64,000 nucleotides of DNA. Origin: Candidatus Woesearchaeota archaeon. Its GTDB lineage: Archaea > Nanobdellota > Nanobdellia > Woesearchaeales > WJKR01. Positions 1 to 64,000 of this stretch are shown here, piece by piece. Position numbers and translations under genes: made by a program. The notes under the pieces were generated by a model. That model worked only from the letters and a program-made list of their open reading frames with translations. It made no database searches and was not told where the DNA came from. Numbering within the stretch: the first letter of the stretch is position 1; each line of letters opens with the position of its first letter. The stretch lies in assembly GCA_016927245.1 (NCBI GenBank), contig JAFGNA010000010.1:9894-73893 (forward strand). Reading direction: 5' to 3'.

Positions 1-666
1 GAGCACGACACCGAAGACCTCCAGAAGATCTACGGCATCATGTTCGGCAGAACATACTCCGGACAGGAACAAGCGACACACGACAACGCCAGCCTGAAAA
101 GCCTCGACGTCACGAACCCGCTCAGCTACAACGAACGCATCGCGCAACTCACCACTGACAAGGAAGAAGCAGTATACCAGCACCTCCTCCTCCAAGCAGA
201 CAACATGATGAAAATGGACCTCGGCGGCCTCACCGCGCTCGAAGCGCGCAAGCTCGACCCGGAGCAGAAAGCTATATTCGACAGCATCGCCAACGGCGAA
301 GACATCGACGCCATAGTCATCAAGGGAGCAGACATCTACCTGTTCAGCAACCACAGGAAGACCCACCTCCTCCTCCCCGTGCACTACCAAGAAGACCCCG
401 CCCCTGCGAAGACGCGGCAGTCCATCATCCTCGACGGCACCACCGCCACTATCTATGAGGACATCCTCAAGAGGAAAGGAGGAAGAGTAGAGCAGGACAG
501 GTTCCACGACCTGACCAGGATAAACTTCGAGCAGCAGGACACCGACGCGAAGACAGCCAAGAAACTGCAGCGAAGCCTCGACAACATCATGCGGGACAGC
601 CAGTACAAGACCGAGATCCGCGTCCGGGTCGACAACAAGCCGATGTACAGCTTCCTCCACCTGTAG
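1..666 (+). CDS. hypothetical protein (probably 5'-partial)
   Basis: Track ORF 40..666. The same frame has no stop back to nt 1, and the T-poor coding-like composition continues to the window edge. No recognisable motif. Confidence 0.5.
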   Translation, partial: EHDTEDLQKIYGIMFGRTYSGQEQATHDNASLKSLDVTNPLSYNERIAQLTTDKEEAVYQHLLLQADNMMKMDLGGLTALEARKLDPEQKAIFDSIANGEDIDAIVIKGADIYLFSNHRKTHLLLPVHYQEDPAPAKTRQSIILDGTTATIYEDILKRKGGRVEQDRFHDLTRINFEQQDTDAKTAKKLQRSLDNIMRDSQYKTEIRVRVDNKPMYSFLHL

Positions 667-670
667 AAAG

Positions 671-2464
671 ATGGACGCGCACGAGTTCTACCGGATACGC
701 GACGCGTGCATGCAGGAAGGCATCACGCTGCGGGAGCACTACGACCGCGAACGCTCGCGGCCGCCGGCGCAAGAAGAGCCAGCCCCGGCAGCCACGCAGA
801 AGAAGCGGCGACCGCAACCCGCAGTCCACGGCAAGACGAAGCAGCCGGCGAAGACGCCGGATGCCATCATGCACAACATCGTGGAGTCCCTGCGCGAGCG
901 GAAGGCAGAGGCCGACCTCGAGACCATCACTGCCCGGTTCGAGCGCGAGCTACGCGAGCGGAAAGTGGAGTCGCCGGCCGGTCCGCTCATGGGCTACGTG
1001 AGCAACGCCTTGTACCGGGAGGCGCAGCGGGCGAAGGACCGGTCTTTACAGGGGGAGAAGTACAAGCAGCCCGTCACCGAGGACGAACTTGCCGAACGCC
1101 TCGAGATCCGGCTCGACGACACGAGCGTGGCGCACGTCATGGGAAGGCTCTCCCCCGCGTACGTGCGGGAGCACTACCCACTAACCAGGGGAAAGCTACA
1201 GGACGAGCATGGCCGGCCCTATAGCATCGAGGGCTCGCGGTCCTGGGATGGCAAGCACAAGGCGGAGACGCGAGAGCGCCTGGTGTCATTCATCGAGGGG
1301 AGCCTCCTCAAGGGTTACTTGGAACGTAAGGAAGAGCTGGAGCGAGAACTCGATATGGCGAAGGAATCGCTCGCGAGCGAGAAGCGCGGCAACGGCAAGG
1401 AACTCGTCGGATACGTGCTCAGGCAAGACGAGAAGGGCGCGTTCATGAAGTTCAAGAATCAGAGGAACAGCAACTCGTTGTACCAGCGATTACTCTCGGT
1501 GGACTGCGCGAGGGTGCGCACGGGCGCGTGTGACATCAGAATCACGTGGGAGAACGAGAAGGCGCGAGCGGCGGTCGAGAGGATTATCAAGGACATCCGC
1601 GAGGCGCAGAAGCGCGGCACGCCGCAGTACCTGGGTGCCGCGTTCAGGGTCGAGAAGAAGGAGGAAAGGCTCGAGAGCGGGTGTGAGCAGAGTGATCTCG
1701 AAGTGAAGGTCGCTGAGCTGAAGCGGTCGTTGGGAGAACTGACGGGGACGCCGTTGCGCTACCTCGGGTTGGAAGGGCCGTGCTTCGGCAGCTTCCTCGA
1801 AGTCAAGGAAGCGGTCGAGGGATATGGCTTCAAGCTCGTGGCGGTGCTCCCTGAATACCTGCCTCGTGAGGCGAACCTTATGCGGAGCGTCATCGCCGCT
1901 TATCCCGAGGCTTTCGCTGGCGTGGAGGTGATTGATCGCAACGTGAACGATGCCATCCTGCTCGATTTCATCAAGGACCCGGCCGTGGGCGTCGGGTACG
2001 TGAAGGGGAGGCGTGGCGAGTGGGTGACGTGCCATGGCGAGGCGGTGATGCCGTTGCGCCAGTACCAGGAGATGGTGGAGTTGTTGGGTGGGGGGGCGAG
2101 CCCGGAGGTGTACGCGCGCGAGCACGGCGTGGATGAGGATTTCGTGGAGCGCGCGATGGAGCGGTATGAGGGACAGTTCGATGTCGTGTTCTTGGATTAT
2201 TTCTGCGGCGAGAGCTATAGGCGGAGCAAGGGGGTGAGGCAGTTGGTGAGGCGCCTCGGTGACGGTGCGGTCGTGGCCATCACGACGAATCTTGCTGGGC
2301 GCGTGAATTTCGGCAAGGACACGTCTGACGTGTTGTATCAGCAGCTTGAGCGCTTCCTCGCGGATGAGCGCATCGTGGTGGAGGATTTTGTCGGCATGCC
2401 GAAGTATTCTGATGGGAAGGAGCCGATGGGGTTCGTGGCGTATCATGTCAAGCGCCGGTCGTGA
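671..2464 (+). CDS. hypothetical protein, C-terminal Rossmann/methyltransferase-like region (weak)
   Basis: 597-aa ORF whose ATG lies 5 nt after the preceding stop. The N-half is Arg/Glu-rich. The C-half has 'LGLEGPCFGSF' and 'FDVVFLDYFCG' strand-loop motifs reminiscent of class-I MTase motifs. The functional call is weak. Confidence 0.6.
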   Translation: MDAHEFYRIRDACMQEGITLREHYDRERSRPPAQEEPAPAATQKKRRPQPAVHGKTKQPAKTPDAIMHNIVESLRERKAEADLETITARFERELRERKVESPAGPLMGYVSNALYREAQRAKDRSLQGEKYKQPVTEDELAERLEIRLDDTSVAHVMGRLSPAYVREHYPLTRGKLQDEHGRPYSIEGSRSWDGKHKAETRERLVSFIEGSLLKGYLERKEELERELDMAKESLASEKRGNGKELVGYVLRQDEKGAFMKFKNQRNSNSLYQRLLSVDCARVRTGACDIRITWENEKARAAVERIIKDIREAQKRGTPQYLGAAFRVEKKEERLESGCEQSDLEVKVAELKRSLGELTGTPLRYLGLEGPCFGSFLEVKEAVEGYGFKLVAVLPEYLPREANLMRSVIAAYPEAFAGVEVIDRNVNDAILLDFIKDPAVGVGYVKGRRGEWVTCHGEAVMPLRQYQEMVELLGGGASPEVYAREHGVDEDFVERAMERYEGQFDVVFLDYFCGESYRRSKGVRQLVRRLGDGAVVAITTNLAGRVNFGKDTSDVLYQQLERFLADERIVVEDFVGMPKYSDGKEPMGFVAYHVKRRS

Positions 2465-2532
2465 TTCTTGGCCTGCGTGCTAGTGGTGAGCACCAATTCA
2501 CTTCCTTATAGAAAATAACTTATGGCGGGACA

Positions 2533-2562
2533 TATTTAAAAAGACAACGCGCTTTCAGGAGG
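2533..2562 (+). promoter_or_regulatory. TATA-like box (ATATTTAAAAAG) plus AGGAGG Shine-Dalgarno upstream of pan
   Basis: ATATTTAAAAAG at 2533-2544 and AGGAGG at 2557-2562, 5 nt before the ATG at 2568. Confidence 0.55.
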
Positions 2563-2567
2563 AGAAG

Positions 2568-3719
2568 ATGGCGAAACAGGAGACCAAGAATGAGGACTAC
2601 GAGAACGCCACATTCACCTATGTCACGCCGGGCACGGACCTGGAACGCGAGAACATGATCCTCAAGCAGACCGTCTCGCAATTGCGGACAGAGCTCGACC
2701 GTTACCGCTCACCCGCCCTGATGGTGGCCGAGGTCGTCGACGTCATGGGAGACAATGCCATCATCCGCGTCCCGAACGGGAACAAGTTCTACGTGGACGT
2801 CTCGTTGTCGGTGAAGGGCATCAAGCCGGGCAACACCATACTCGTCGAGCAGAAGAACCTCACCATCGTGGACAAGCTGGAGCGGAACCGCAAGCTCGAG
2901 GCAGAGCAGTTCGTCATCATCGAGAAACCTATCGTCACCTGGGACGACATCGGCGGCCTCAAGGAGCAGATACGGGAAATACAGGAAGTCATAGAGCTCC
3001 CCTTGAAGAAGCCGGAACTGTTCAGGAAGGTGGGCATCAAGCCGCCGAAAGGAATACTGCTGCACGGCCCGCCCGGCACAGGGAAGACCTTGCTCGCCAA
3101 GGCAGTCGCAGCGTCTACTGATTCCGTGTTCATCGAGATCGTCGCTTCCGAGCTGGTGCAGAAGTTCATCGGAGAAGGCGCCAAATTGGTGAAGGACATC
3201 TTCAACCTCGCTAGGGAGAAGGCGCCCGCCATCATCTTCATCGATGAGATGGACGCGCTGGCCGCGAAGCGCATCGACCTGGGCACGTCCGGCGAGCGCG
3301 AGGTGCAGCGCACGTTCATGCAGTTCCTCGCCGAGATCGACGGGTTCAAGAACCTGGACAACGTGAAGGTCATCGGGTGCACGAACAGGAAGGACATCCT
3401 CGACCCCGCGGTGCTCCGGCCGGGCAGGCTGGATCGCCTCATCGAGGTCCCGAACCCTGACCGGGAGGGGCTCGAGCAGATATTCAAAATCCACACCAAG
3501 GAAATGACTCTGGACAAGGACGTCGACGTCAAGCGCTTGCTCAAGCTCATGGACGGCTTTTCAGGCGCTGAGGTCAAGGCCACTGTGACCGAGGCTGGCT
3601 ATTTTGCCATCCGGAAGAATCGGCGCAAGGTGATACAGAAGGACCTCGAAAAGGCCGCTGATAAGGTGCGTCGCGGCGAGGAGGATGGCCCGGGCGATTA
3701 CACAGGGATGTTCGGCTAG
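2568..3719 (+). CDS. pan: proteasome-activating nucleotidase (AAA+ ATPase, PAN/Rpt family)
   Basis: N-terminal coiled coil (LERENMILKQTVSQLRTELDRYRSP), OB-like segment, Walker A GPPGTGKT, Walker B IIFIDEMD, and the second region of homology. Length of 383 aa is typical. Confidence 0.93.
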   Translation: MAKQETKNEDYENATFTYVTPGTDLERENMILKQTVSQLRTELDRYRSPALMVAEVVDVMGDNAIIRVPNGNKFYVDVSLSVKGIKPGNTILVEQKNLTIVDKLERNRKLEAEQFVIIEKPIVTWDDIGGLKEQIREIQEVIELPLKKPELFRKVGIKPPKGILLHGPPGTGKTLLAKAVAASTDSVFIEIVASELVQKFIGEGAKLVKDIFNLAREKAPAIIFIDEMDALAAKRIDLGTSGEREVQRTFMQFLAEIDGFKNLDNVKVIGCTNRKDILDPAVLRPGRLDRLIEVPNPDREGLEQIFKIHTKEMTLDKDVDVKRLLKLMDGFSGAEVKATVTEAGYFAIRKNRRKVIQKDLEKAADKVRRGEEDGPGDYTGMFG

Positions 3720-4303
3720 AGCAACTTCTCGTATTCCTCAGCGATCTCCTCTATGATTTCAAAGTGCTTCTTGAGCTGCTCGTCAAGGGTGAGTTCGTGG
3801 TTGACGAGGACGCGGAAGGCGGCGGCGTTCTGGAGTATGTTGAACAGGATGGTCTTGAGCTGGAGGGGCTTCTTCTTGCTGAGGAGGAGGTCGAGGAATA
3901 TCTCCAGTTGTTCGGCGTGGTGGTCGATGCGCTGGTTGTAGCGGTGATGCTTGGCGAACTCTTCTGCTTGTTCTTCCGAGACTGTTTCTTCAATCTCTTT
4001 CAGCGCTCGTTCCTCTTTCAGGTCGTACTTGAGGAGTTCCTTGTCCAGGTAGAAGATGTCCTGTATCCATTTCTTGACGCTTTGGACGTGGTCGTAGATG
4101 CTGGTCGGTGCGTCGTCGAGGTCCATGCCGTCGGTGACGCGGTCATCCTTGATGAGGACGTCGCACGCGGCGATGATCCTGGTGAGGAGGTCCTTGAACT
4201 GCTTGTGGAGCTTGTGCTCGTCCATGGGCGGCTTGTGGGGCTCAGGGTATTTAACGGTTTCGGAAAGAGAGGATGACCCCTCGATAGTTACTCCAATCAT
4301 CAT
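3716..4303 (-). CDS. hypothetical acidic helical protein
   Basis: 195-aa ORF. Its stop overlaps the pan stop convergently by 4 nt. No motif recognised. Confidence 0.55.
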   Translation of the reverse strand: MMIGVTIEGSSSLSETVKYPEPHKPPMDEHKLHKQFKDLLTRIIAACDVLIKDDRVTDGMDLDDAPTSIYDHVQSVKKWIQDIFYLDKELLKYDLKEERALKEIEETVSEEQAEEFAKHHRYNQRIDHHAEQLEIFLDLLLSKKKPLQLKTILFNILQNAAAFRVLVNHELTLDEQLKKHFEIIEEIAEEYEKLL

Positions 4304-4405
4304 CCTGTGACGTCAGTCGGTGTTCACCATGTCATCGGGGCGGCTGTTGGTAAGTGGAGGGGGTTTATAGGCATATTTATTTACTATATAGAAAATTATT
4401 TTGGT

Positions 4406-4431
4406 AAAAAAAAGCCTCTACAAAGAGAGGC
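4406..4431 (-). terminator. hairpin + U-run terminator (minus strand)
   Basis: Minus strand reads GCCTCT-CTTTGT-AGAGGC followed by T8. It lies about 100 nt downstream of the stop of 4530..5219. Confidence 0.55.
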
Positions 4432-4529
4432 TTTCATAAGAGAGTATCGCCACGTCGCCGAGACAAAAGAGGCAGCGACAAGCGCCATCATCACCAGAGA
4501 AGACGAAGAACGCTCCGACCCTCAAGGCG

Positions 4530-5219
4530 CTAATGCCTCGCGAAGCTCTTATCAGGCATCACCAGGAACCTCTCTTTCAAGGATCCCTTGACGTTGCCGT
4601 CATAAGAGCGCACCTCGACGCGCAATGCCGGCGCCTTGCCCTCCGCGAAGAGGAACTCATCCCTCCTGTCAGCCAACCAGCCCAGATCATCGACAGTGCC
4701 AGGCACATCAAAAAAGAACCAGCCCCAACCGAGGTCCCAGCCAATGATGTAACCACCCAACAGCAGTCTCGAATCGTTAAGGTCAAGCACGAGCGGCACG
4801 GGCGCAGGGTTCGGGACCGCGCTGGCTTCCAACAAGTATTTTTCCCTCGGCGCCCCGCTACGCTCAATCTTGCACCCGTTGACCATCATCGCGTTCGCAG
4901 GGGGGAACTTCGGCGCAACAATCCTCGGCAAGGTCACCGTGCCTTCACGGATGGTGTCCTGGTACCAGTAATCCAGATCCTGGCCCTTGGCGTAGACGTA
5001 GACCTGCATCTCGCCTCCCGCCAATCCTTTCGTAGAGAGGTAGTAGCCCACCCAATCAGCACAGGAGGCGCCGAGCGTGGCCTGGTTGTCATCATAGATT
5101 GCCTGCTGCCGCGCCTGCTCCTTCCTGAGCGCCTCTGCAGCTTCTCGTTCTTTCTTCTTGCCGCAACCAGTCCCTAGGACCAGCAACGCAGCCATCAAGA
5201 ATGATAATAGTCGTTTCAT
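4530..5219 (-). CDS. putative lipoprotein (signal peptide + lipobox-like LGTGC)
   Basis: Track ORF 4530..5465. I prefer the internal ATG at 5219, giving MKRLLSFLMAALLVLGTGCGKKK. The longer N-extension is Phe/Leu-rich junk running through an A/T-rich upstream region. Confidence 0.65.
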   Translation of the reverse strand: MKRLLSFLMAALLVLGTGCGKKKEREAAEALRKEQARQQAIYDDNQATLGASCADWVGYYLSTKGLAGGEMQVYVYAKGQDLDYWYQDTIREGTVTLPRIVAPKFPPANAMMVNGCKIERSGAPREKYLLEASAVPNPAPVPLVLDLNDSRLLLGGYIIGWDLGWGWFFFDVPGTVDDLGWLADRRDEFLFAEGKAPALRVEVRSYDGNVKGSLKERFLVMPDKSFARH

Positions 5220-5314
5220 AAAGCAAAAGGTTTTTGAAAAGTGAAAAACTAATCCGTTAAACTCATTCAGAGAAAAAAAAAGCCTGGAAGAGATGATTCT
5301 CAGAAGAACATCAC

Positions 5315-5551
5315 TCAGGGCATCGGCTGTGAAAAGATTGCAAAACCAAAAAAGATAGCCGCCGCTCCGAGGCCGAGAGCAAGGAGGTCGATCATCACCG
5401 ATAAGAAGAAGAAAAATTTCCCCTCTGCCGTCGGCCTTCCGGTACGGGAAAAAAAAGAGTAGCACAACACGAAGCCGAGCAGCATGATAACGAAGCCGAG
5501 CAGCTTGTTCGCGAAGAATATTTCATCCATTGAGTATTGCAGTGATTCCAT
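5315..5551 (-). CDS. small membrane protein, two hydrophobic helices (78 aa)
   Basis: Hydrophobic segments LLGFVIMLLGFVLCYSFF and FFFFLSVMIDLLALGLGAAAIFFGFAIF are separated by a short basic loop. Confidence 0.5.
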   Translation of the reverse strand: MESLQYSMDEIFFANKLLGFVIMLLGFVLCYSFFSRTGRPTAEGKFFFFLSVMIDLLALGLGAAAIFFGFAIFSQPMP

Positions 5552-5580
5552 AAGAAAGATTTTTTTGTCGATGTAACAAT

Positions 5581-5628
5581 AAAAAAAAAGAGAATCCCTC
5601 TCAAGAGGAATCGTTCCCGGTGAGAGGG
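5581..5628 (-). terminator. hairpin + U-run terminator (minus strand)
   Basis: Minus strand has CCCTCTCA(5628-5621)...TGAGAGGG(5603-5596), an 8-bp stem, followed by T9 (5589-5581). It sits immediately downstream of the stop of 5636..5845. Confidence 0.6.
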
Positions 5629-5635
5629 CGCGCGA

Positions 5636-5845
5636 TCACTCGCGTTGCAGCTCAAGCTTGTCCACAAGGAGCCGGTCCAGCCGCTTGTGCACGACGCCTT
5701 CGTCATCGCAGTACGTAGCGTTCAGGTGCGCGCAGTACGCGTACGACGAATCGAAAGGGTCGAGCCCGACGAACGTGTAGACCAATCCTCCCCAACACCG
5801 TACCTTATCGCCGTTCTTGAACGGCAATTCCCGCTTATTTCCCAT
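5636..5845 (-). CDS. hypothetical small protein (69 aa)
   Basis: ORF is followed by the terminator hairpin above and lies 16 nt downstream of the preceding ORF's stop. No motif recognised. Confidence 0.45.
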   Translation of the reverse strand: MGNKRELPFKNGDKVRCWGGLVYTFVGLDPFDSSYAYCAHLNATYCDDEGVVHKRLDRLLVDKLELQRE

Positions 5846-5860
5846 GACACAAGGTTTTTC

Positions 5861-6325
5861 TCAGTAGTCCGGGTTGTGGTGTTTCCGTAACTCCTTCTCG
5901 AGGAGGCCGCGCATCCCCTCATGACTGGTGAAGAGACAGACAGTATGGATGTTGCGGTGCACGCCCTCGAGGGGTGTGCCGATGGAGTAGTCGAGGATGC
6001 CTTGCACGGTATCCAGAACGACTTGTCCGAGGCGTTCGTCACTAAATGACTCCCATTCAGGGCGCTTGAAGACGGGCATGACGGCCATCTCGACCCGAGA
6101 ATCCCTTCCCGCCTTAGAGAGTGCCTTATGGACGAGTTGCCGGGCGTCCAACTCTTCAGAATTCACGAGGAGGAACCGCCTCATCTTCTTCATGACAGCG
6201 AGGTCTTCCACGCCTTCCTTTTCGGTGATGACACCTATCTCTCGCCCTTCCCTGCTGAACAAGAACCCTTCATCAGGATTCACGAGCAGGACGAACAATG
6301 ATGGTTTGATATCGAATCGTTGCAT
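5861..6325 (-). CDS. hypothetical protein (154 aa)
   Basis: ORF in the co-directional island. No motif recognised. Confidence 0.55.
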   Translation of the reverse strand: MQRFDIKPSLFVLLVNPDEGFLFSREGREIGVITEKEGVEDLAVMKKMRRFLLVNSEELDARQLVHKALSKAGRDSRVEMAVMPVFKRPEWESFSDERLGQVVLDTVQGILDYSIGTPLEGVHRNIHTVCLFTSHEGMRGLLEKELRKHHNPDY

Positions 6326-6417
6326 AACTAGAACTTTTTTTGTTTTTCTGATTATTGATTATTGTCTTGCTTGAATCGTTCTCCTCGAAAGAAGAAGACG
6401 GTGCGCTAGCACCTGCC

Positions 6418-7257
6418 CTACAGGGCTTTTTGGAGGGGGATGGTCTGACGCTCATGATCGATGGGGACGAGGAGCAAGCAACCGTTCCCGGCCCCGAAGA
6501 CCACCAGGTCAGCACGTGGCTTCTTGCCCGCTCGTTCGACGCGCCCCACCGGCCAGAGGTCAATGACGTGCCGCGGACCGACGAAATAGCTGCTGCGCCT
6601 GCACTTCTCCAATTCGCTGATGTTCGTCCGCCAACCGTGGTAGAGGTTCCGCGAGACGCGGGAACGCCGGTGGTTGCGCAGATAGGCGTCGATGCTCGTC
6701 GAGAGGACCGCCGAACAGTCTGAGCGCCAGAGAAAACTCCTTAATACCCCCTCGTACTTCCCGCTCATCCTGCTCATAAGACACCTCAACTGCTTCTTGG
6801 AAGAGGCATGGGAGATTATCACCCCGGAAGAGTAGGTGTTCCAGTAGACATGGAACCGCTTGCTCCGAAAGGAATCGATGATTTCCTGCCTGGTGAATGT
6901 AGGACCGCAATGGCGCTCGTAGTGCTCGTCATGATTTTTTTTGAGCATCCAATCGTATGGTGAGAAAGGCGTGAGGGATTGGCAACAGTCACCGCCCATC
7001 ACCCATTCGTCATCGACATAGTCCTCGTACCACATGAGTGGCGGCCCGATAACGCCATCGACGGCCTTCTGGACCCCGACGACACGTCTGACATTCCTCG
7101 TTACCGGGTTGATGATGACATCGCCGTGCTTGAGACCGGTGAACTCCTCGCAGGCATAGTCTGAGACGTCGATATCGACAGCCTTTTTGGTGCCGGCGAT
7201 GCTGTACGTTCTCATGTTCGTGTTTGTTCGCATAGCTCCATTATTTTTGATGATCAT
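6418..7257 (-). CDS. hypothetical protein (279 aa)
   Basis: ORF in the co-directional island, rich in Trp/Tyr/Cys/His. No motif recognised. The start is uncertain because several early Met codons exist. Confidence 0.55.
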   Translation of the reverse strand: MIIKNNGAMRTNTNMRTYSIAGTKKAVDIDVSDYACEEFTGLKHGDVIINPVTRNVRRVVGVQKAVDGVIGPPLMWYEDYVDDEWVMGGDCCQSLTPFSPYDWMLKKNHDEHYERHCGPTFTRQEIIDSFRSKRFHVYWNTYSSGVIISHASSKKQLRCLMSRMSGKYEGVLRSFLWRSDCSAVLSTSIDAYLRNHRRSRVSRNLYHGWRTNISELEKCRRSSYFVGPRHVIDLWPVGRVERAGKKPRADLVVFGAGNGCLLLVPIDHERQTIPLQKAL

Positions 7258-7287
7258 ATTTGTGCGTCATATCTCATCTCGCGGTTC

Positions 7288-8229
7288 TCAGGCGCTCATG
7301 GACACCTCAAGGTCTCGCATGAAGAACTCGCCCGTCTCCATCGATCGCCGCAGCTTGTCGATGAACAGGCCAAACCGCTGCTCGGCGAGCCCCATCTTGT
7401 CCTGGTCTGCCAGGCAGCACAGGTGGACGTTGAACGTCACCCTGAGCAGGAAGGTGTCCCCTGCTGAGAGGACGCGGTCGCCACGCACCATGACCGAGCG
7501 CTCGAGATAGTCGTTGAGGGTGAGCGGGTACTCTGCCACCAACGGATAGATGAGCATCCCTGCTGATTCCATCCTCCTCGTCACGCCGTCAGGGAAGTAG
7601 AGGTCTGCGTCGTTGATGACGCGGAGCACCCCGTTCCTGAAAGATTTCAAGGTAATCCTCCCAGCTACTGCCGAGCCGTGCTCGACGGTGATGAGTCGGA
7701 AATGGTCGTCGAAGAAGACTTCTCGAGCTCCAAGGGTCCACGGCTTCCTGCACACCGAGCACCGTTCGTGCTTGCCCGCGAGGTACGCGGCCCGGAATAG
7801 GGGGAACAACCGGTTTTCCGGGAGTGAGACGTCAATCCCTTTCCCTTCTAGGAATGACTTGTAGTCATTGAACGTCATGACAGGCGCGACGGGTTCCTCC
7901 CCTGCCAACGCGTGCGTCGGTAGTTCGAGGGTGCGCATGAGCAGCCTGCCATGATGGGTGAGGCAGAGGTTGCCGAACAGGACCCATCGCCTGATATCGC
8001 TCTGCGACAACCCATAGAGGAGCCGCTGTCCTAAGGTGAGGAGCCGGAGCTCTTCCTCGTCCTCCAGTAAGGAGAGGATGCCGTCACTGTCGGTGAACAC
8101 CCTGACGAGGTTCTCGCTGTCCTCGCTGATCGTCTCTGCGCGCGCGATGGCTCGCAAGGCCGATTCGAGCTTGTTATGGTGTGAGAATGGATTGTTCATG
8201 TCTTGTCTGTTTTTTGTTATGTGTGACAA
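7288..8229 (-). CDS. hypothetical protein (313 aa)
   Basis: ORF in the co-directional island. No motif recognised. Confidence 0.6.
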   Translation of the reverse strand: MSHITKNRQDMNNPFSHHNKLESALRAIARAETISEDSENLVRVFTDSDGILSLLEDEEELRLLTLGQRLLYGLSQSDIRRWVLFGNLCLTHHGRLLMRTLELPTHALAGEEPVAPVMTFNDYKSFLEGKGIDVSLPENRLFPLFRAAYLAGKHERCSVCRKPWTLGAREVFFDDHFRLITVEHGSAVAGRITLKSFRNGVLRVINDADLYFPDGVTRRMESAGMLIYPLVAEYPLTLNDYLERSVMVRGDRVLSAGDTFLLRVTFNVHLCCLADQDKMGLAEQRFGLFIDKLRRSMETGEFFMRDLEVSMSA

Positions 8230-8314
8230 TAAGTAGTGGTTCTCATAGCGTCCTGAGGAGAGGTGATCGGCCGCCGCCCACCATCCTCCTTTCTGATGGT
8301 CTTCTGCCGCGTCC

Positions 8315-8818
8315 TCATAGCTCCGCCTCCTCGCCAGTGCGTTGCGTGAATGACCGATAGAACGTTGCGAGCACGTCGGCCTTTCTTTGGGGATCCTCGA
8401 TGGTCACGTAGCCGTCGGGGAACGATGAGCATCGCCCATCGTCGACGGTCGAAGAGGGGAGGAGGTCTGCGACGGAGGGATCGATGTACTCTTGGAGTAT
8501 GGCCTTGGCGTCTTCGCCGAGCGATTCTCCCCAGACCAGTATGTGCTTCACGAGCAGCCTCGGATTGACCGACACCTCGAAGTTGTCGACGTAGTAGCAG
8601 AACAAGAGGTTAACGACATCGTCGCGGCGGTCTCTGATGAACCGCTGGAGCTCTTCAATGAAAGAGCTATGCTCATCGGGGCGCATGAAGCTCTTGATGC
8701 GCAGCATGCCGTCGTGCTCATAGGAGCCTTTCCTGGACAGCAGGGTGATGAAGCAGAAGGCGAGCCTCAACAAGGAGCAGATTTGTCCTTCTATTAATCG
8801 TGTGTTATTGGTCTTCAT
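8315..8818 (-). CDS. hypothetical protein (167 aa)
   Basis: ORF in the co-directional island with a C/A-rich leader (…CCAATAACAATAGCAATCACC-ATG). Confidence 0.55.
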   Translation of the reverse strand: MKTNNTRLIEGQICSLLRLAFCFITLLSRKGSYEHDGMLRIKSFMRPDEHSSFIEELQRFIRDRRDDVVNLLFCYYVDNFEVSVNPRLLVKHILVWGESLGEDAKAILQEYIDPSVADLLPSSTVDDGRCSSFPDGYVTIEDPQRKADVLATFYRSFTQRTGEEAEL

Positions 8819-8929
8819 GGTGATTGCTATTGTTATTGGTGTGTGGATGTGTGATAATCATTGGTGGTGAAGAACCGAGGAGCGTGAGCGCGGCTCATCT
8901 CCCCGGTTCTGGCCTTTCGGCGGGAAAGC

Positions 8930-9421
8930 CTAGGACGTAGCAGCGAACAGCCTTTTCGAGAGGAACCTGTTATCACTGCAGAAATCCTTGATTGCCCGCT
9001 TGAACGATTCTCGCTCAGCGGTCGCGGCTCGCTGCGGGAAACGATCGTCCAGGTACCTTGCGAAACGCTTGACTTTCCTTGCGTACGTCTTGCACTTCCG
9101 CTTGACCTTGTACTTCGTGACGTTTTCTTCGTAGACGCGGCTGATGCAGTTGTCCGCGGGGCCGGTGACGAGCTCGTTGAACTGACCGGTCATGCCATGG
9201 GACAGCGACTTGTTCTTGTCGGTCTCTCGCTCCACCCCTTCCAGCAATGGTCCGTAGTACGCCGTTGCTTCTTCCGCCAAGGCCATGACCCTCGCCTCGA
9301 CGTTCGCACGCTCCTCGCAGGTGATCGGGCAAAGGTGCCAGTTCGGGATGAGGATCCATGCTATGACGCCGCCGATGATGAATGCTCCGACAGCGATAAT
9401 GATGACATAGGTTTTTTTCAT
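8930..9421 (-). CDS. membrane-anchored hypothetical protein (N-terminal TM)
   Basis: N-terminus MKKTYVIIIAVGAFIIGGVIAWILIP acts as a signal anchor, followed by a charged soluble domain. Confidence 0.6.
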   Translation of the reverse strand: MKKTYVIIIAVGAFIIGGVIAWILIPNWHLCPITCEERANVEARVMALAEEATAYYGPLLEGVERETDKNKSLSHGMTGQFNELVTGPADNCISRVYEENVTKYKVKRKCKTYARKVKRFARYLDDRFPQRAATAERESFKRAIKDFCSDNRFLSKRLFAATS

Positions 9422-9479
9422 GATGATAGCTTTTTATTGTTGTTGATGATACGATGCGATATGCATGGAGGAAAACGAG

Positions 9480-9508
9480 GTGCCGACAGGTGCCGGCACG
9501 CTCGTGCC
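9480..9508 (-). terminator. possible hairpin terminator (minus strand)
   Basis: Directly after the stop of 9509..11272 the minus strand reads GGCAC-GAGC-GTGCC. An alternative hairpin GTGCCG-N8-CGGCAC is followed by CTCGTTTTCC. Confidence 0.35.
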
Positions 9509-11272
9509 CTAAAAGAGGTAGCTTATCGTGAAGGAGATACCGCTGAGGCCGAACCGCTGGTCAACGCCGAGGGCTTCCCCTTGCAGTGCGGGTGCTCCGT
9601 GCGAGTTCCCGACGTACTGCCACCCTTTAGGGTAACGCGTCAGGTAGGCCTCCACACCGAGGTGCAGCCATTCGGTGATGCCGAACTGCAACCCGGGGGC
9701 GATGGTGAGCCCGGTGAGCCTTGCGTCCAGGACGAGGTCAGGGTCATCCGCTCCCTCAGGATAGGTCGCCGTGATCGTGGTGCCGTCCATCGTGTTCGTG
9801 ATGGTCTCAACCACTATCTCCTCGAACCCGAAGTAATAGTCAGGCCCGAAGCCGAGGCTCGCGAGCAACCGCCTGAACCCAAGGTATCCTTTGGCACGGA
9901 AGCCGAGCATCTCGCCATCGCTACGCGTGTAAGAAACCTCATCGCTGAAGTAAGGCCCTATCTGCGGCATGCGCAGGACACGGTAGTAATCCACTCCTCG
10001 CAGGTAGCTGACGCCGACGCCGATGCCCGCGGTGAAGCTTCCTCGCTCGTTGAACAGAAGCCCGAAACCCGTCTCATACGAGGGGAAATACCACGTGTTC
10101 TCAAGGTCTTCGTCGAGCGGTCCGCCGGTGAGCATGCACCTCGTCCCGAGGCCGACGTAGACCATCCTTGCAGGATGGGTTCTCGGCAGCGTGTCCTTTG
10201 AGGGCAGGTACACTGTGTCGGGATCGTCGACAGGGCATGGGGGGAGGTAGATGGTGTCCGGGCAGCACGTGTCGTTTTCCAGGCGCTTGACGGCTTCGAG
10301 GATTTCCTCGTACCCTTTGTCGTCATGGCTGTAGCCTTCCAGTGCTTCCTTGACCCAGTTCGTCAGCTCTTCCTTGGTGAAGGATTCTTGCGGAGTGTGA
10401 GGTGTCGCTTGGAGTCTTGGCGTCTCCGCTTCTTTCCTTGAAGGACTCGCGGCCTCTTTGCAGTGGCAGATGTTGACGAACGCCATTCCTCCTTCGTGCA
10501 TGACGAGGTACCATCCTTGGTCTATCGATCGCAGTTGCTCCTCGGTCAGCACCCAGGGGGAGCGCCAGTACCTTTGGAGCCTTGCGCAGGACTCGGGTGA
10601 GACCTTGCTTGAGGGTCCGTTGAGGCATCGCTCGAGCTCGTCGAGTATCCTTTCCTTCTCGGCTTCCCGGTGGTTCGCGAGCATCCCGTTGAAGAATTCT
10701 TCGGCGTACAAGGAGCTCAGGTAGGCCTTGATTCCTTCTTCCCTGTCGAGTACTGCCTGCGCTCCTTTGCGTATCCTTTTCGGGATGGTGTAGCTTCCGT
10801 CGGCTTTTGGGCGCACCCGTACGAAGGGGTCGTTGGCCAGAGGTCCGAGGGTGGTGTTGTTGGTGTACACTTGCTCCGGGCAGTTGCAGTCTTCCTTTCC
10901 TTCCGTGCCGCTTTTGGGGAGCACCAGCTTGGCGAACTCGCCTTCTGCACAGATGAAGGTCTCTTCCCTTATGAGTTCCCTGACATCTCCTTCGCTGACG
11001 GCGATGCTGTCAGCCATGACTTTTCCGTTCTCTTTCTCGGGCTTGACGGCCCAGTAGCCGTTGATGTCAGCGTAGAGGTTTATCCGGGAGATGTCCTGGT
11101 AGTCTTTTGAGGACAGCTGTTCCTGGAAATGGTGGCCGGTCAGTGCCTTAAGGGCTTCTTCCAGCCGCTCGGTGAACTCCCACGAGCCGCATTGGCGTTG
11201 CTGCGCGCGGGTCACTACCGCCGTGCTCAGGAGCAGGGCGGTGATGGTTGCGATGATGGTTGTCTTCTTCAT
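9509..11272 (-). CDS. secreted protein with C-terminal beta-barrel-like (OMP-like) domain
   Basis: Sec-type signal MKKTTIIATITALLLSTAVVTRA|QQ. Cys-rich middle region. The last ~230 aa show alternating hydrophobic/Gly/aromatic strands (FGLLFNERGSFTAGIGVGVSYL, LTIAPGLQFGITEWLHLGVEAYLTRY). The protein ends in GLSGISFTISYLF with a terminal Phe. Confidence 0.7.
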   Translation of the reverse strand: MKKTTIIATITALLLSTAVVTRAQQRQCGSWEFTERLEEALKALTGHHFQEQLSSKDYQDISRINLYADINGYWAVKPEKENGKVMADSIAVSEGDVRELIREETFICAEGEFAKLVLPKSGTEGKEDCNCPEQVYTNNTTLGPLANDPFVRVRPKADGSYTIPKRIRKGAQAVLDREEGIKAYLSSLYAEEFFNGMLANHREAEKERILDELERCLNGPSSKVSPESCARLQRYWRSPWVLTEEQLRSIDQGWYLVMHEGGMAFVNICHCKEAASPSRKEAETPRLQATPHTPQESFTKEELTNWVKEALEGYSHDDKGYEEILEAVKRLENDTCCPDTIYLPPCPVDDPDTVYLPSKDTLPRTHPARMVYVGLGTRCMLTGGPLDEDLENTWYFPSYETGFGLLFNERGSFTAGIGVGVSYLRGVDYYRVLRMPQIGPYFSDEVSYTRSDGEMLGFRAKGYLGFRRLLASLGFGPDYYFGFEEIVVETITNTMDGTTITATYPEGADDPDLVLDARLTGLTIAPGLQFGITEWLHLGVEAYLTRYPKGWQYVGNSHGAPALQGEALGVDQRFGLSGISFTISYLF

Positions 11273-11334
11273 GTGGTCTTATTGTTTGATTATTGTTGTT
11301 TTGTTGTCGCGGTATGAGGAGGATCTCTCCATCC

Positions 11335-11661
11335 TCATTCCTCTTCTTCGCCTTCGAGGAGCTCGTCCTCGATGGGAGGCGCATCGTCGCCGAGGATCTC
11401 TTCAGGGTAATCGATGTCCTCGATGTCCTTATCTATGGGGAGCGATGGCTGGACGCCTTCGTCCTCGCCGATGAGGGCTTTGAGGAGGGGGTATGATTCT
11501 GGGTGGCGTTTGGCGATGGTCGCTAGGCGCCTCACCGTGCTCTCCGTGAACGATCGCATCTCTTCATCGTATGCGTCGAAGTTATGGCAGCTCAGGTACG
11601 ATTCGAGCTTGTCGAGCAATGATGATATCTTTGGCTTGCCGCCGTTCCCTTGCTCATTCAT
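11335..11661 (-). CDS. hypothetical acidic protein (108 aa; alternative start 11745)
   Basis: Track ORF 11335..11745. The internal ATG at 11661 forms an ATGA start/stop overlap with the upstream ORF, whose stop is at 11658-11660. The C-terminus is highly acidic. Confidence 0.5.
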   Translation of the reverse strand: MNEQGNGGKPKISSLLDKLESYLSCHNFDAYDEEMRSFTESTVRRLATIAKRHPESYPLLKALIGEDEGVQPSLPIDKDIEDIDYPEEILGDDAPPIEDELLEGEEEE

Positions 11662-12395
11662 GGCGTGTATGATTCTATGGAGAGCGTCGGCCAGCCTGGC
11701 TTGTATTCGATTCCGCCAGGGTCCTTGTCCACGAGGATCGCCCATGTTTGGTGGGGCATGCCTTTCTGCAAGTTTTTCGCGCGGACGAGGTAGAGGTCTT
11801 CCCCGTAAGGTTTCTTCTTATCGTCGGCTGCTCGCTCGAGTCTTCTGGTGACTTCCTCGAACGGCGCGATAAGGAGGAGGGATGTCTCCTGGAATGTCCG
11901 CTGAGTCCTCAAGCCGACGAAGTAGTGCAGCCTGTAGACTCGCCCGTTGCTGACGAGGTGCGCTTCCTGGAATTGGTTCCCGTGCTTGCGGCGCAGCTCC
12001 TTGATGGTCTCCACAAGGGTTGCCAGTTCATCCGTCTGCGCTGGGACCAGCAGTCCCTTGAACGAGGTAGTGGTCAGTTCCAAGACTGCCTCGAGGGAGT
12101 AGCCGTAGCGGAGGCATTCCTCTGACACTCTTCGTCTCAGTTCCTTGTTGTCCAGACCATCATGCTCTGGGCGTTGCCTTGCTCTTTCTTCCTCGTTGCT
12201 TGGCGCCCGTGCTATTTCGATGAGATAGTGGCCTTCTTGGTGCTCGCCGTCGATGAGCAAGCTCCCTATGGTGAGGAGGTAGCCCTCGTCAGCGGTGAAA
12301 CGGGCGGTGATGAAGAGGCTTTCCGTGGTGAACTCGCTTTTTCTGATGCCCTTGAGGCAGTCTTCAGTGGTCTTTTTTTCTGTTCTTCGTTCCAT
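11658..12395 (-). CDS. hypothetical protein (245 aa)
   Basis: ORF in the co-directional island, translationally coupled to the next ORF. Confidence 0.6.
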   Translation of the reverse strand: MERRTEKKTTEDCLKGIRKSEFTTESLFITARFTADEGYLLTIGSLLIDGEHQEGHYLIEIARAPSNEEERARQRPEHDGLDNKELRRRVSEECLRYGYSLEAVLELTTTSFKGLLVPAQTDELATLVETIKELRRKHGNQFQEAHLVSNGRVYRLHYFVGLRTQRTFQETSLLLIAPFEEVTRRLERAADDKKKPYGEDLYLVRAKNLQKGMPHQTWAILVDKDPGGIEYKPGWPTLSIESYTP

Positions 12396-12496
12396 TGCGT
12401 TTGATTATTTTGTGTGTTTAAGTTGTTCTTTTCTTTCTCTTCTGGCATCCTTCTTCCTGGTTTCAGCAAGGGGCCTTCGGCGTGGTCTTCCCTTTC

Positions 12497-13036
12497 TCAT
12501 CGGTGCGCCTCTCGGTAAGCGGTCCTCGCTTGTTCCATCATGCGCTCCAAGGCCAATAATGCCTTCCTGATCTCTCTTTCAGCCTCTTGTTCGGGCGAGG
12601 TAGTGAACGCGATGGTGTCAGGGGTGAGAATGAGTTCGTTCCCGAGCCGCTCTGAGGCGTAGGCGATGTAGGTCCATGCGAGGAGTTGGTCTATCGTCTC
12701 GTCGTCGTAGAACCTGTCGAACGCTTGTTCTGCGGGGTGCGTGATTCGCTGCAGCCTCGGCGTCTTTGCGTGGGTGACGAGGTGTTGCCAGAACAGGCAG
12801 GAGACCTCGCTCGCCGTTTCTTCCTCGTTGATGGTCTCTGCGAATCTCTTGAATTCCTTGTAGACGAACTCATTGACATCGTAGACTGTGGTCTTGTTCT
12901 TGTCGTCGCTGCTGGCCACTATGAGGAGGAGCAGGGTGATGATGACTGCGGTGATGATGAGCTGCGCGCTCGTAGTGGAGCGCTGGGCGTTCCGTTGAAA
13001 GCTTGTTTTTGTTGGTGTGTCTGTGTGTTCGTTCAT
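12497..13036 (-). CDS. membrane-anchored hypothetical protein
   Basis: Single TM (AQLIITAVIITLLLLIVASS) after a polar N-tail, followed by a helical soluble domain. Confidence 0.55.
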   Translation of the reverse strand: MNEHTDTPTKTSFQRNAQRSTTSAQLIITAVIITLLLLIVASSDDKNKTTVYDVNEFVYKEFKRFAETINEEETASEVSCLFWQHLVTHAKTPRLQRITHPAEQAFDRFYDDETIDQLLAWTYIAYASERLGNELILTPDTIAFTTSPEQEAEREIRKALLALERMMEQARTAYREAHR

Positions 13037-13112
13037 GGTGATGTGTGCTTGTTAATGGTTTTTGGGTGCTTCATCGGTATTCCTTGGGTGTCTCATGTTA
13101 AGGAGTGGTTGT

Positions 13113-13559
13113 TCAGCCAATCCTTGACTTCTCCCTGAACCACCTCTTGAGGGCCATCCCTATTTTGGTCTTTGCCAGGTAGAGGAGTGAGAGCGCGATG
13201 CCGAGGCTTGTCGTCCAGCCTGCTGCTCTAAAGAATAGTTGCGTCTCGTCCTGCGGTCCTCCTGTGGACATGAAGAAGAAGAACGCGGCTGCTAATACCA
13301 GTATGGTCTTGATGACAAGGAAGATTATGGGGACGCCGAGGATGACGACGACCCGTTGTTTTTCCTCTTTGAGCTCTTCCTCGTCCTCGGGGATGAACCC
13401 AGTGAGTACGACTCCGCCGAGGCCGAAAAGCCAGAGTAGCCCTCCGTGCATCCAGTCGAGTTGGAGCGATTGTTCTTCCTTTCCTGAGAGGGTGACGAGC
13501 ACGATGGTGAGTGCGGTGATGAGCATGAGGATGACCCATTGATAGGTTGATTTTTTCAT
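13113..13559 (-). CDS. polytopic small membrane protein (~4 TM)
   Basis: Track ORF 13113..13667. The ATG at 13559 (MKKSTYQWVILMLITALTIVLVTL) avoids a 47-nt overlap with the upstream ORF. Confidence 0.55.
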   Translation of the reverse strand: MKKSTYQWVILMLITALTIVLVTLSGKEEQSLQLDWMHGGLLWLFGLGGVVLTGFIPEDEEELKEEKQRVVVILGVPIIFLVIKTILVLAAAFFFFMSTGGPQDETQLFFRAAGWTTSLGIALSLLYLAKTKIGMALKRWFREKSRIG

Positions 13560-13620
13560 GACAGTCTTTTTTAGTTCGCGATTATTGTTTATCATTATCA
13601 TTGAGGGGGGTGTCGTTCGT

Positions 13621-14415
13621 TTAGAACGCTTCGACGAGCCCGAAGCCCATCTCCTGATAGCCTTCATCGTTGATGCGTATGCCGCCGCAACGGTCCAGCC
13701 ATTCCATGAGGTCGACGGGTCTCGAGAAGTCGAAGAACTCGAGGGGGACTTCGTAGTGGTTCTTGGTCACCACCGGTCGTGGGAGGGACCTCGTCTCTAT
13801 TTTGGTCTTGATGGTGACGGCCCATCGTTCAGGTCTTCTTCTTATGCGGATGTCTGCGTCTATCACAGCGCAGTCGTCCTTCGCGACGATGTGGCTGACG
13901 ACGCGGTACTCCACTCCCAAGGGGTTGTGCACGCGGTAAAGGCACATGGTCTCGTCAGCGAGGTCATCAGTGAATTCGATGTGATGGATGAGGGTCATCT
14001 CGTGCTGTGCTGATAACGATGTGGTGGTGAGGATGAGCAGGAAGATGAGCTTTGTCTTGTTCCTCTGTCGCTGCTTGCGATTCTTCTCTTCCTCTTTAGT
14101 CTTCTTGTGCTGTTCCGATAGTGCGAGGAGTGATTCGGAAAACGCGAAGAGTGCCGTGGTGAGGATGATGGTGATGAGTGCTGTTGCGATGAGCCCTGCT
14201 GAGACATTGAGTATTCCCGTCTTGAACATGAAGTTAGGGAAGAGTATGCCGAGTGTCGTGTAGGCGATTGCGTACTCGGTGGTGAAGAGGATGAATGCTC
14301 TCGCGTTGGGTTGCTTCTCGTGCTTCATTGGACTGCCTTTCAGGTTCTTGGTGAAGACGATGAATGCTGCTATGTAGATGGCCAGTCCGATAATGGCGAT
14401 GATGATTGGTTTCAT
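13621..14415 (-). CDS. membrane protein (4-5 TM) with C-terminal soluble domain
   Basis: Hydrophobic helices span the first ~150 aa, with a Lys/Glu/Arg linker, then a ~110-aa soluble tail. Confidence 0.6.
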   Translation of the reverse strand: MKPIIIAIIGLAIYIAAFIVFTKNLKGSPMKHEKQPNARAFILFTTEYAIAYTTLGILFPNFMFKTGILNVSAGLIATALITIILTTALFAFSESLLALSEQHKKTKEEEKNRKQRQRNKTKLIFLLILTTTSLSAQHEMTLIHHIEFTDDLADETMCLYRVHNPLGVEYRVVSHIVAKDDCAVIDADIRIRRRPERWAVTIKTKIETRSLPRPVVTKNHYEVPLEFFDFSRPVDLMEWLDRCGGIRINDEGYQEMGFGLVEAF

Positions 14416-14444
14416 GATGTAAATTTTTTTGGTTTTCTCCTTTT

Positions 14445-15305
14445 TTATGCTTGGTTTGCTCTGGTCTGGGCGTAGTCATGCTCTGCCTCGTCGCCGCACC
14501 TGCACGCCATGAATTCTTTCATGCCGGTGCCGTAGTGGTCTTTCCCTTCCAGGAGGTCGTCGGTGACGTCCCTTCCGTACCATCGTGAGAGGGCGGCGAA
14601 GGTTATTTCCTGCTTGTTGTCGCGAGGCGCGTAGAGGCAGGGGCAGTCATCTTCGCACTCGTGGAACAGTTCGTGTACACCTTGTGAGATAGCATCGTAT
14701 TCCTCTGCCTGGGGGTCCTCCTCGGAGGAGTCTTGGAGAGAGGGTAATCCTGAATGCCCATAGGGGTCTGGGGCTGCGGCGTACGCTCCCTTTGGCTTCT
14801 TGTGAACGATAAGGATGTCATGGGGAGAAGTTGTGAGTTTTTCGAACGATTCTTCCTCTTGCTCTGGTATAGCTTGCCTGTTGGTCTTCACGGGCTGGGG
14901 GTCTCCGCGGTCGCGGTCACCGTTGCGCCTCCTCCTGAACTCTCTCGTCTTTGTCTCCTTGAGGTACTTGGTGTTCTTGCGGCGCTTCTTGGAATTCAGT
15001 TCGATCATGGTTTGGTGGTCGCCGTTGCTCCTGGAGAGCAGCGCTTCGTCGTTATTCTTCACGGCTATGGCGAACGCTCGTTTCAGGTCTTCTTCGGTGT
15101 TGGTTTCTCCTTCGTAGATGGTATCGCCGAGAAGGTTCTTGATGGTCAGGGTGTTGTTCCGCAAAGAGTGGGTGTAGCTGATAATGATGAACTCGTTGAT
15201 GTCGTAGCGGTATTCGCCTTTGCCGGTGAGTCGGTCGTCGGTTTCTTGGTGCTTTCCTTGCATGATGGCGCGGAAATCGTCGGTCGTGATTGTTGCTGTT
15301 CTCAT
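14445..15305 (-). CDS. hypothetical charged protein (alternative start 15386)
   Basis: Track ORF 14445..15386. The ATG at 15305 (MRTATITTDDF) is preceded by an AT-rich stretch. Basic/acidic low-complexity centre and Cys/His-rich C-terminus. Confidence 0.5.
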   Translation of the reverse strand: MRTATITTDDFRAIMQGKHQETDDRLTGKGEYRYDINEFIIISYTHSLRNNTLTIKNLLGDTIYEGETNTEEDLKRAFAIAVKNNDEALLSRSNGDHQTMIELNSKKRRKNTKYLKETKTREFRRRRNGDRDRGDPQPVKTNRQAIPEQEEESFEKLTTSPHDILIVHKKPKGAYAAAPDPYGHSGLPSLQDSSEEDPQAEEYDAISQGVHELFHECEDDCPCLYAPRDNKQEITFAALSRWYGRDVTDDLLEGKDHYGTGMKEFMACRCGDEAEHDYAQTRANQA

Positions 15306-15585
15306 GGTGATGCCAATGTTTTTTGATGATGAAAATATTGCGTTTGATGCTTTCAGATGATATCGCCGTTCTTGATGCCGCGGCACCTTGAGGCGATGGT
15401 CTTCTGCACGTCGTTCTCTGCGAGCTTCTCGTCTGTTATTTCCTGTAAGGTCTCTTCGTCGAGCTCTCGCATGAGCGCTTCGAGGTGTTGTTTGAATAGC
15501 AGGAAGCAGCCTGTTTCCTTGAGATGTCTTTCCTCTGCTCTGCGAGGAATGTTTCTTGGGTGCTCTTCTTTGTCTCGCTTTTAGG

Positions 15586-15993
15586 TTATTCTCTGCGCTT
15601 CCTTTCCTTATCTTTCAGAATAAGATGAGGGATCTTGATGAAGACGTAGTGCGGTAGCCGTTTGTGGTAGTGGTCCGCCTGCCTCTCTATCGCTTCGTCG
15701 TCTTCTTCGTAGTGCCAGTAGATGAGTTGCTCCTTCTCTTCCTTGATGAGCTTTCTGAGGAGCTTGGCCAGGCTTTCCCTTGCTGAACTGTCGATGTACT
15801 CCATCTTGACGTGTATGGTTGAGAAGTCAAGCGATTCGAGCCGTTCGCTGAGGTTGTTGAAGAAGTCGTTGTCGATTTCTCCTTCCGGTACGAGCAGTCG
15901 TCCTTTGATGATAAGCTTGGTGAATGGCGGTTCTTCTTGGACGATCACTTCAGGAGTGTTCTTGGTCGCTGTTCTGATGATGATTGTTTCCAT
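15586..15993 (-). CDS. SiaC-like / DUF1987 family protein
   Basis: The pattern TKNTPEV…G(R)LLVPEG…F…(L)…MEYIDSSARESLAKLLRKL…LIYWHYEEDDEAIERQADHY follows the DUF1987 (SiaC) signature TP.V…G.S.PE…L.Y.NTSS…L..L…W.Y…D. Recognised from memory, not from a search. Confidence 0.6.
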   Translation of the reverse strand: METIIIRTATKNTPEVIVQEEPPFTKLIIKGRLLVPEGEIDNDFFNNLSERLESLDFSTIHVKMEYIDSSARESLAKLLRKLIKEEKEQLIYWHYEEDDEAIERQADHYHKRLPHYVFIKIPHLILKDKERKRRE

Positions 15994-16036
15994 GTTTTTC
16001 TCTTTTTTTGCTGTTCTTCTGTCCTTTTGTTGTTCT

Positions 16037-16273
16037 TCAGTCGGTCGTCGTCCTTTTGCGGTCTTCTTCTTTCCCTGCGAGGTCGCTGATCCTGTTGGCG
16101 ATGAAGACGCCGACGAAGAAAATCGCGATCGCTGCGATGATGAGTATCCTTACGTGCACTGGCTTTGCGAGGCAGGGAACGGTGAGTACGAGGAGCAGGT
16201 AGAGGAGCCATGCGATGATGAGGATGTTGCCTGTGGTCACCAGCTTTTTCTGATTGTTCCAGAGCTTTTTCAT
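16037..16273 (-). CDS. small two-helix hairpin membrane protein (78 aa)
   Basis: NILIIAWLLYLLLVLTVPCLA - KPVHVR - ILIIAAIAIFFVGVFIA, then a charged tail. Confidence 0.5.
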   Translation of the reverse strand: MKKLWNNQKKLVTTGNILIIAWLLYLLLVLTVPCLAKPVHVRILIIAAIAIFFVGVFIANRISDLAGKEEDRKRTTTD

Positions 16274-16313
16274 GGGCGTGGTTGTTTTTTGGTGGATGAT
16301 GATGTTTCTCTCA

Positions 16314-16342
16314 TAAAAAAAGAGGAGCGGGCGCTCGCCTCC
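16314..16342 (-). terminator. hairpin + U-run terminator (minus strand)
   Basis: Minus strand has a GGAGGCG…CGCTCC imperfect hairpin followed by TCTTTTTTTAT, 30 nt downstream of the stop of 16372..16926. Confidence 0.45.
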
Positions 16343-16371
16343 TTTTCAGGGCGGTCCGCGCTCGCTTCTTA

Positions 16372-16926
16372 TCAGTAATTAGCGTCTTTTTCCTGTTGGC
16401 AGTAGTGCCAGGGCAGCTCTTCGTGGACGCCTTCGTAGTAGATGGCGCTCATCGCCTCGTCAGGTGTCAACCGGAGGTTGTTCAGGTCATAGCGGTATTC
16501 GTGCGTCCCGTGCTCGTGGTTGATGATGATGTAGAACATCTTCGCGTCCTTTTTCCCGGTCGGGCTGTAGGTCGCCACTTCTGCGGTGATGTTGTCGCTG
16601 TAAGCGCCTTCGTTGATGTTGTGGGCTTTCCTGAGCTTCTTCTCGTTGAAGAAGTACTCCTCGTCGTGCTTGTTGATCGGTATTGGTTTGTCCTTCTCGT
16701 AGACGAAGACGTCGAAGAAGTTGTGCTTCTTCCGGTCCGTCACGTAGGTCTTGAACGCTACTTGGTATTGGTTGTCAGGCGTTGCTAGTTCTTGGGTGAG
16801 CACGACGTACTCGTCCCCGGCGATGGTGGTGAAGTCGACGTCCTGCGCGGCTAGCCTCGTGGCTGCTATGAGGACGATGATGATGCTCCACCTGGATTTG
16901 ACGTTGTTGTGATTGTCTTTTTTCAT
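16372..16926 (-). CDS. secreted hypothetical protein
   Basis: Signal peptide …RWSIIIVLIAATRLAA|QD. The mature part is beta-rich and rich in Tyr/Asn/Lys. Confidence 0.6.
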   Translation of the reverse strand: MKKDNHNNVKSRWSIIIVLIAATRLAAQDVDFTTIAGDEYVVLTQELATPDNQYQVAFKTYVTDRKKHNFFDVFVYEKDKPIPINKHDEEYFFNEKKLRKAHNINEGAYSDNITAEVATYSPTGKKDAKMFYIIINHEHGTHEYRYDLNNLRLTPDEAMSAIYYEGVHEELPWHYCQQEKDANY

Positions 16927-16981
16927 GATTATTACTTTTTTTCGTGGATACTTGCTTGGTCGTTCTTTTGATGGGTTGGAA

Positions 16982-17431
16982 TCAACGCGTCTCGATGCCG
17001 TGCTCGTGCTGGTGGTCCTTCACGAACCGTGCGAGGAAGCGCGTTGCGTGCATGATGAACCAGAGGCTTGCCGTGACCATCCATACTGAGGCGAGGTAGA
17101 GCGGTATGGTTCCTCTGACGCACAGGGCGAAGGCGAGGAGTGAGAGGAGCGAGTAGAGCGCGTAGCCGTTCTCCCTTTGCAGGTATGCCTTGGTGACTTC
17201 GTCTTCTTCGAGGAAGAGGTTTCTGCAGACATAGAAGCTTATCTTTATGAACCCTGCGAGGAAGAGGGTGATGAACGCGTAGTACCACAGGATCTTGGCG
17301 TCGAGCTCGTCGTATTGGTGGAAGAAGTACGTGATGAGTGCGATGACGAGGAGGAGGTAGGTGATGAGGATGATGGTGTCAAGCAGTCCTTTGGACGGCT
17401 GGGCGTGATTAATGGTTTTTTGCTTTTTCAT
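16982..17431 (-). CDS. polytopic small membrane protein (~4 TM)
   Basis: 149 aa with four hydrophobic segments. No motif recognised. Confidence 0.55.
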   Translation of the reverse strand: MKKQKTINHAQPSKGLLDTIILITYLLLVIALITYFFHQYDELDAKILWYYAFITLFLAGFIKISFYVCRNLFLEEDEVTKAYLQRENGYALYSLLSLLAFALCVRGTIPLYLASVWMVTASLWFIMHATRFLARFVKDHQHEHGIETR

Positions 17432-17469
17432 GATGATTGCGTTTTTGATGAGACATAGTGTTATTTTAG

Positions 17470-17537
17470 CGCTTCCGCCAGGTTTCGAGCCTGGAGATGA
17501 CTGGTTTAGTCATCCACGCCTATTCGTGTAGGAAGCG
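17470..17537 (-). ncRNA. tRNA-like cloverleaf, non-canonical (possible tRNA remnant or mimic)
   Basis: Minus strand reads CGCTTCC-TA-CACG-AATAGG-CGTG-G-ATGAC-TAAACCA-GTCAT-CT-CCAGG-CTCGAAA-CCTGG-C-GGAAGCG. It has a 7-bp acceptor, U8, a D-loop GG and a T-loop-like UCGAA. Against a real tRNA: no U33, a 2-nt variable region, an extra nt before the 3' acceptor strand, and a C1-G72 pair. Confidence 0.3.
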
Positions 17538-17592
17538 GGGAGGAAAGAAGCGCCTGTAGGGGCTTGCTCCTTTCCTGTAATGAGAGGTTTTC

Positions 17593-18435
17593 TCAGAGCG
17601 CGGCTTTCAGCTTGCGTTCTTCCTCTAGTCGCGCTAAGAGTTCTTTTGAGGTGAACGGGAGCCTGAGGTAGTGTCGGTGCTCGTTGACACTGGGCTTCAT
17701 GAATCCTGCGACGAAGATTACTTGCCAGGGCTTTGCCACGCCTTGCAGCTTGGTGTATGGTCCTGTCTTGTCGAAATTCGACTGCTTCGCCTCTCCTGCT
17801 ATCTCTCCCAGGATGATTGCGCATTCGGGGTTGGAGATGATGAACTGCTTGGCTATCTCCTCATCTGATAGGTCGTCGTTCACGTACATGAGTTGCATCC
17901 CTATCTCCTCGGCTATCGCTTCCGCCCATTTCTTGTTCGCAGGCTCGTTCAGCTTCCCCCCTACAACGAACAGTCCTCCTCTGCGTTCCTTGGGCTCCTT
18001 CTCTATCACTTCTTCCTTGAACCAGAAGTCGTATACTTCTTTCCAGTCCTTTTCCTTTCCTGTTTCGAAGCAGTTCGCCTTCTGGTAATCTTCTCTCTTG
18101 AGCTGGTCGAGCGCCCAGGCTATTGGACCGCTGTGGTGGCCGAGGTCGGTCACGAGAGAAACGGCCTCTATTCCTTTGTTGATCGCTATCAGTGCTATGA
18201 TGAGCCCGTAGGGGACTTCCTTGCCGATTTCGGGGTGGTTCATGCTGACTCCTTCCGCTTCTGCTGGTAGCATGACGTCTGTGAAGACGGCGTCGATGTC
18301 ATCATGGGTGGAGAGTTGGATTATGGCTCCTGTGTAGGAGTTCGCGAATAGGAGGTTGCAGATATTTCCGAGTTGTTCCTGTGCTCGTTTGACATTGGCT
18401 GTTTTGTCATCTACTACTAGTATTGTCTTGTGCAT
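17593..18435 (-). CDS. CheY-like receiver domain protein with second receiver-like half
   Basis: N-terminus has ILVVDD…DAVFTDVMLP (acidic pocket and phospho-acceptor Asp pattern). The C-terminal half ends …VIFVAGF…YLRLPFTSKELLARL, resembling a receiver alpha4-beta5-alpha5 (KPF->LPF). No output domain recognised. Confidence 0.55.
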   Translation of the reverse strand: MHKTILVVDDKTANVKRAQEQLGNICNLLFANSYTGAIIQLSTHDDIDAVFTDVMLPAEAEGVSMNHPEIGKEVPYGLIIALIAINKGIEAVSLVTDLGHHSGPIAWALDQLKREDYQKANCFETGKEKDWKEVYDFWFKEEVIEKEPKERRGGLFVVGGKLNEPANKKWAEAIAEEIGMQLMYVNDDLSDEEIAKQFIISNPECAIILGEIAGEAKQSNFDKTGPYTKLQGVAKPWQVIFVAGFMKPSVNEHRHYLRLPFTSKELLARLEEERKLKAAL

Positions 18436-18656
18436 GGCTGGTAAAGGTTTAAATTGTTAATAATCATTTTTTTGGCGCTCTTGGTGGTAGTCGAACCTTG
18501 GTCAAAACTTACACCTTGATGGTCTTGCCGCTTTGCCGTCGCGGTGTGCAAGAGATGTATTTGGTTCTGTGCTTCTCCTGGAGTCCCATGGATGAATGCT
18601 CAGGCAGGGATCGTTGGGATCGCTGGGGTTCAGATGGTGGGATTGAGTTCTTCTAC

Positions 18657-19064
18657 TTACATGCTTTGACGGTCGTCGCCGACGATGGTCTTTACTGACG
18701 CGGCCAACGCTTCGTCGTCGGGCATCCTCGTCGAGTTCTTGCACAAGTGGATGCCTTGGACTTCGTAGTCTTTGATCTCGGTGGCGATGGTGCTTATTAG
18801 GACTGTCCTCATGTCGGCGCTGAACCAGACGCGGTTGAGGGCCGTGATGTCTTGGGTGATGAGATTCGCGAGGCGTTTCTCCCACTTGTTGATGCCGATG
18901 AGGATGCCTGCTGGGATGAGGAGCAGGGGGGCAAAGATGCTCATGAATTCTGCGGCGCTTGGGAAGATGAGCGGGGCGATGATGAATGATACTCCTAGGA
19001 TGAGGAGGAGGGTGGCGGTGATGGTTCTGCTGAACCTTTTCTGAATGATAGCTGAGAGTTTCAT
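18657..19064 (-). CDS. membrane protein (2 TM) with soluble C-terminal domain
   Basis: TATLLLILGVSFIIAPLIF and FAPLLLIPAGILIGI. Preferred over the overlapping His/Pro/Arg-rich ORF 18502..19107. Confidence 0.5.
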   Translation of the reverse strand: MKLSAIIQKRFSRTITATLLLILGVSFIIAPLIFPSAAEFMSIFAPLLLIPAGILIGINKWEKRLANLITQDITALNRVWFSADMRTVLISTIATEIKDYEVQGIHLCKNSTRMPDDEALAASVKTIVGDDRQSM

Positions 19065-19451
19065 GATGATTTTGGTTTTTGGTTTGTAATGTTTCTGTTA
19101 GTTTCACGTGTTTTTCCGGAGCTTTTCCGAGACTTGTGGTTTTGGTGTATAGCTCTCGCTAAGAAGCGGGTGTGTTCCAGAGCGTCTCTGAGCGGGTTTT
19201 TCGCCTTTGGTGCTCGTTGACGTTTCGTGGTCTCTGGTGCGCGGCAATCAGTGTTCGTCGGGGTGGTCTCGCAGATCAGGCACGTGCCGGTGGTTGGTGT
19301 GTGGTGTTCCTGTCTGTTCTGGCGACCTTCGATGCTGTGTGCAAAAAGCGGTTATTCCTGTTTTTTTGGGAATGGTTGTTTTTGCTGCTGTGTGGTTGTC
19401 GCGTCTTGGTAGTGTTTGGTAGTTGGGTGTGTCGTCGGAAGAAGCACAACT

Positions 19452-19467
19452 AATATATAAATCTTTC
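19452..19467 (-). promoter_or_regulatory. BRE/TATA promoter (minus: GAAAGATTTATATATT), identical 16-mer to 22087-22102
   Basis: Consensus archaeal TTTATATA with a purine-rich BRE, 10 nt downstream of the ATPase stop. It is followed on the minus strand by a ~385-nt C/A-rich tract leading to the ATG at 19064. Confidence 0.5.
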
Positions 19468-19476
19468 GAAAATTTA

Positions 19477-21516
19477 TCACTCTTTAGTGGTTAAAATTTT
19501 GTCGAGTTGGTCGGAGCGGTGGGTGATGACATGCTTAGACCAGCCCTTCGGCGACCGGGACTCCTCGATAGAGATGACGCCCCCGTCCTCCAAGGACCGC
19601 TTGACCTCGTTGCCCTTGCGCGGCGACAGCGAGGCCTCCTTGTACAGAGCGGACACCGACAGCTCCGGATGGGCGCGGGCGGCGACCAGGAACGAGACCT
19701 CATCCCGGGAGAGCGAGAGCTCTGCAGGCGCTCCTGCTTTTGCAGACGCCTTCCTCAAGAGCTTGACATCCAATCCCTTGCGCTCGAGGTAGCGGAACAC
19801 GTGCAGCACGTCCACCCGGTTGTACCCCGCAGCGAGGAACCATTGCTTCAGGTCCTGCGCAGACTCGCCGTCCAGCAGGCGCTTCTTCGCGTCCTCAAGA
19901 ATCTTCTGCTGGAGGTGGTTGCGGATGCCGATACCCCCCTTGCCGTCCTTGCGCGACTGCTGGTGCGCGTCCTGCGCCGCCTGCGCCGCTTTGCGCGCCT
20001 CGTCGAACGCGACGTGCTCTCTCAGGACGTCCCGGTCCGGCTTGGTCCCGCTCTTGATGAACACGTATTCCAGGTCGTCCAGCTTCCTGGCCAATTCCTC
20101 CTCGCGCACGCTCTTCGCGAACACCTCCTTGCGCTTCTCCTGCTTGAGCAGGGAGCGCATGCGCTCGCGCAGCTCGGGCTCGTCGATGGCGTGCGCCTTG
20201 AGCCTGACGAGGGGCGCCTTGATTATGAAAGGGTCATGATGACGCTCGACGAGGCGCACGATGCCAACGCCGACGGGGAGCTTGGTGAAGAAGGCCTTGT
20301 GGTCTTGGAGCTGCATGAGACGGGAGATGGCCTCGATGTCAGCAGGGAGCATCTGCTGGAACGCGATGTTCGTCGCGGCGTTGCCGGACACCACATCTGA
20401 CAGCTTGCTCACGTGCTGGTCCAGGGCGATGAGGGAGATGCCGTACTCCCTTATCTCGCGGAAGATGACGTCAGCAACGCTCTCCGAGATGAACGTGGGG
20501 CGCTCCTTGAGGAAGATGTTGTGCGCCTCGTCCACGAGGATGGCGTACTTGAACTCCTCCGTCGCGTTGACATTGCCTGCCTTGGCGTACTTGTAGATGT
20601 AGGAGAGCACGAACTGGGTGAAGAACCGTTTCTCGGTGTTGGAGAGCGATGCCAGTTCCATGACGACCTCCTTGTCAAAGAGCTCCTCGATGCTGTTGCC
20701 TTCAGGCCCCTTGTAGCACAGGGCCTTGCCGAAGTTGCCGAAGGTGAGGGCGTACGCGATCCTCAGCGATGATTCGAGCCATTCGCCTTCCCTGCTCCTC
20801 CCTGCTGATTGCGCCTTGGTCTCCAACCTGTCCGTGACCTGGTACCATGTCGGATAGTTCCCGGAACCGGCGTACACGCCGAAGTCGGTGAACGCCTGGT
20901 CCATGGTCTGGACGAGCATCTTGTGCACGCCGAAGCTGGCGCTGTAGCTTTCTGTGATGATATCTGCGAGGAGGTTGATCCATTCCTTTGGGTCCACTCC
21001 TCGCGGCGGCTTGCAGATGTTGAGCTTGAAGTTGGCGACGTTGTCGTTGCCGACGGTGTAGATGCGTAGCTTGTCATTGAGCTTGATGAGTGGCCTGAAG
21101 GATTTCTTCCAGTCAAAGACGAGGAATGGTTTCTTGTTGAAGATGAAGTTGCCGAGTATCTGGAACGCGAACGTGGTCTTGCCCGAGCCGCTCATGCCCG
21201 TGACGCAGACGTGTCGTATCCAGTCCCGCTCGCGCAGGCTGAACGGGTAGAGCTCTTTCTTGCCGTATATGACCGTGCCGAGGGGGTAGGGTCCCTTGAT
21301 GGCTTCTTTCTTTGGCGGCTCGAGGAGGAGTTCCTCGTTGAGGAGGCTCTCGGTGAGGTGTTTTTGGTAGAGCGCTTGGAGCGCTTGCTCTATCTCTGCC
21401 TTGCTTTGCCGGTCGCTGGTCATAACATATTTGAGGTAGAGGTGGTCTATCTTCTTGCCGAAGATGGGCCTGAGCCGCTTGCAGATATCCTCTACCGTCA
21501 TGGTCTTGCTGTACAT
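19477..21516 (-). CDS. HerA/VirB4/FtsK-superfamily P-loop ATPase (DUF87-like) with C-terminal winged-helix
   Basis: Walker A VTGMSGSGKT and Walker B YAILVDEAHNIF. FLVFDWKKSF matches the DPKGE-like strand and LIALDQHVSKL matches the Q/R-finger strand of HerA/VirB4/T4CP ATPases. The last ~70 aa look like a MarR-like wHTH. Confidence 0.8.
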   Translation of the reverse strand: MYSKTMTVEDICKRLRPIFGKKIDHLYLKYVMTSDRQSKAEIEQALQALYQKHLTESLLNEELLLEPPKKEAIKGPYPLGTVIYGKKELYPFSLRERDWIRHVCVTGMSGSGKTTFAFQILGNFIFNKKPFLVFDWKKSFRPLIKLNDKLRIYTVGNDNVANFKLNICKPPRGVDPKEWINLLADIITESYSASFGVHKMLVQTMDQAFTDFGVYAGSGNYPTWYQVTDRLETKAQSAGRSREGEWLESSLRIAYALTFGNFGKALCYKGPEGNSIEELFDKEVVMELASLSNTEKRFFTQFVLSYIYKYAKAGNVNATEEFKYAILVDEAHNIFLKERPTFISESVADVIFREIREYGISLIALDQHVSKLSDVVSGNAATNIAFQQMLPADIEAISRLMQLQDHKAFFTKLPVGVGIVRLVERHHDPFIIKAPLVRLKAHAIDEPELRERMRSLLKQEKRKEVFAKSVREEELARKLDDLEYVFIKSGTKPDRDVLREHVAFDEARKAAQAAQDAHQQSRKDGKGGIGIRNHLQQKILEDAKKRLLDGESAQDLKQWFLAAGYNRVDVLHVFRYLERKGLDVKLLRKASAKAGAPAELSLSRDEVSFLVAARAHPELSVSALYKEASLSPRKGNEVKRSLEDGGVISIEESRSPKGWSKHVITHRSDQLDKILTTKE

Positions 21517-21518
21517 GG

Positions 21519-21995
21519 TCAGTCACGCAGGAGGTGCTCTATCATGCCCGCGCTGTGTTCTTGTTCGCGGTACTCGTGCATCCGGTCGCGTAGCTCTTTC
21601 TTGAGGGCGGCGATGTCTCGGAACGCGTTGATCTTCTCGTTGAGCTTGAAGGCCTCGATGTCGAGGAGCTTCTCGCGCAGCTCTGCTTGTTTCACGGTGT
21701 CTATCTTGTCTCCGGCCGCGGCGAGGAAGTTGTTCATTTGCATCATGATCTTGTCGATGTCCCCGAAGACCTCTTGCTGGAGGGATTGCCGTTCCGCGAT
21801 GAGGATCTCGATGTCCTCGATGACCTCTTTGATGTTCATGATCTTGGCGCCTTGGAGGTCTTGGAGGAGGTCGTCCATGCTGGTGTTGGTGTAGTTGTCC
21901 TTGATGTCCTTGATGGTGGGCGTGAGGGTGTAGTCTGGTTTGGGGTCTTCGTTGCGGAGGAAGCCGTCGAGGAGTTCGTGGTCGATGGTGGCCAT
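21519..21995 (-). CDS. coiled-coil hypothetical protein, translationally coupled to the ATPase
   Basis: 158-aa heptad-rich ORF. Its stop at 21519-21521 lies 2 nt before the ATPase ATG at 21516. Confidence 0.6.
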   Translation of the reverse strand: MATIDHELLDGFLRNEDPKPDYTLTPTIKDIKDNYTNTSMDDLLQDLQGAKIMNIKEVIEDIEILIAERQSLQQEVFGDIDKIMMQMNNFLAAAGDKIDTVKQAELREKLLDIEAFKLNEKINAFRDIAALKKELRDRMHEYREQEHSAGMIEHLLRD

Positions 21996-22086
21996 GGGTG
22001 CGCGCCTCTTTTTTCTTGTTTTTCAGATGGAAAACCCTGGAAAACCAAGGGAAAGCTGTTTAGTATCTACGAGTGGTGGTTAAGAG

Positions 22087-22102
22087 AATATATAAATCTT
22101 TC
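22087..22102 (-). promoter_or_regulatory. BRE/TATA promoter (minus: GAAAGATTTATATATT)
   Basis: Same 16-mer as 19452-19467. It lies ~95 nt upstream of the ATG at 21995, and the leader contains the tandem repeat TGGAAAACC x2 (22028-22046). Confidence 0.5.
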
Positions 22103-22131
22103 TATTTTTGACACGGGATGGTGACGAAAAA

Positions 22132-23142
22132 CTACTTGGAGAGCGCGAAGTCGACGCAGAAGCGGCACACGCGCGGCGCCTGCTGCCCGCACCGCACCGT
22201 GCCGAGCACCTTGCAAGGCCGCCCCGACCGCTGGCAGGCGTCCCTAATCCAGCCGTGCGCCTCCCCAGACGCATCCTCAGGGAGGAACGCGTAGAAGTGG
22301 ATGGTCGCGCCGTCGTTCGCCGCTGCCAACGCGACGTCGAGGAAGGTCTCCGCTGCCTTGGGCAATGGCATGACGACCCGGTCGAACGCGCCCAGGCAGG
22401 GCACGACCTCCCGGACGTCACCGCAATACGCAGTCGCGTTCAGGAGCTTGTTGCGGGCGATGTTCTGCAAGGCCAGCTCGTGGCCGCGAGGGTTGATCTC
22501 CACGCCTACCACCTCCCGCGCCGCGGTGTTCTTGGCCAGGACGCACGTGTACGGCCCGCAGCCGCTGAACATGACGAGGACGCGCTCCCCTGGCTGCACG
22601 AGGCCGGCGATGCGCTTCCGCTCGGTGGAGAGCCTGGTGGAGAAGTACACCTCCTCGACATCCACCGCCAGCACGACCCCGTTCTCCTTGTGCTCGGCGA
22701 GCCGCGTGTCCTCGCCCGCGAGGAGGCGCATCTGCTGGGTTCGGAACGTTCCTTCGTGCCTTGAGTCCTTGGCCAGGACCGTCTTGGTCTTGGGGTTGGT
22801 GAGGAGGAGGGTCTTGCCTATCAGGGCGTCGTACTGCCTGTAGTCCTCGTCTATCTCGAGGATGGCGATGCTGCCGACCTGGTCGTACGCGGTCTTCAGC
22901 TTGTCGAGGGCGTCTGTCGGGAGCTTGCCTGCCAGCGCTTCCTTGAGCGTGCCGGGCTGTCCCGGCCGCTCGTCCAGGTCTCGCTCGACGAAGTCGTATG
23001 GTGCGTCGAAGCGTTCCTTGACGGGGAAGTAGAGGTGCTCGCTCTCTTTGGGGACGCCGTAGCCGGGCACGAAGAGTCCTCGTCTGATGAGGTCTTGCTT
23101 GGCTTGCTCTGCTGCTCGCAGGGGCACTTTCATGGTGAGCAT
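22132..23142 (-). CDS. trm5: tRNA (guanine37-N1)-methyltransferase Trm5/Taw22 family (Met-10+ like)
   Basis: VLVMFSGCGPYTCVLAK matches the SAM motif I D.FAG.GPF equivalent, and RVVMPLPKAAETFL matches the NLP(K) motif. Overall length and domain order are typical of aTrm5. Confidence 0.8.
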   Translation of the reverse strand: MLTMKVPLRAAEQAKQDLIRRGLFVPGYGVPKESEHLYFPVKERFDAPYDFVERDLDERPGQPGTLKEALAGKLPTDALDKLKTAYDQVGSIAILEIDEDYRQYDALIGKTLLLTNPKTKTVLAKDSRHEGTFRTQQMRLLAGEDTRLAEHKENGVVLAVDVEEVYFSTRLSTERKRIAGLVQPGERVLVMFSGCGPYTCVLAKNTAAREVVGVEINPRGHELALQNIARNKLLNATAYCGDVREVVPCLGAFDRVVMPLPKAAETFLDVALAAANDGATIHFYAFLPEDASGEAHGWIRDACQRSGRPCKVLGTVRCGQQAPRVCRFCVDFALSK

Positions 23143-23165
23143 GGCTGTGCGGGAAGGCGAGGATG

Positions 23166-23174
23166 TTTATAAGG
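23166..23174 (-). promoter_or_regulatory. TATA box for trm5 (minus CCTTATAAA)
   Basis: 24 nt upstream of the ATG at 23142, consistent with a leaderless mRNA. Confidence 0.6.
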
Positions 23175-23254
23175 GTATCTTTGATTATTTTCTATATAGC
23201 AATCATTTTGGCTAGAAACCTGTGAAACAGCAAGATACAAAAGCAGCAGCCTTT

Positions 23255-24259
23255 CTAGAGGAAGACGTTCCAGTAGTTCCTCACGTACTCCTCAGCAGTG
23301 AAGCTGACGAGGGGCGCGTATGCCTCCCTGTCGTCATCCCCCAGCCCAACCCTATCGGCCTTGCCCAGCGCGCGCAGGTAGGCGTCCCGCCGCTTCTTGG
23401 TGATGATGAGGGGTGGGTACGTGTGCCGCAGCAGGATGAGATTGGCCAGCATGCGGCCGGTGCGACCGTTGCCGTCCATGAATGGGTGGATCTTCTCGAA
23501 CTTGTGGTGGAACAGCGTTGCCGAGACCAAGGGGTGCAGCTTGCCGTCATGCTCTTCGTGCCAGCGCAGCAGCGATTCCATGTCCGTCCGGACGTACGGC
23601 CCGGGCGTGGCGTCGAAGTGCGACCGGTACACCCTGATGTCCTGCGCGCGGTACCCTACACGGCCGTCCACGCCTGCCAGGAGTCGTCGGTGCACGTCCT
23701 GTATGAGCTCGTGCGTGAGCGCGGGCTTGCCGTCGTACAGCCAGTTGAAGACTGCGCTGGTGTTCTGCACGTCGTGCACTTCCCTGAGCGTCTTGTTCTT
23801 GGGCGTGCGTTGCTCGAGGAGGAGCCTGCTCGCTTCTTGGAGGGTGATGGTGTTTCCTTCCAGCGAGGTGGTGTTGAAGCTGAACTCGATGATGAAGTTC
23901 TGGAGGATTTCGTCCTTGGTCCGCTCGTCCAGCCGGGAGAAGGCGTGTTGGAAGTGGTAGCGGCAGGCCTCGACGTCAAGGGTGGTTTCCTTGCCGAGGT
24001 AGTCATCCGTGCGTGGCTTCTCTTGCTTTGCTTGCTCTTGCGCGTAGTTTGCCTGGAGGAACCGTTCGATGGTCTTATAGCTCTTCCTGATGTCGTCGGC
24101 GTATCGTGCTGGCAAGTCTTCCAGCCGTTCCCTGATCCGTGAGGGGTCGTCTCCGAGGTAGGCGATGTCTTTTGTCTGCTGCTTGCCGTTTTTCTTGACC
24201 GATGCGCGGAGGTAGTAGTAGGACTTTCCGCCCTTGTCCTTGCGGTAGAGGTAGACCAT
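23255..24259 (-). CDS. Fic family protein (class II-type, intramolecular inhibitory motif)
   Basis: Fic motif HPFMDGNGRTGRML. The upstream TTSLEGN fits the [S/T]xxxE[G/N] inhibitory helix. TATA (ATTATTTATA) lies 22 nt upstream of the ATG. Confidence 0.9.
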   Translation of the reverse strand: MVYLYRKDKGGKSYYYLRASVKKNGKQQTKDIAYLGDDPSRIRERLEDLPARYADDIRKSYKTIERFLQANYAQEQAKQEKPRTDDYLGKETTLDVEACRYHFQHAFSRLDERTKDEILQNFIIEFSFNTTSLEGNTITLQEASRLLLEQRTPKNKTLREVHDVQNTSAVFNWLYDGKPALTHELIQDVHRRLLAGVDGRVGYRAQDIRVYRSHFDATPGPYVRTDMESLLRWHEEHDGKLHPLVSATLFHHKFEKIHPFMDGNGRTGRMLANLILLRHTYPPLIITKKRRDAYLRALGKADRVGLGDDDREAYAPLVSFTAEEYVRNYWNVFL

Positions 24260-24405
24260 AGGAGGGGTAGGTGGGAGAGGTATAAATAATTTACCCTTTT
24301 TCTGAAAATATCAGATAATAAAGGGCAAATTTACCCTTCAAAAAAATATTTTTATAAATAAAGGGTATTTTGCTGAGATGACCATATACAAAAGCAGCAG
24401 CCACC

Positions 24406-25281
24406 CTAGAGCACGACCAGCACCACGCCGACCAGCATCACCGCGCACGCCAGGAGCTTGACCCCGAGCCGACGCTCATGGAACAGCCGACCGCCGACAA
24501 GAGCAGTCATGAACGTGCTCGTCCGCTTGATAGGGATGACCAAGCCAACCAGCGCCCCGGGCATCGCCATGGCCAAGAACAAGGAGACATCCGAAAGGAG
24601 GCCTGCCATGAAAGAGAGGAATATCCGCTTCCCATCCCGCTTAAGGTCCCAGAACACCTCCTCGTAGCCGTGCTTCATCGACTCCAGGAACACATAGTTG
24701 ACGCCCATGAAGAACAGGAGGAGGACGGACAGCGACACCGGGTCGACCCCAAAGGAGATAACTGCTTTGATAAAGGCGGCGGTGAAACTGTAGATAATGA
24801 TGGCAAAGATCATGTATAAGGAGTAACGAGAGGCGGCCAAGGCCCTGAACGGCGCGAGCAGCCCTTTCCTGCCCGACGCAGAGCCACTCTGGAGGAAATA
24901 CGTCCCTGTCACGAGGAGGAGGACGCCGACGACAGAGACAGGCCCAGGCCGCTCCCCCAACAGGACGTACGCGATGATGAGGAGGAAGAGCGGGCTGAGG
25001 TTCATCAAAGGAATGCTACTGCTCAGCTCCGAGTGCCGTACGCTCTTCAAGTAGTACTGACCCCCTGCGAGGAGGAGGATGCTGAGCGCGTAGATCGCGA
25101 CGAAGGCAGTCCAATGGTAGCCGAGGTCGAGGAAAGGGAAAGCGAACACGAGGAAGAGCGCGAAGAACCCCTTGGCGGCGCCGTACTCCAGCGCGTGCTC
25201 ATGCTGCAGTACCTGCTTGTCGATGATGGACGTGGCCGCTTGCATGACCGCCGCGGCGAACGCGTAGAGGGCCCAGAGCAT
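24406..25281 (-). CDS. EamA/DMT-family transporter
   Basis: About 10 TM helices in two EamA-like halves. The track start is 25305, but the TATA box AATATTTATAA (25316-25306) abuts it and sits 25 nt upstream of the ATG at 25281 (MLWALYAF…). I therefore prefer 25281. Confidence 0.7.
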   Translation of the reverse strand: MLWALYAFAAAVMQAATSIIDKQVLQHEHALEYGAAKGFFALFLVFAFPFLDLGYHWTAFVAIYALSILLLAGGQYYLKSVRHSELSSSIPLMNLSPLFLLIIAYVLLGERPGPVSVVGVLLLVTGTYFLQSGSASGRKGLLAPFRALAASRYSLYMIFAIIIYSFTAAFIKAVISFGVDPVSLSVLLLFFMGVNYVFLESMKHGYEEVFWDLKRDGKRIFLSFMAGLLSDVSLFLAMAMPGALVGLVIPIKRTSTFMTALVGGRLFHERRLGVKLLACAVMLVGVVLVVL

Positions 25282-25305
25282 GGCAGCACCCCGGCAACAC
25301 CCCAT

Positions 25306-25316
25306 TTATAAATATT
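25306..25316 (-). promoter_or_regulatory. TATA box (minus AATATTTATAA) for the EamA gene
   Basis: Spacing of 25 nt to the ATG at 25281. Confidence 0.55.
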
Positions 25317-25337
25317 CTTTTTTTTGTTGGCGACGCG

Positions 25338-26363
25338 TCAGAAGAAGTCGCCGAGGCCTTTCTGCGCTCGGACCTTGCCCTGCTTCTCCAGCCTTTCCAG
25401 CACCGCGTCCACCCTGGCAGCGGAGAAGTCATGCTTCTCCACGAGGAGCGAGCGCACCGCGTCCGGCTCGGCCCCCCGCCACCGCAGCTCATAATCATCC
25501 GTCACGGGCATCTCCTTGAACAAGTTGAACGCGTCCTCCCAAGAGAAGGGGAATTCCCATCCCACCGCGGCGAACACCGCGCTGAGGTCGTCGTGCCCCT
25601 TGATGAGCCCGAGCCCTTTCTTGGGTCCTATGCCGTGCACCCCGCCGATGTTGAAGTCAGTGCCTACGAGGAGCCCCAGGGCGATCAATTGGTCATGGGT
25701 CACGTCGAGCTCGCGCAGCACGTCCTCTAAGACCACCAGTTCGGGCTCCACCATGGTCGTGGCGAACGCGCCTGGCTTCTTCTTGCGCTGCGTGATGCTC
25801 AAGTTCTTCACCATCCTGGGCGTGCCGAACAGCAAGCAGTCGTAGTCCTGGCTGATGAGCGCCCATGCGTCGCCGCGCTTGACCATGTGCGCCGCCTGCG
25901 CCTCCCCTTCTGAGGGCGCTTGCACGATGGGCACGCCGAGTGCTCGCAGCAGTTCCTTCGCCTCCTCCGCTATCTCCCGCGTCAGCCTCGCCGTCCTGCC
26001 CGCGTACTTCTTCATGCCCTCGACGTCCTCTGCTTTTGCAGCAGCGTCGTAGGAGGCTTGCGCTTCATTTTTCAGCCGTTGCCGCCGCTCGCGCTCCGCT
26101 CGCTTGAGGTCGGGTGCCTTGCCGTCGAAGACGAACACGAGCTTGAGCCCTTCCTGTTGGAGCTTGGTCACGCGCGAGAAGAGCCCCATGAGGTGCGAGG
26201 TTACGTTGCCGTTGCGGTCGGTGAGCGGCGCGCCGTCAGGCCCCCTGATGGTGGTGAGGAATTGGTAGAGCGTGTTGTACGCGTCGACGACGAACACCTT
26301 GCCTGCGAGTTCCTTGATGGTGATGGTCTTGCCTGCGACCATGCCGGTGAGTGAGACGCCCAT
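25338..26363 (-). CDS. fen: flap endonuclease 1 (FEN-1)
   Basis: MGV…VVDAYNTLYQFL…G..TSHL.G.F.R…G.K.VFVFDG.(P)..K, acidic active-site clusters, an H3TH region, and a C-terminal PIP-like tail …GLGDFF. Confidence 0.95.
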   Translation of the reverse strand: MGVSLTGMVAGKTITIKELAGKVFVVDAYNTLYQFLTTIRGPDGAPLTDRNGNVTSHLMGLFSRVTKLQQEGLKLVFVFDGKAPDLKRAERERRQRLKNEAQASYDAAAKAEDVEGMKKYAGRTARLTREIAEEAKELLRALGVPIVQAPSEGEAQAAHMVKRGDAWALISQDYDCLLFGTPRMVKNLSITQRKKKPGAFATTMVEPELVVLEDVLRELDVTHDQLIALGLLVGTDFNIGGVHGIGPKKGLGLIKGHDDLSAVFAAVGWEFPFSWEDAFNLFKEMPVTDDYELRWRGAEPDAVRSLLVEKHDFSAARVDAVLERLEKQGKVRAQKGLGDFF

Positions 26364-26386
26364 CTTATCGTTGGATGCGGTTCCCT

Positions 26387-26397
26387 ACATAAATATT
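26387..26397 (-). promoter_or_regulatory. TATA box for fen (minus AATATTTATGT)
   Basis: 24 nt upstream of the ATG at 26363. Confidence 0.55.
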
Positions 26398-26430
26398 CTG
26401 ATTCAAGAAAAAAAAAAGAAATAATCTTGA

Positions 26431-26670
26431 CTATTATGTATGAAAATAAACGAAATAAAAAAAAATTAAAACAAAAAAATATAAAAAACCACCATGTATG
26501 AAATTAAAGTACAAAAAGAATAAAAAAAACTATTAAAAAAAATAAAAAACTATTATGTATGAAAAAAGCAAGCACCTAGACAAAAAAACAAGCACGACAA
26601 CGAACATATATGAAAACATATATAAATAACCTTGATAAAAAACAACACCAACAACCACTATGTACGACAA
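26431..26670 (+). repeat. degenerate ~50-60-nt tandem repeats carrying start-codon mimics
   Basis: CTATTATGTATGAAAA occurs at 26431 and 26550 (identical 16-mers). Related copies are CCACCATGTATGAAAT at 26490 and CCACTATGTACGACAA at 26655, the last being the real start. The region is extremely A-rich. Confidence 0.7.
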
Positions 26671-27583
26671 TGAAAGCCTGACGACGACAGCCAACGCTAG
26701 GCCACGCCCGATCCCCATCACCGTCTTCTCCGACAAGCTAAGCCCCCTCGAAACCATCGTCAAGTACCTCAAGGAAAACGAAGGATTAACAGCGACCGCC
26801 ATCGCAGCCCTCCTCAACCGCAGCCCGAGCACGATCACCACCACCTACGCCAACGCCACGCAGAAACACCCGCACCCCTTCACAGCAACAACGACCAGCC
26901 TCACCATCCCCCTCGCCGTCATCAAGTACCGCAAGCTCTCCACCTCAGAAGCGATCGTCATGTACCTCCACCACTACGAACAACTCTCATTCGCCACCAT
27001 CGCAACGCACCTCCACCGCGACAACCGCGTCATCTGGACCGTGCACAAACGCGCAAGCACAAAAACCACCAAGGAACGATTCCTCAACGACCTCACCACC
27101 AGGATAGAACGGGAACGGAAACAACTCACCCCCGAAGACAAGAAAAAACTCTTCGACCTCAAGCAACGACTCCAAGAGAAATACGGCTTCTCAGAAGAAG
27201 AGCTCAAACACATCCTCACCAAAACCGCGAGCACCCACCTCCCCATCACCATCTTCACCCAAGGACTACCGCCGCTTCAAGCAATCACGAGATACCTCCA
27301 CGACGAGCAAGTCCCCACCAAGAAAATAGCAAAACTCCTCCGCCGGCCAGCAGCGCAGATCAGCAACGCCTACCACCACGCGAAGAAACAAGAATTCAAA
27401 CCACAAAAAACCCCCTACCACGTCAGCACCACCTGCATCACCCAAGACAAGACCATCATGGAAGCAATCACCCACGAGCTCAAACAACAATACAAGCTCA
27501 CCAACGACCAACTAGCAACACTCCTGAAGAAGAAACAACACAGCATCGACCGCTGGCTACGCAACCACGAGAAAAAGAGGTAG
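26660..27583 (+). CDS. tandem-HTH repeat protein (3-4 sigma-r4/LuxR-like HTH units), putative DNA-binding
   Basis: Three clear repeats of (I)P(I)T(V/I)F…L(S/P)PL(E/Q).I.(K/R)YL……IA..L.R….I…Y..A.K, plus a degenerate fourth. TATA-like ATATATAAATA at 26617-26627. Confidence 0.65.
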   Translation: MYDNESLTTTANARPRPIPITVFSDKLSPLETIVKYLKENEGLTATAIAALLNRSPSTITTTYANATQKHPHPFTATTTSLTIPLAVIKYRKLSTSEAIVMYLHHYEQLSFATIATHLHRDNRVIWTVHKRASTKTTKERFLNDLTTRIERERKQLTPEDKKKLFDLKQRLQEKYGFSEEELKHILTKTASTHLPITIFTQGLPPLQAITRYLHDEQVPTKKIAKLLRRPAAQISNAYHHAKKQEFKPQKTPYHVSTTCITQDKTIMEAITHELKQQYKLTNDQLATLLKKKQHSIDRWLRNHEKKR

Positions 27584-27586
27584 AGC

Positions 27587-30500
27587 ATGAAGAAGAAGCA
27601 ACCGAGCAACAAACGCGCGGCAAGAAGAGCCGCCACGCTGCTCAGCGCCAGCCTCATACTCCTGCTCACCGCCATCATCGTCGCCGCGGCGCCACCAATC
27701 ACCATCGACATCGACGCCCCCGAACACGCCACCACTGGCGAGACCATCACGGTCAACATAAAAGCGACAGTCCAAGGCATCCCCATCATCAGCTACCACG
27801 CCAACGCCACCCTCGCCCACCCAGACGGCGCCGTGACCAGGCCGGAACTACGAGACCTCAGGAACGGCACGAAACAACTCAACATCACCCTAACGCAACC
27901 AGGAGACCACATCCTCATCATCGAGGCGAGCATAGGCGGCACGGCCCAGGAACGAACACTCACCATCACCGCCGAGGAACAAGCAACAGGGAGCATCGAC
28001 GTGACGTACGAGGACTACGCCCTCGGCATCCTCAGCGGCACCATCATCATCCACGACGCGCACCAACACATCATCACCCTCACCAGCGCCGACACCGCAA
28101 CAGGCCAAGAAGCCACTATCTGCGGCGTGGAGAACTGCCGTCACCACTGCACGTTCAGCTGCGCCGCCGACCTCGACGCGAACAAGCCCTACCGGCTCAC
28201 CGCCAACGCGCCCATCACCGGCGCCACCACCACGACAGTCCTCCTCCCAGCACAGCTCCAGAACAGGCCAACACTCCTCCCGCAAGAGCAGGAAGCGATA
28301 ACCGCGAGCACCGACAACGAGACCGCCACCGCCCTCAACATCACAGGGAACGAGAAGGCCTACTTGTTCGACAACGAACGAACACACCCCATAACCATCA
28401 ACAAAGGAAGCGTCACGCTCCCGCCGCTCCCAGCAGGCAAATACACCCTCATCCTCACCGACGGCACCGCCCTCAGCGCCATCACCGTCATCGCAGGCAG
28501 CGGCACACCCTCACAAGAACAACCAGTCACGGACCCGACGAGGCTCACCCTCACCAAGGACGAACTCACCAAGGCCTACGACCCCTACTACGGACAAGCA
28601 TGGTACACCGCCACCATCACCATCAACGAAGAGCACGACACCCTCGTCCTCGAGAACGAGACGGGCTGCGCGGCCAGGAACGCCGCGCTCTGGCACGGCA
28701 ACAAGCGCACCACCCTCGAACAACGCAACGACACCTGCACGTGGAAGCTGCCAGGAACGACGGGCCAGGCACGGATAGAAGTGCAGGCGAGCATCGCCCA
28801 AGCAAGCATCACCCACGAGCAACTCCAGACCAGCATCATCCACGAACAGCTACCACGAGCGTTCGACGACCACCTCATCAGCGTCTCGCTCAACAACCAA
28901 GCAGCAGGCACGTACCGCTACGTCACACCCCTACCGGGAGCAGCGACGCCCAACGACCACCCCTACGACTACGCTATCGAGGACCAACACCTCATCTGGT
29001 ACGCGAGCAACGAGCAAGCCACGATACCGCTCAGCCACGGACGAGAAGCAACGATCCCCCTCCAACGCGTAGCGCGGCAGAACGACACCTACCAGTACCG
29101 CGCCATCACGAACACCACCACAGCCCACCTCATCATACCCGCACCCTACAAGGAAGCCACCATCACCGCCGACCACGACTACAAACTCCCCGAAGAATCC
29201 TACCACTACCCCTACCTCATCGCCCTTGACCAGCCCACCGCCAAGCAAATACTCCTCACCACGACGACCAACCACACCAACGACACCATCACCGCCATCA
29301 GCAAAGCGCCGACCATGGCAATAGAGGGGCTGCCCTCGCAACTGCGCAAACAAGACCGCGCCAACCTCACCCTCACCACCCCGAGCAAGGAGTGGAACGC
29401 CACCCCCAACGCCACGATACGGCTCCTCGACCGGGAAGCAGGGACGGTCATGGCCGTGCACCAAGCGCTCGCCCACGAAGAGAACGGCACCTACCACGAC
29501 CAGGTAGCCCTGGACCTCGCAGCGGTCACCCCCGGCGCCTACACCCTCATCGCGACGTTCAGGCAAGGAGCCGCATACGCCACCACCACCGAAGAAGTCC
29601 TCATAACAGGCGAGGCGGGCGGCTTCAGCATCACCCCGGGCAAGCACGTCACGGCCGCGAAAGGAGAAGACGTGAACCTACAGCACGCCATCACCAACCT
29701 CGAAAGCGAGCGAAGCCTCATCATCAACCTCGACCTCCTCTACGAGCTCGAGAACGTGACGGCAACCATCAAGGACGACGAAGGCGTGAAGGCATTAACG
29801 GACAACGACAAAGACGGCAGGCCAGATACCGGCATACTCCTACCAGGAGAGACCGTCATCATCACCATCAACGGCCGCGTGCCGGCATGGGCTGAGAACG
29901 AGACAAAAGTCATCATCAAGGCGTCCGCAGCAAGCCAGGCACGCAGCATCGAGGATGACATCACCATCACATCACAAGAAGACATCATCATCCCCGCCTA
30001 CCACGACCTCGCCATCACCGGCATCGAGGAAGAAGACGGAACGGTGCTCATCACTATCATTAACAACGACGAAAATGACAGGACTGCGATGGTGGAGGTA
30101 ACCCTCAAGGACAAGAACTTCACGGACACCATAACCGTGCCTGTCAGCGTTCGAGCAAGAGATGAATCGGTCATCCCCGTCCAGAGGCGCGGCATAAGGC
30201 AGCCGTACGAGTGCGCCGCAACGCTCCTGGACGAGGAAGGATTACCGTACGCCGATGACAAGCAAGCCAACGACCGGCGCGTACGCCTGTTCAATGACGA
30301 GTGGACCGAGCCGTACACGCGACGCGCAGCGGTAGCCATCAAGGAGGTGCGCGGCGCCGACCACGACGCCTACGCCATCAAGGCGACGATCGACCTGCCT
30401 GACGACGCCGACATGGCAACGATGACAGCGGTCAAGCCGGCAAGGGAAGGAGGCGCGTTCACGACGAAGACCCTCAGCATCACCTACCTGTCGTTCGACG

Positions 30501-33500
30501 ACCAGGAGAAACGGGGCGAGCTACTCATCGACGCAGGACTCGTCAAGGCCAGCACTGAGAGCCTCATTTACTTGTACCTCAACGCCACGGGGGAGAACTC
30601 CACGGTCACCGTCGATGAAGCGGCAGGCATCATCATCGACAACAACGACCGGCTCGTCAGCACGGACGGCACCTGGGCCTCGGACTACCAGGTGCCCGGC
30701 CACTACAAAGCGGACTACCTCCACGACCTCGGCATCGGCAAGGGCAACAAAGCGGTCACCGTCAAGCCAGGAGACCACCCGTCCTTCACCCCGTCGACGT
30801 ACGAGGTGTACGCGTACCGGCCGGCGGACCGAGCGTTCTCGAGCAACGCCAAGACCGTCATCGCGCACGAGGACGGCGAGGAGACCATCACGCAGAACCA
30901 GCGCGTCAACGGGGAAGAGTGGCGCTACCTCGGCCTGTACCGCCTCGGCGACAGCAGCACTATCATCACCGACAACGAGCACACCAACGGCCTCGTCGTC
31001 TTCGACGCGCTCAGGCTGCTCCGCGTAGACCAGTACGCAACCACAGGCAAGGCAGAGACGAGAGCCGCGCACGACAACCGCTCAATAACCCTTGAAGAAG
31101 ACGGTGATGAGAGGAACTACACGTTCACCCTCGACATGACGATACGCGCGCATGCCAACGTGACCGACGTGCTCGTCACGAGCAGCCACGGCAATGAGAC
31201 CGTCGCCCTCAACACGACGAGGATCGACGACGCCTTCATGACGGCGTACCGGGCAATCGGCAGCGAGCAGCGCTACACCGCGAGCGTCGTCGCCTATGAC
31301 GGGAACGAGACGGTCGACCTCACCTACCTGGAATTCCCGTTCAGAGATGAACGGGAGCACGCCGTCACGAAGAACACCACCCTGCTCCTGCTCCAAGCAA
31401 CCTATCACTACGGCGATGAGGAGGCAGCGGAGGACGAGGGGAACGCCACCGTAAACAGGACGGGGGAGGCAGAGAACAAGACAATCAAGGGCTGGACCAC
31501 GATTGTCAGCGGAAAGAGCACGACGATACGCCTCCCTGACACGTTTGAAGGCAACGCGACTAACGCGACGTACGGCGTGTACTTCCTCATGCCATGGGGC
31601 AACGCGTCAGGATTGAACATCAGCATCAAGGGAGAGAACGCCACGCTCAGCGCCAACGATGAAGGAGAAGGGGACTTCACCGCGCAGTTCAACAGGACCT
31701 GGCATGACAGGACTGAGAGGAGCGCGTACGTGAACATCACCATCCTGCCCGCAGAGAACATCACGAACACTACTGAGGCGGAAGGGGAACCAGTAGAGGC
31801 GGTGCGGCAGGAGCCCGCGACCGTGGGCGAGCCCGTGCGGTGGACCAAGTACGTCCAGGGAGAATGGACCACGAGGATTCCTGTGAGTGCCGAGAACGTC
31901 GCGCTCGAGGCGGATGGGGAGCTTGTGGAGGAGGAAGAGACCGCCGTCATCATAGCAGGAAAACGCCTCGGACTCGCTGATTTCAGGGAACTTAGGCGAG
32001 CGGAGCTGCTGGAACGAGAAGCTGACGAGCTGGAGTTGGAGAAGGAGGACGCCAAGCTGGTCCGGAAGACGGCCATCGCGCTCGATCAGCAAGACCTGCG
32101 CGGCCAGGCCGAGAGCATCAAGGAATCATTAGGGGTGGACCTCGACGATGAGGAGAACGTCACGCTCGTCATCGATCGGCCTCACGATAAGAAGGCCATT
32201 GCCAAGATCACCTATGAGACCGAGGCGCCACTGCAAGAAGAGGAGCACGTCGGCAGGCCAGGCCTGCTCAAACGCGTCAAGGTGCACTCGAGCGCGAGCG
32301 TGCACTACCAGGACGTCAAGACCATGACCTGGCTGCCGGAGACCCCGATAACGCCCCGGCTCTACCACGTCATCGATGGACGACGAGTCGACGTCACCGA
32401 CAACAAGGATTACAGAGTCTCGTTCAACGACGCTGACGGTGACGGCATGGCTGACAGCGCGTCGTGGACCGTGCCGATGCTCTCAGAACAGTACTTCGAG
32501 TTCGGCCTCGCCACCATCAACACCCGGAAATCATTGTACCGCCCTGGCGAGACGGCAGAGGTCGTCATCGTCGTGCTGGACAACGAAGGACACCTCGTCA
32601 GCGGCGCTGACGTCGAGGTCAACGTGACCGAGCCTGACAACACCACGACGAGGTACACCACCGGCAGTGGTCACATCACCGAGACCGAGCCTGGCATCTA
32701 CGATCTCAGTCACGGAAGCACGGCGAACGAGGGCCGGTACGGGCTCTCCGTCAAGGCCACAAAACCAGGCGTGGAGAACGACATGCAATCCCACTTCGAC
32801 GTCCAGGCGTGGTACCCGTTCGACATCCTCCGCGACGTCCCTGTCACTGTTGACCCGTGGCGGGAAGAGCTCGAGGCGAGCATCACCGTCGTCGCATATA
32901 ACCACACCGACTCCTTCTCCTTAAAGGAGCACGTCCCGACGAGCTTCCTCATCAGCGACGCGGGCGGAGCAGTAGTGAGCGAGAACGGGAGCAGGAAGAC
33001 CTTGACGTGGACCGGGCTCACGAACGGCTCCGTCGCCTCCTACACGGCGTCCCTGCCGCTCATCACCCCGACCATGTATGATCTCGGAGAGGCAAAGATA
33101 ACGTATGGCAATAGCTCGTTCACCGAAGGCCGGCCATGGTACCTCGCCGTCGACCCCATCGAGCAGTTCACCAAGACGTGCCTCAACCTGGTCACCGAGG
33201 GAGCGGTGGCGGGGGACAACACCGGCACGTGCGCGCAAGTCGCGACGAGCAACAATACTCGGCCTGCGGGCGGGGACAACGCGCTCACTGCGGCTGATAA
33301 CTGGTTCGGCACCGACGCCCCTGCCGTGCTGACCGAGACGTTCGACGCCAATACTCCGACGGACGCCAACGTGTCCTATGCCTACCTCACTATCGAGTGG
33401 GGCACCCAGGATTGCGGCTCGCCCGCCTACATCACCATGGAGGTGAACAACGGCACGGGGTGGTACACGTTCGCCAACACGTGCTACACCACGCCCGAGG

Positions 33501-36500
33501 CGACGAGGCACTATGACCTCAGCGGCTACGTCACCACGGGAGACGCCGCGAACGAGCTGCAAATAAGGATTACCTACGGCGCTGACAGGGACGGCGGGGA
33601 CACCACGGACGACCTCTACGTCGACTACATCGACCTCGTCATCAACTACACCGTCGCCCCGCATTACAACACGTGGAGCCTGAACGTGAGCAACGGCGCC
33701 GTCGTTCGGCGGGGAACGCCGGTCAAGGCGTACGCGTACTGGAACTACAGCGACGGCATCGCCGAGTCGTACATCAAGCACAACGCGAACGGCACCTACC
33801 ACAACTATACTATCATGCCTTCAGGTGATTGGACGAACTACACGTTCAACACGCCGAACACGACGATGTTCAACCGCGTCGGCATCATCACCGCTCAGAC
33901 CATCTACGCGCGCGACTACGACGTGTGGAACCAGACGGCGCCGACGAAGAACTTCAAGCTCTATGACGACGCGAACGTCTCTGATTCCACGTTGACGCCG
34001 AGCATCATCAACCAGTCTGACAACGCGACTCTCATCTGCAAGGTCATGGACTACCACCTTAACTCCCCAATAGAGGACTTCACCGTGTATTTCTACCGTG
34101 ACGGCGCGTACAAGGCGAGCGCGAAGACGAACGCGACGGGGTGGGCATCGTACGACGCGGCGTACACGACTCCCGGCACGTACAACGTCTCGTGCCGCAT
34201 CAAGGACAGCGGGTATTACTACGCCCTCGCAGGCGCCAACAGTTCCTACGGGGAGCTGACCGTGCTGGACAGCTCATCTCCGAGCGTCAGTTTGGTCTCG
34301 CCTGCGGACAGCAGCCAATCAACAAATCAGAACGTCACGTTCACCTACACTGTTTCTGACACCTACTCGGGCATCCAGAACTGCTCGCTCTACCTCAACA
34401 GCACCAGGAACGCGAGCAACAGCACCGTCATCACCGAGTCAGGGAGCAACCAGATCAACGTCACCTTGCCGTACGGCACGTACGTCTGGGCGGTGGGTTG
34501 CTATGACAACAGCACGAACAGGAACTTCAAGCTCTCCGCGAACAGGACCATCGTCGTCGCGCCGGACTCAGAGGGACCTGTTATCACGCACTATCTGCCG
34601 CCGAACACGGGGATGACGTACGAGAACGTCACGTTCCTGTTCAACGTGGAGGACGCTCTGAGCGGGGTCAAGAACTGCACGCTCATCCTTGACGGCCTCG
34701 ACAACGTGAGCAACGCTTCCATCAGCAACGGCGATAACGTCTCGTTCGACGCGTACCTGCTCGATGACGGCCTGCACAGCTGGAAGGTGCGGTGCTATGA
34801 TGACTCTCCCGCGGAGAACGTGCGCACGAGCATCATCTGGACGTTCACGGTCGGCGAGGACGAGGACGGCCCTATCATCACGGTCATCTCGCCGCTGAAC
34901 AACACGGTGGACACCGACGGAAAGGTGAACATCACGTTCATCGCGGATGACTTCCTCTCAGGAGTGGAGAACTGCTCGCTCTATATCAATGACACGCTTA
35001 ATCAGACATACTACGCCAAGACGGTTCTTACCATGCCATTTGGAGCCGGAAGCAACAGCACCTTTACAGCAGATGAGTCAGGAAATGGAAACGATGGCAC
35101 GGTCATCAATGCCACATGGGGATCCTCCACAGGCTACAATGGTGAAGGATCATATTATTTTGACGGTGCCAGCGCATATATTGACATCCCTTCCTTGGCT
35201 ATAAGCAACTCACCTGGCTTTACCATCATGATGTGGGTGAAGGGACCTCCCAATCAGAACGATATGCGAATATTCTCTGAAGGCAGCACCATAGACCATG
35301 ATCCATTATTCAATCTGGGGACCAACATAGGGGGTGGTGAGCTAGATATTTACATCCGAGATGATGACGGGACCGAACGCATGAGCCACGTGCTGTCAAG
35401 CGCCGACGTCTTTGACAATACCTGGCATCATATTGCTTGGGTGGATGTCGGAGGGAATTATCAGCTGTATGTGGACGGCGAACCCGATATCTCAGGCTCC
35501 TACACGAAGACCGCGAAGTCATTGGACACCACCACTCTTGGCGCGATAAGACGCGCGGCTGTCAGCCATTACTTCACGGGCTACATAGATGAGGTGGAAC
35601 TATTCAATCAATCACTCTCCGCGGAACAGATCCGGGCGGAGTATGCGAACGTCTCCTTAGTGGAGGGAGAAGAAACCATCTTTTCTGAAGACAGCTTTTC
35701 AGAAGGAACTTATGCCTGGCATATCTCCTGCGTCGACGACTCAATCAACAGCAATGTCAGGAACACGTCCATACGAATACTCTATGTCAATTACGACTTC
35801 GACTCCCCTGACATCACGCTGGTATGGCCTGACAACCTCTACCAGGACCTCGACGGTGAACTCGACCTGGAATACAACGTGACGGACGAGAATGGCATCA
35901 GTAACTGCTCGCTGTACATTAACGGCTCTTATAACCGGTCGGACACCAGCGTCACTAAAGGGGTTAGCCAGTACTTCAGCCTGACAGGGCTCGCCGACAA
36001 CACTTACCTCTGGTACGTGAACTGCACGGACGACGCGGACGGTGAGAACTGGAACTATTCAGAGACGAGGAACTTCAGCGTCGGCCCGGACACCATCGGG
36101 CCTGCCATCACGCTCTTCGCCCCTTCCAACAGCACCACCGACTCCGACGGTGACATATTGTTCACCTACCAGGTCGACGACGTCTCCTCGGGCGTGGACA
36201 GCTGTCGCCTCTACGTCGACGGCGTCGAGGAGGACAGCGACGGCAGCATCACCGAAAGTATAGAGCAGGAGTTCTCGTTCAGCCTGGCCAATGGTGACTA
36301 TGAGTGGTATATCAACTGCACTGATGACTCGCCGCAGCAGAACATCGGCGTCAGCGAGACGCGCGACCTGACGGTGAGCATCTCGTACGAGTCCGAGTAC
36401 GACTTCTACCTGCCGAAGAGCACGTACGCCGCGGGCTCGGTTATCGAGCCGGTCGCGCACCTCGAGGACCCGGGAAGCGCCCCTATCGCCTCGGCGACGG

Positions 36501-39500
36501 CGTACGCGTACATCATCGAGAACCTCGGCGCTGACAACCAGACATTGTCCTGGTTCAACTCGTCATGGGAGCGGCGGATTGAGCAGCTGGTGACGAACGA
36601 CGACGCGTCGTACGCGCTCGAGGGATTCCCCATCAACATCACATTGGACACCGAGACGCTCATCAACGACGGACTCCTTAACGCCGATTGCAGCGACCTC
36701 CGCTTCGCAGACCAAGAAGGCACCGAGCTCGATCACTACTTCTACGATGCGGATAACGCGTGCGATGATACCGGTTCCAAGGTGCTCGTCTACCTTGACC
36801 GGTTGTGGAAGGGCCGCACGCACGCCATCGGCATCTACTTCAACAACTCCGCCGCGACGGCGGACGTCACGACGAGGAGCGCCTCGCAAGCAGTCGACAA
36901 CTTCGATGACGGCGACACCTTCCCCTCGGGAAGCGGGTATTGGAGCACCTCTTACACGAACGGCGCCGACGAGTGGTACCAGGACACCGCGCAAGTGTAC
37001 GACGGCACGAACGCTGCGCATTCCTACATCAGCTGCAACATCTTCTGCTCATTCGGCGGCGGCCGGCGCTCGTCGTTCAGCAAGGTCATCGAGATCAACG
37101 AGGAGAGCACCATCCATTGGCGTTGGTACGTGACGGGCGGCAGTGCCATCAGGTTCTCGATCGACAGCGCGCAGCAGACGAGTACCACCGCCGCGTCGTG
37201 GAACGCCGCCTCTGCCACCATCAGCCCAGGCACGCACACCATCGAGTGGGAATTCGAGGTCACCACCAACGCTAACAGGAACGCCTATGTCGACCAGATA
37301 TTCCTCGTGGGCAGCAACGCCACGGTCGGCGACCAGACGTCACAATCCACGTACGTCGCAACGCTACCCTCCAAGACCACGGACGCGAACGGCAACGCGA
37401 CGTTCTCATGGGACAGCATCGGCCAGTCCTACGGCAACTACTCGGTCACCGGGCACGCCCTGAAAGGCGCGTATTGGGGCGACAACGGGTCCATCTCGTT
37501 CTCCCTCGGCCCCGACACCGAGGAGCCTACGTATACGTCGTGGGGATTGAACGTGAGCGATGGCGCGGCCGTGACGCGCGGCGAGTCCGTCAAGGCGTAC
37601 GCGTACTGGTCTGACGACGTCCAGCTGGATGATGCTTTGCTCGAGCACAACGGTTCCGGAAGCTTCACCAATTATTCAATAACGGGGTTCGGCGGCGCTA
37701 AAGGCGACTGGGCGAACTATACCCTGAACACCTCTGACACGACTGATTTCGCTAGCATCGGCCTCGTCAACGTCAGCAAGATGTATGCGAATGACACGAC
37801 GGGGAACACGAACAAGACGACTCCTTATCATTACTTCTTCCTCTACTCGACAGCGGAAATCAATGATTCTTCCTTGAACGCCACGGCCGTCGACGAGGGA
37901 AGTTCCTTCACGGCGAAGTGCCGCGTCCGTGACGAGTACACCTTTTCGTCGTTGAGCGGCTACACCGTCACCTTCTATTTCGACGGCGTGTCCAAGGGCT
38001 CGGTGGACACGGACAGCGGCGGATGGGCGAACAAGAGCATCCAGAGCGACGTCCCGGGCGACAACGTCGAGGTGGTGTGCGTCATCGGGAACGAGACGTC
38101 CATGTATTATTACAGGGGCTCTCCGTATTCCTTGACGCAGCATATCAACATCACGGACATCTATCCTCCTGACGTGACCATCTTCACCCCTGCAAACAAG
38201 AGCACGAAGACGACGCCGACGCACGCCTTGAGCTTCACCGCTGATGACACGGGCACGCTCGACCGTTGCTGGTTGTACGGCGATTGGAACGGCGGCTGGC
38301 ACCGCAACCAGACGATGATGGACCCTGACAACGGCGGCTTCCCCTTCGTGAACTACTTCGACCCGGTCACGTTCGAAGCCGGCAACTACACCTGGAATGT
38401 GTACTGCAATGACACTGCAGGTAACATGGGCGTGATGGGTGATGCTTGGTTCATCATCGACCTGCAGCAGCCTAATGTCCAGATAACCAGTCCTGCCTTC
38501 CATGAGTTGCGGTCGCCCGGCACCCATTTAGTGAATTACACGGTGCAGCTGCCCGACCCGATCATCGGCATCGACAACTGCACCTTGTACGTCGACGGCG
38601 CGTACAACCAGACCGACCCCGGGCCTATTGAGAAGGTGGTGAACCAGAACTTCACCATCGGCTACCTCGGCTACGGGAAGTATCTCATCAACATCTCGTG
38701 CACCGCGAACAACACGCTCTCAGGATATGATACCGAGTTCATCTACATCCCGAGGATACGGACGTACGCGCCGGTGAACGGCTCGGCGGCGGAGCGAGAC
38801 CCGTTGTCAGCCATGCCTGACGACCTCACTTTCATGGTCGAGGAGCTCAGCGGCGGGAGCGACATCTCCATCACGTTCAAGGCGAACCACACCTCTCCTT
38901 CGTTGGGGGTGTTGCAGAACGAGTCCATGGGCGTGTCGCTCACGAACGCGACTGGCATCGCTTCCTCGACGTTCAATCCGGGCGCGGCATGGTTCGCGGG
39001 CAACTACACGTGGTGGGGGATGTTCACGTGGTGGCCGTCCAACGTCACGGTGGATTACCGGTGGTTCTTGCTGTACGGCTACGCGGACGTGGTGTTCAGG
39101 GAAGCGGCCTCGGGTCCTGGCGCGTCATACGTCTACCGGGAGGAGGTCACGGTGCAGGCCTTGGTGGACAGCACGGGCCCGGAGAGCGCGTCGGTGATGA
39201 ACCAGAGCTATGGCGCCAGGGCGAACGCGACGTTCCGGTCGCCGCGCAAGGAGAGCAACCTGACCTATGAGCTCGTGTTTAACGGCACGTCCTGGACGGT
39301 GACGCAGAACTCTTCCTTGTTCCGGCGCCATGGGTTCTGGAACGTCTCGTTGGAGGGTAACGTCTCGTCGCCGTTCATCAGCATCAACGACACCTCTTGG
39401 CGGACGTTCTTCCTCAACCTGACCGGGTACGGCATCCCGACCGTGCAGCTGCACGACCCTGATAATGATTCCACGTTGTTCTTCGCCGACCGCGACAAGA

Positions 39501-41326
39501 ACTGGACGCTCATCTCGTTCAACTGGACCGCGAATGACACCATCGAGGATTTCACTTACTGCAACCTCACGCTCGACGGCTCGGTGAACGTCTCTGATGT
39601 CAAGTCCTTGAATGCGACGTGGACGGACAGGAACATCAATTTCACCGGTGGAGGGTATCATTATTGGAACGTCTCTTGCTCTGACGACGCCAACGCGGTC
39701 GCATCGGACACGTACATGTTCAAGATTGTGCCTCCTGACTCGCGAGTGCAGTTGATGAACTACACGCTCGGTGGCGGCAATGCGACGGTGTATGAGCAGG
39801 TGAACTTCACCGCTAACTACACAAACTATTACAACGAGTCTATCATCGGTAATTGCACCATCAGGTTCAATGACGGCTTGTCGGATAGCATGACGTATAA
39901 CATTACATCTGAGCTGTATGAGTACGAGCGGAACATGACGTACGGCGGCTGGATATATTGGAACGTGTCGTGCAACCACACGACGTATTATGACACCGCG
40001 GTCGCGAACGCTTCCTACTACACGCATCGCACCAAGGTGAACGTCACCGCTCCTTCCAACGGCACGGCCTTGGACCGGGACGGCACTGATGGTGGCGTGC
40101 CGGACAGCGCCGTCATCTACACGCTGCTCGCCAAGCAGTACCCTGGCGTGAACATCTCGTTCTGGGCGAACAGGACATACCCTGATTCGTGGTCCGTGGA
40201 GTATCTCGGCATGAACCAGACGAACGCGACAGGCCATACTTCCTTGGTGTTCGATCCGAACAGCACGTTCTGGGCTGGTAATTACACGTTGTTCACGAAC
40301 AGCAGCCTGGCCGATCCTATGATGACCAAGTATGCTTACGTGAAGGGCACGTTGAACGTCACGTTCAGCTATGCCGGCGCGTATCCGAACGCGTCGTACT
40401 ACCGCAACTCTACGGTCGAGGCAAGGTTCAACGTCACTTCGATGGGTGCTGAGAACAGTTCCTTGTTGGATTCGTATTACCTGGATGACTCTACGTTGCG
40501 GGCGTATTACGTGTCGCCGTCGGGCACGGATGTGCGGTCGTTGAACCTCTCCTTGGTATCGGGCGATGTGTTCAATGCGAGCAGCTTCATGAACACGACC
40601 GCTGAGCTCGACTTGTGGAACGTGTCGGCCAACTACACTGAGACAGAGTATTTCTTCTTCAACCAGAGCCCGACGCGGCAGTTCAACCTGACGAAGATTC
40701 CGACGACGCTCACGGCGTGGGACCAGTACGGCCCCGAGGAAGGCTACGTTCCTGCGTACAGGGCCGAGAACGTCTCGTTCTATGCGAACTTCACGAATAA
40801 CATCACCGGTGCGCCTATCAGTATTTCTCAGAGCTGCAACTTCTCGTTCGGTGATGGCATGTGGGCGTGGGGTGCTTGGAACGCGACTTCTGGGTTGCAT
40901 GAGGTGCGTAACAAGTCGTTCGACCCGCATGGCTTGTACGCGTGGAACGTGACGTGCGGCAACTGGTTGTACCAGTACCGGTCGTGGACGGACAGCATCA
41001 GGGTGTATGCGCGCACGAACCTTTCGCTCACGGGGTCTTTGTCGTGGGTCGGTGATGACCGGCTGCGCATGGATATCTCCATCGTGAACTACGCCGTGTA
41101 TGACGAGTGGGTGAACGCGTATGGGTTCATCCCGTTGAACTTCTCGTGGTACGGGTTTTCGCCGTTCGGCCCTGACGCGACGACGGCGGTCTCTGGCTTG
41201 TTCGTCGGCAACGCTTCTGAGACGAACCTGACCGTGCCCGCGGCTGGCTCGTTGCCGTTCTCGTTCCTCATCAATCGGACGGCGCCGTATAACACGCGAG
41301 GCCTGTTCATGTTCGGCGGCGGTTAG
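27587..41326 (+). CDS. giant secreted/surface protein (4,579 aa): Ig-like repeats, LamG, DUF2341-like, sequon-dense
   Basis: Uninterrupted 13.7-kb ORF starting 3 nt after the HTH gene, with a GAGG SD. N-terminal signal anchor RRAATLLSASLILLLTAIIVAAAP. About 95-aa repeats carry D..GP.I…SG(V/I).NC(S/T)LY. LamG (Laminin_G_3-like) at ~35063-35645. DUF2341-like W.RR…FP(I)…D.RF.D..G..L.(Y/H)…(W)…I..Y(F/Y).N at ~36565-36856. N-x-S/T sequons occur throughout. Confidence 0.9.
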   Translation: MKKKQPSNKRAARRAATLLSASLILLLTAIIVAAAPPITIDIDAPEHATTGETITVNIKATVQGIPIISYHANATLAHPDGAVTRPELRDLRNGTKQLNITLTQPGDHILIIEASIGGTAQERTLTITAEEQATGSIDVTYEDYALGILSGTIIIHDAHQHIITLTSADTATGQEATICGVENCRHHCTFSCAADLDANKPYRLTANAPITGATTTTVLLPAQLQNRPTLLPQEQEAITASTDNETATALNITGNEKAYLFDNERTHPITINKGSVTLPPLPAGKYTLILTDGTALSAITVIAGSGTPSQEQPVTDPTRLTLTKDELTKAYDPYYGQAWYTATITINEEHDTLVLENETGCAARNAALWHGNKRTTLEQRNDTCTWKLPGTTGQARIEVQASIAQASITHEQLQTSIIHEQLPRAFDDHLISVSLNNQAAGTYRYVTPLPGAATPNDHPYDYAIEDQHLIWYASNEQATIPLSHGREATIPLQRVARQNDTYQYRAITNTTTAHLIIPAPYKEATITADHDYKLPEESYHYPYLIALDQPTAKQILLTTTTNHTNDTITAISKAPTMAIEGLPSQLRKQDRANLTLTTPSKEWNATPNATIRLLDREAGTVMAVHQALAHEENGTYHDQVALDLAAVTPGAYTLIATFRQGAAYATTTEEVLITGEAGGFSITPGKHVTAAKGEDVNLQHAITNLESERSLIINLDLLYELENVTATIKDDEGVKALTDNDKDGRPDTGILLPGETVIITINGRVPAWAENETKVIIKASAASQARSIEDDITITSQEDIIIPAYHDLAITGIEEEDGTVLITIINNDENDRTAMVEVTLKDKNFTDTITVPVSVRARDESVIPVQRRGIRQPYECAATLLDEEGLPYADDKQANDRRVRLFNDEWTEPYTRRAAVAIKEVRGADHDAYAIKATIDLPDDADMATMTAVKPAREGGAFTTKTLSITYLSFDDQEKRGELLIDAGLVKASTESLIYLYLNATGENSTVTVDEAAGIIIDNNDRLVSTDGTWASDYQVPGHYKADYLHDLGIGKGNKAVTVKPGDHPSFTPSTYEVYAYRPADRAFSSNAKTVIAHEDGEETITQNQRVNGEEWRYLGLYRLGDSSTIITDNEHTNGLVVFDALRLLRVDQYATTGKAETRAAHDNRSITLEEDGDERNYTFTLDMTIRAHANVTDVLVTSSHGNETVALNTTRIDDAFMTAYRAIGSEQRYTASVVAYDGNETVDLTYLEFPFRDEREHAVTKNTTLLLLQATYHYGDEEAAEDEGNATVNRTGEAENKTIKGWTTIVSGKSTTIRLPDTFEGNATNATYGVYFLMPWGNASGLNISIKGENATLSANDEGEGDFTAQFNRTWHDRTERSAYVNITILPAENITNTTEAEGEPVEAVRQEPATVGEPVRWTKYVQGEWTTRIPVSAENVALEADGELVEEEETAVIIAGKRLGLADFRELRRAELLEREADELELEKEDAKLVRKTAIALDQQDLRGQAESIKESLGVDLDDEENVTLVIDRPHDKKAIAKITYETEAPLQEEEHVGRPGLLKRVKVHSSASVHYQDVKTMTWLPETPITPRLYHVIDGRRVDVTDNKDYRVSFNDADGDGMADSASWTVPMLSEQYFEFGLATINTRKSLYRPGETAEVVIVVLDNEGHLVSGADVEVNVTEPDNTTTRYTTGSGHITETEPGIYDLSHGSTANEGRYGLSVKATKPGVENDMQSHFDVQAWYPFDILRDVPVTVDPWREELEASITVVAYNHTDSFSLKEHVPTSFLISDAGGAVVSENGSRKTLTWTGLTNGSVASYTASLPLITPTMYDLGEAKITYGNSSFTEGRPWYLAVDPIEQFTKTCLNLVTEGAVAGDNTGTCAQVATSNNTRPAGGDNALTAADNWFGTDAPAVLTETFDANTPTDANVSYAYLTIEWGTQDCGSPAYITMEVNNGTGWYTFANTCYTTPEATRHYDLSGYVTTGDAANELQIRITYGADRDGGDTTDDLYVDYIDLVINYTVAPHYNTWSLNVSNGAVVRRGTPVKAYAYWNYSDGIAESYIKHNANGTYHNYTIMPSGDWTNYTFNTPNTTMFNRVGIITAQTIYARDYDVWNQTAPTKNFKLYDDANVSDSTLTPSIINQSDNATLICKVMDYHLNSPIEDFTVYFYRDGAYKASAKTNATGWASYDAAYTTPGTYNVSCRIKDSGYYYALAGANSSYGELTVLDSSSPSVSLVSPADSSQSTNQNVTFTYTVSDTYSGIQNCSLYLNSTRNASNSTVITESGSNQINVTLPYGTYVWAVGCYDNSTNRNFKLSANRTIVVAPDSEGPVITHYLPPNTGMTYENVTFLFNVEDALSGVKNCTLILDGLDNVSNASISNGDNVSFDAYLLDDGLHSWKVRCYDDSPAENVRTSIIWTFTVGEDEDGPIITVISPLNNTVDTDGKVNITFIADDFLSGVENCSLYINDTLNQTYYAKTVLTMPFGAGSNSTFTADESGNGNDGTVINATWGSSTGYNGEGSYYFDGASAYIDIPSLAISNSPGFTIMMWVKGPPNQNDMRIFSEGSTIDHDPLFNLGTNIGGGELDIYIRDDDGTERMSHVLSSADVFDNTWHHIAWVDVGGNYQLYVDGEPDISGSYTKTAKSLDTTTLGAIRRAAVSHYFTGYIDEVELFNQSLSAEQIRAEYANVSLVEGEETIFSEDSFSEGTYAWHISCVDDSINSNVRNTSIRILYVNYDFDSPDITLVWPDNLYQDLDGELDLEYNVTDENGISNCSLYINGSYNRSDTSVTKGVSQYFSLTGLADNTYLWYVNCTDDADGENWNYSETRNFSVGPDTIGPAITLFAPSNSTTDSDGDILFTYQVDDVSSGVDSCRLYVDGVEEDSDGSITESIEQEFSFSLANGDYEWYINCTDDSPQQNIGVSETRDLTVSISYESEYDFYLPKSTYAAGSVIEPVAHLEDPGSAPIASATAYAYIIENLGADNQTLSWFNSSWERRIEQLVTNDDASYALEGFPINITLDTETLINDGLLNADCSDLRFADQEGTELDHYFYDADNACDDTGSKVLVYLDRLWKGRTHAIGIYFNNSAATADVTTRSASQAVDNFDDGDTFPSGSGYWSTSYTNGADEWYQDTAQVYDGTNAAHSYISCNIFCSFGGGRRSSFSKVIEINEESTIHWRWYVTGGSAIRFSIDSAQQTSTTAASWNAASATISPGTHTIEWEFEVTTNANRNAYVDQIFLVGSNATVGDQTSQSTYVATLPSKTTDANGNATFSWDSIGQSYGNYSVTGHALKGAYWGDNGSISFSLGPDTEEPTYTSWGLNVSDGAAVTRGESVKAYAYWSDDVQLDDALLEHNGSGSFTNYSITGFGGAKGDWANYTLNTSDTTDFASIGLVNVSKMYANDTTGNTNKTTPYHYFFLYSTAEINDSSLNATAVDEGSSFTAKCRVRDEYTFSSLSGYTVTFYFDGVSKGSVDTDSGGWANKSIQSDVPGDNVEVVCVIGNETSMYYYRGSPYSLTQHINITDIYPPDVTIFTPANKSTKTTPTHALSFTADDTGTLDRCWLYGDWNGGWHRNQTMMDPDNGGFPFVNYFDPVTFEAGNYTWNVYCNDTAGNMGVMGDAWFIIDLQQPNVQITSPAFHELRSPGTHLVNYTVQLPDPIIGIDNCTLYVDGAYNQTDPGPIEKVVNQNFTIGYLGYGKYLINISCTANNTLSGYDTEFIYIPRIRTYAPVNGSAAERDPLSAMPDDLTFMVEELSGGSDISITFKANHTSPSLGVLQNESMGVSLTNATGIASSTFNPGAAWFAGNYTWWGMFTWWPSNVTVDYRWFLLYGYADVVFREAASGPGASYVYREEVTVQALVDSTGPESASVMNQSYGARANATFRSPRKESNLTYELVFNGTSWTVTQNSSLFRRHGFWNVSLEGNVSSPFISINDTSWRTFFLNLTGYGIPTVQLHDPDNDSTLFFADRDKNWTLISFNWTANDTIEDFTYCNLTLDGSVNVSDVKSLNATWTDRNINFTGGGYHYWNVSCSDDANAVASDTYMFKIVPPDSRVQLMNYTLGGGNATVYEQVNFTANYTNYYNESIIGNCTIRFNDGLSDSMTYNITSELYEYERNMTYGGWIYWNVSCNHTTYYDTAVANASYYTHRTKVNVTAPSNGTALDRDGTDGGVPDSAVIYTLLAKQYPGVNISFWANRTYPDSWSVEYLGMNQTNATGHTSLVFDPNSTFWAGNYTLFTNSSLADPMMTKYAYVKGTLNVTFSYAGAYPNASYYRNSTVEARFNVTSMGAENSSLLDSYYLDDSTLRAYYVSPSGTDVRSLNLSLVSGDVFNASSFMNTTAELDLWNVSANYTETEYFFFNQSPTRQFNLTKIPTTLTAWDQYGPEEGYVPAYRAENVSFYANFTNNITGAPISISQSCNFSFGDGMWAWGAWNATSGLHEVRNKSFDPHGLYAWNVTCGNWLYQYRSWTDSIRVYARTNLSLTGSLSWVGDDRLRMDISIVNYAVYDEWVNAYGFIPLNFSWYGFSPFGPDATTAVSGLFVGNASETNLTVPAAGSLPFSFLINRTAPYNTRGLFMFGGG

Positions 41327-42225
41327 ATCTGGACGAGGAGTAGCCCTTTGTATTCGTGCTTGAGCTTGTCCTTGGCTTTCTTGGCCACGTCGCCGGTGGT
41401 GATGAAGAGCACTGGTAGTTTTTTTCCTTGCCCTTGGAGGTAGGCTGAGCTGAGGTCGCCGTCGTTGCATTTCTTCTTGTTCTTCGCCTTGCAGAAGTAG
41501 TCCACCCTGCCGACCGCGGTGGGGAGGGTGATCTCGAACTCGATGTCTGAGTCTTTTCGCTTGACGTCTTTCTTGGTGACGTGGATGCGTTTCTCCGTGA
41601 AGTATGCCAGGACTCGTCTGAGGAAGGGGTCGCCGGTGTCGTCTTGTTCTTTGAGGGCTTTCGTCGTGGGGGTTGGTCGCGGCTCTGCTGGTCGCTCGGT
41701 GGGGGTGTGCTGGGGGGTCGTTGCGGGCGTTGCTGCTTGAGCAGGGGGGTTTCTTGGCTGTTCCTTGGCTTGTTCGGGCGTGATGCCGAGCGCTTGTTTG
41801 ACTTGGTTCTCTGCTTCGTCGTTGGGGAGGAGGTACCATTTCCAGAAGAGTTCTGCGCCGTCCTTGGTCTTGGCCTCGACGGGGATGGCGAAGTCTTTTA
41901 TCTGGCGGAGGCACACCCTGGTGAGCGGTTCTTGTTCTTTGTCTCTGAGGACTTTCCGCTCTTTGAGGAGTTGCGCTGCTCGTCGTTCTTTCTCTCCGAG
42001 GTCGTCGAGGTGCTCTGCCATCCGGTAGGCGTGTTCTGGCACGTAGTAGAACGGGCTGCCTCCTCGTTTGGTGTTGCTGATCTTGAGCTTGCCGGCTTCT
42101 CGTAGCTCGGTGAGGAGGGCGCCGATGGTGAAGGTGTCTCCTTCGCCGAGTGCTTGTTTGATGTGGACGGGGAGGCAGGGTCCTTTTCGTTGGAGGACGC
42201 TGAGGACTGCTTCTCTGGTGAGCAT
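41323..42225 (-). CDS. winged-helix DNA-binding protein with PD-(D/E)xK-like C-terminal domain (tentative)
   Basis: N-terminal wHTH-like segments. The Pro/Thr/Ala linker is followed by …SDIEFEITL…VDYFCKAKNKKK…YLQGQGKKLPVLFITTG, resembling an Mrr/restriction-endonuclease fold. Overlaps the giant gene stop by 4 nt. Confidence 0.6.
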   Translation of the reverse strand: MLTREAVLSVLQRKGPCLPVHIKQALGEGDTFTIGALLTELREAGKLKISNTKRGGSPFYYVPEHAYRMAEHLDDLGEKERRAAQLLKERKVLRDKEQEPLTRVCLRQIKDFAIPVEAKTKDGAELFWKWYLLPNDEAENQVKQALGITPEQAKEQPRNPPAQAATPATTPQHTPTERPAEPRPTPTTKALKEQDDTGDPFLRRVLAYFTEKRIHVTKKDVKRKDSDIEFEITLPTAVGRVDYFCKAKNKKKCNDGDLSSAYLQGQGKKLPVLFITTGDVAKKAKDKLKHEYKGLLLVQI

Positions 42226-42327
42226 GGTTTTCTGTGAACTCGGCGGAGTATTTAATCCTTGTTGCTGTTCCTGAACAACATATTTTTTCTATAAGGAAAA
42301 TAAATTGGTCAAAAAAAATTCGCCAGA

Positions 42328-42972
42328 TCATGGCCTCATCCATTTAATCTCCCAGTAGCTGACGTCCCCTTCGTCATCAACGACACCGATGAGCAGCCGT
42401 TTCTTGGTGCTGTGCGCCACCCTGTTCTTCGCGGCGAACTCGTACCAGGTCAACGTGCTACCTTCGTGCACGGGGTAGACGACCCAGCGCGCGTGGTCCT
42501 CGCCTGGCTTGACGCCGCGGTCGTACACCCTGAAGTCCGCGCCGAACTTCAGCGCCGTCTTGACGATGTAGCCCCTGTTCCTCATGTCCTTGAAGACGGC
42601 GTACCTGATCCAGAATTCCGGCTCTATCCGTTTCGCCTTGGCGAGGAAGCTGGTGAAATCCAATTCTTTGTTGCGGTAGTCCTTCACGCGTAGCCGCCCT
42701 TTTTCCAGGAGGTACAGGGACTCGTGCAGCGACAGCTGGACCTTCCCGTCTTCCAGCACGACGCCGAAACGGCTCTGGGCGTAGAGGTCTCTGGCGAGGT
42801 CGGAGCTCTCCGTGATGACGCGTTCCTTGGCGAAGAGTGCGTGCACTTTCTCTTTGCGTTTCCCGTTGCTTACTGCTTTGGGGATGAGCTTGTTGAGGTC
42901 TTCCTCGTCCAGCGGTGAGGGGAGGGTGAATTCTTCTGTGTGGATGGATTCTGGTGCTTGTTTTTTCACCAT
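42328..42972 (-). CDS. endA: tRNA-splicing endonuclease
   Basis: C-terminal catalytic domain Y.VFKDMRNRGYIVKTALKFGADFRVY…H(A)RWVV(Y)…VAHSTKKRLLIG, with the conserved Tyr/His/Lys pattern. 214 aa. Confidence 0.9.
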   Translation of the reverse strand: MVKKQAPESIHTEEFTLPSPLDEEDLNKLIPKAVSNGKRKEKVHALFAKERVITESSDLARDLYAQSRFGVVLEDGKVQLSLHESLYLLEKGRLRVKDYRNKELDFTSFLAKAKRIEPEFWIRYAVFKDMRNRGYIVKTALKFGADFRVYDRGVKPGEDHARWVVYPVHEGSTLTWYEFAAKNRVAHSTKKRLLIGVVDDEGDVSYWEIKWMRP

Positions 42973-42995
42973 GGACGGTGGAAAGAGGCGGGTTG

Positions 42996-43004
42996 TTTAT
43001 AAAG
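42996..43004 (-). promoter_or_regulatory. TATA box for endA (minus CTTTATAAA)
   Basis: 24 nt upstream of the ATG at 42972. Confidence 0.6.
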
Positions 43005-43667
43005 ATTTGCGGACGTACTTAATTACTATATAGAAAATATTTTGTCCAAAAAAAAGAGAAAAAGAGCGCGAGGACGACAGCCAAGACCAGAGAACATAAA
43101 AGAACGCAAAAAAGCCAGCATAAACGCACTAGGTAGTGATACGCAACCTCCCAATATGATCAGCAGTCATCGCCCGCTCCCATTCACATAAGCCCCTGCG
43201 CGCAGGAGACGCGCCCGACAAAGACCCGACCCGCACAAAAAAAAGGAAGCGAGAATCCCCGCGCAAGACAGCAGTCTCCACGCACGCTCACAGGCAATCC
43301 TGCTGGGACTCCCGCTTCCGCTCGCGCTCGCGGCTGAAAGCAAGAGAGAAAAGAACGAAAAACACTAAACAAACATCCATGCCGGAACGCGAAGCACAGC
43401 ACTGCAAGCGCAGCAAAAGGGAGAGGGCCGATCGACACACCGACTAACCCTTAAATCAAAAAGAACGATGGATTCCTAAAAGCGCAAGGAATCCACGACC
43501 GGCCCTCAAGACCATGAAACCAGAAGCAAAAAAAAGAGCAGGGACGCCCGTCTCGATGCCATCCTCGCAGCACGCGCCACCTGCTCCTGAGAAGACCCGC
43601 AAGCCAGAAGCCGCACAAAACCAACCATAAAACAAATATCCAAACAATGCCACTACGAAAAAAAAAC

Positions 43668-43990
43668 TGGCGAGAAAGAGAGTAGCCTACGGGCCATATG
43701 CGAGACGAGGCAAGAAGAAACGGTAAAGGAAGGTTTTCCTCCGCGGGGCACAGCTCACGCTAGCAGTCGAGGGCGCGCCACGATCGGTCTCCGATGGTTT
43801 TTTCACCGTCTTCGGCTACCGTTCCACCTCGTGGTTGTCGGTCCACCTTGGAAGGCGCCAGGAACACAAGCCGTGGTGCGGTCATGCAGTCCTCGCGGGC
43901 AAGGTGCCGGGCGTTCGGGCACGAAACGATTGAAGGATTCCTTCTTATTCGCTCGGCGCTGAACGCAGTACACTATCGTATGGTTATTGG
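43668..43990 (-). ncRNA. candidate structured ncRNA of unknown class
   Basis: BRE/TATA (minus AAAAGATTTATAAG, 44014-44027) predicts a TSS near 43990. The minus strand ends in CCAGTTTTTTTTTCG at ~43660-43670. The interior is GC-rich with many local hairpins (e.g. GTGCC-N8-GGCAC, GAAGG-AAU-CCUUC), and 36-50/271-285 can pair. No credible ORF. Confidence 0.4.
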
Positions 43991-44013
43991 GAGGGGAAGA
44001 GAAGAGAAGGAGG

Positions 44014-44022
44014 CTTATAAAT
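44014..44022 (-). promoter_or_regulatory. TATA box (minus ATTTATAAG) driving the candidate ncRNA
   Basis: It has the same BRE/TATA flavour (AAAGATTTATA) as the promoters at 19452 and 22087. No protein gene lies downstream on the minus strand for >1 kb. Confidence 0.5.
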
Positions 44023-44291
44023 CTTTTCACAAAATAATTTCTATAAAGAAAATAAATGGTGCGCGCACAGCCGCAAACCCCCAAGAAAGAGAACACGAAA
44101 AACAACGGAAAACCCTCCCTGCTCAAGCAGCAAGCGCCCTAACAGCACCAGAGCAGGAGGAAGCACGCCACCAACATAGACACCACCAACCCAAAAAAAA
44201 CCCACAAGCAATGAACAACACAGAGGAAACAGCGAGCAAGAGAGCCAAGAACAACAGCCTATTTAAACAACAACTGGTTTCTTAATAAACC

Positions 44292-45197
44292 ATGCAGCTC
44301 ACCTTCCTCGGCACAGGAGCAATGGTCCCCACCAAGGACCGGAACGTCCAAGGCATCTACCTGGACTACGAAGGAGAAGGCATCCTCATCGACTGCGGCG
44401 AAGGCACGCAACGACAGATGAGCATCGCAGGCATCAACCGCCTCAAAATCAAGAAAATCCTCATCACGCACTGGCACGGAGACCACGTCGCAGGCCTCAT
44501 CGGCCTCATACAGACCCTCGGCAACACCGACGAGCCCGGCACGGTACGCCTCTACGGACCAGAAGGCACCAAGCACTACCTCGGCCACCTCCTCAACAGC
44601 TGCTCGTTCGATCTCCGACTCGACCTCGAAGTCAAGGAAGTCATCCCTAAAAGCGACACACCCCTCATCTTCTACGAGAACGACCGCTACGCCCTGCAAG
44701 CCGTCAACCTCAAGCACACCATCCCCTGCCTCGGCTACGCCTTCGTGGAGAAAGACCAACGAAAAGTGAACATGGCCAAGGCCAAGAAGCTCGGCCTCAA
44801 AGAAGGACCGCTCATCGGCAGGCTGCAAAGAGGAGAAGCCGTGCTGCACGAGCAGAAACGCATCACGCCCAGCATGGTCACCACCACCAGGCACGGGAAG
44901 AAGATAGCGTTCGTCCTCGACACAGAGCCATGCGCAGGGATGCACACCATCGCGCGAGAAGCGGACCTCCTCATCGCGGAAGCGACCTACGAATCGTCGC
45001 TGGACGAGAAAGCCGAGCAGTACAAGCACCTCACCGCACAAATCGTCGCGCAAGTAGCAGGCCAAGAAGGCGTCAAGAAGCTCATCCTCACCCACTTCTC
45101 ACAACGGTACAAAACAGCAGAGGACATAGAAGCGGACGCAAAGAAAATCTTCCCGGAGACGACGTGCGCGCACGACTTCCTCCAAGTGAAACTATAG
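44292..45197 (+). CDS. rnz: ribonuclease Z (tRNA 3' endonuclease)
   Basis: MQLTFLGTG…ILIDCGEGTQRQ, the metallo-beta-lactamase motif HWHGDHVAG, and C-terminal …LTHFSQRY. Confidence 0.9.
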   Translation: MQLTFLGTGAMVPTKDRNVQGIYLDYEGEGILIDCGEGTQRQMSIAGINRLKIKKILITHWHGDHVAGLIGLIQTLGNTDEPGTVRLYGPEGTKHYLGHLLNSCSFDLRLDLEVKEVIPKSDTPLIFYENDRYALQAVNLKHTIPCLGYAFVEKDQRKVNMAKAKKLGLKEGPLIGRLQRGEAVLHEQKRITPSMVTTTRHGKKIAFVLDTEPCAGMHTIAREADLLIAEATYESSLDEKAEQYKHLTAQIVAQVAGQEGVKKLILTHFSQRYKTAEDIEADAKKIFPETTCAHDFLQVKL

Positions 45198-45207
45198 GTG
45201 CAAGAAC

Positions 45208-45597
45208 ATGTCCCACAAGAGCAGAGGCATCAACGCCGAGCGAGACCTCATCCACCGCTTCTGGGGAGCTAGCTGGGCAGCCCTCCGCGCTGCGGGCAGC
45301 GGCAGCAGCCAGTTCCCCGCCCCTGACGTCGTGGCGAGCAACAACGTGCGCAAACTCGCCCTCGAAGTCAAGCTCACCACCGAGCAAAAGAAGTACTTCA
45401 CCGGCAAGGAGATCCGCGAGCTGCGATACTTCGCAGAGAAGTTCGGCGCGGAGGCATGGGTCGCTGTCAAGTTCTACCACGAGCAATGGCGGTTCCTCAC
45501 CGTCGAGGACCTCGAGGAGACAGGCAAGTCCTACAGCGTCAACAAGGCGTTGGCAGAGCGACGAGGCCTCACCTTCGAAGACCTCATAGGATTATGA
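45208..45597 (+). CDS. hjc: Holliday junction resolvase Hjc
   Basis: G..AERDL…(A)AGSG…PDVVA…LALEVK matches the Hjc E…D…E.K nuclease signature. 129 aa, starting 11 nt after rnz. Confidence 0.85.
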   Translation: MSHKSRGINAERDLIHRFWGASWAALRAAGSGSSQFPAPDVVASNNVRKLALEVKLTTEQKKYFTGKEIRELRYFAEKFGAEAWVAVKFYHEQWRFLTVEDLEETGKSYSVNKALAERRGLTFEDLIGL

Positions 45598-45608
45598 ACA
45601 ATGACGAG

Positions 45609-46637
45609 TCACTTCTTAACCTTCTTCCCAGAGGATTTATGCTTCGAAGGGCTCTTCTCCTTCTTCGGCGGCTTCGACTGACGCTTGCTCAAGAACATCG
45701 CCACGCCGAGGATGATGAGGAGCACGATGGCCACTATCATAACCAGGAGCCCCGCCGCTTGTCGGCCCTCATCCTCCCCGCCGCCCGTCACGGGAGAAGA
45801 ACCATCCTCCTCGGCCGCCCCAACCACGCCCTCATCGGCCTCGCCGCGTTCCTCCTCAGCCCCAGCAGCATCGCGCTCCGCACCCACCTCTACCTCCCTG
45901 TCGGACTCGATGACGAGCGCGTACGGCATGCCGCCTTCAATGCCGAAGAACACCCGCTGCTTGACCCGAGAACTGTACACCGCCTTGAGCTCCTTGTCAT
46001 CCAGTTGCGACTGGATGTCCAAGCGCGTGGTGAGCGTGCTGTCTACCAAGATGAAGCGGAGGACTGTCTTGTCAGCAGGGGTGATGGAGAAGTACACGGT
46101 CTCGTCCTGCTCCAGGTCCAAGGCATAATAGTCTATGAGGTCACCGCCGCCGAGGAACCCCTCATACACCCCTGGGTTGATGAGGAAACCATCCCTGAAG
46201 CTCTTCGGAGCGTCAGCGCCCATCCCCGCGTCGTCCTGGTCCTCCGCGGTCACAGTCAACGCGTAAGCAGCGCCAGGGGTGCCGTGATCAACGACCACAG
46301 CGTAGATCTCCTGGGGCTGACCCTTGACGAGGCCGTTCGTATAGCTGAACGAGAGCGTGTCGCCGGCGCCACCGTGCTCCTGGAAGATGAATGCCTCCGC
46401 GGAGGGGTCATAGACGTAGAGCATCGGGGAATAGCCGGGCGAGCCCTGCAGCGTCACGGTGACGTGCTTGAAACCAGGAGGCGCGATGGCGTAGACGAAG
46501 TCATCCCCGGAATCCTTGATGGTGCCGTTCACGGCGAAGACGTCGCCCGTCACCTCAAAGTCGGGCACGTACAGCCCAGCGGCAACGGCCGCGAAGGAGA
46601 GCAGGAAGGAAAGGAGGTAAGAGGAGGTCCGTCGCAT
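45609..46637 (-). CDS. type-I membrane-anchored secreted protein (PPC-like beta domains, tentative)
   Basis: Track start is 46682. The ATG at 46637 has a GAGGTGAGGTG SD and gives the signal peptide MRRTSSYLLSFLLSFAAVAAG. C-terminal TM LLVMIVAIVLLIILGVAMF is followed by a Lys-rich tail. Confidence 0.6.
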   Translation of the reverse strand: MRRTSSYLLSFLLSFAAVAAGLYVPDFEVTGDVFAVNGTIKDSGDDFVYAIAPPGFKHVTVTLQGSPGYSPMLYVYDPSAEAFIFQEHGGAGDTLSFSYTNGLVKGQPQEIYAVVVDHGTPGAAYALTVTAEDQDDAGMGADAPKSFRDGFLINPGVYEGFLGGGDLIDYYALDLEQDETVYFSITPADKTVLRFILVDSTLTTRLDIQSQLDDKELKAVYSSRVKQRVFFGIEGGMPYALVIESDREVEVGAERDAAGAEEERGEADEGVVGAAEEDGSSPVTGGGEDEGRQAAGLLVMIVAIVLLIILGVAMFLSKRQSKPPKKEKSPSKHKSSGKKVKK

Positions 46638-46647
46638 CCCGGACACC

Positions 46648-46860
46648 TCACCTCTTCTTGTGCTTCTTGAGCATGCTCTCAATCTCTTCCTCGTCCTTGA
46701 GGATGCTCTTCGCCATGAGCTCGATGTGCATGTCGATACGCGCGATCCGCCGCTCCAGGAGTATCAGGACGCGCAACGCGTACACGATCGCGAACAAGGT
46801 GCCGATGATGACCGCCAAGATGACCGCTGCTTGTTGTTCCCATGCCATTGGAGTATCCAC
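46648..46860 (-). CDS. small membrane protein (1 TM + amphipathic helix)
   Basis: AAVILAVIIGTLFAIVYALRVLILL followed by a charged helix. Its stop lies 10 nt before the next ATG. Confidence 0.45.
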   Translation of the reverse strand: MDTPMAWEQQAAVILAVIIGTLFAIVYALRVLILLERRIARIDMHIELMAKSILKDEEEIESMLKKHKKR

Positions 46861-47025
46861 CTCTTATATGTGTTTGAACCAGTGATTCAAAGGAAATCCC
46901 CACTATATAAAGCTTTTGTTGTGGGGCGTCGCCCTTCAGAAGAGGTAAAAAAAAGAAAGGTTTATATAACACCCTGTGTTATGCAAAAACGTCCTTATCA
47001 CGGCAAGCAAGGGTAGGTGGAAGAC

Positions 47026-47295
47026 ATGCTGAAGATGAAAAAAATCACGGAAACGTTCGACATGAAAGTATTCACGGACAACGGCGAATATTTCGGCGAC
47101 GTCGAGGAAGCCATCGTCACGAGCACCAAGATATTCGGGTGGAAGGTGCGCGCGACCAAGAGCAGCTTCCTGAACAAGGTCCTCGGCAGCGCGAAAGGGG
47201 TCATCGTGCCGCACCAGCTCGTGAAGAGCATGGGCGACATCATGATCATCAGCAAGCAAGCCATGCCGTCCTACAACCCCGACGAGGACGAATAA
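47026..47295 (+). CDS. PRC-barrel domain protein
   Basis: The pattern V.T.(N)GEYFGDVE…GWKV……G.(I)VPH..V..(M)GD.(M)II is typical of archaeal PRC-barrel proteins. The track start at 47017 is a GTG. The ATG at 47026 follows a GGTAGGTGG SD. Confidence 0.6.
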   Translation: MLKMKKITETFDMKVFTDNGEYFGDVEEAIVTSTKIFGWKVRATKSSFLNKVLGSAKGVIVPHQLVKSMGDIMIISKQAMPSYNPDEDE

Positions 47296-47373
47296 GCAGT
47301 TCTTCTCCGCTCTCCCCCAGCGGCCTACCCGCAGGCAGCAACCTTTAAGAAGCACGAGACGGTACTCTCGACC

Positions 47374-48909
47374 ATGGCGCAACCCCCCGGAAAGACGCGG
47401 GAACAGGGGTGGACGACCGCCCTCCTCATCGCGCTCTTCATCGCGGTAGCGGCGCTGCGCATCATCCTCGCCTACCAGTCACCGCACCCAGACTACGAAG
47501 CCTATGGCATGCTGCGCCGCGTAGAGCACGTCCAAGAGACCGGCAAGCCATTACTCCACGATAACCTCGGCTTCGGTGGGCGCGACCAGGTGTTCTCGCC
47601 CCTCTACGACTACCTCCTCGCAGCCCTGGGACTCATCCTCCCGGCAGGATGGCTGGTCAAAGTAGTCCCTAACCTCTTCGCCGCGAGCATGGTCTTCCCC
47701 GCGTACGCCCTCGCCAAATACATGCTGAAACGGCGAGGGCTCTCACTCATCACCGCAGGCATGGCCGCGCTGGTGCCGAGCGTGCTCGGCAACGGCATCA
47801 ACGACGCCTCATCACTGCCTCTGAGCATGACACTCCTCGTCGCCGCCATGTACCTCTTCCTCAAGAGTAGGAAGAGCGGGAAGCATCTCAACTACCTCCT
47901 CATCGTCCTCGTCGCCTCCTCCCTCCTCAGCCCCATCAGCATCGTGTTCCTCGTCGCGCTCCTCATCTACCTTGGCCTCCTCAAGCTCCAACAGGTCCGC
48001 GTCGCGCCGAAGGAGATCGAGATACTCTTCTTCCTCCTCTTCTTCGACGCTTGGTTCTACCTCGTCGTGTACAAGCGCGCGTTCGCGGCGCACGGCGCGG
48101 CCGTCATCTGGCAGAACATCCCAGCAGCGGAGCTGATGAGCGTGTTCTCACGCATCACCCTCCTCCAAGCGTTGTCCAGCGTAGGCATCGTCACCCTCGT
48201 CCTCGGCGTCTTCGCCCTGTACGCGGCCATGACGCAGACCCGGAAGAAGTCACTAGCCTTACTCTCAGGCACGCTCATCGCCGTGCTCCTCCTGCTTTGG
48301 TTCAGGCTCGTCGCGCTCGAGACAGGACTGGCGCTACTCGGCCTCATCCTCGCGCTCGCCAGCGGGTACGCGCTCTCGCTCCTTGTGGATTACCTCCAAC
48401 AGACCAAGGCTGCACGGGGCGCTTGGTGGGCGGTTGCGGGGATAGCCATCCTCTTCATCGCCACCGCGCTGCCGACGATTGCCACCGCGGACCTCACCGA
48501 CGCGCCGTCAACAAATGACCTCAAGGTACTCTCATGGGCGAAGGAGTTCACCGACGAGGACGCCGTCATCCTCGCTTCCCCGAAGGAGGGGGCAGTGGTG
48601 GCAGCGGTCGCGCAGCGACGCACCGTAGCCGACCAATACTACCTGCTCGTACCCCGGATGGACGAGCGCTACGAGGACATACGCTCGACGTACGCCGCAT
48701 TCTTCATCACGGACGCGGTGAGCAAGATGCAGAAGTACGGCGCTACCCACCTCCTCGTCTCGTCGCAGACCGCGGCGTTCTCAGGCGTCGAGCAGCCGGC
48801 GTTCCTTAAGGAAGGGGACAAGTGCTTCGAGCTCATCACCGAGGCGGGGCCGCCCGGCGAGGAGACCAAGCTGTATGAGCGCCGCTGCAGCATCAGGGAG
48901 GTGTCCTGA
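47374..48909 (+). CDS. polytopic membrane protein, GT-C-fold glycosyltransferase-like
   Basis: About 13 TM helices with a first-loop acidic motif (HPDYEAYGMLR) and a ~100-aa C-terminal soluble domain. No WWDYG motif, so I do not call it AglB. Confidence 0.55.
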   Translation: MAQPPGKTREQGWTTALLIALFIAVAALRIILAYQSPHPDYEAYGMLRRVEHVQETGKPLLHDNLGFGGRDQVFSPLYDYLLAALGLILPAGWLVKVVPNLFAASMVFPAYALAKYMLKRRGLSLITAGMAALVPSVLGNGINDASSLPLSMTLLVAAMYLFLKSRKSGKHLNYLLIVLVASSLLSPISIVFLVALLIYLGLLKLQQVRVAPKEIEILFFLLFFDAWFYLVVYKRAFAAHGAAVIWQNIPAAELMSVFSRITLLQALSSVGIVTLVLGVFALYAAMTQTRKKSLALLSGTLIAVLLLLWFRLVALETGLALLGLILALASGYALSLLVDYLQQTKAARGAWWAVAGIAILFIATALPTIATADLTDAPSTNDLKVLSWAKEFTDEDAVILASPKEGAVVAAVAQRRTVADQYYLLVPRMDERYEDIRSTYAAFFITDAVSKMQKYGATHLLVSSQTAAFSGVEQPAFLKEGDKCFELITEAGPPGEETKLYERRCSIREVS

Positions 48910-50300
48910 TGCGCGAGGAGGTGAAGAAGTGGTTCGTGTTGGGTGTCATGCTCGTCCTTTGCTTGTCATTCCTCTTGACGCCTTTCGTGATCAGGTCGTT
49001 GCAAGGCAACCACTCATTGCTGGGGGAAGAGAGCTACGCCCACCTTGCCATCGCGCAGAACATCCTCTCGCCGGGCAGCTACCCGTTGCCGGAGGTGGAG
49101 GAGACGCTGTACGACGGCTTCCTCGCGATCCTCTTCACCATTGCCAAGCCGTTGCTCATCGGCAAGCTCCTCCCCGTGGCTCTCGGCGTTCTCGCGGTCA
49201 TCCTCTTCTTCCTCAGAGCAGGCTCCATCATAGGGGATGAGGATGAGCGGCCGCTCGCAGGGCTCCTGCTGCTCATCTCACCGTTGTTCCTCGTGGTGTT
49301 CACCTCGTTGTCGCCCTTGTCATTGGTCCTCGTGCTGTCGCTCGGCGCGTGGTTCTGGTACGACCGGCGTCGCTGGGTGAGTTTCTCGTTGCTCTCTCTG
49401 CTCCTCCTCGTCGACGCGAAGGGCTTCGTCGTCGCGACGCTCCTCCTCATCGCATACGGGCTCATAAGCGGCGAGTGGAAGGGGTTGGCCGTCGCAGGCG
49501 GCGCCGGGCTCGTCGTCCTCGTGCTGCTAGAAAAGTTGTTCGGGTTCGTCGCCAAGGACGTGTTGCTGCGCGACACCTCGAGCATCTTCGTCTCGCTCGG
49601 CGCGCACTTCGGGTACTCATTCTTCATCCTGTTCCTCGCGCTGATGGGCGCCCTCGCGTCGTGGTCGAGGAAGGGAGAGGACGTGGCGGCGAGCATCATC
49701 ATCATCGGCGTGCTCTTGTTCTCGTTCTCTGACGTCACGGCAAGGGTGTTGCTCCTGCCTGTGGCCGCGCTGTTCGCGGCGAGGGGCTTCTTGCTCCTCC
49801 TCCGCCGCTCGTGGGCGGTGCAGAGCATCAGGAACATCACCCTCTTCCTGGCTGGGCTGAGCTTGTTGTTCACCTTCGTCCTCGCGGTGTCATCGCTGGC
49901 TGAGGAGGAGCCTTCGCTCGCAACGATGGAGGCGATGCAGTTCCTCCGTGCTGTCCCTGGCGAAGAGGTCGTGCTATCAGGCCTCGACAACGGCGTGTTC
50001 ATCGAGCGCATCGGCCGCCAACCCGCCTTCATGGACAATCTCGTTGGAGGCGTCGATGCCGAGGCGCGCGCGGCGGTAGCGGAGGGCATCTTCTTCTCCC
50101 AGCGATTGGAGGACGCCTCGTCGTTGCTGCGCGCGTACAACATCAGCCACATCCTCATCGATGAGGGGATGCGGAACGGCGGGGTGTGGACTGCTGATGA
50201 TCAGGGCTTGTTGTTCCTGGTCGAGAACTGCCCGTCGTTCATCAAGGTGTACGATAAGGATGGCGTGAGCGTGTACCGCTTCATGGAGGGGGAGGTGTAG
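48909..50300 (+). CDS. polytopic membrane protein, GT-C-fold glycosyltransferase-like (paralogue of previous)
   Basis: TGATG stop/start overlap with the previous gene. Similar architecture, with first loop GEESYAHLAIAQN. Confidence 0.55.
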   Translation: MREEVKKWFVLGVMLVLCLSFLLTPFVIRSLQGNHSLLGEESYAHLAIAQNILSPGSYPLPEVEETLYDGFLAILFTIAKPLLIGKLLPVALGVLAVILFFLRAGSIIGDEDERPLAGLLLLISPLFLVVFTSLSPLSLVLVLSLGAWFWYDRRRWVSFSLLSLLLLVDAKGFVVATLLLIAYGLISGEWKGLAVAGGAGLVVLVLLEKLFGFVAKDVLLRDTSSIFVSLGAHFGYSFFILFLALMGALASWSRKGEDVAASIIIIGVLLFSFSDVTARVLLLPVAALFAARGFLLLLRRSWAVQSIRNITLFLAGLSLLFTFVLAVSSLAEEEPSLATMEAMQFLRAVPGEEVVLSGLDNGVFIERIGRQPAFMDNLVGGVDAEARAAVAEGIFFSQRLEDASSLLRAYNISHILIDEGMRNGGVWTADDQGLLFLVENCPSFIKVYDKDGVSVYRFMEGEV

Positions 50301-50303
50301 CTC

Positions 50304-51578
50304 TTGTCGTTCGGCGTCGTCCTCATCTACGTGGCCACGTTCTTCGGCCTGTTCACCTCGTTCTATTTCTTCCTGACACTCCTGGAGCGCAGGGATGATC
50401 TGAACTTCGGCGAGTGCGCCTCCTTCCCAAAGGTGTCGGTGTGCGTGCCGTGCTATAACGAGGAAGGCACTGTGGTGAAGACGCTGCGCTCGTTGCGCAA
50501 CCTCGACTACCCTAGAGACCGGTTGGAGGTCATCGTGGTTGATGACGGGAGCGATGATCGTACGTTCGAGCGGGCTTCGGCTTTCGCGAGGCGCTTCTCG
50601 GACACTGACATCAAGGTGCTGCGTAAGGAGAACGGCGGCAAGTATACTGCCTTGAACCTTGCCATAAAGCGGGCGTCGGGGAGCATCTTCGGCGCCTTGG
50701 ACGCTGATTCGTTCGTGGACCGAAAGGCGTTGCGCCGCATCGTTAAGGTGTTTGAGAACAAGGGGGTAACCGCGGTCACGCCTTCCATGAAGGTGTACGA
50801 TCCCCGGAACATCCTGCAGCACTTGCAGTACGCCGAGTACTTGTTCGGCATCTTCTTGCGCAAGGTGTTCGCCGGCCTCGGCGCCATCCATGTCACGCCG
50901 GGCCCGTTCAGCTTCTACCGCATGTCTTTTCTGAGGCGGAGCGGGGGGTTCCGCAAGGCGTATCACACCGAGGACATCGAGCTCGCTTTGCGTGCGCAGC
51001 AGCAGCACCGCGTCATCGACAACGCCGTCGACGCTTATGTCTATACCGTTGCGCCGCGCGATTTCAGGACGTTGTGGAAGCAGCGCGTCAGGTGGTATTA
51101 CGGCTTCCTTAAGAACGTGTTCGAGAAGCGCGACTTGTTCTCGGTGAGGCATGGGAATCTCGGTCTCATCATGCTCCCTTCCTCGCTGATTAGCATCGGC
51201 ATCACCGTGCTCATCCTATTCTACACTTCCTTCGTCTTCTTCAGCAATGTCGTCACGAGGGTGCTGAACTGGATCGCGATCAACTTCAATTTCTTCGAGC
51301 TCAAGTGGAACTTCGACGCTTTCTACATCAATACGTCGCCGACCGCTATCCTCGGTCTCATCGGCCTCGTCATCAGCATCACCATGTTCGCCGTGGCGAA
51401 GCGCATCAGCGGCGAGAAGCGCTCCATCGTGTGGCCGTATCTCACGTTCATTTTCCTGTACCCCCTCCTGTACCCTGTCTGGTGGCTCGCGGCGATCTGG
51501 AAGATCGTTGGTCGCCGGCGGGTGGAGTGGGGGCACAAGTCTGAAGTCACGAGGAGGAAGGGTGGTATCAATGGATAG
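50304..51578 (+). CDS. family 2 glycosyltransferase with C-terminal TM helices
   Basis: VSVCVPCYNEEGTV, VVDDGSDD, LDADS (DxD) and a QRVRW-like motif (KQRVRWYYG). Uses a TTG start at 50304. Confidence 0.85.
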   Translation: MSFGVVLIYVATFFGLFTSFYFFLTLLERRDDLNFGECASFPKVSVCVPCYNEEGTVVKTLRSLRNLDYPRDRLEVIVVDDGSDDRTFERASAFARRFSDTDIKVLRKENGGKYTALNLAIKRASGSIFGALDADSFVDRKALRRIVKVFENKGVTAVTPSMKVYDPRNILQHLQYAEYLFGIFLRKVFAGLGAIHVTPGPFSFYRMSFLRRSGGFRKAYHTEDIELALRAQQQHRVIDNAVDAYVYTVAPRDFRTLWKQRVRWYYGFLKNVFEKRDLFSVRHGNLGLIMLPSSLISIGITVLILFYTSFVFFSNVVTRVLNWIAINFNFFELKWNFDAFYINTSPTAILGLIGLVISITMFAVAKRISGEKRSIVWPYLTFIFLYPLLYPVWWLAAIWKIVGRRRVEWGHKSEVTRRKGGING

Positions 51579-52251
51579 GAAGAATTTCTCTGGTAGGAAG
51601 ACGTTGCTGGTCTTGGCCATGACGTTGTTCGTGTTCTTGTTCGGCATCCTCGTCGGCACCGTGCTGAACGAGAAGAAGACTGATGAGGTCTTTCAGCTCA
51701 GCCAGGAGTTGCAGATGAAGACGCTCGGCGTCGAGGTGATGTATTCCATCTTGGAGGGGAGCGTGTGCGAGGACGCGGACATCCTCAGTATTGCTGATGA
51801 CCTGTACGAGGTCTCTCAGCGGGCGGAGTACATGGAGAACTTGTTGGGGTACGACGACCCGCGCATCGTCGATTTGAAGTCGTATTACTTCATCTTGGAG
51901 GCGAAGCATTGGTTGCTGGCGAAGCAGCGGTATGAGCAGTGCCGTCGCGTCATGGAGCCTATGCACCCATTGAACCAGTCGGCGGCGTTGTTCTTCTATT
52001 CGAACAAGGGTGATTGTCCGCGGTGCGATCAGCAGGGCACCGTGCTGAGCTATACTAAGGAGTTGTACCCGGGGTTGATGGTGTATTCCTTCGACATCAA
52101 CTTCGAGTCGCCCGTGGTGGACACGCTGTGTCGCCTGTACGGGGTGGATTCGGCGCCGACCGTCGTGGTGAATGGCAAGGTGCATGAGGGGTACATCGAC
52201 GTGGATGACCTCATCGCGTGGTCTGAGCGCGAGTTCGGGTATGTGCGATGA
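51571..52251 (+). CDS. membrane-anchored thioredoxin-fold protein (CxxC)
   Basis: Track start is 51508. The ATG at 51571 follows GAGGAGGAAGG and overlaps the GT2 stop by 8 nt. TM LLVLAMTLFVFLFGILVG. Also CPRC and …APTVVVNG (cis-Pro loop-like). Confidence 0.6.
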   Translation: MDRKNFSGRKTLLVLAMTLFVFLFGILVGTVLNEKKTDEVFQLSQELQMKTLGVEVMYSILEGSVCEDADILSIADDLYEVSQRAEYMENLLGYDDPRIVDLKSYYFILEAKHWLLAKQRYEQCRRVMEPMHPLNQSAALFFYSNKGDCPRCDQQGTVLSYTKELYPGLMVYSFDINFESPVVDTLCRLYGVDSAPTVVVNGKVHEGYIDVDDLIAWSEREFGYVR

Positions 52252-53657
52252 CTCGTTGTGGTGAGTGGTTGCGGCATCAGTGGCCGTTGCTGGCTATTGT
52301 CGTCATGTTCATCATCTTAGAGGTTTTTTTCCTCGCGCGTAACCCGTTGTTGTTGTGGGATGAGCCGGTCTACTTGTCGAACGCGCGCGGCCATCTCGAG
52401 GATTCTCATTTCGGGGAGGATTTCCGTTTCCCGTTGCTGGAGTTCGCGATTGCGGGGGTGTGGGTGTTCACGGGGGTCTCGGTGTTGGCGGCGCAGCTGC
52501 TCATCGTCGGTTTCTCTGTCGCTGCTGTCGTGCTGTTCTGGGTGGCGGCCGGCATGGTGGTGTCTGGTCGTTGGTTCCGGGTCGGCGCCACCGCTGCTTT
52601 CGCGTTCAGCAACTTGTTGTTGTATTGGGGTTTCCGCGTCTATACTGACGTGCCCGCGGCCGCGTTGCTGCTCGGTTCGGTGGTGTTGTTCTTGCGGTAT
52701 GAGGAGCTTGGTGATTGCCGTTTGTTGCTGTTCTCCGGCGTGTTCATGGGGTTGTCGTTCCTTATGCGGTTCCCGAATGCCTTGTTGGTGTTCGCGTTCC
52801 TGCCGTTTTTGGTGGGGGGGCAGCGCTGGCGCGGGTTGTTGTCGTTTGTCGTAGGGGGGGCAGTGGTGGTGGCGCCTTGGATGGTGGCTAATTGGGCGCG
52901 GTACGGCGACCCGTTCTGGGACGTGTTCGCGCAGGCAGGTGTCATCGGCGCGTACGTCGCGCGGCAGCCGGTTGGGTTGTTCTTCGGCCATGTCGCTTTC
53001 TCGTTGGGCTTGCTCCTCTTATTCCTCGTCCCGTTCGCGTGGTCGTTGCGCCGTCGGCCTTCGAGGAATCATGTCTTCGTCGGGTTGTTGGTGTTGGCGG
53101 CGTTCGTCTTGGGCTTGGCGAACCCGTTGAAGTTGCCGCGTTACCTCGTCCTGACCGTGCCGTTGTTGTTGTTGGCTTGCGCGGTCGGCGCCGAGGCGGG
53201 TTGGAGGGCTGTGGGGGTTGGGTGGCGCCGTGTGGCAGCGGTTGTTATGGTTTCCTTGGTGGTGGTACAGGTCGCTTTTGGCTTCGTCGATGCCGTGGCG
53301 GTGTTGTCCGGGCGGCGTGCGTGTTATGCTGGCGGGGCGGCCGCTCAGGCCATCTCGTTCGCTGAGGAGAACATCCCTGAGGGGGATTTGATCATTTCTA
53401 ACTCGTGGCCTTGGTACGGGTTCTATGGCAACCATAGGGCGAGGAGTACGTGGAGCGATGATGTCTCTTTGGTGTTGGGGGAGGATGAGGAGGGGTGGTT
53501 GTTCGTGCATTCGCGTGGCGGGTTGGATCCTTCTGGGTTGGTGTTCGACGGCTCGTTGGTGTCATCGTTCAACGGGTCGTGTGACGGCACGGTGGACGCG
53601 TACTTCGTGCGGAAGTCATCGTCGGTTGATGAGGTCGGCGATGGTGAGCGGCCCTGA
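52248..53657 (+). CDS. GT39/GT83-like (PMT_2/ArnT-like) membrane glycosyltransferase
   Basis: ATGA overlap with the previous gene. First-loop LLLWDEPVYLSNA is the DE motif of PMT/ArnT-type GT-C enzymes. About 11 TM helices and a C-terminal soluble domain. Confidence 0.6.
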   Translation: MTRCGEWLRHQWPLLAIVVMFIILEVFFLARNPLLLWDEPVYLSNARGHLEDSHFGEDFRFPLLEFAIAGVWVFTGVSVLAAQLLIVGFSVAAVVLFWVAAGMVVSGRWFRVGATAAFAFSNLLLYWGFRVYTDVPAAALLLGSVVLFLRYEELGDCRLLLFSGVFMGLSFLMRFPNALLVFAFLPFLVGGQRWRGLLSFVVGGAVVVAPWMVANWARYGDPFWDVFAQAGVIGAYVARQPVGLFFGHVAFSLGLLLLFLVPFAWSLRRRPSRNHVFVGLLVLAAFVLGLANPLKLPRYLVLTVPLLLLACAVGAEAGWRAVGVGWRRVAAVVMVSLVVVQVAFGFVDAVAVLSGRRACYAGGAAAQAISFAEENIPEGDLIISNSWPWYGFYGNHRARSTWSDDVSLVLGEDEEGWLFVHSRGGLDPSGLVFDGSLVSSFNGSCDGTVDAYFVRKSSSVDEVGDGERP

Positions 53658-54104
53658 TGCTTTCTTGTTTTCGCTTAGTGGCTTGAGTTCTTGCTGTTCT
53701 ACGAGTTGGATGTGCAGCGCTTTCTCGAGCTTGCGGGCCATGTCGATTCTTGGTTTTCTTCGGCTGCTCTCCCAGGTGTGCAGTTCGCTCTCCTTGACGG
53801 CGAGCCGCTTGGCGAGGACTGCTTGCTTGAGTTGTTGCCGTTCTCGTGCTTTCTTGATGCGGTCGCCGTAGTCGTCGACGATGACTTGGACGAGTTCTCC
53901 TCTTTCAGGTTGTGCCTGCGTTCTTTGCTTTGCTTGTTGTGGTCGTTGCGGTTGGTTCTTTGGCTCTTCGGGGAGCGTTTCTTTGATGAGCCATGCTTCC
54001 TTGGCGTATGATTTGCAGTGCGTGCAGACGCGGATGGCGCTGCCTTCGAGCTTGGCGTTGTAGAAGGGGCCTTTGGATGTGCCGCAGAGGTCGCAGGTCG
54101 TCAT
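53616..54104 (-). CDS. mbf1: archaeal multiprotein-bridging factor 1 (zinc ribbon + XRE HTH)
   Basis: CDLCG…CTHC zinc ribbon, then GDRIKKARE…Q..LA..L.VKES.(L)..WE(S)… cro/C1 HTH. Confidence 0.85.
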   Translation of the reverse strand: MTTCDLCGTSKGPFYNAKLEGSAIRVCTHCKSYAKEAWLIKETLPEEPKNQPQRPQQAKQRTQAQPERGELVQVIVDDYGDRIKKARERQQLKQAVLAKRLAVKESELHTWESSRRKPRIDMARKLEKALHIQLVEQQELKPLSENKKASGPLTIADLINRR

Positions 54105-54209
54105 GCTCCCACCTTTCTTCTTGTCGGAGGGGGTGTGATGATATAAAATCGATTATTTTCCTTATTGAAAATAAAAAGTATTATGTAACCGCCGCCACTC
54201 CCCTGCCGC

Positions 54210-54806
54210 ATGCCCCTCGACTACCTGCAACAAGACACCGACGCATGGGTGCGGCTGCACAGGACAGGCTACTTCCCACCCCTCGAAATCCTTGCACGGC
54301 TCACGGAGGAGACCGGCGAGCTCGCGAATGAGTTGAGAGAAAACAAGGACTGCGCAGGCCAGGAGCTGTCCGACATCCTCTTCACCATGGCATGCATGGC
54401 CAACGCGCACGAGATGGACCTCGATGAGGAGTGGTGGCGGCTCATGCGGGAGAAGTACGCGGCGAACGGGTACAACAGGAAGATAGCGTTCCCGCGGACG
54501 CTAGAAGACATCCGCCAAGATGTCCATGGCGCCTCGAGAGGATACGCCGAGCCCTACGAGGCGCTGGCCATGATGGCCGAGGCGCAGGGAGAGCTCGGGC
54601 GAGAGGTCAACCACCTATACGGGCACAAGCGCAAGAAGGACGACGAGCAGCGCAACTCCCTAGGAAGGGCGGTGGCGAACGTCCTCTTCTCCACAGTATA
54701 CTTAGCGAACGCGATGGGCATCGACCTCCACAAGGAATGGGAGCGCATGAAAGAAGAGAAACTGTATAGGCGGGACCGGGACCGATACGCTCGGGCCGAC
54801 GACTGA
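54210..54806 (+). CDS. MazG-like nucleotide pyrophosphohydrolase (tandem MazG domains)
   Basis: EETGELANEL…ELSDILF and EAQGELGREV…VANVLF are two EExxE-type all-alpha NTP-PPase repeats. Confidence 0.7.
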   Translation: MPLDYLQQDTDAWVRLHRTGYFPPLEILARLTEETGELANELRENKDCAGQELSDILFTMACMANAHEMDLDEEWWRLMREKYAANGYNRKIAFPRTLEDIRQDVHGASRGYAEPYEALAMMAEAQGELGREVNHLYGHKRKKDDEQRNSLGRAVANVLFSTVYLANAMGIDLHKEWERMKEEKLYRRDRDRYARADD

Positions 54807-54810
54807 TGAC

Positions 54811-55983
54811 TCAGCGCTTCCGTGCGAACGAGAGGATCCACCGCGGCAGCTTGCCCGTGAACACCCGCTCCTTCTCCCGGACGGAGAACCCGTACAGCTG
54901 CGCCGCCCGCTCCAAGTCGTCGGGCCGCTGGCACAAGAAAGTGAGCGTGCCGTCCTCCGAGAGGACGAAGTCCGCCTGGTAGAAGAGGTGCTTATGAAGC
55001 TGCACCGCCTTCTGCTCCTGCACGTGCTTGCTCGCCTCGACCGGCTGCGTGACGATGCGCTTGACAGACTTCGCCTCGAGCTTGGTGTCCAGCCACTCCA
55101 CGTCGAGTTTGGAGAACTGCACGTACTTGTCCACGCCCGCTATCTTGGCGTTCTTCTTCGCCGCGGAGACGTTGCGGAGCTGGGCGTCGAACGAGCTGAC
55201 CAGCTTCGGGTCGATGATCCTCCTTTCCTGGTCGAGACGCCCGACGACCTCCATGAACACGTCCTTGCACAAAGGGTGCTGTTTGCACTGCAGGTCCTTG
55301 CCGTAATAGTGGATGGACTGGCCTGAGGCCATCAGAGACGCCTCGATGGGGATGACGCCGTCGCTCGCGTACGGGTCGAGCAACGATTCGCCCGGACGCC
55401 AGCCAGAGGCCATGACGAGGCTTGCCGCCGTCGGCCCCTTGATGCTGTGCGGGTTGTTGAACACCTTGTACGCTCTCTTCGCGGCGTCCTTGCCGACGAG
55501 GTCGAGGCTGAGCCAGGCGTGCGTGCCGTCGATGTGCAGGTGCAAGAGCACGTCCGGCTTCTTGAGATGGACGCTGAGCAACTCGCCGCGTTCCTCCTTG
55601 ACGTGGCGCTTGATGAGCCTGCCCGCTTCCTGGGACATGTCGATGCTGTTGTACTCGTGCTCCCCTTCGCGGTCGCATGCCACCAGGAAGGTCTTGCCAG
55701 GCGGGAGGATGTCATTGAAGTCGATGGTGCCGATGAGGGTCTCCAATTGTACCACGGACTCCTCGAGGTCTGGGGTGACGTCAGTGTCGCCGAGGAGGAG
55801 ACCGATGCGCACCGGTGATTGCAGGAGGTAGGCCGCCTTGACGAGGTCCTCCTTCGTGACGTCCTTGACGACGATGGTCGTCTCGGTCGTCTTGACCTCT
55901 CCGCCGAGGCCCTTGATGGCGAGCTCGCGCTCCGCGTAGGGCGCTGCTCCGCGTTCGCATGCGAGGAAGAGGTCGTGGGACAT
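54811..55983 (-). CDS. THUMP-domain RNA methyltransferase homologue (Trm14/RlmL-like) with degenerate catalytic motifs
   Basis: N-terminal THUMP-like region. LLDPYASDGVIPIEA aligns to the DPMCGSGT.(L)IEA motif I, SSFDAQLRNVSAAKKNAKIAGV aligns to GSD.D…A..NA..AG(I), and IVTQPVEAS occupies the NPPYG position. Confidence 0.7.
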   Translation of the reverse strand: MSHDLFLACERGAAPYAERELAIKGLGGEVKTTETTIVVKDVTKEDLVKAAYLLQSPVRIGLLLGDTDVTPDLEESVVQLETLIGTIDFNDILPPGKTFLVACDREGEHEYNSIDMSQEAGRLIKRHVKEERGELLSVHLKKPDVLLHLHIDGTHAWLSLDLVGKDAAKRAYKVFNNPHSIKGPTAASLVMASGWRPGESLLDPYASDGVIPIEASLMASGQSIHYYGKDLQCKQHPLCKDVFMEVVGRLDQERRIIDPKLVSSFDAQLRNVSAAKKNAKIAGVDKYVQFSKLDVEWLDTKLEAKSVKRIVTQPVEASKHVQEQKAVQLHKHLFYQADFVLSEDGTLTFLCQRPDDLERAAQLYGFSVREKERVFTGKLPRWILSFARKR

Positions 55984-56060
55984 GAGGAGAGGAAGAGGAC
56001 GGTTGTTTTTAAAGGTTCGTGCAGGAAAGCTTATATAGTTTCAGAGTGGTGAGAAAAGAC

Positions 56061-56435
56061 ATGAGTTTGCTCGTTACCAGCATCATCGTCCTCTTGCTGG
56101 CCGTCCCGCTCAGCGCGCTCCTGCTCTGGGCTGCGAGCAACATCGCCAAGCTGAAAGAGCATCGGTTCACGACCGCGCTGCTCGTCGCGGCTATCGTGGA
56201 GACCGTGATGTTCTCCATCAAGATGGTAGTGGCGTCCATCATTGGGACCTCCTTGAAGGGCATGGCATGGCTGCTCGTGTTCGCGGGCCTCGCCTCGGCG
56301 CTCGTGCACAAGTTCTACAAGGTGCGTTGGGAAGAGAGTCATAAGACAGTAGGGTTTTGGGTGGCGATGCGCATCGGGCTGGAACTCATCATTACCGTTG
56401 CTATCATAGCGCTAATCATCGCTGCCATGACGTGA
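56061..56435 (+). CDS. small polytopic membrane protein
   Basis: TATA GCTTATATAG (56029-56038) lies 23 nt upstream of the ATG at 56061 (MSLLVTSIIVLLLAV…). The track start at 56019 would include the promoter. Confidence 0.55.
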   Translation: MSLLVTSIIVLLLAVPLSALLLWAASNIAKLKEHRFTTALLVAAIVETVMFSIKMVVASIIGTSLKGMAWLLVFAGLASALVHKFYKVRWEESHKTVGFWVAMRIGLELIITVAIIALIIAAMT

Positions 56436-56458
56436 AATAGCCATGAGGGGAAGACTGC

Positions 56459-57136
56459 CTACAACGGCTTGACCGCTATCCTTGCCGCGAGCTCCTTTAT
56501 TGCTATCGCGGCCGGCCGTTTCGGATAGGCTTGCAGGTAGGCGACTTTCCGCGACAAGGCCTGCGGCACCTTGTCGTCGTGCGGGATGCTGGCGATGATG
56601 GGCACGCCGAGGAAGGTCTCTGCCTGTGCTTCCGTGATGCCCGTGCCTGCCTTGTTCAGCACGACGCCGACGAGGGTTTTCTGGCGGTCTTGTGCTTGGT
56701 TGACGAGCCGGTGCGCGTCCGCGAGCGAGTGGTGATCAGGGTTGGTGACGATGAGGACTTGTTGCGCGGCGTCGAGGACGTGGTCGTGGTGGCCAGGCGG
56801 GCCGTCGTACAGGACGTAGTCGGCGAGGCGCGAGAACTTGTTGAGGTGTTCGTGGGCGAGTCCTCGCTTGGGCGTGACGCTGCCCGGCACAATCTTGAGG
56901 CCGGAGTCATGGTAGTGTACTGCTTGCGTGGCGGCGATGCGGTCGAGGAGGACGTCGTGCACGGTGTGGAGGTAGTGCCCGGTGCCGAGCGAGGTGCCGA
57001 CGTGCGGGTTGTCGAGGTTAGCGTCGACGAGGAGGGTGTTCTCTCCTAGGTTGTGGAGTGCCGCTGCTAGGTTGATGGCTAGTGTGGTCTTCCCCGTCCC
57101 TCCTTTCCCTGACAGGATGCCGATGGTCTTGCTCAT
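56459..57136 (-). CDS. minD: MinD/ParA-family ATPase (archaeal MinD type)
   Basis: Deviant Walker A SGKGGTGKTT, followed by LVDANLD and DGPPG. Confidence 0.85.
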   Translation of the reverse strand: MSKTIGILSGKGGTGKTTLAINLAAALHNLGENTLLVDANLDNPHVGTSLGTGHYLHTVHDVLLDRIAATQAVHYHDSGLKIVPGSVTPKRGLAHEHLNKFSRLADYVLYDGPPGHHDHVLDAAQQVLIVTNPDHHSLADAHRLVNQAQDRQKTLVGVVLNKAGTGITEAQAETFLGVPIIASIPHDDKVPQALSRKVAYLQAYPKRPAAIAIKELAARIAVKPL

Positions 57137-57606
57137 TCCTTCTCTTTGGGGGCGTGCTGCTTTATAAGCTCTTCGACTTTTTGGTAGAACTCGAGCATGA
57201 AGTGGTAGTAGTTCGTGATGATGTCGATGGTGACGAGCTCTTCGCGCCCTTCGATGACGGTGCGCATGGTGACGTTGCGGCGGTACTCGTTCTCGCGTAC
57301 GGGGTTGCTCCTGAAGAGCTTCCTGAGGAGGAAGAACAGGTTGATGTTATCGATGATGAGCTCGTCTTCGTCGTAGAGCTGCTTGACGAGGCTGCCTCGC
57401 TCGATGGGCGAGTGCGGGACCTGCTCTGCCTTGCCGTCCTCGATGGCGACCTTGATGAGGCCTTCGATGAGGAATTCGTAGCCGTCGATCATGCGGCTGA
57501 TGATGTTGAGCAGGACGTCCACCGTCCTCGTGTATTTCAGGCTGACGTAGATCTGGTGGTCTACGCGTTTCAGTTCTTCTTTAGCGTCTTCCAAACATTG
57601 CATCAT
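57133..57606 (-). CDS. hypothetical helical protein (paralogous to the next ORF)
   Basis: ATGA overlap with minD. Its N-terminus …LKRVDHQIYVSLKYTRTVDVLLNII resembles …IRVADHMLTMTYPLVKDPKLLLAVL of 57581..58072. Confidence 0.55.
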   Translation of the reverse strand: MMQCLEDAKEELKRVDHQIYVSLKYTRTVDVLLNIISRMIDGYEFLIEGLIKVAIEDGKAEQVPHSPIERGSLVKQLYDEDELIIDNINLFFLLRKLFRSNPVRENEYRRNVTMRTVIEGREELVTIDIITNYYHFMLEFYQKVEELIKQHAPKEKE

Positions 57607-58072
57607 TCTTGCTCACCAGTTGCAGTAAGAGGTGGACGAGCTCCTTGGTCTTGCTAAGGTGTTGCTTGAGCAGCCGTTCGTCCAGCGCTTTCATGCGGTA
57701 GTTGTGGTCTGCCATGATGAACTTGTCCTTTCTCGGGAACTCGGTCGTGCTTTCTTTGTGCTCTTGCACGTATTCCTTCACTTCCGCGATGAACCGCACC
57801 CATTTCAGGTCGATCTTGTGGCGGGGCACGATTTTCGTCTTGAACAGGTTGAACTTGCTCTCGAACGTGTCGTGGAACGGGGGTACTCGCTTGAAGATTC
57901 GTTCGTAGTACAGGACTGCTGCCATGCTGTTCGTGATGGCCATGAACAGGTTTTCTAGGACTGCGAGGAGCAGCTTGGGGTCCTTGACTAGGGGGTAGGT
58001 CATGGTGAGCATGTGGTCTGCCACGCGGATGTTCTGCCTGGACCGGTCCCGGTACTCCATGAATTTCTCCAT
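57581..58072 (-). CDS. hypothetical helical protein
   Basis: TATA (minus CCTATTTATATC, 58097-58108) lies 25 nt upstream of the ATG. First gene of the three-gene minD operon. Confidence 0.55.
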   Translation of the reverse strand: MEKFMEYRDRSRQNIRVADHMLTMTYPLVKDPKLLLAVLENLFMAITNSMAAVLYYERIFKRVPPFHDTFESKFNLFKTKIVPRHKIDLKWVRFIAEVKEYVQEHKESTTEFPRKDKFIMADHNYRMKALDERLLKQHLSKTKELVHLLLQLVSKNDAMFGRR

Positions 58073-58186
58073 GCGAGAGGGGTATTACTCGTCGGGGATA
58101 TAAATAGGTTTGGGCACCAGAAATTATTTACTAGTCAGTGAATAATCACAGGAAGTTTTTTAAACTCAGGGTGGTTTCATGCACGC

Positions 58187-58540
58187 ATGACATACTACGG
58201 ACTCATCGAAGGGGCACGGCCAGCCCCAGACAACCCAGAAGAGGCCATCCTCGCCGACGGCAGCAGGACGTTCAGGGCCTGCGCCGTGAGGATGCACGGA
58301 ACGCCCGTCGACATCGACGCGGCGAAGCGGTACTGGACGGAAACGCGGGAAAGATACGAACGGAGAGTGAAGAACCTGTCCTCGCTCGTCGAGGACTCGC
58401 CTGACGATGAGGGGTTGCGGTCACGGCTCCACCACGCCAGCGCCATCTACAAGGGGATGACGCAGCAAGGGCTAGGAACGTGCGCGAAGGAAGAGCAAGA
58501 ACTCCTGCGAAAAGCAGGATACACACCTAGGATATTCTGA
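58187..58540 (+). CDS. hypothetical protein (117 aa)
   Basis: The T/A-rich box AAGTTTTTTAAAC lies ~20 nt upstream. No motif recognised. Confidence 0.5.
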   Translation: MTYYGLIEGARPAPDNPEEAILADGSRTFRACAVRMHGTPVDIDAAKRYWTETRERYERRVKNLSSLVEDSPDDEGLRSRLHHASAIYKGMTQQGLGTCAKEEQELLRKAGYTPRIF

Positions 58541-58541
58541 A

Positions 58542-58883
58542 TCACTCGTCGCGCAACTTCATGATGGCTTCCGCGAGGTCGCCGTTGCACAGCTCAATCG
58601 CGGCCTTGGCCTCTTCAGGGGTGACGCCGGCCTGCTCCACCACGGTCTGGACATCCTCATCAGAGATGTCAGGCGCGGTGTCCAGCGCCCGCTCGGTTGC
58701 TTCGCCGACGACCTGCCACGTGGCCTGACCCATCATGTTAACCTTGGAGACTTGCGGGTCGGCGATGACGATCTCCTTCTCAGGGGTGCGGATGATGACT
58801 TCCGTAGCAGGGACTTCTTCCTGCTGGATGCCCATGCGCTTCATGGCCTGCTTCATTATCCGAGGGTTCATGCCTGGCATCAT
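58542..58883 (-). CDS. nac: nascent polypeptide-associated complex protein (aNAC, NAC + UBA domains)
   Basis: MMPGMNPRIMKQAMKRMGI…V.I….E…..P.V…..G…(W)QV.G, with C-terminal UBA EAKAAIELCNGDLAEAIMKL. Confidence 0.9.
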   Translation of the reverse strand: MMPGMNPRIMKQAMKRMGIQQEEVPATEVIIRTPEKEIVIADPQVSKVNMMGQATWQVVGEATERALDTAPDISDEDVQTVVEQAGVTPEEAKAAIELCNGDLAEAIMKLRDE

Positions 58884-58887
58884 CGTC

Positions 58888-59046
58888 TCAGAAACCTATC
58901 CAGAGGAGGATTTCGATGAGGATGACCACGATCGCGAAGATGACGATGTGGACGGGCTGGAACTCTATCTTGCTCTTGTAATCGTCGAAGTACTGCGTGA
59001 TGCCGGCTCCTGAGCTGGGCATACGTATCTTGTCGTTCCGCGCCAT
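58888..59046 (-). CDS. secG: preprotein translocase subunit Sec61-beta (SecG, archaeal)
   Basis: MARNDKIRMPSSGAGITQYFDD…(TM)VHIVIFAIVVILIEILLWIGF. The ATG at 59046 has a TATA (CATTTTTAAATG) ~25 nt upstream. The track start at 59103 would include that promoter. Confidence 0.8.
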   Translation of the reverse strand: MARNDKIRMPSSGAGITQYFDDYKSKIEFQPVHIVIFAIVVILIEILLWIGF

Positions 59047-59132
59047 GGAGTCGTGGAAGCCAGCATCATTTAAAAATGTAGTGGGTGTAGCGACGAGGAA
59101 CATTTATATAGTGAGTGGTCTTGTGAAGAAGC

Positions 59133-59885
59133 ATGGCCGCCGCTCCTGAACTGGTCGCCTACTTACGGAAAGAGGTAGAAAAAGGCATCACGGAGGCGCA
59201 GCTCCGCCCCTTCCTCAAGAGCAAGGGGTACACTGACCAATCGCTGGACGAGGCGTTCGCGGAACTAGCGGGCAGGCCGCTGCCGGTAAGGCCTGAGAGC
59301 CCCGCAGCGATGACTCCTGACAAGCATGAGGGGCCCGCCGCCTCTGCGAGGTCCGGCAAGATGAGCAAGAAAGCGGTAGCAGCGTTCATCGTGGCGCTAC
59401 TGCCCTATCTGTCCGGCATCCTCTTCCCTCTTGCCAGTGGCACGCTCTTCCTCACGGCGTTCTGGGTGCTGCCCGCCATGGGCGTTATAGGCCTGCTCTG
59501 CCCCGTCATCGGACTCATCCTAGGCATCGGCGCGGTGAAGCGCGTCAAGCGCCTCGGCGAGCGGGGCAAGGCCTTCGCGATCATCGCGATCGTGCTCGCA
59601 GGCCTGAGCTTGCTCCTCATCATCCTAGGCGTAATCGGCGTGCTCTTGCTCGGCATGGCGTTGTTCTCTGTCGGCAACACGGTCGAAGACGCGGGCAGCG
59701 TCATGGAGGAGGCTGGGGAGCTAAGAGCGATTGGGGAGAACGCGACGTGCAGGGACGCGGGCGGGTCCTGCCTGGACCCGTCGCAGGTGCGGGAGAACGC
59801 GACGACGTGCGCTGACCTCGGCTATTCCTCGCTGGCGGCGTATGACGGCACGTGCCCTGAGGGGGGCGTGTGCTGCGAGGCGTGA
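59133..59885 (+). CDS. membrane protein with Cys-rich C-terminal ectodomain
   Basis: TATA TTTATATA (59103-59110) lies 23 nt upstream. Four TM segments, and the C-terminus CRDAGGSCLD…TCADLG…GTCPEGGVCCEA. Confidence 0.6.
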   Translation: MAAAPELVAYLRKEVEKGITEAQLRPFLKSKGYTDQSLDEAFAELAGRPLPVRPESPAAMTPDKHEGPAASARSGKMSKKAVAAFIVALLPYLSGILFPLASGTLFLTAFWVLPAMGVIGLLCPVIGLILGIGAVKRVKRLGERGKAFAIIAIVLAGLSLLLIILGVIGVLLLGMALFSVGNTVEDAGSVMEEAGELRAIGENATCRDAGGSCLDPSQVRENATTCADLGYSSLAAYDGTCPEGGVCCEA

Positions 59886-59913
59886 ACGTCGCGGCCATGC
59901 CGTTTAGGAGGTG

Positions 59914-60274
59914 GTGTCGGGCCGCGATAAGCTGCCTTCTGTCGGTCCCGAAGCACCAGCTCGTGGTGCCGATGGACCGTGACGACATTCAACTGAGCGC
60001 CGTTGCGGCTTGCACAAGGAGGGGCTCGCCGTTTCATCCATTCTCCAGGAGACGTCCGCAGGTCAGTCTCGGGTTCGTTGCCGTTCCCTTCGCGTGCTTC
60101 ATCCCATTCCTGGAGGGGTCCCGTTTCGGGGCGGTTGCCACGAATTTCTCCGTCCGGCCACGACAGCCGGCTCCTGTTGTCCAGTGGCCAGCAGCGCGTT
60201 GAAGCGTTGGTGGCCGCGTTGTGTGGGCAGACTTTCCTCAGCATGGATAGCCGTGAGTCGTCTCGCGACCCTAC
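59914..60274 (-). ncRNA. rnpB: RNase P RNA (archaeal type A-like)
   Basis: Minus strand has P1 GGGUCGCGA…UCGCGGCCC and CR-I GAGGAAAGUCUGCCC (complement of 60224-60238). It also has AGUUGAAUGUCGUC and CR-V GACAGAAGGCAGCUUAUCG, so P4 can form between AAAGUCUGCC and GGCAGCUU. TATA lies ~25 nt upstream. Confidence 0.85.
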
Positions 60275-60298
60275 ACCGAGAGAGGGAAAGACGCGCTT

Positions 60299-60310
60299 GC
60301 TTATAAAATA
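60299..60310 (-). promoter_or_regulatory. TATA box for RNase P RNA (minus TTATTTTATAAG)
   Basis: About 25-30 nt upstream of the first P1 nucleotide (60270). Confidence 0.6.
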
Positions 60311-60382
60311 AGGCTATTTTCGTGGGGAAACATGATTATCGGGGCAGAAATAAGGGGCTGACGCGAGAGAACGAGCGGCTAT

Positions 60383-63300
60383 TCACCGCGGATACACCTT
60401 GATGTTCCTGAACCTGGCCACGGCGCCGTCAGCCCATAGGTAGTCATCAGCGCCGTCATGCACCTGCAACGCTATCTTGCCCGTTGAGGACAGCCTCGTC
60501 TGGGTGTCCTGGTACTCGTGCACTTTCCAGCCGTTGATCCATGTAGTAATCTTTACAGGATTGCCCTCTACTCGTACGCGGAACTGGTTCCAGTCATGCT
60601 CCTTCCAGATGTACGACCACGCGTCCATGTCAAATGCTGGTGTGTCGCCCCACCTGCTCGGCTGTATCTCGTCCTCGTCCTTGATCTCGAAGTCCCACAC
60701 ACCGGTGTCGCCGATGCCGGAAAGCCAGATGCCGCCTATCGGGTTGTTCGGTTGGTAGTCGATGGTGACTTGGTACCCTTTGCCGTCGTCAGTCGCCCGT
60801 ACGTACAGGCCCGTGTCCACGCTGTAGTCAGGCCAGGCATCAAAGACGACTTCGTAGTCGCTAAATGATTGCGTGCTGATGAGCTCTCCGCCGTTGCCTC
60901 CTTGTTGGCGAGCCACTATCATATCCCCTCTCGTCTCCCAGTACGCGCCTCCTCGTTGCGTCCAACCATTGTTGATGTTGGAGGAGAGCCTGATGCCTGC
61001 TGATGGTTGGGTGATTGCTTGGTTCTCGTAGTAGTCTGCGTGCGCGACCCCTCCGAGGATGTTGTGGCCTGCCTCAGGGTTCCATACCTTGCTGATGATG
61101 TCGATGTCCCCATCCTGGTCGACGTCCTTGAAGATGGAATCATGCCCGCCGAGCCCGATGTCGAAGAGGAGGTGTTCCTCCCACCCGCTTCCGGTGTTCG
61201 TCCAGACGTACCACGCCGTGCTTCCCACGTTCAGGTCCTCTTGCTCAGCGGTGACTATCTCGAGGCTGCCGTCCATGTTCAGGTCACCGACGAAGAGGCT
61301 GTGCAACGAGCCCCGCCTGCCAATAAGAGTTTTCGGCAATAGTTCCAGCGTGAAGTCGCCGTTGCCGTTGTTCTTGAGTATGCCTCCTCTGCTGTCCACG
61401 TCATCACACTCAGTGAAGACGATGTCATCATCGCCGTCATTGTCGATGTCGATGATGAACGAGCGCGTCGCCTTGCCGTATGGCAGGCTCCCTGTGAACA
61501 AGACGCCGGTGTGGTCTTCGGTGTGCCGGGTGAAGGAGGCGCCGTTGTTCCTGTTCTCGTACCACGCGACCGTCCCCCAGACATCGTTGTCCCCATCGCC
61601 GTCAAGATCCCCTATCCCTATCGGGGATACCGCTGCGTGGAGCTCGTTGCCCTGGCTCTTCCATGCCGGCAGGTTGGGCTCTACGTCGTGCCTCGTCCAG
61701 GTCCCTCGTAGGTTGGTGGTGAAGTCGTACCAGTAAGAGCCGTAGTTCGCGCTCCAACCGATGACGTCCAGGACACCATCATTGTTCATGTCCGCCATGG
61801 TGACGTCGTGGAACTCGTGGTAGTACTGCATGTTCGGGTCGTAGCGGCGTTCGGTGAAGGTGCCGTCCCGGTCATTCTCATACCACACGCCCGCACTGAT
61901 GATATCTTCCCACCCGTCGCCGTCCACGTCGTAGTCGGCGGCGCCGAGGCTGTTCGAGGGGATGGTGCTCGCGATGGTGCGCCTTGTCCATTCCCCGCTG
62001 CCGTCGTTCTCGTACCAATACATGCCTGTCGGCGAGTAACGGGAGCCGATGGTGAAGTCCAGGTCGCCGTCGTTGTCATAGTCGCTCGCCGTCTGCACGC
62101 CGTTGCCGGTTTCCGTGATGAGGTTGCTGGTGATGTAGTGGTGCGTGAAGTCGAAGTCCGTGCTGACCGCTCCTCCTCCGCCTAGCCAGCAGTCCCATCC
62201 GGAGAAGGTTCCTCCTTCAGGCACGGCGACTATGGTGGCCCGTATCTCCAACGGGAAGTATTGGTATTGGTATTCCGGGCAGCCAGTTCCCCACGTGCTG
62301 AGCTGGCAGAACGGGTTGGTCTTCCACGTCGCGAAGCCGTAGCGGTCGAGCTGTCCTATCTGCGTCCAGTCCACTCCGCCGTACGTGGTGTGCTTCCACC
62401 AGTCGTGCGGCGAGGTGTCATGGACGGAGACCCCTGGTCCTGCGAAGGTGATCCGCGATTCCACGTCTTCGCTCATGTCACCATCGTTGTCGATGTCTTT
62501 CTGCCACATGACGAACGAGATGTCTCCTTGGTTGTTAGTGGGTTGGCTGAGCACTTCGTATCGGGTGTAGAACCTGCCGTCATAGTAATCATAGGGCGTT
62601 CTCCAATTGCTCGGCCAGCCAGCGGGTATCGTCTTCCACCACCAGAAGCCGTTGCCGCCGTGTGCTGAGTCAGTGCTCGATGGTATGGTGAAGGTCTCGT
62701 CCAGTACGAGGAGTTCTCCGGGGTTGCTCTGGCAGGAAGTGCTCCCGCCGCCGAAGTCCCCTTGGGGCTCTCCCATCCCGTAGATGTCCTGTACTTCTGC
62801 CTGGGACAATGCGGTGTCGTATATCCTGACGTCGTCGAGGTAGCCGTCCCACGGCCTGCTCCCGGTGGTGGGCGGGTTGTCGCCTATCCAGGCCGCCGCC
62901 GTCGAGCTCGTGATAGTGCCGGTCTTCGCCGTGCTGCCTACTTGCGCGCCGTCCTTGTACAGCCGCATGTACTGCCCGTCGTACACAGCGGCGACGTGGA
63001 ACCAGTCATCGTTGATGATGTTCCCGCTGCTCGCGACGAGCGTGCTTGTCGTCCCTCCTGCCTTCAGCCGGAATCGCAGCTTTGGCCCGTTCTCGTTCCA
63101 GGTGCCGACCATCCAGTAGTGGTCTTGTTCTGCCGTCCCGGTTGCTTTGCTGACGATGCGGCAGTCCTGGTATGTGCCGCAGTTATTGACGTCTCTCGTC
63201 CTCGCCCAGGCAGCGATGGTCATCTGCTCCCCTGGGATGTTCATGGTGCCGATGCTGACATGATCGTTGTTGCCGTCGAGTTCGAGGACTCCTTGGGTGA

Positions 63301-64000
63301 TGGTGCCGCCGTACAGGGTGCCGTCGTTGCTGCCGGCGACGTCCGGCACGCTCGTCCCTGACACGCTGTCGAACGTGTACCTCGCCAGCAATCCTTCTAC
63401 TGGTTGTGCGGTCTCACAGTGGCCGTTGTTGCAGGTGCCGTCGCACGAGCCGCAGTTGAGCGTGCTGCTGCACCCGTCGCTCCACGTGCCGCAGTCGTAA
63501 CCGAGCGCTGCGCATGTCGTCGGCGTGCACGTCCCGCCGCCTTGGTAGAGTTGTTGGACCTCGCTCGCCGTCAACGCCCTGTCGAAGATGATGACGTCGT
63601 CGATGATGCCGTCCCATGGCTTGCTGTTCACGATAGGGGGGTTGTCGCCTATCCATACTTGCGCTCCGCTTGTCGTGATGGTGCCGGTCTTCGCGAGCTT
63701 GCCGGTCTCGGCGCCGTTTTTGTAGAGCCTCATGTACTGCCCGTCATACACGGCGGTGACGTGCACCCATTCGTTGTTGCTGACCGGGCTGGTGATGAGC
63801 GTTCCCGTGTCGCCGTTCGTCTTGAGCCTGAACCGGAGACGTGTCGTTCCTGACTCGTACCATGTGCTGATCATCCATTCATGGTCTTCCTCTTGGATGC
63901 CTGTCGCTTTGCTGATGATGCGGCAGTCGCTGTCCGGGCAGTTCGCGAGGTCTGCTGCCTTGAACCACGCGGCGATGGTCAGCTCGTCTCCTGAGATGGA
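60383..64000 (-). CDS. large secreted protein, 5'-partial: LamG repeats + FG-GAP/VCBS repeats + C-terminal DUF1080-like domain
   Basis: The frame stays open to the window end; residues upstream of the track Met read …SGDELTIAAWFKAADLANCPDSDCRIISKATG…, repeating the next LamG unit. FG-GAP-like motifs include DYDNDGDLDF, DYDVDGDGWEDI, DMNNDGVLDV, GDLDGDGDNDV, DIDNDGDDDIVF, GDLNMDGSLEI and DVDQDGDIDI. The C-terminus GW…F.DYE(V)…D.G(L)Y(V)R……NQFRVRVEGN.(V)…(I)NG……G.IALQ.H…V.FRNI(K)V is DUF1080-like. Confidence 0.85.
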   Translation of the reverse strand, partial: SISGDELTIAAWFKAADLANCPDSDCRIISKATGIQEEDHEWMISTWYESGTTRLRFRLKTNGDTGTLITSPVSNNEWVHVTAVYDGQYMRLYKNGAETGKLAKTGTITTSGAQVWIGDNPPIVNSKPWDGIIDDVIIFDRALTASEVQQLYQGGGTCTPTTCAALGYDCGTWSDGCSSTLNCGSCDGTCNNGHCETAQPVEGLLARYTFDSVSGTSVPDVAGSNDGTLYGGTITQGVLELDGNNDHVSIGTMNIPGEQMTIAAWARTRDVNNCGTYQDCRIVSKATGTAEQDHYWMVGTWNENGPKLRFRLKAGGTTSTLVASSGNIINDDWFHVAAVYDGQYMRLYKDGAQVGSTAKTGTITSSTAAAWIGDNPPTTGSRPWDGYLDDVRIYDTALSQAEVQDIYGMGEPQGDFGGGSTSCQSNPGELLVLDETFTIPSSTDSAHGGNGFWWWKTIPAGWPSNWRTPYDYYDGRFYTRYEVLSQPTNNQGDISFVMWQKDIDNDGDMSEDVESRITFAGPGVSVHDTSPHDWWKHTTYGGVDWTQIGQLDRYGFATWKTNPFCQLSTWGTGCPEYQYQYFPLEIRATIVAVPEGGTFSGWDCWLGGGGAVSTDFDFTHHYITSNLITETGNGVQTASDYDNDGDLDFTIGSRYSPTGMYWYENDGSGEWTRRTIASTIPSNSLGAADYDVDGDGWEDIISAGVWYENDRDGTFTERRYDPNMQYYHEFHDVTMADMNNDGVLDVIGWSANYGSYWYDFTTNLRGTWTRHDVEPNLPAWKSQGNELHAAVSPIGIGDLDGDGDNDVWGTVAWYENRNNGASFTRHTEDHTGVLFTGSLPYGKATRSFIIDIDNDGDDDIVFTECDDVDSRGGILKNNGNGDFTLELLPKTLIGRRGSLHSLFVGDLNMDGSLEIVTAEQEDLNVGSTAWYVWTNTGSGWEEHLLFDIGLGGHDSIFKDVDQDGDIDIISKVWNPEAGHNILGGVAHADYYENQAITQPSAGIRLSSNINNGWTQRGGAYWETRGDMIVARQQGGNGGELISTQSFSDYEVVFDAWPDYSVDTGLYVRATDDGKGYQVTIDYQPNNPIGGIWLSGIGDTGVWDFEIKDEDEIQPSRWGDTPAFDMDAWSYIWKEHDWNQFRVRVEGNPVKITTWINGWKVHEYQDTQTRLSSTGKIALQVHDGADDYLWADGAVARFRNIKVYPR

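Follow-up and report, generated by a model that had tools for sequence, protein, structure and literature searches.

In the 64-kb stretch of DNA analysed here (the window), the third of five Ig-like repeats of a giant, predicted surface protein is split by a complete LamG domain, and a block of 270 codons is foreign in its codon usage to the gene in which it lies. This block, referred to as the patch, comprises not the LamG domain alone but also the C-terminal half of the split repeat, in full or for the most part. Its extent points to the replacement of a segment rather than to the fresh insertion of a domain, and the patch most plausibly represents a genuine, if rather ordinary, case of mosaic evolution in a surface protein. 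The coordinates of the features are given in Table 1.

Table 1. Features of the giant ORF and of its split Ig-like repeat (positions in the window).
Feature	Position	Strand	Details
Giant ORF	27587..41326	+	4,579 aa; acidic; predicted to be a secreted surface protein with many potential N-glycosylation sites
Ig-like repeats r1 and r2	34271..34858 (r1 34271-34564; r2 34565-34858)	+	98 aa each, uninterrupted
r3, whole, with insert	34859..35794	+	split after residue 50 by the 213-aa insert
r3, N-terminal half	34859..35008	+	aa 2425-2474, hmm 1-50; C-terminal end is the conserved NCSLYIN motif
NCSLYIN-coding DNA in r3	34970..34989	+	85% identical to 35903-35922 in r4
Compositionally deviant patch	34982..35791	+	codons 2466-2735 (270 codons), two-breakpoint GC3 model
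Inserted unit	35009..35647	+	213 aa (aa 2475-2687): linker strand TVLTMPFGAGSNSTFT, LamG jelly-roll, C-terminal helix
Pfam Laminin_G_3 core	35162..35632	+	aa 2526-2682, profile positions 1-150 of 151
r3, C-terminal half	35648..35794	+	aa 2688-2736, hmm 48-98; Ig family by sequence
Ig-like repeats r4 and r5	35795..36379 (r4 35795-36088; r5 36089-36379)	+	uninterrupted

The window contains genes for an archaeal RNase P RNA, a tRNA-intron endonuclease and FEN1, the last of which is 70-72% identical to its counterparts in Woesearchaeota-type MAGs, whose nearest high-GC lineages are CAZKVR01 and WJKR01, and the source organism appears to be a small, symbiotic-type, Woesearchaeota-like archaeon. The giant protein carries 194 N-X-S/T sequons, has a pI of 4.45 and starts with a hydrophobic signal or anchor at the N-terminus; the domains identified were Golvesin_C, MG2, Big_7-like Ig repeats, Laminin_G_3 and DUF2341. 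As predicted from its sequence, the protein is best explained as a glycosylated adhesin on the cell surface of a Woesearchaeota-like DPANN archaeon. The regions of the protein that flank the patch have their closest relatives in DPANN MAGs. An orthologue of the giant gene was not recovered: searches of genomes with the downstream 500 aa gave DPANN MAG matches of at most 41% identity, a scan across genomes for the adjacent HTH gene identified no syntenic giant gene, a word-index search with aa 1751-2326 yielded none at E <=1e-10, and looking up the exact sequence matched no contig. The protein, which stems from one NCBI contig of 85,640 bp, is a singleton when clustered at 90% identity.

The five Ig-like repeats (r1 to r5) of 98 aa each were aligned by MAFFT, which opened a single gap of 213-214 residues in r1, r2, r4 and r5 opposite residues 51-263 of r3. 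Similarly, the repeat HMM matched r3 in two separate segments, with hmm 1-50 covering aa 2425-2474 and hmm 48-98 covering aa 2685-2735. When a family HMM was built without r3, from 57 foreign repeats together with r1, r2, r4 and r5, the spliced r3 scored 94.8 bits and its siblings 92.9-108.4 bits, and the halves alone scored 49.1 bits (N-terminal half, hmm 1-50) and 36.6 bits (C-terminal half, hmm 50-97). By sequence, both halves of r3 thus belong to the 98-aa Ig-like family and occur in the right order and register. The family consensus, NCSL(I/Y)xNG ... YxWxVNCTD, is Big_7-like, and C38, W73, C77 and D79 are invariant among 37 repeats. In r3 these residues straddle the insert, with NCS in the N-terminal half and W-H-I-S-C-V-D in the C-terminal half. 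As the two halves keep the conserved Cys...Trp-x3-Cys-x-Asp core, they would be expected to reassemble into one beta-sandwich; AlphaFold2, run on a shallow alignment, gave a pLDDT of <50 for both of them (r3 residues 1-51 and 267-312).

The insert is a full-length LamG domain of the Laminin_G_3 / concanavalin A-like lectin-glucanase superfamily. The match to Laminin_G_3 (PF13385) reached E-values of 9.5e-22 for the whole protein and 4.6e-24 for the excerpt, at 78.2-85.7 bits compared to a gathering cut-off of 27.6. The nesting of a LamG domain within one Ig-like repeat, as proposed in an earlier note made from the DNA letters, was therefore confirmed by the MAFFT gap, the two-piece HMM match and the nearly complete Pfam profile. 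AlphaFold2 modelled residues 52-266 of r3 as an all-beta jelly-roll with a pLDDT of mostly 74-98. Foldseek related this model to the lectin-like jelly-roll sub-domains of receptor-binding domains and also to the carbohydrate-binding domain 4 of the arabinanase AbnA (E ~1e-10 and probability 1.0 in both cases); at the sequence level, the insert had no relative in the PDB. The LamG domain would be looped out between two strands of r3 and displayed as an extra, predicted ligand-binding head. Its ligand is likely a glycan, and binding of glycans or host cells may be its function.

The best two-breakpoint model of GC3 along the gene gave 0.563 inside and 0.829 outside the patch, with a gain of 48.2 lnL, and an unconstrained scan of the whole gene recovered the same codons. 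GC1 and GC2 did not change across the patch. The support intervals were 34931-35027 for the left boundary and 35710-35872 for the right boundary. The suspected switch to A/T-ending codons was evident from the comparison with the rest of the gene, as usage rose for AAT (0.60 vs 0.09), TTT (0.64 vs 0.03), CAT (0.83 vs 0.19), TCA (0.31 vs 0.07) and GAA (0.67 vs 0.26), and TCG was lost (0.00 vs 0.25). For any run of 270 codons, GC3 did not fall below 0.64 in 20 further genes from the window, nor below 0.76 in the remainder of the giant gene. In addition, the two native LamG domains of the neighbouring ORF 60383-63874, which are only 27% identical to the LamG of the patch, have a GC3 of 0.83-0.84, indicating that low GC3 is not a property of this domain type. 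These results support a codon usage of the patch that is foreign to the giant gene, to the window and to its native LamG domains.

The break in GC and codon usage suspected in the earlier note thus exists, but its proposed interval (34970-35960) needs correction. Its end lies too far downstream, as the patch ends at about 35791 and the following repeat r4 is native in codon usage (GC3 0.81). The same applies to r1, r2 and r5 (GC3 0.86, 0.87 and 0.86). It had also been noticed that long alternative-frame ORFs nearly vanish between 34.8 and 36.0 kb. A gap of this kind is present, but such ORFs (>=150 aa) are absent across 33.8-36.6 kb, which is wider than the patch, and stop codons in the alternative frames become only slightly denser (84 instead of 62-67 per kb), so that this feature is weak evidence for the break.

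The closest relative of the LamG domain was found in P0102, an archaeal-type giant protein of 3,680 aa (62% identity over 209 aa), and all other matches reached at most 49%. P0102 is encoded on a contig with a GC of 0.41 by a gene with a GC3 of 0.34, and it carries 10 repeats of the same Ig family as r1-r5; its LamG domain is nested in a small host domain other than the 98-aa Ig repeat. The insert and the nested unit of P0102 are homologous from end to end (61% identity over 213 aa), and phmmer aligned r3 residues 55-274 with P0102 residues 153-375 in one stretch of 272 bits. The nested LamG module of P0102 has a GC3 of 0.27, whereas its gene averages 0.34; elsewhere in that gene, 100-codon blocks reach equal or lower values. 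Among the relatives with the 98-aa Ig family, GC ranges from 0.29 to 0.55, and the FEN1 genes of the relatives have a GC3 of 0.22-0.68, the range of most Woesearchaeota relatives, which brackets that of the patch. Given the low GC3 of the giant gene with the closest LamG and this wide range among the relatives, a lower-GC source of the patch, as envisaged in the earlier note, is plausible.

The LamG of the patch is closest to the low-GC P0102, followed by PVC bacteria, and P0102 looks DPANN-like, as do the closest relatives of the flanks. An origin of the LamG domain in PVC bacteria (Planctomycetota, Verrucomicrobiota), as hinted at by the first search, was downgraded because P0102 is much closer and of archaeal type. 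A donor was not recovered: genome, metagenome and viral searches gave no match above 62% protein identity and none at the DNA level. The patch did not match the P0102 locus in blastn; its best match was 46% identity in a metagenome scan and at most 33% in a viral scan, and a genome scan with a profile of patch and P0102 gave 44-45% in Planctomycetota and 35% at best in Woesearchaeota. Also, no other Ig-family repeat split by a LamG domain turned up in 20 loci from related genomes, in the 150 top-ranking representative proteins or in 80 loci from metagenomes, and the donor architecture is therefore hypothetical. In a phylogeny of the half-repeats, the repeats of the window did not lie nearer to each other than to those from elsewhere; such a tree carries no signal because the repeats diverged anciently. 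The variable region of a DGR, or an internal duplication, was rejected, as the patch matched only itself in a blastn search of the 64-kb window.

Codon usage within r3 is informative as to how the patch may have arisen. The first 41 codons of r3 are native (GC3 0.88), and the C-terminal half has a GC3 of 0.57 (28 of 49 codons, P = 2e-5 under native usage), which together suggest that a segment was replaced and that the crossovers lay within the repeat and at its end. The DNA coding for NCSLYIN is the best-conserved DNA between the repeats, with an exact run of 11 nt within a 20-nt match of 85% at the left junction. Because the left break in composition falls on this motif, a crossover may have taken place there. 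We propose, at roughly even confidence, that the glycosylated DPANN adhesin acquired a segment of its LamG-split r3 by recombination from a lower-GC giant gene. The source would be a lower-GC archaeon in which a related gene for a giant surface protein already had a LamG domain nested in this type of repeat, and the imported segment would reach from about the NCSLYIN motif of r3 through the LamG domain to about the end of r3. The exchange may have occurred by homologous or homeologous recombination, as a gene-conversion-like exchange of cassettes that would leave a mosaic gene. With respect to timing, the intermediate GC3 of the patch (0.56) fits a recent transfer from a mid-GC donor and an old, half-ameliorated import equally well.

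The earlier note had left domain insertion and cassette exchange side by side, and the data favour the exchange of a segment. Pure insertion of a foreign LamG cassette into a loop of an otherwise native r3 would fit the left boundary, as patch starts at 35009 and 35021 lie only 3.1 and 1.6 lnL below the optimum. It would also fit the occurrence of the inserted unit, including its linker TVLTMPF..GSNSTFT, within other host domains elsewhere, from which the unit behaves as a transplantable cassette. However, both halves of r3 should then be native, which is at odds with the codon usage of the C-terminal half. Restricting the patch to the insert lowers the lnL by 12.2, and letting it run no further than the last codon of the insert lowers it by 8.8. 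Neither target-site duplications nor terminal (inverted) repeats flank the insert; we therefore consider simple insertion improbable. A patch covering the whole repeat is likewise worse, by 8.5 lnL. Even less credit is given to the view that the sequence is native and its codon bias local, be it selected or mutational, for example to pace the folding of the nested domain by slow A/T-ending codons. The low GC3 coincides exactly with what the ribosome reads after the first host-repeat half and before the repeat is complete, as a folding-pause model predicts. Yet the window's native LamG domains lack such a bias, the nested LamG of P0102 is unexceptional in GC3 among the 100-codon blocks of its gene, and the known clusters of rare codons are far shorter than a run of 270 codons.

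Two further explanations concern the source of the patch, and both appear unlikely. About 0.8 kb from a homologous gene of a co-occurring, lower-GC population may have been joined into the contig as a metagenome chimera. The contig is from an uncultured organism, the protein is a singleton from a single contig, repeat arrays are error-prone for assemblers, and a second copy of the junctions was found in none of the searched collections. Against such an artefact, both junctions preserve the reading frame and the precise register of the repeat and leave both a complete 98-residue repeat and a complete LamG domain. Few long k-mers would be common to two sequences that diverge at the majority of third positions, identity between repeats at the left junction extends over no more than the 11-nt run, and a double switch within 810 bp would be required. 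Slightly less probable still, the patch may have been copied by conversion from a paralogous, LamG-split Ig repeat of the same genome, for example on an island acquired earlier. DPANN genomes often have several giant repeat-protein paralogues, the loci L002 and L003 each contain two long ORFs rich in these Ig repeats, and the visible portion of the genome amounts to 64 kb. However, this window contains no second copy of the patch, be it as DNA or as protein, and no gene of the window has a GC3 <0.64, so that a source paralogue would itself be foreign.

Giant surface proteins are leading candidates for the recognition and holding of hosts by genome-reduced DPANN archaea. A sharply bounded block that is donor-like in composition and ends in conserved repeat sequence would show directly that lineages exchange binding heads at the sub-gene level, and such swapping would mark the LamG head of r3 as a candidate determinant of specificity. 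The presence of more than one compositional history within a gene also matters for MAG binning, for the detection of horizontal transfer and for expression predictions based on codon usage; should the patch be an assembly chimera, it would be a cautionary case for repeat-rich genes. More tentatively, and with considerable doubt, we suggest that DPANN archaea may swap ready-made ligand-binding cassettes, consisting of LamG and the adjoining repeat sequence, from one giant adhesin gene to another among lineages that differ widely in GC, with the conserved motifs of the Ig repeats serving as landing pads for recombination. If so, cassette swapping would be a modular way to re-target host attachment, and the window would represent a case caught in the act, in which the cassette had also moved into a new kind of host repeat.

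The most direct comparison is with the nested LamG modules of giant archaeal-type proteins (P0102, P0073, P0104, P0120), which contain the same unit as r3: a linker V-L-x-M/L-P-F-x-G-S-N-S-T, a Laminin_G_3 jelly-roll and a short helix, held by a beta-sandwich host of ~100 aa. Among 790 LamG domains, 57 were flanked by both halves of the usual host and 244 by its C-terminal half only, and the usual host also occurred unsplit 19 times. Nesting of LamG is thus frequent in giant archaeal-type proteins and in itself no unusual event. In contrast, the 98-aa Ig repeat is unusual as a host of LamG; its motifs (NCSL(I/Y)xNG ... YxWxVNCTD) differ from those of the usual host (NWY ... WxCxVxPxDG). Homology between the two, suspected from a resemblance of the motifs, was rejected: the HMM of the usual host did not match the window protein, the halves of r3 scored <=1.3 bits, and hhalign gave a probability of 0.2-1%. 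The usual modules also form tandem arrays of 5-22, whereas r3 holds a single module, and, unlike them, this module differs in codon usage from its own gene.

Among named genomes, Planctomycetota and Verrucomicrobiota provided the best LamG matches. Some of these proteins carry a PEP-CTERM anchor, and they belong to the same LamG subfamily as the insert at 45-49% identity. The motifs MRIFSEGS..PLFNLGT, FD.TWHHIAWVD and TTT.G.I.RA..SH.FTG.IDEV are common to both. However, the PVC proteins are free-standing bacterial proteins of 200-500 aa in which LamG is not nested and lacks the archaeal linker, and P0102, at 62%, is closer to the insert than they are. In bacteria, it is a general phenomenon that genes for surface proteins become mosaic by homologous recombination between lineages. 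The patch resembles such mosaics in being a sharply bounded, donor-like block with boundaries in conserved sequence, within a surface-exposed protein that is likely under diversifying selection. It differs in that no donor allele was found and in that the lineage is archaeal; to our knowledge, sub-genic mosaics are hardly documented in DPANN archaea.

Finally, giant proteins with LamG/ConA-like lectin domains have been described in DPANN archaea, namely Nanohaloarchaeota and ARMAN, and are likewise very large, organism-specific, rich in sequons, LamG-bearing and predicted to be extracellular. In nanohaloarchaea, large, organism-specific and N-glycosylated LamG/ConA-like lectin proteins have been proposed as a host-specific attachment system (PMC7443923). 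In ARMAN Mia14, a LamG locus resides on a genomic island (PMC5498576), suggesting that such genes are horizontally mobile. The organism of the window differs from those in these reports in being Woesearchaeota-like and unusually high in GC. Moreover, the reports concern whole genes or loci, whereas the window holds a sub-genic mosaic patch with a LamG domain nested in an Ig repeat.

The giant ORF, with a hydrophobic signal or anchor at its N-terminus, 194 N-X-S/T sequons, a pI of 4.45 and Pfam matches to Golvesin_C, MG2, Big_7, Laminin_G_3 and DUF2341, appears to be one of the very large, organism-specific and glycosylated surface proteins that the literature implicates in the attachment of DPANN archaea to their hosts (PMC7443923; PMC5498576). 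Five tandem Ig-like repeats (r1 to r5) occupy aa 2229-2931, and four of them comprise 97-98 aa whereas r3 extends over 312 aa. When r3 was aligned with its siblings by MAFFT, a single clean gap, 213-214 residues long, opened behind position 50, and the repeat HMM matched r3 in two pieces (hmm 1-50 at aa 2425-2474 and hmm 48-98 at aa 2685-2735). As the insert itself matched positions 1-150 out of 151 of Pfam Laminin_G_3, the earlier note's reading of an Ig-like repeat split by a complete LamG was borne out. Spliced together, r3 scored 94.8 bits, on par with its siblings, against a broad family HMM trained on the four siblings and 57 repeats taken from further DPANN genomes, with r3 left out. 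The invariant residues of this Ig family (C38, W73, C77, D79) are shared out between both halves of r3; therefore, a functional repeat needs the halves to be brought together, and from the sequence we infer that they close into one repeat. AlphaFold2 modelled both halves with low confidence. For r3 residues 52-266 it confidently predicted an all-beta jelly-roll, for which Foldseek returned lectin-like jelly-rolls (E ~1e-10); a search by sequence identified no PDB relative of the insert. Comprising a whole LamG unit, the insert may provide an extra putative lectin-type binding head, displayed on the repeat stalk of a host-attachment protein.

Features of the giant gene and its surroundings
Feature	Position	Strand	Remarks
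Fic/DOC-family protein	23255-24259	(-)	upstream of giant gene, amid housekeeping genes (Trm5/Tyw2, FEN1, EamA transporter)
307-aa protein with several HTH motifs	26660-27583	(+)	stops 4 nt upstream of giant ORF, same strand
Giant ORF, 4,579 aa	27587-41326	(+)	contains split repeat and patch
Overlapping ORF	32921-33802		most likely spurious
Duplicated segment, aa ~1950-2230	~33435-34275		apparent, outside Ig array
Deviant patch, codons 2466-2735	34982-35791		270 codons
Inserted LamG unit	35009-35647	(+)	within r3
Duplicated segment, aa ~3290-3520	~37455-38145		apparent, outside Ig array
Overlapping ORF	37676-38527		most likely spurious
Overlapping ORF, 1,072 aa	39125-42343	(-)	overlaps last (3') 2.2 kb of giant gene; most likely spurious
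Gene of 300 aa	41323-42225		probably masked by the 1,072-aa ORF
Archaeal RNase P RNA, full-length	59919-60271	(-)	RF00373, 112 bits; adjoins second LamG protein gene
Second large surface-type protein, 1,163 aa	60383-63874	(-)	two Laminin_G_3, FG-GAP repeats, 3-keto-disaccharide hydrolase-like domain

The interval low in GC and rich in A/T-ending codons described in the earlier note was confirmed with refined coordinates. Within the patch GC3 drops to 0.56, compared to 0.83 in the remainder of the giant gene (lnL gain 48), GC1 and GC2 stay flat, and the identical interval emerged when the gene was scanned without constraints. Codon choice differs accordingly between patch and rest of the gene: AAT 0.60 versus 0.09, TTT 0.64 versus 0.03, CAT 0.83 versus 0.19 and TCG 0 versus 0.25. 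This anomaly is without equal in the window, where the lowest GC3 over 270 codons was 0.64 among 20 other genes and 0.76 in the giant gene outside the patch. The second large surface-type protein served as internal control: codon usage of its gene is native throughout (GC3 0.80), and its two LamG domains, sharing only 27% identity with that of the patch, have a GC3 of 0.83-0.84. Thus, the low GC3 of the patch is not due to the domain type. Composition of the genome is also uneven at gene scale, as a block of genes at 13000-19000 has a GC3 of 0.65-0.75 and a GC of 0.49-0.53 (elsewhere 0.8-0.9 and ~0.6), yet nowhere does it fall to the level of the patch.

The likelihood profile placed the left edge of the patch at 34931-35027 and the right edge at 35710-35872. 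Codon usage is native at the start of r3 (36/41 GC3 codons over its first 41 codons) and in r4, whereas it is foreign in the C-terminal half of r3 (28/49, P = 2e-5). Since models confining the foreign sequence to the insert or extending it to the whole repeat were worse by 12.2 and 8.5 lnL, respectively, the foreign block is the LamG unit together with the half repeat after it. Of the domain insertion or cassette exchange from a lower-GC donor suggested earlier, the foreign composition and a probable lower-GC source stand, but insertion of the domain alone does not: a LamG dropped into a native repeat would leave the wrong footprint. Insertion elements, duplication and a DGR variable region are disfavoured, as no target duplication or terminal repeats occurred at the patch and no second copy in the 64-kb window. 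An assembly chimera is possible, but it would require two in-frame, in-register switches inside 810 bp and join sequences that disagree at most third positions. The most fitting description of the block is a mosaic replacement that takes in LamG and adjoining half repeat. Its left edge lies at or just past the NCSLYIN motif, the best-conserved DNA among the repeats, and its right edge approximately at the repeat boundary; recombination with a homologous repeat already holding a LamG would have replaced the segment in r3. Phylogeny of the half repeats gave no informative signal because the repeats are so anciently diverged.

A word-index search gave no matches other than LamG proteins from Planctomycetota and Verrucomicrobiota, which shared 45-49% identity. 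A far closer protein, P0102, emerged from exhaustive HMMER searching across 1.84 billion representatives; its alignment (62% identity over 209 aa) runs from end to end and takes in the linker VL.MPF..GSNST. P0102 is a 3,680-aa fragment from an 11-kb metagenome contig (GC 0.41, GC3 0.34) and harbors ten repeats of r3's Ig family farther downstream, so the closest known home of the patch LamG is a giant protein that is low in GC and of broadly the same type. Neither a donor nor a DNA-level relative of the patch was found in metagenome, genome and viral collections, nor an orthologue of the giant gene in the collections searched. Otherwise, this LamG subfamily is best represented in the small planctomycetal and verrucomicrobial proteins, and ordinary archaeal LamG modules are less similar (~30-35%), which hints at an older transfer between domains of life.

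The window is archaeal DNA, as it contains archaeal RNase P RNA, tRNA-intron endonuclease, FEN1 and Trm5/Tyw2. Its FEN1 shares 70-72% identity with those of two Woesearchaeota-type MAGs of likewise high GC (0.56-0.57); more distant Woesearchaeota have a GC of 0.34-0.53 and a FEN1 GC3 of 0.22-0.68. The HTH protein may be a regulator co-transcribed with the giant ORF; its homologues in four MAGs (32-43% identity) had no comparable giant gene downstream. Strand composition is extreme in the first (5') third of the giant gene (27000-32000), where AT skew reaches +0.56 and GC skew falls to -0.33. The A- and C-rich coding strand there encodes a sequence with abundant Thr, Ala, His and Ile, and the skew weakens towards the 3' end. 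Both segments of the apparent large internal duplication open with ...Y(N/T)(T/S)W(S/G)LNVS(N/D)GA(V/A)V.RG..VKAYAYW... and have Ig-like repeats after them; a duplicated super-module seems to underlie the gene's architecture. The long antisense or overlapping ORFs were most likely produced by high GC3.

In a metagenome contig of GC 0.32 (Ga0272441_10000014, locus L131), LamG domains and repeats of r3's Ig family alternate side by side and un-nested in giant ORFs, and this LamG-Ig-LamG order is a possible intermediate from which nesting in this Ig repeat type could arise. No second case of the Ig family split by LamG occurred among ~150 foreign full-length repeats. These came from 20 loci of related genomes (57 strong repeats of full length), the best 150 representative proteins, which multi-LamG proteins dominate, and 80 metagenome loci; exact 8-mer seeds had been used to fetch the loci. 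The domain that hosts the nested LamG in P0102 and numerous other giant proteins is a different one of ~100 aa (NWY ... VLNMPF, LamG, ... WxCxVxPxDG), with no detectable homology to the Ig repeat of r3. Among the 790 LamG domains of the best 150 proteins, both halves of this domain flank 57 and the C-terminal half alone 244, indicating that LamG nesting is a common design; unsplit, the domain occurred 19 times. The split r3, relevant chiefly for DPANN host-recognition biology, is a new architectural variant of this common design, in a different host repeat, and the probable evolutionary process behind it is the already well-known one of mosaic surface genes.
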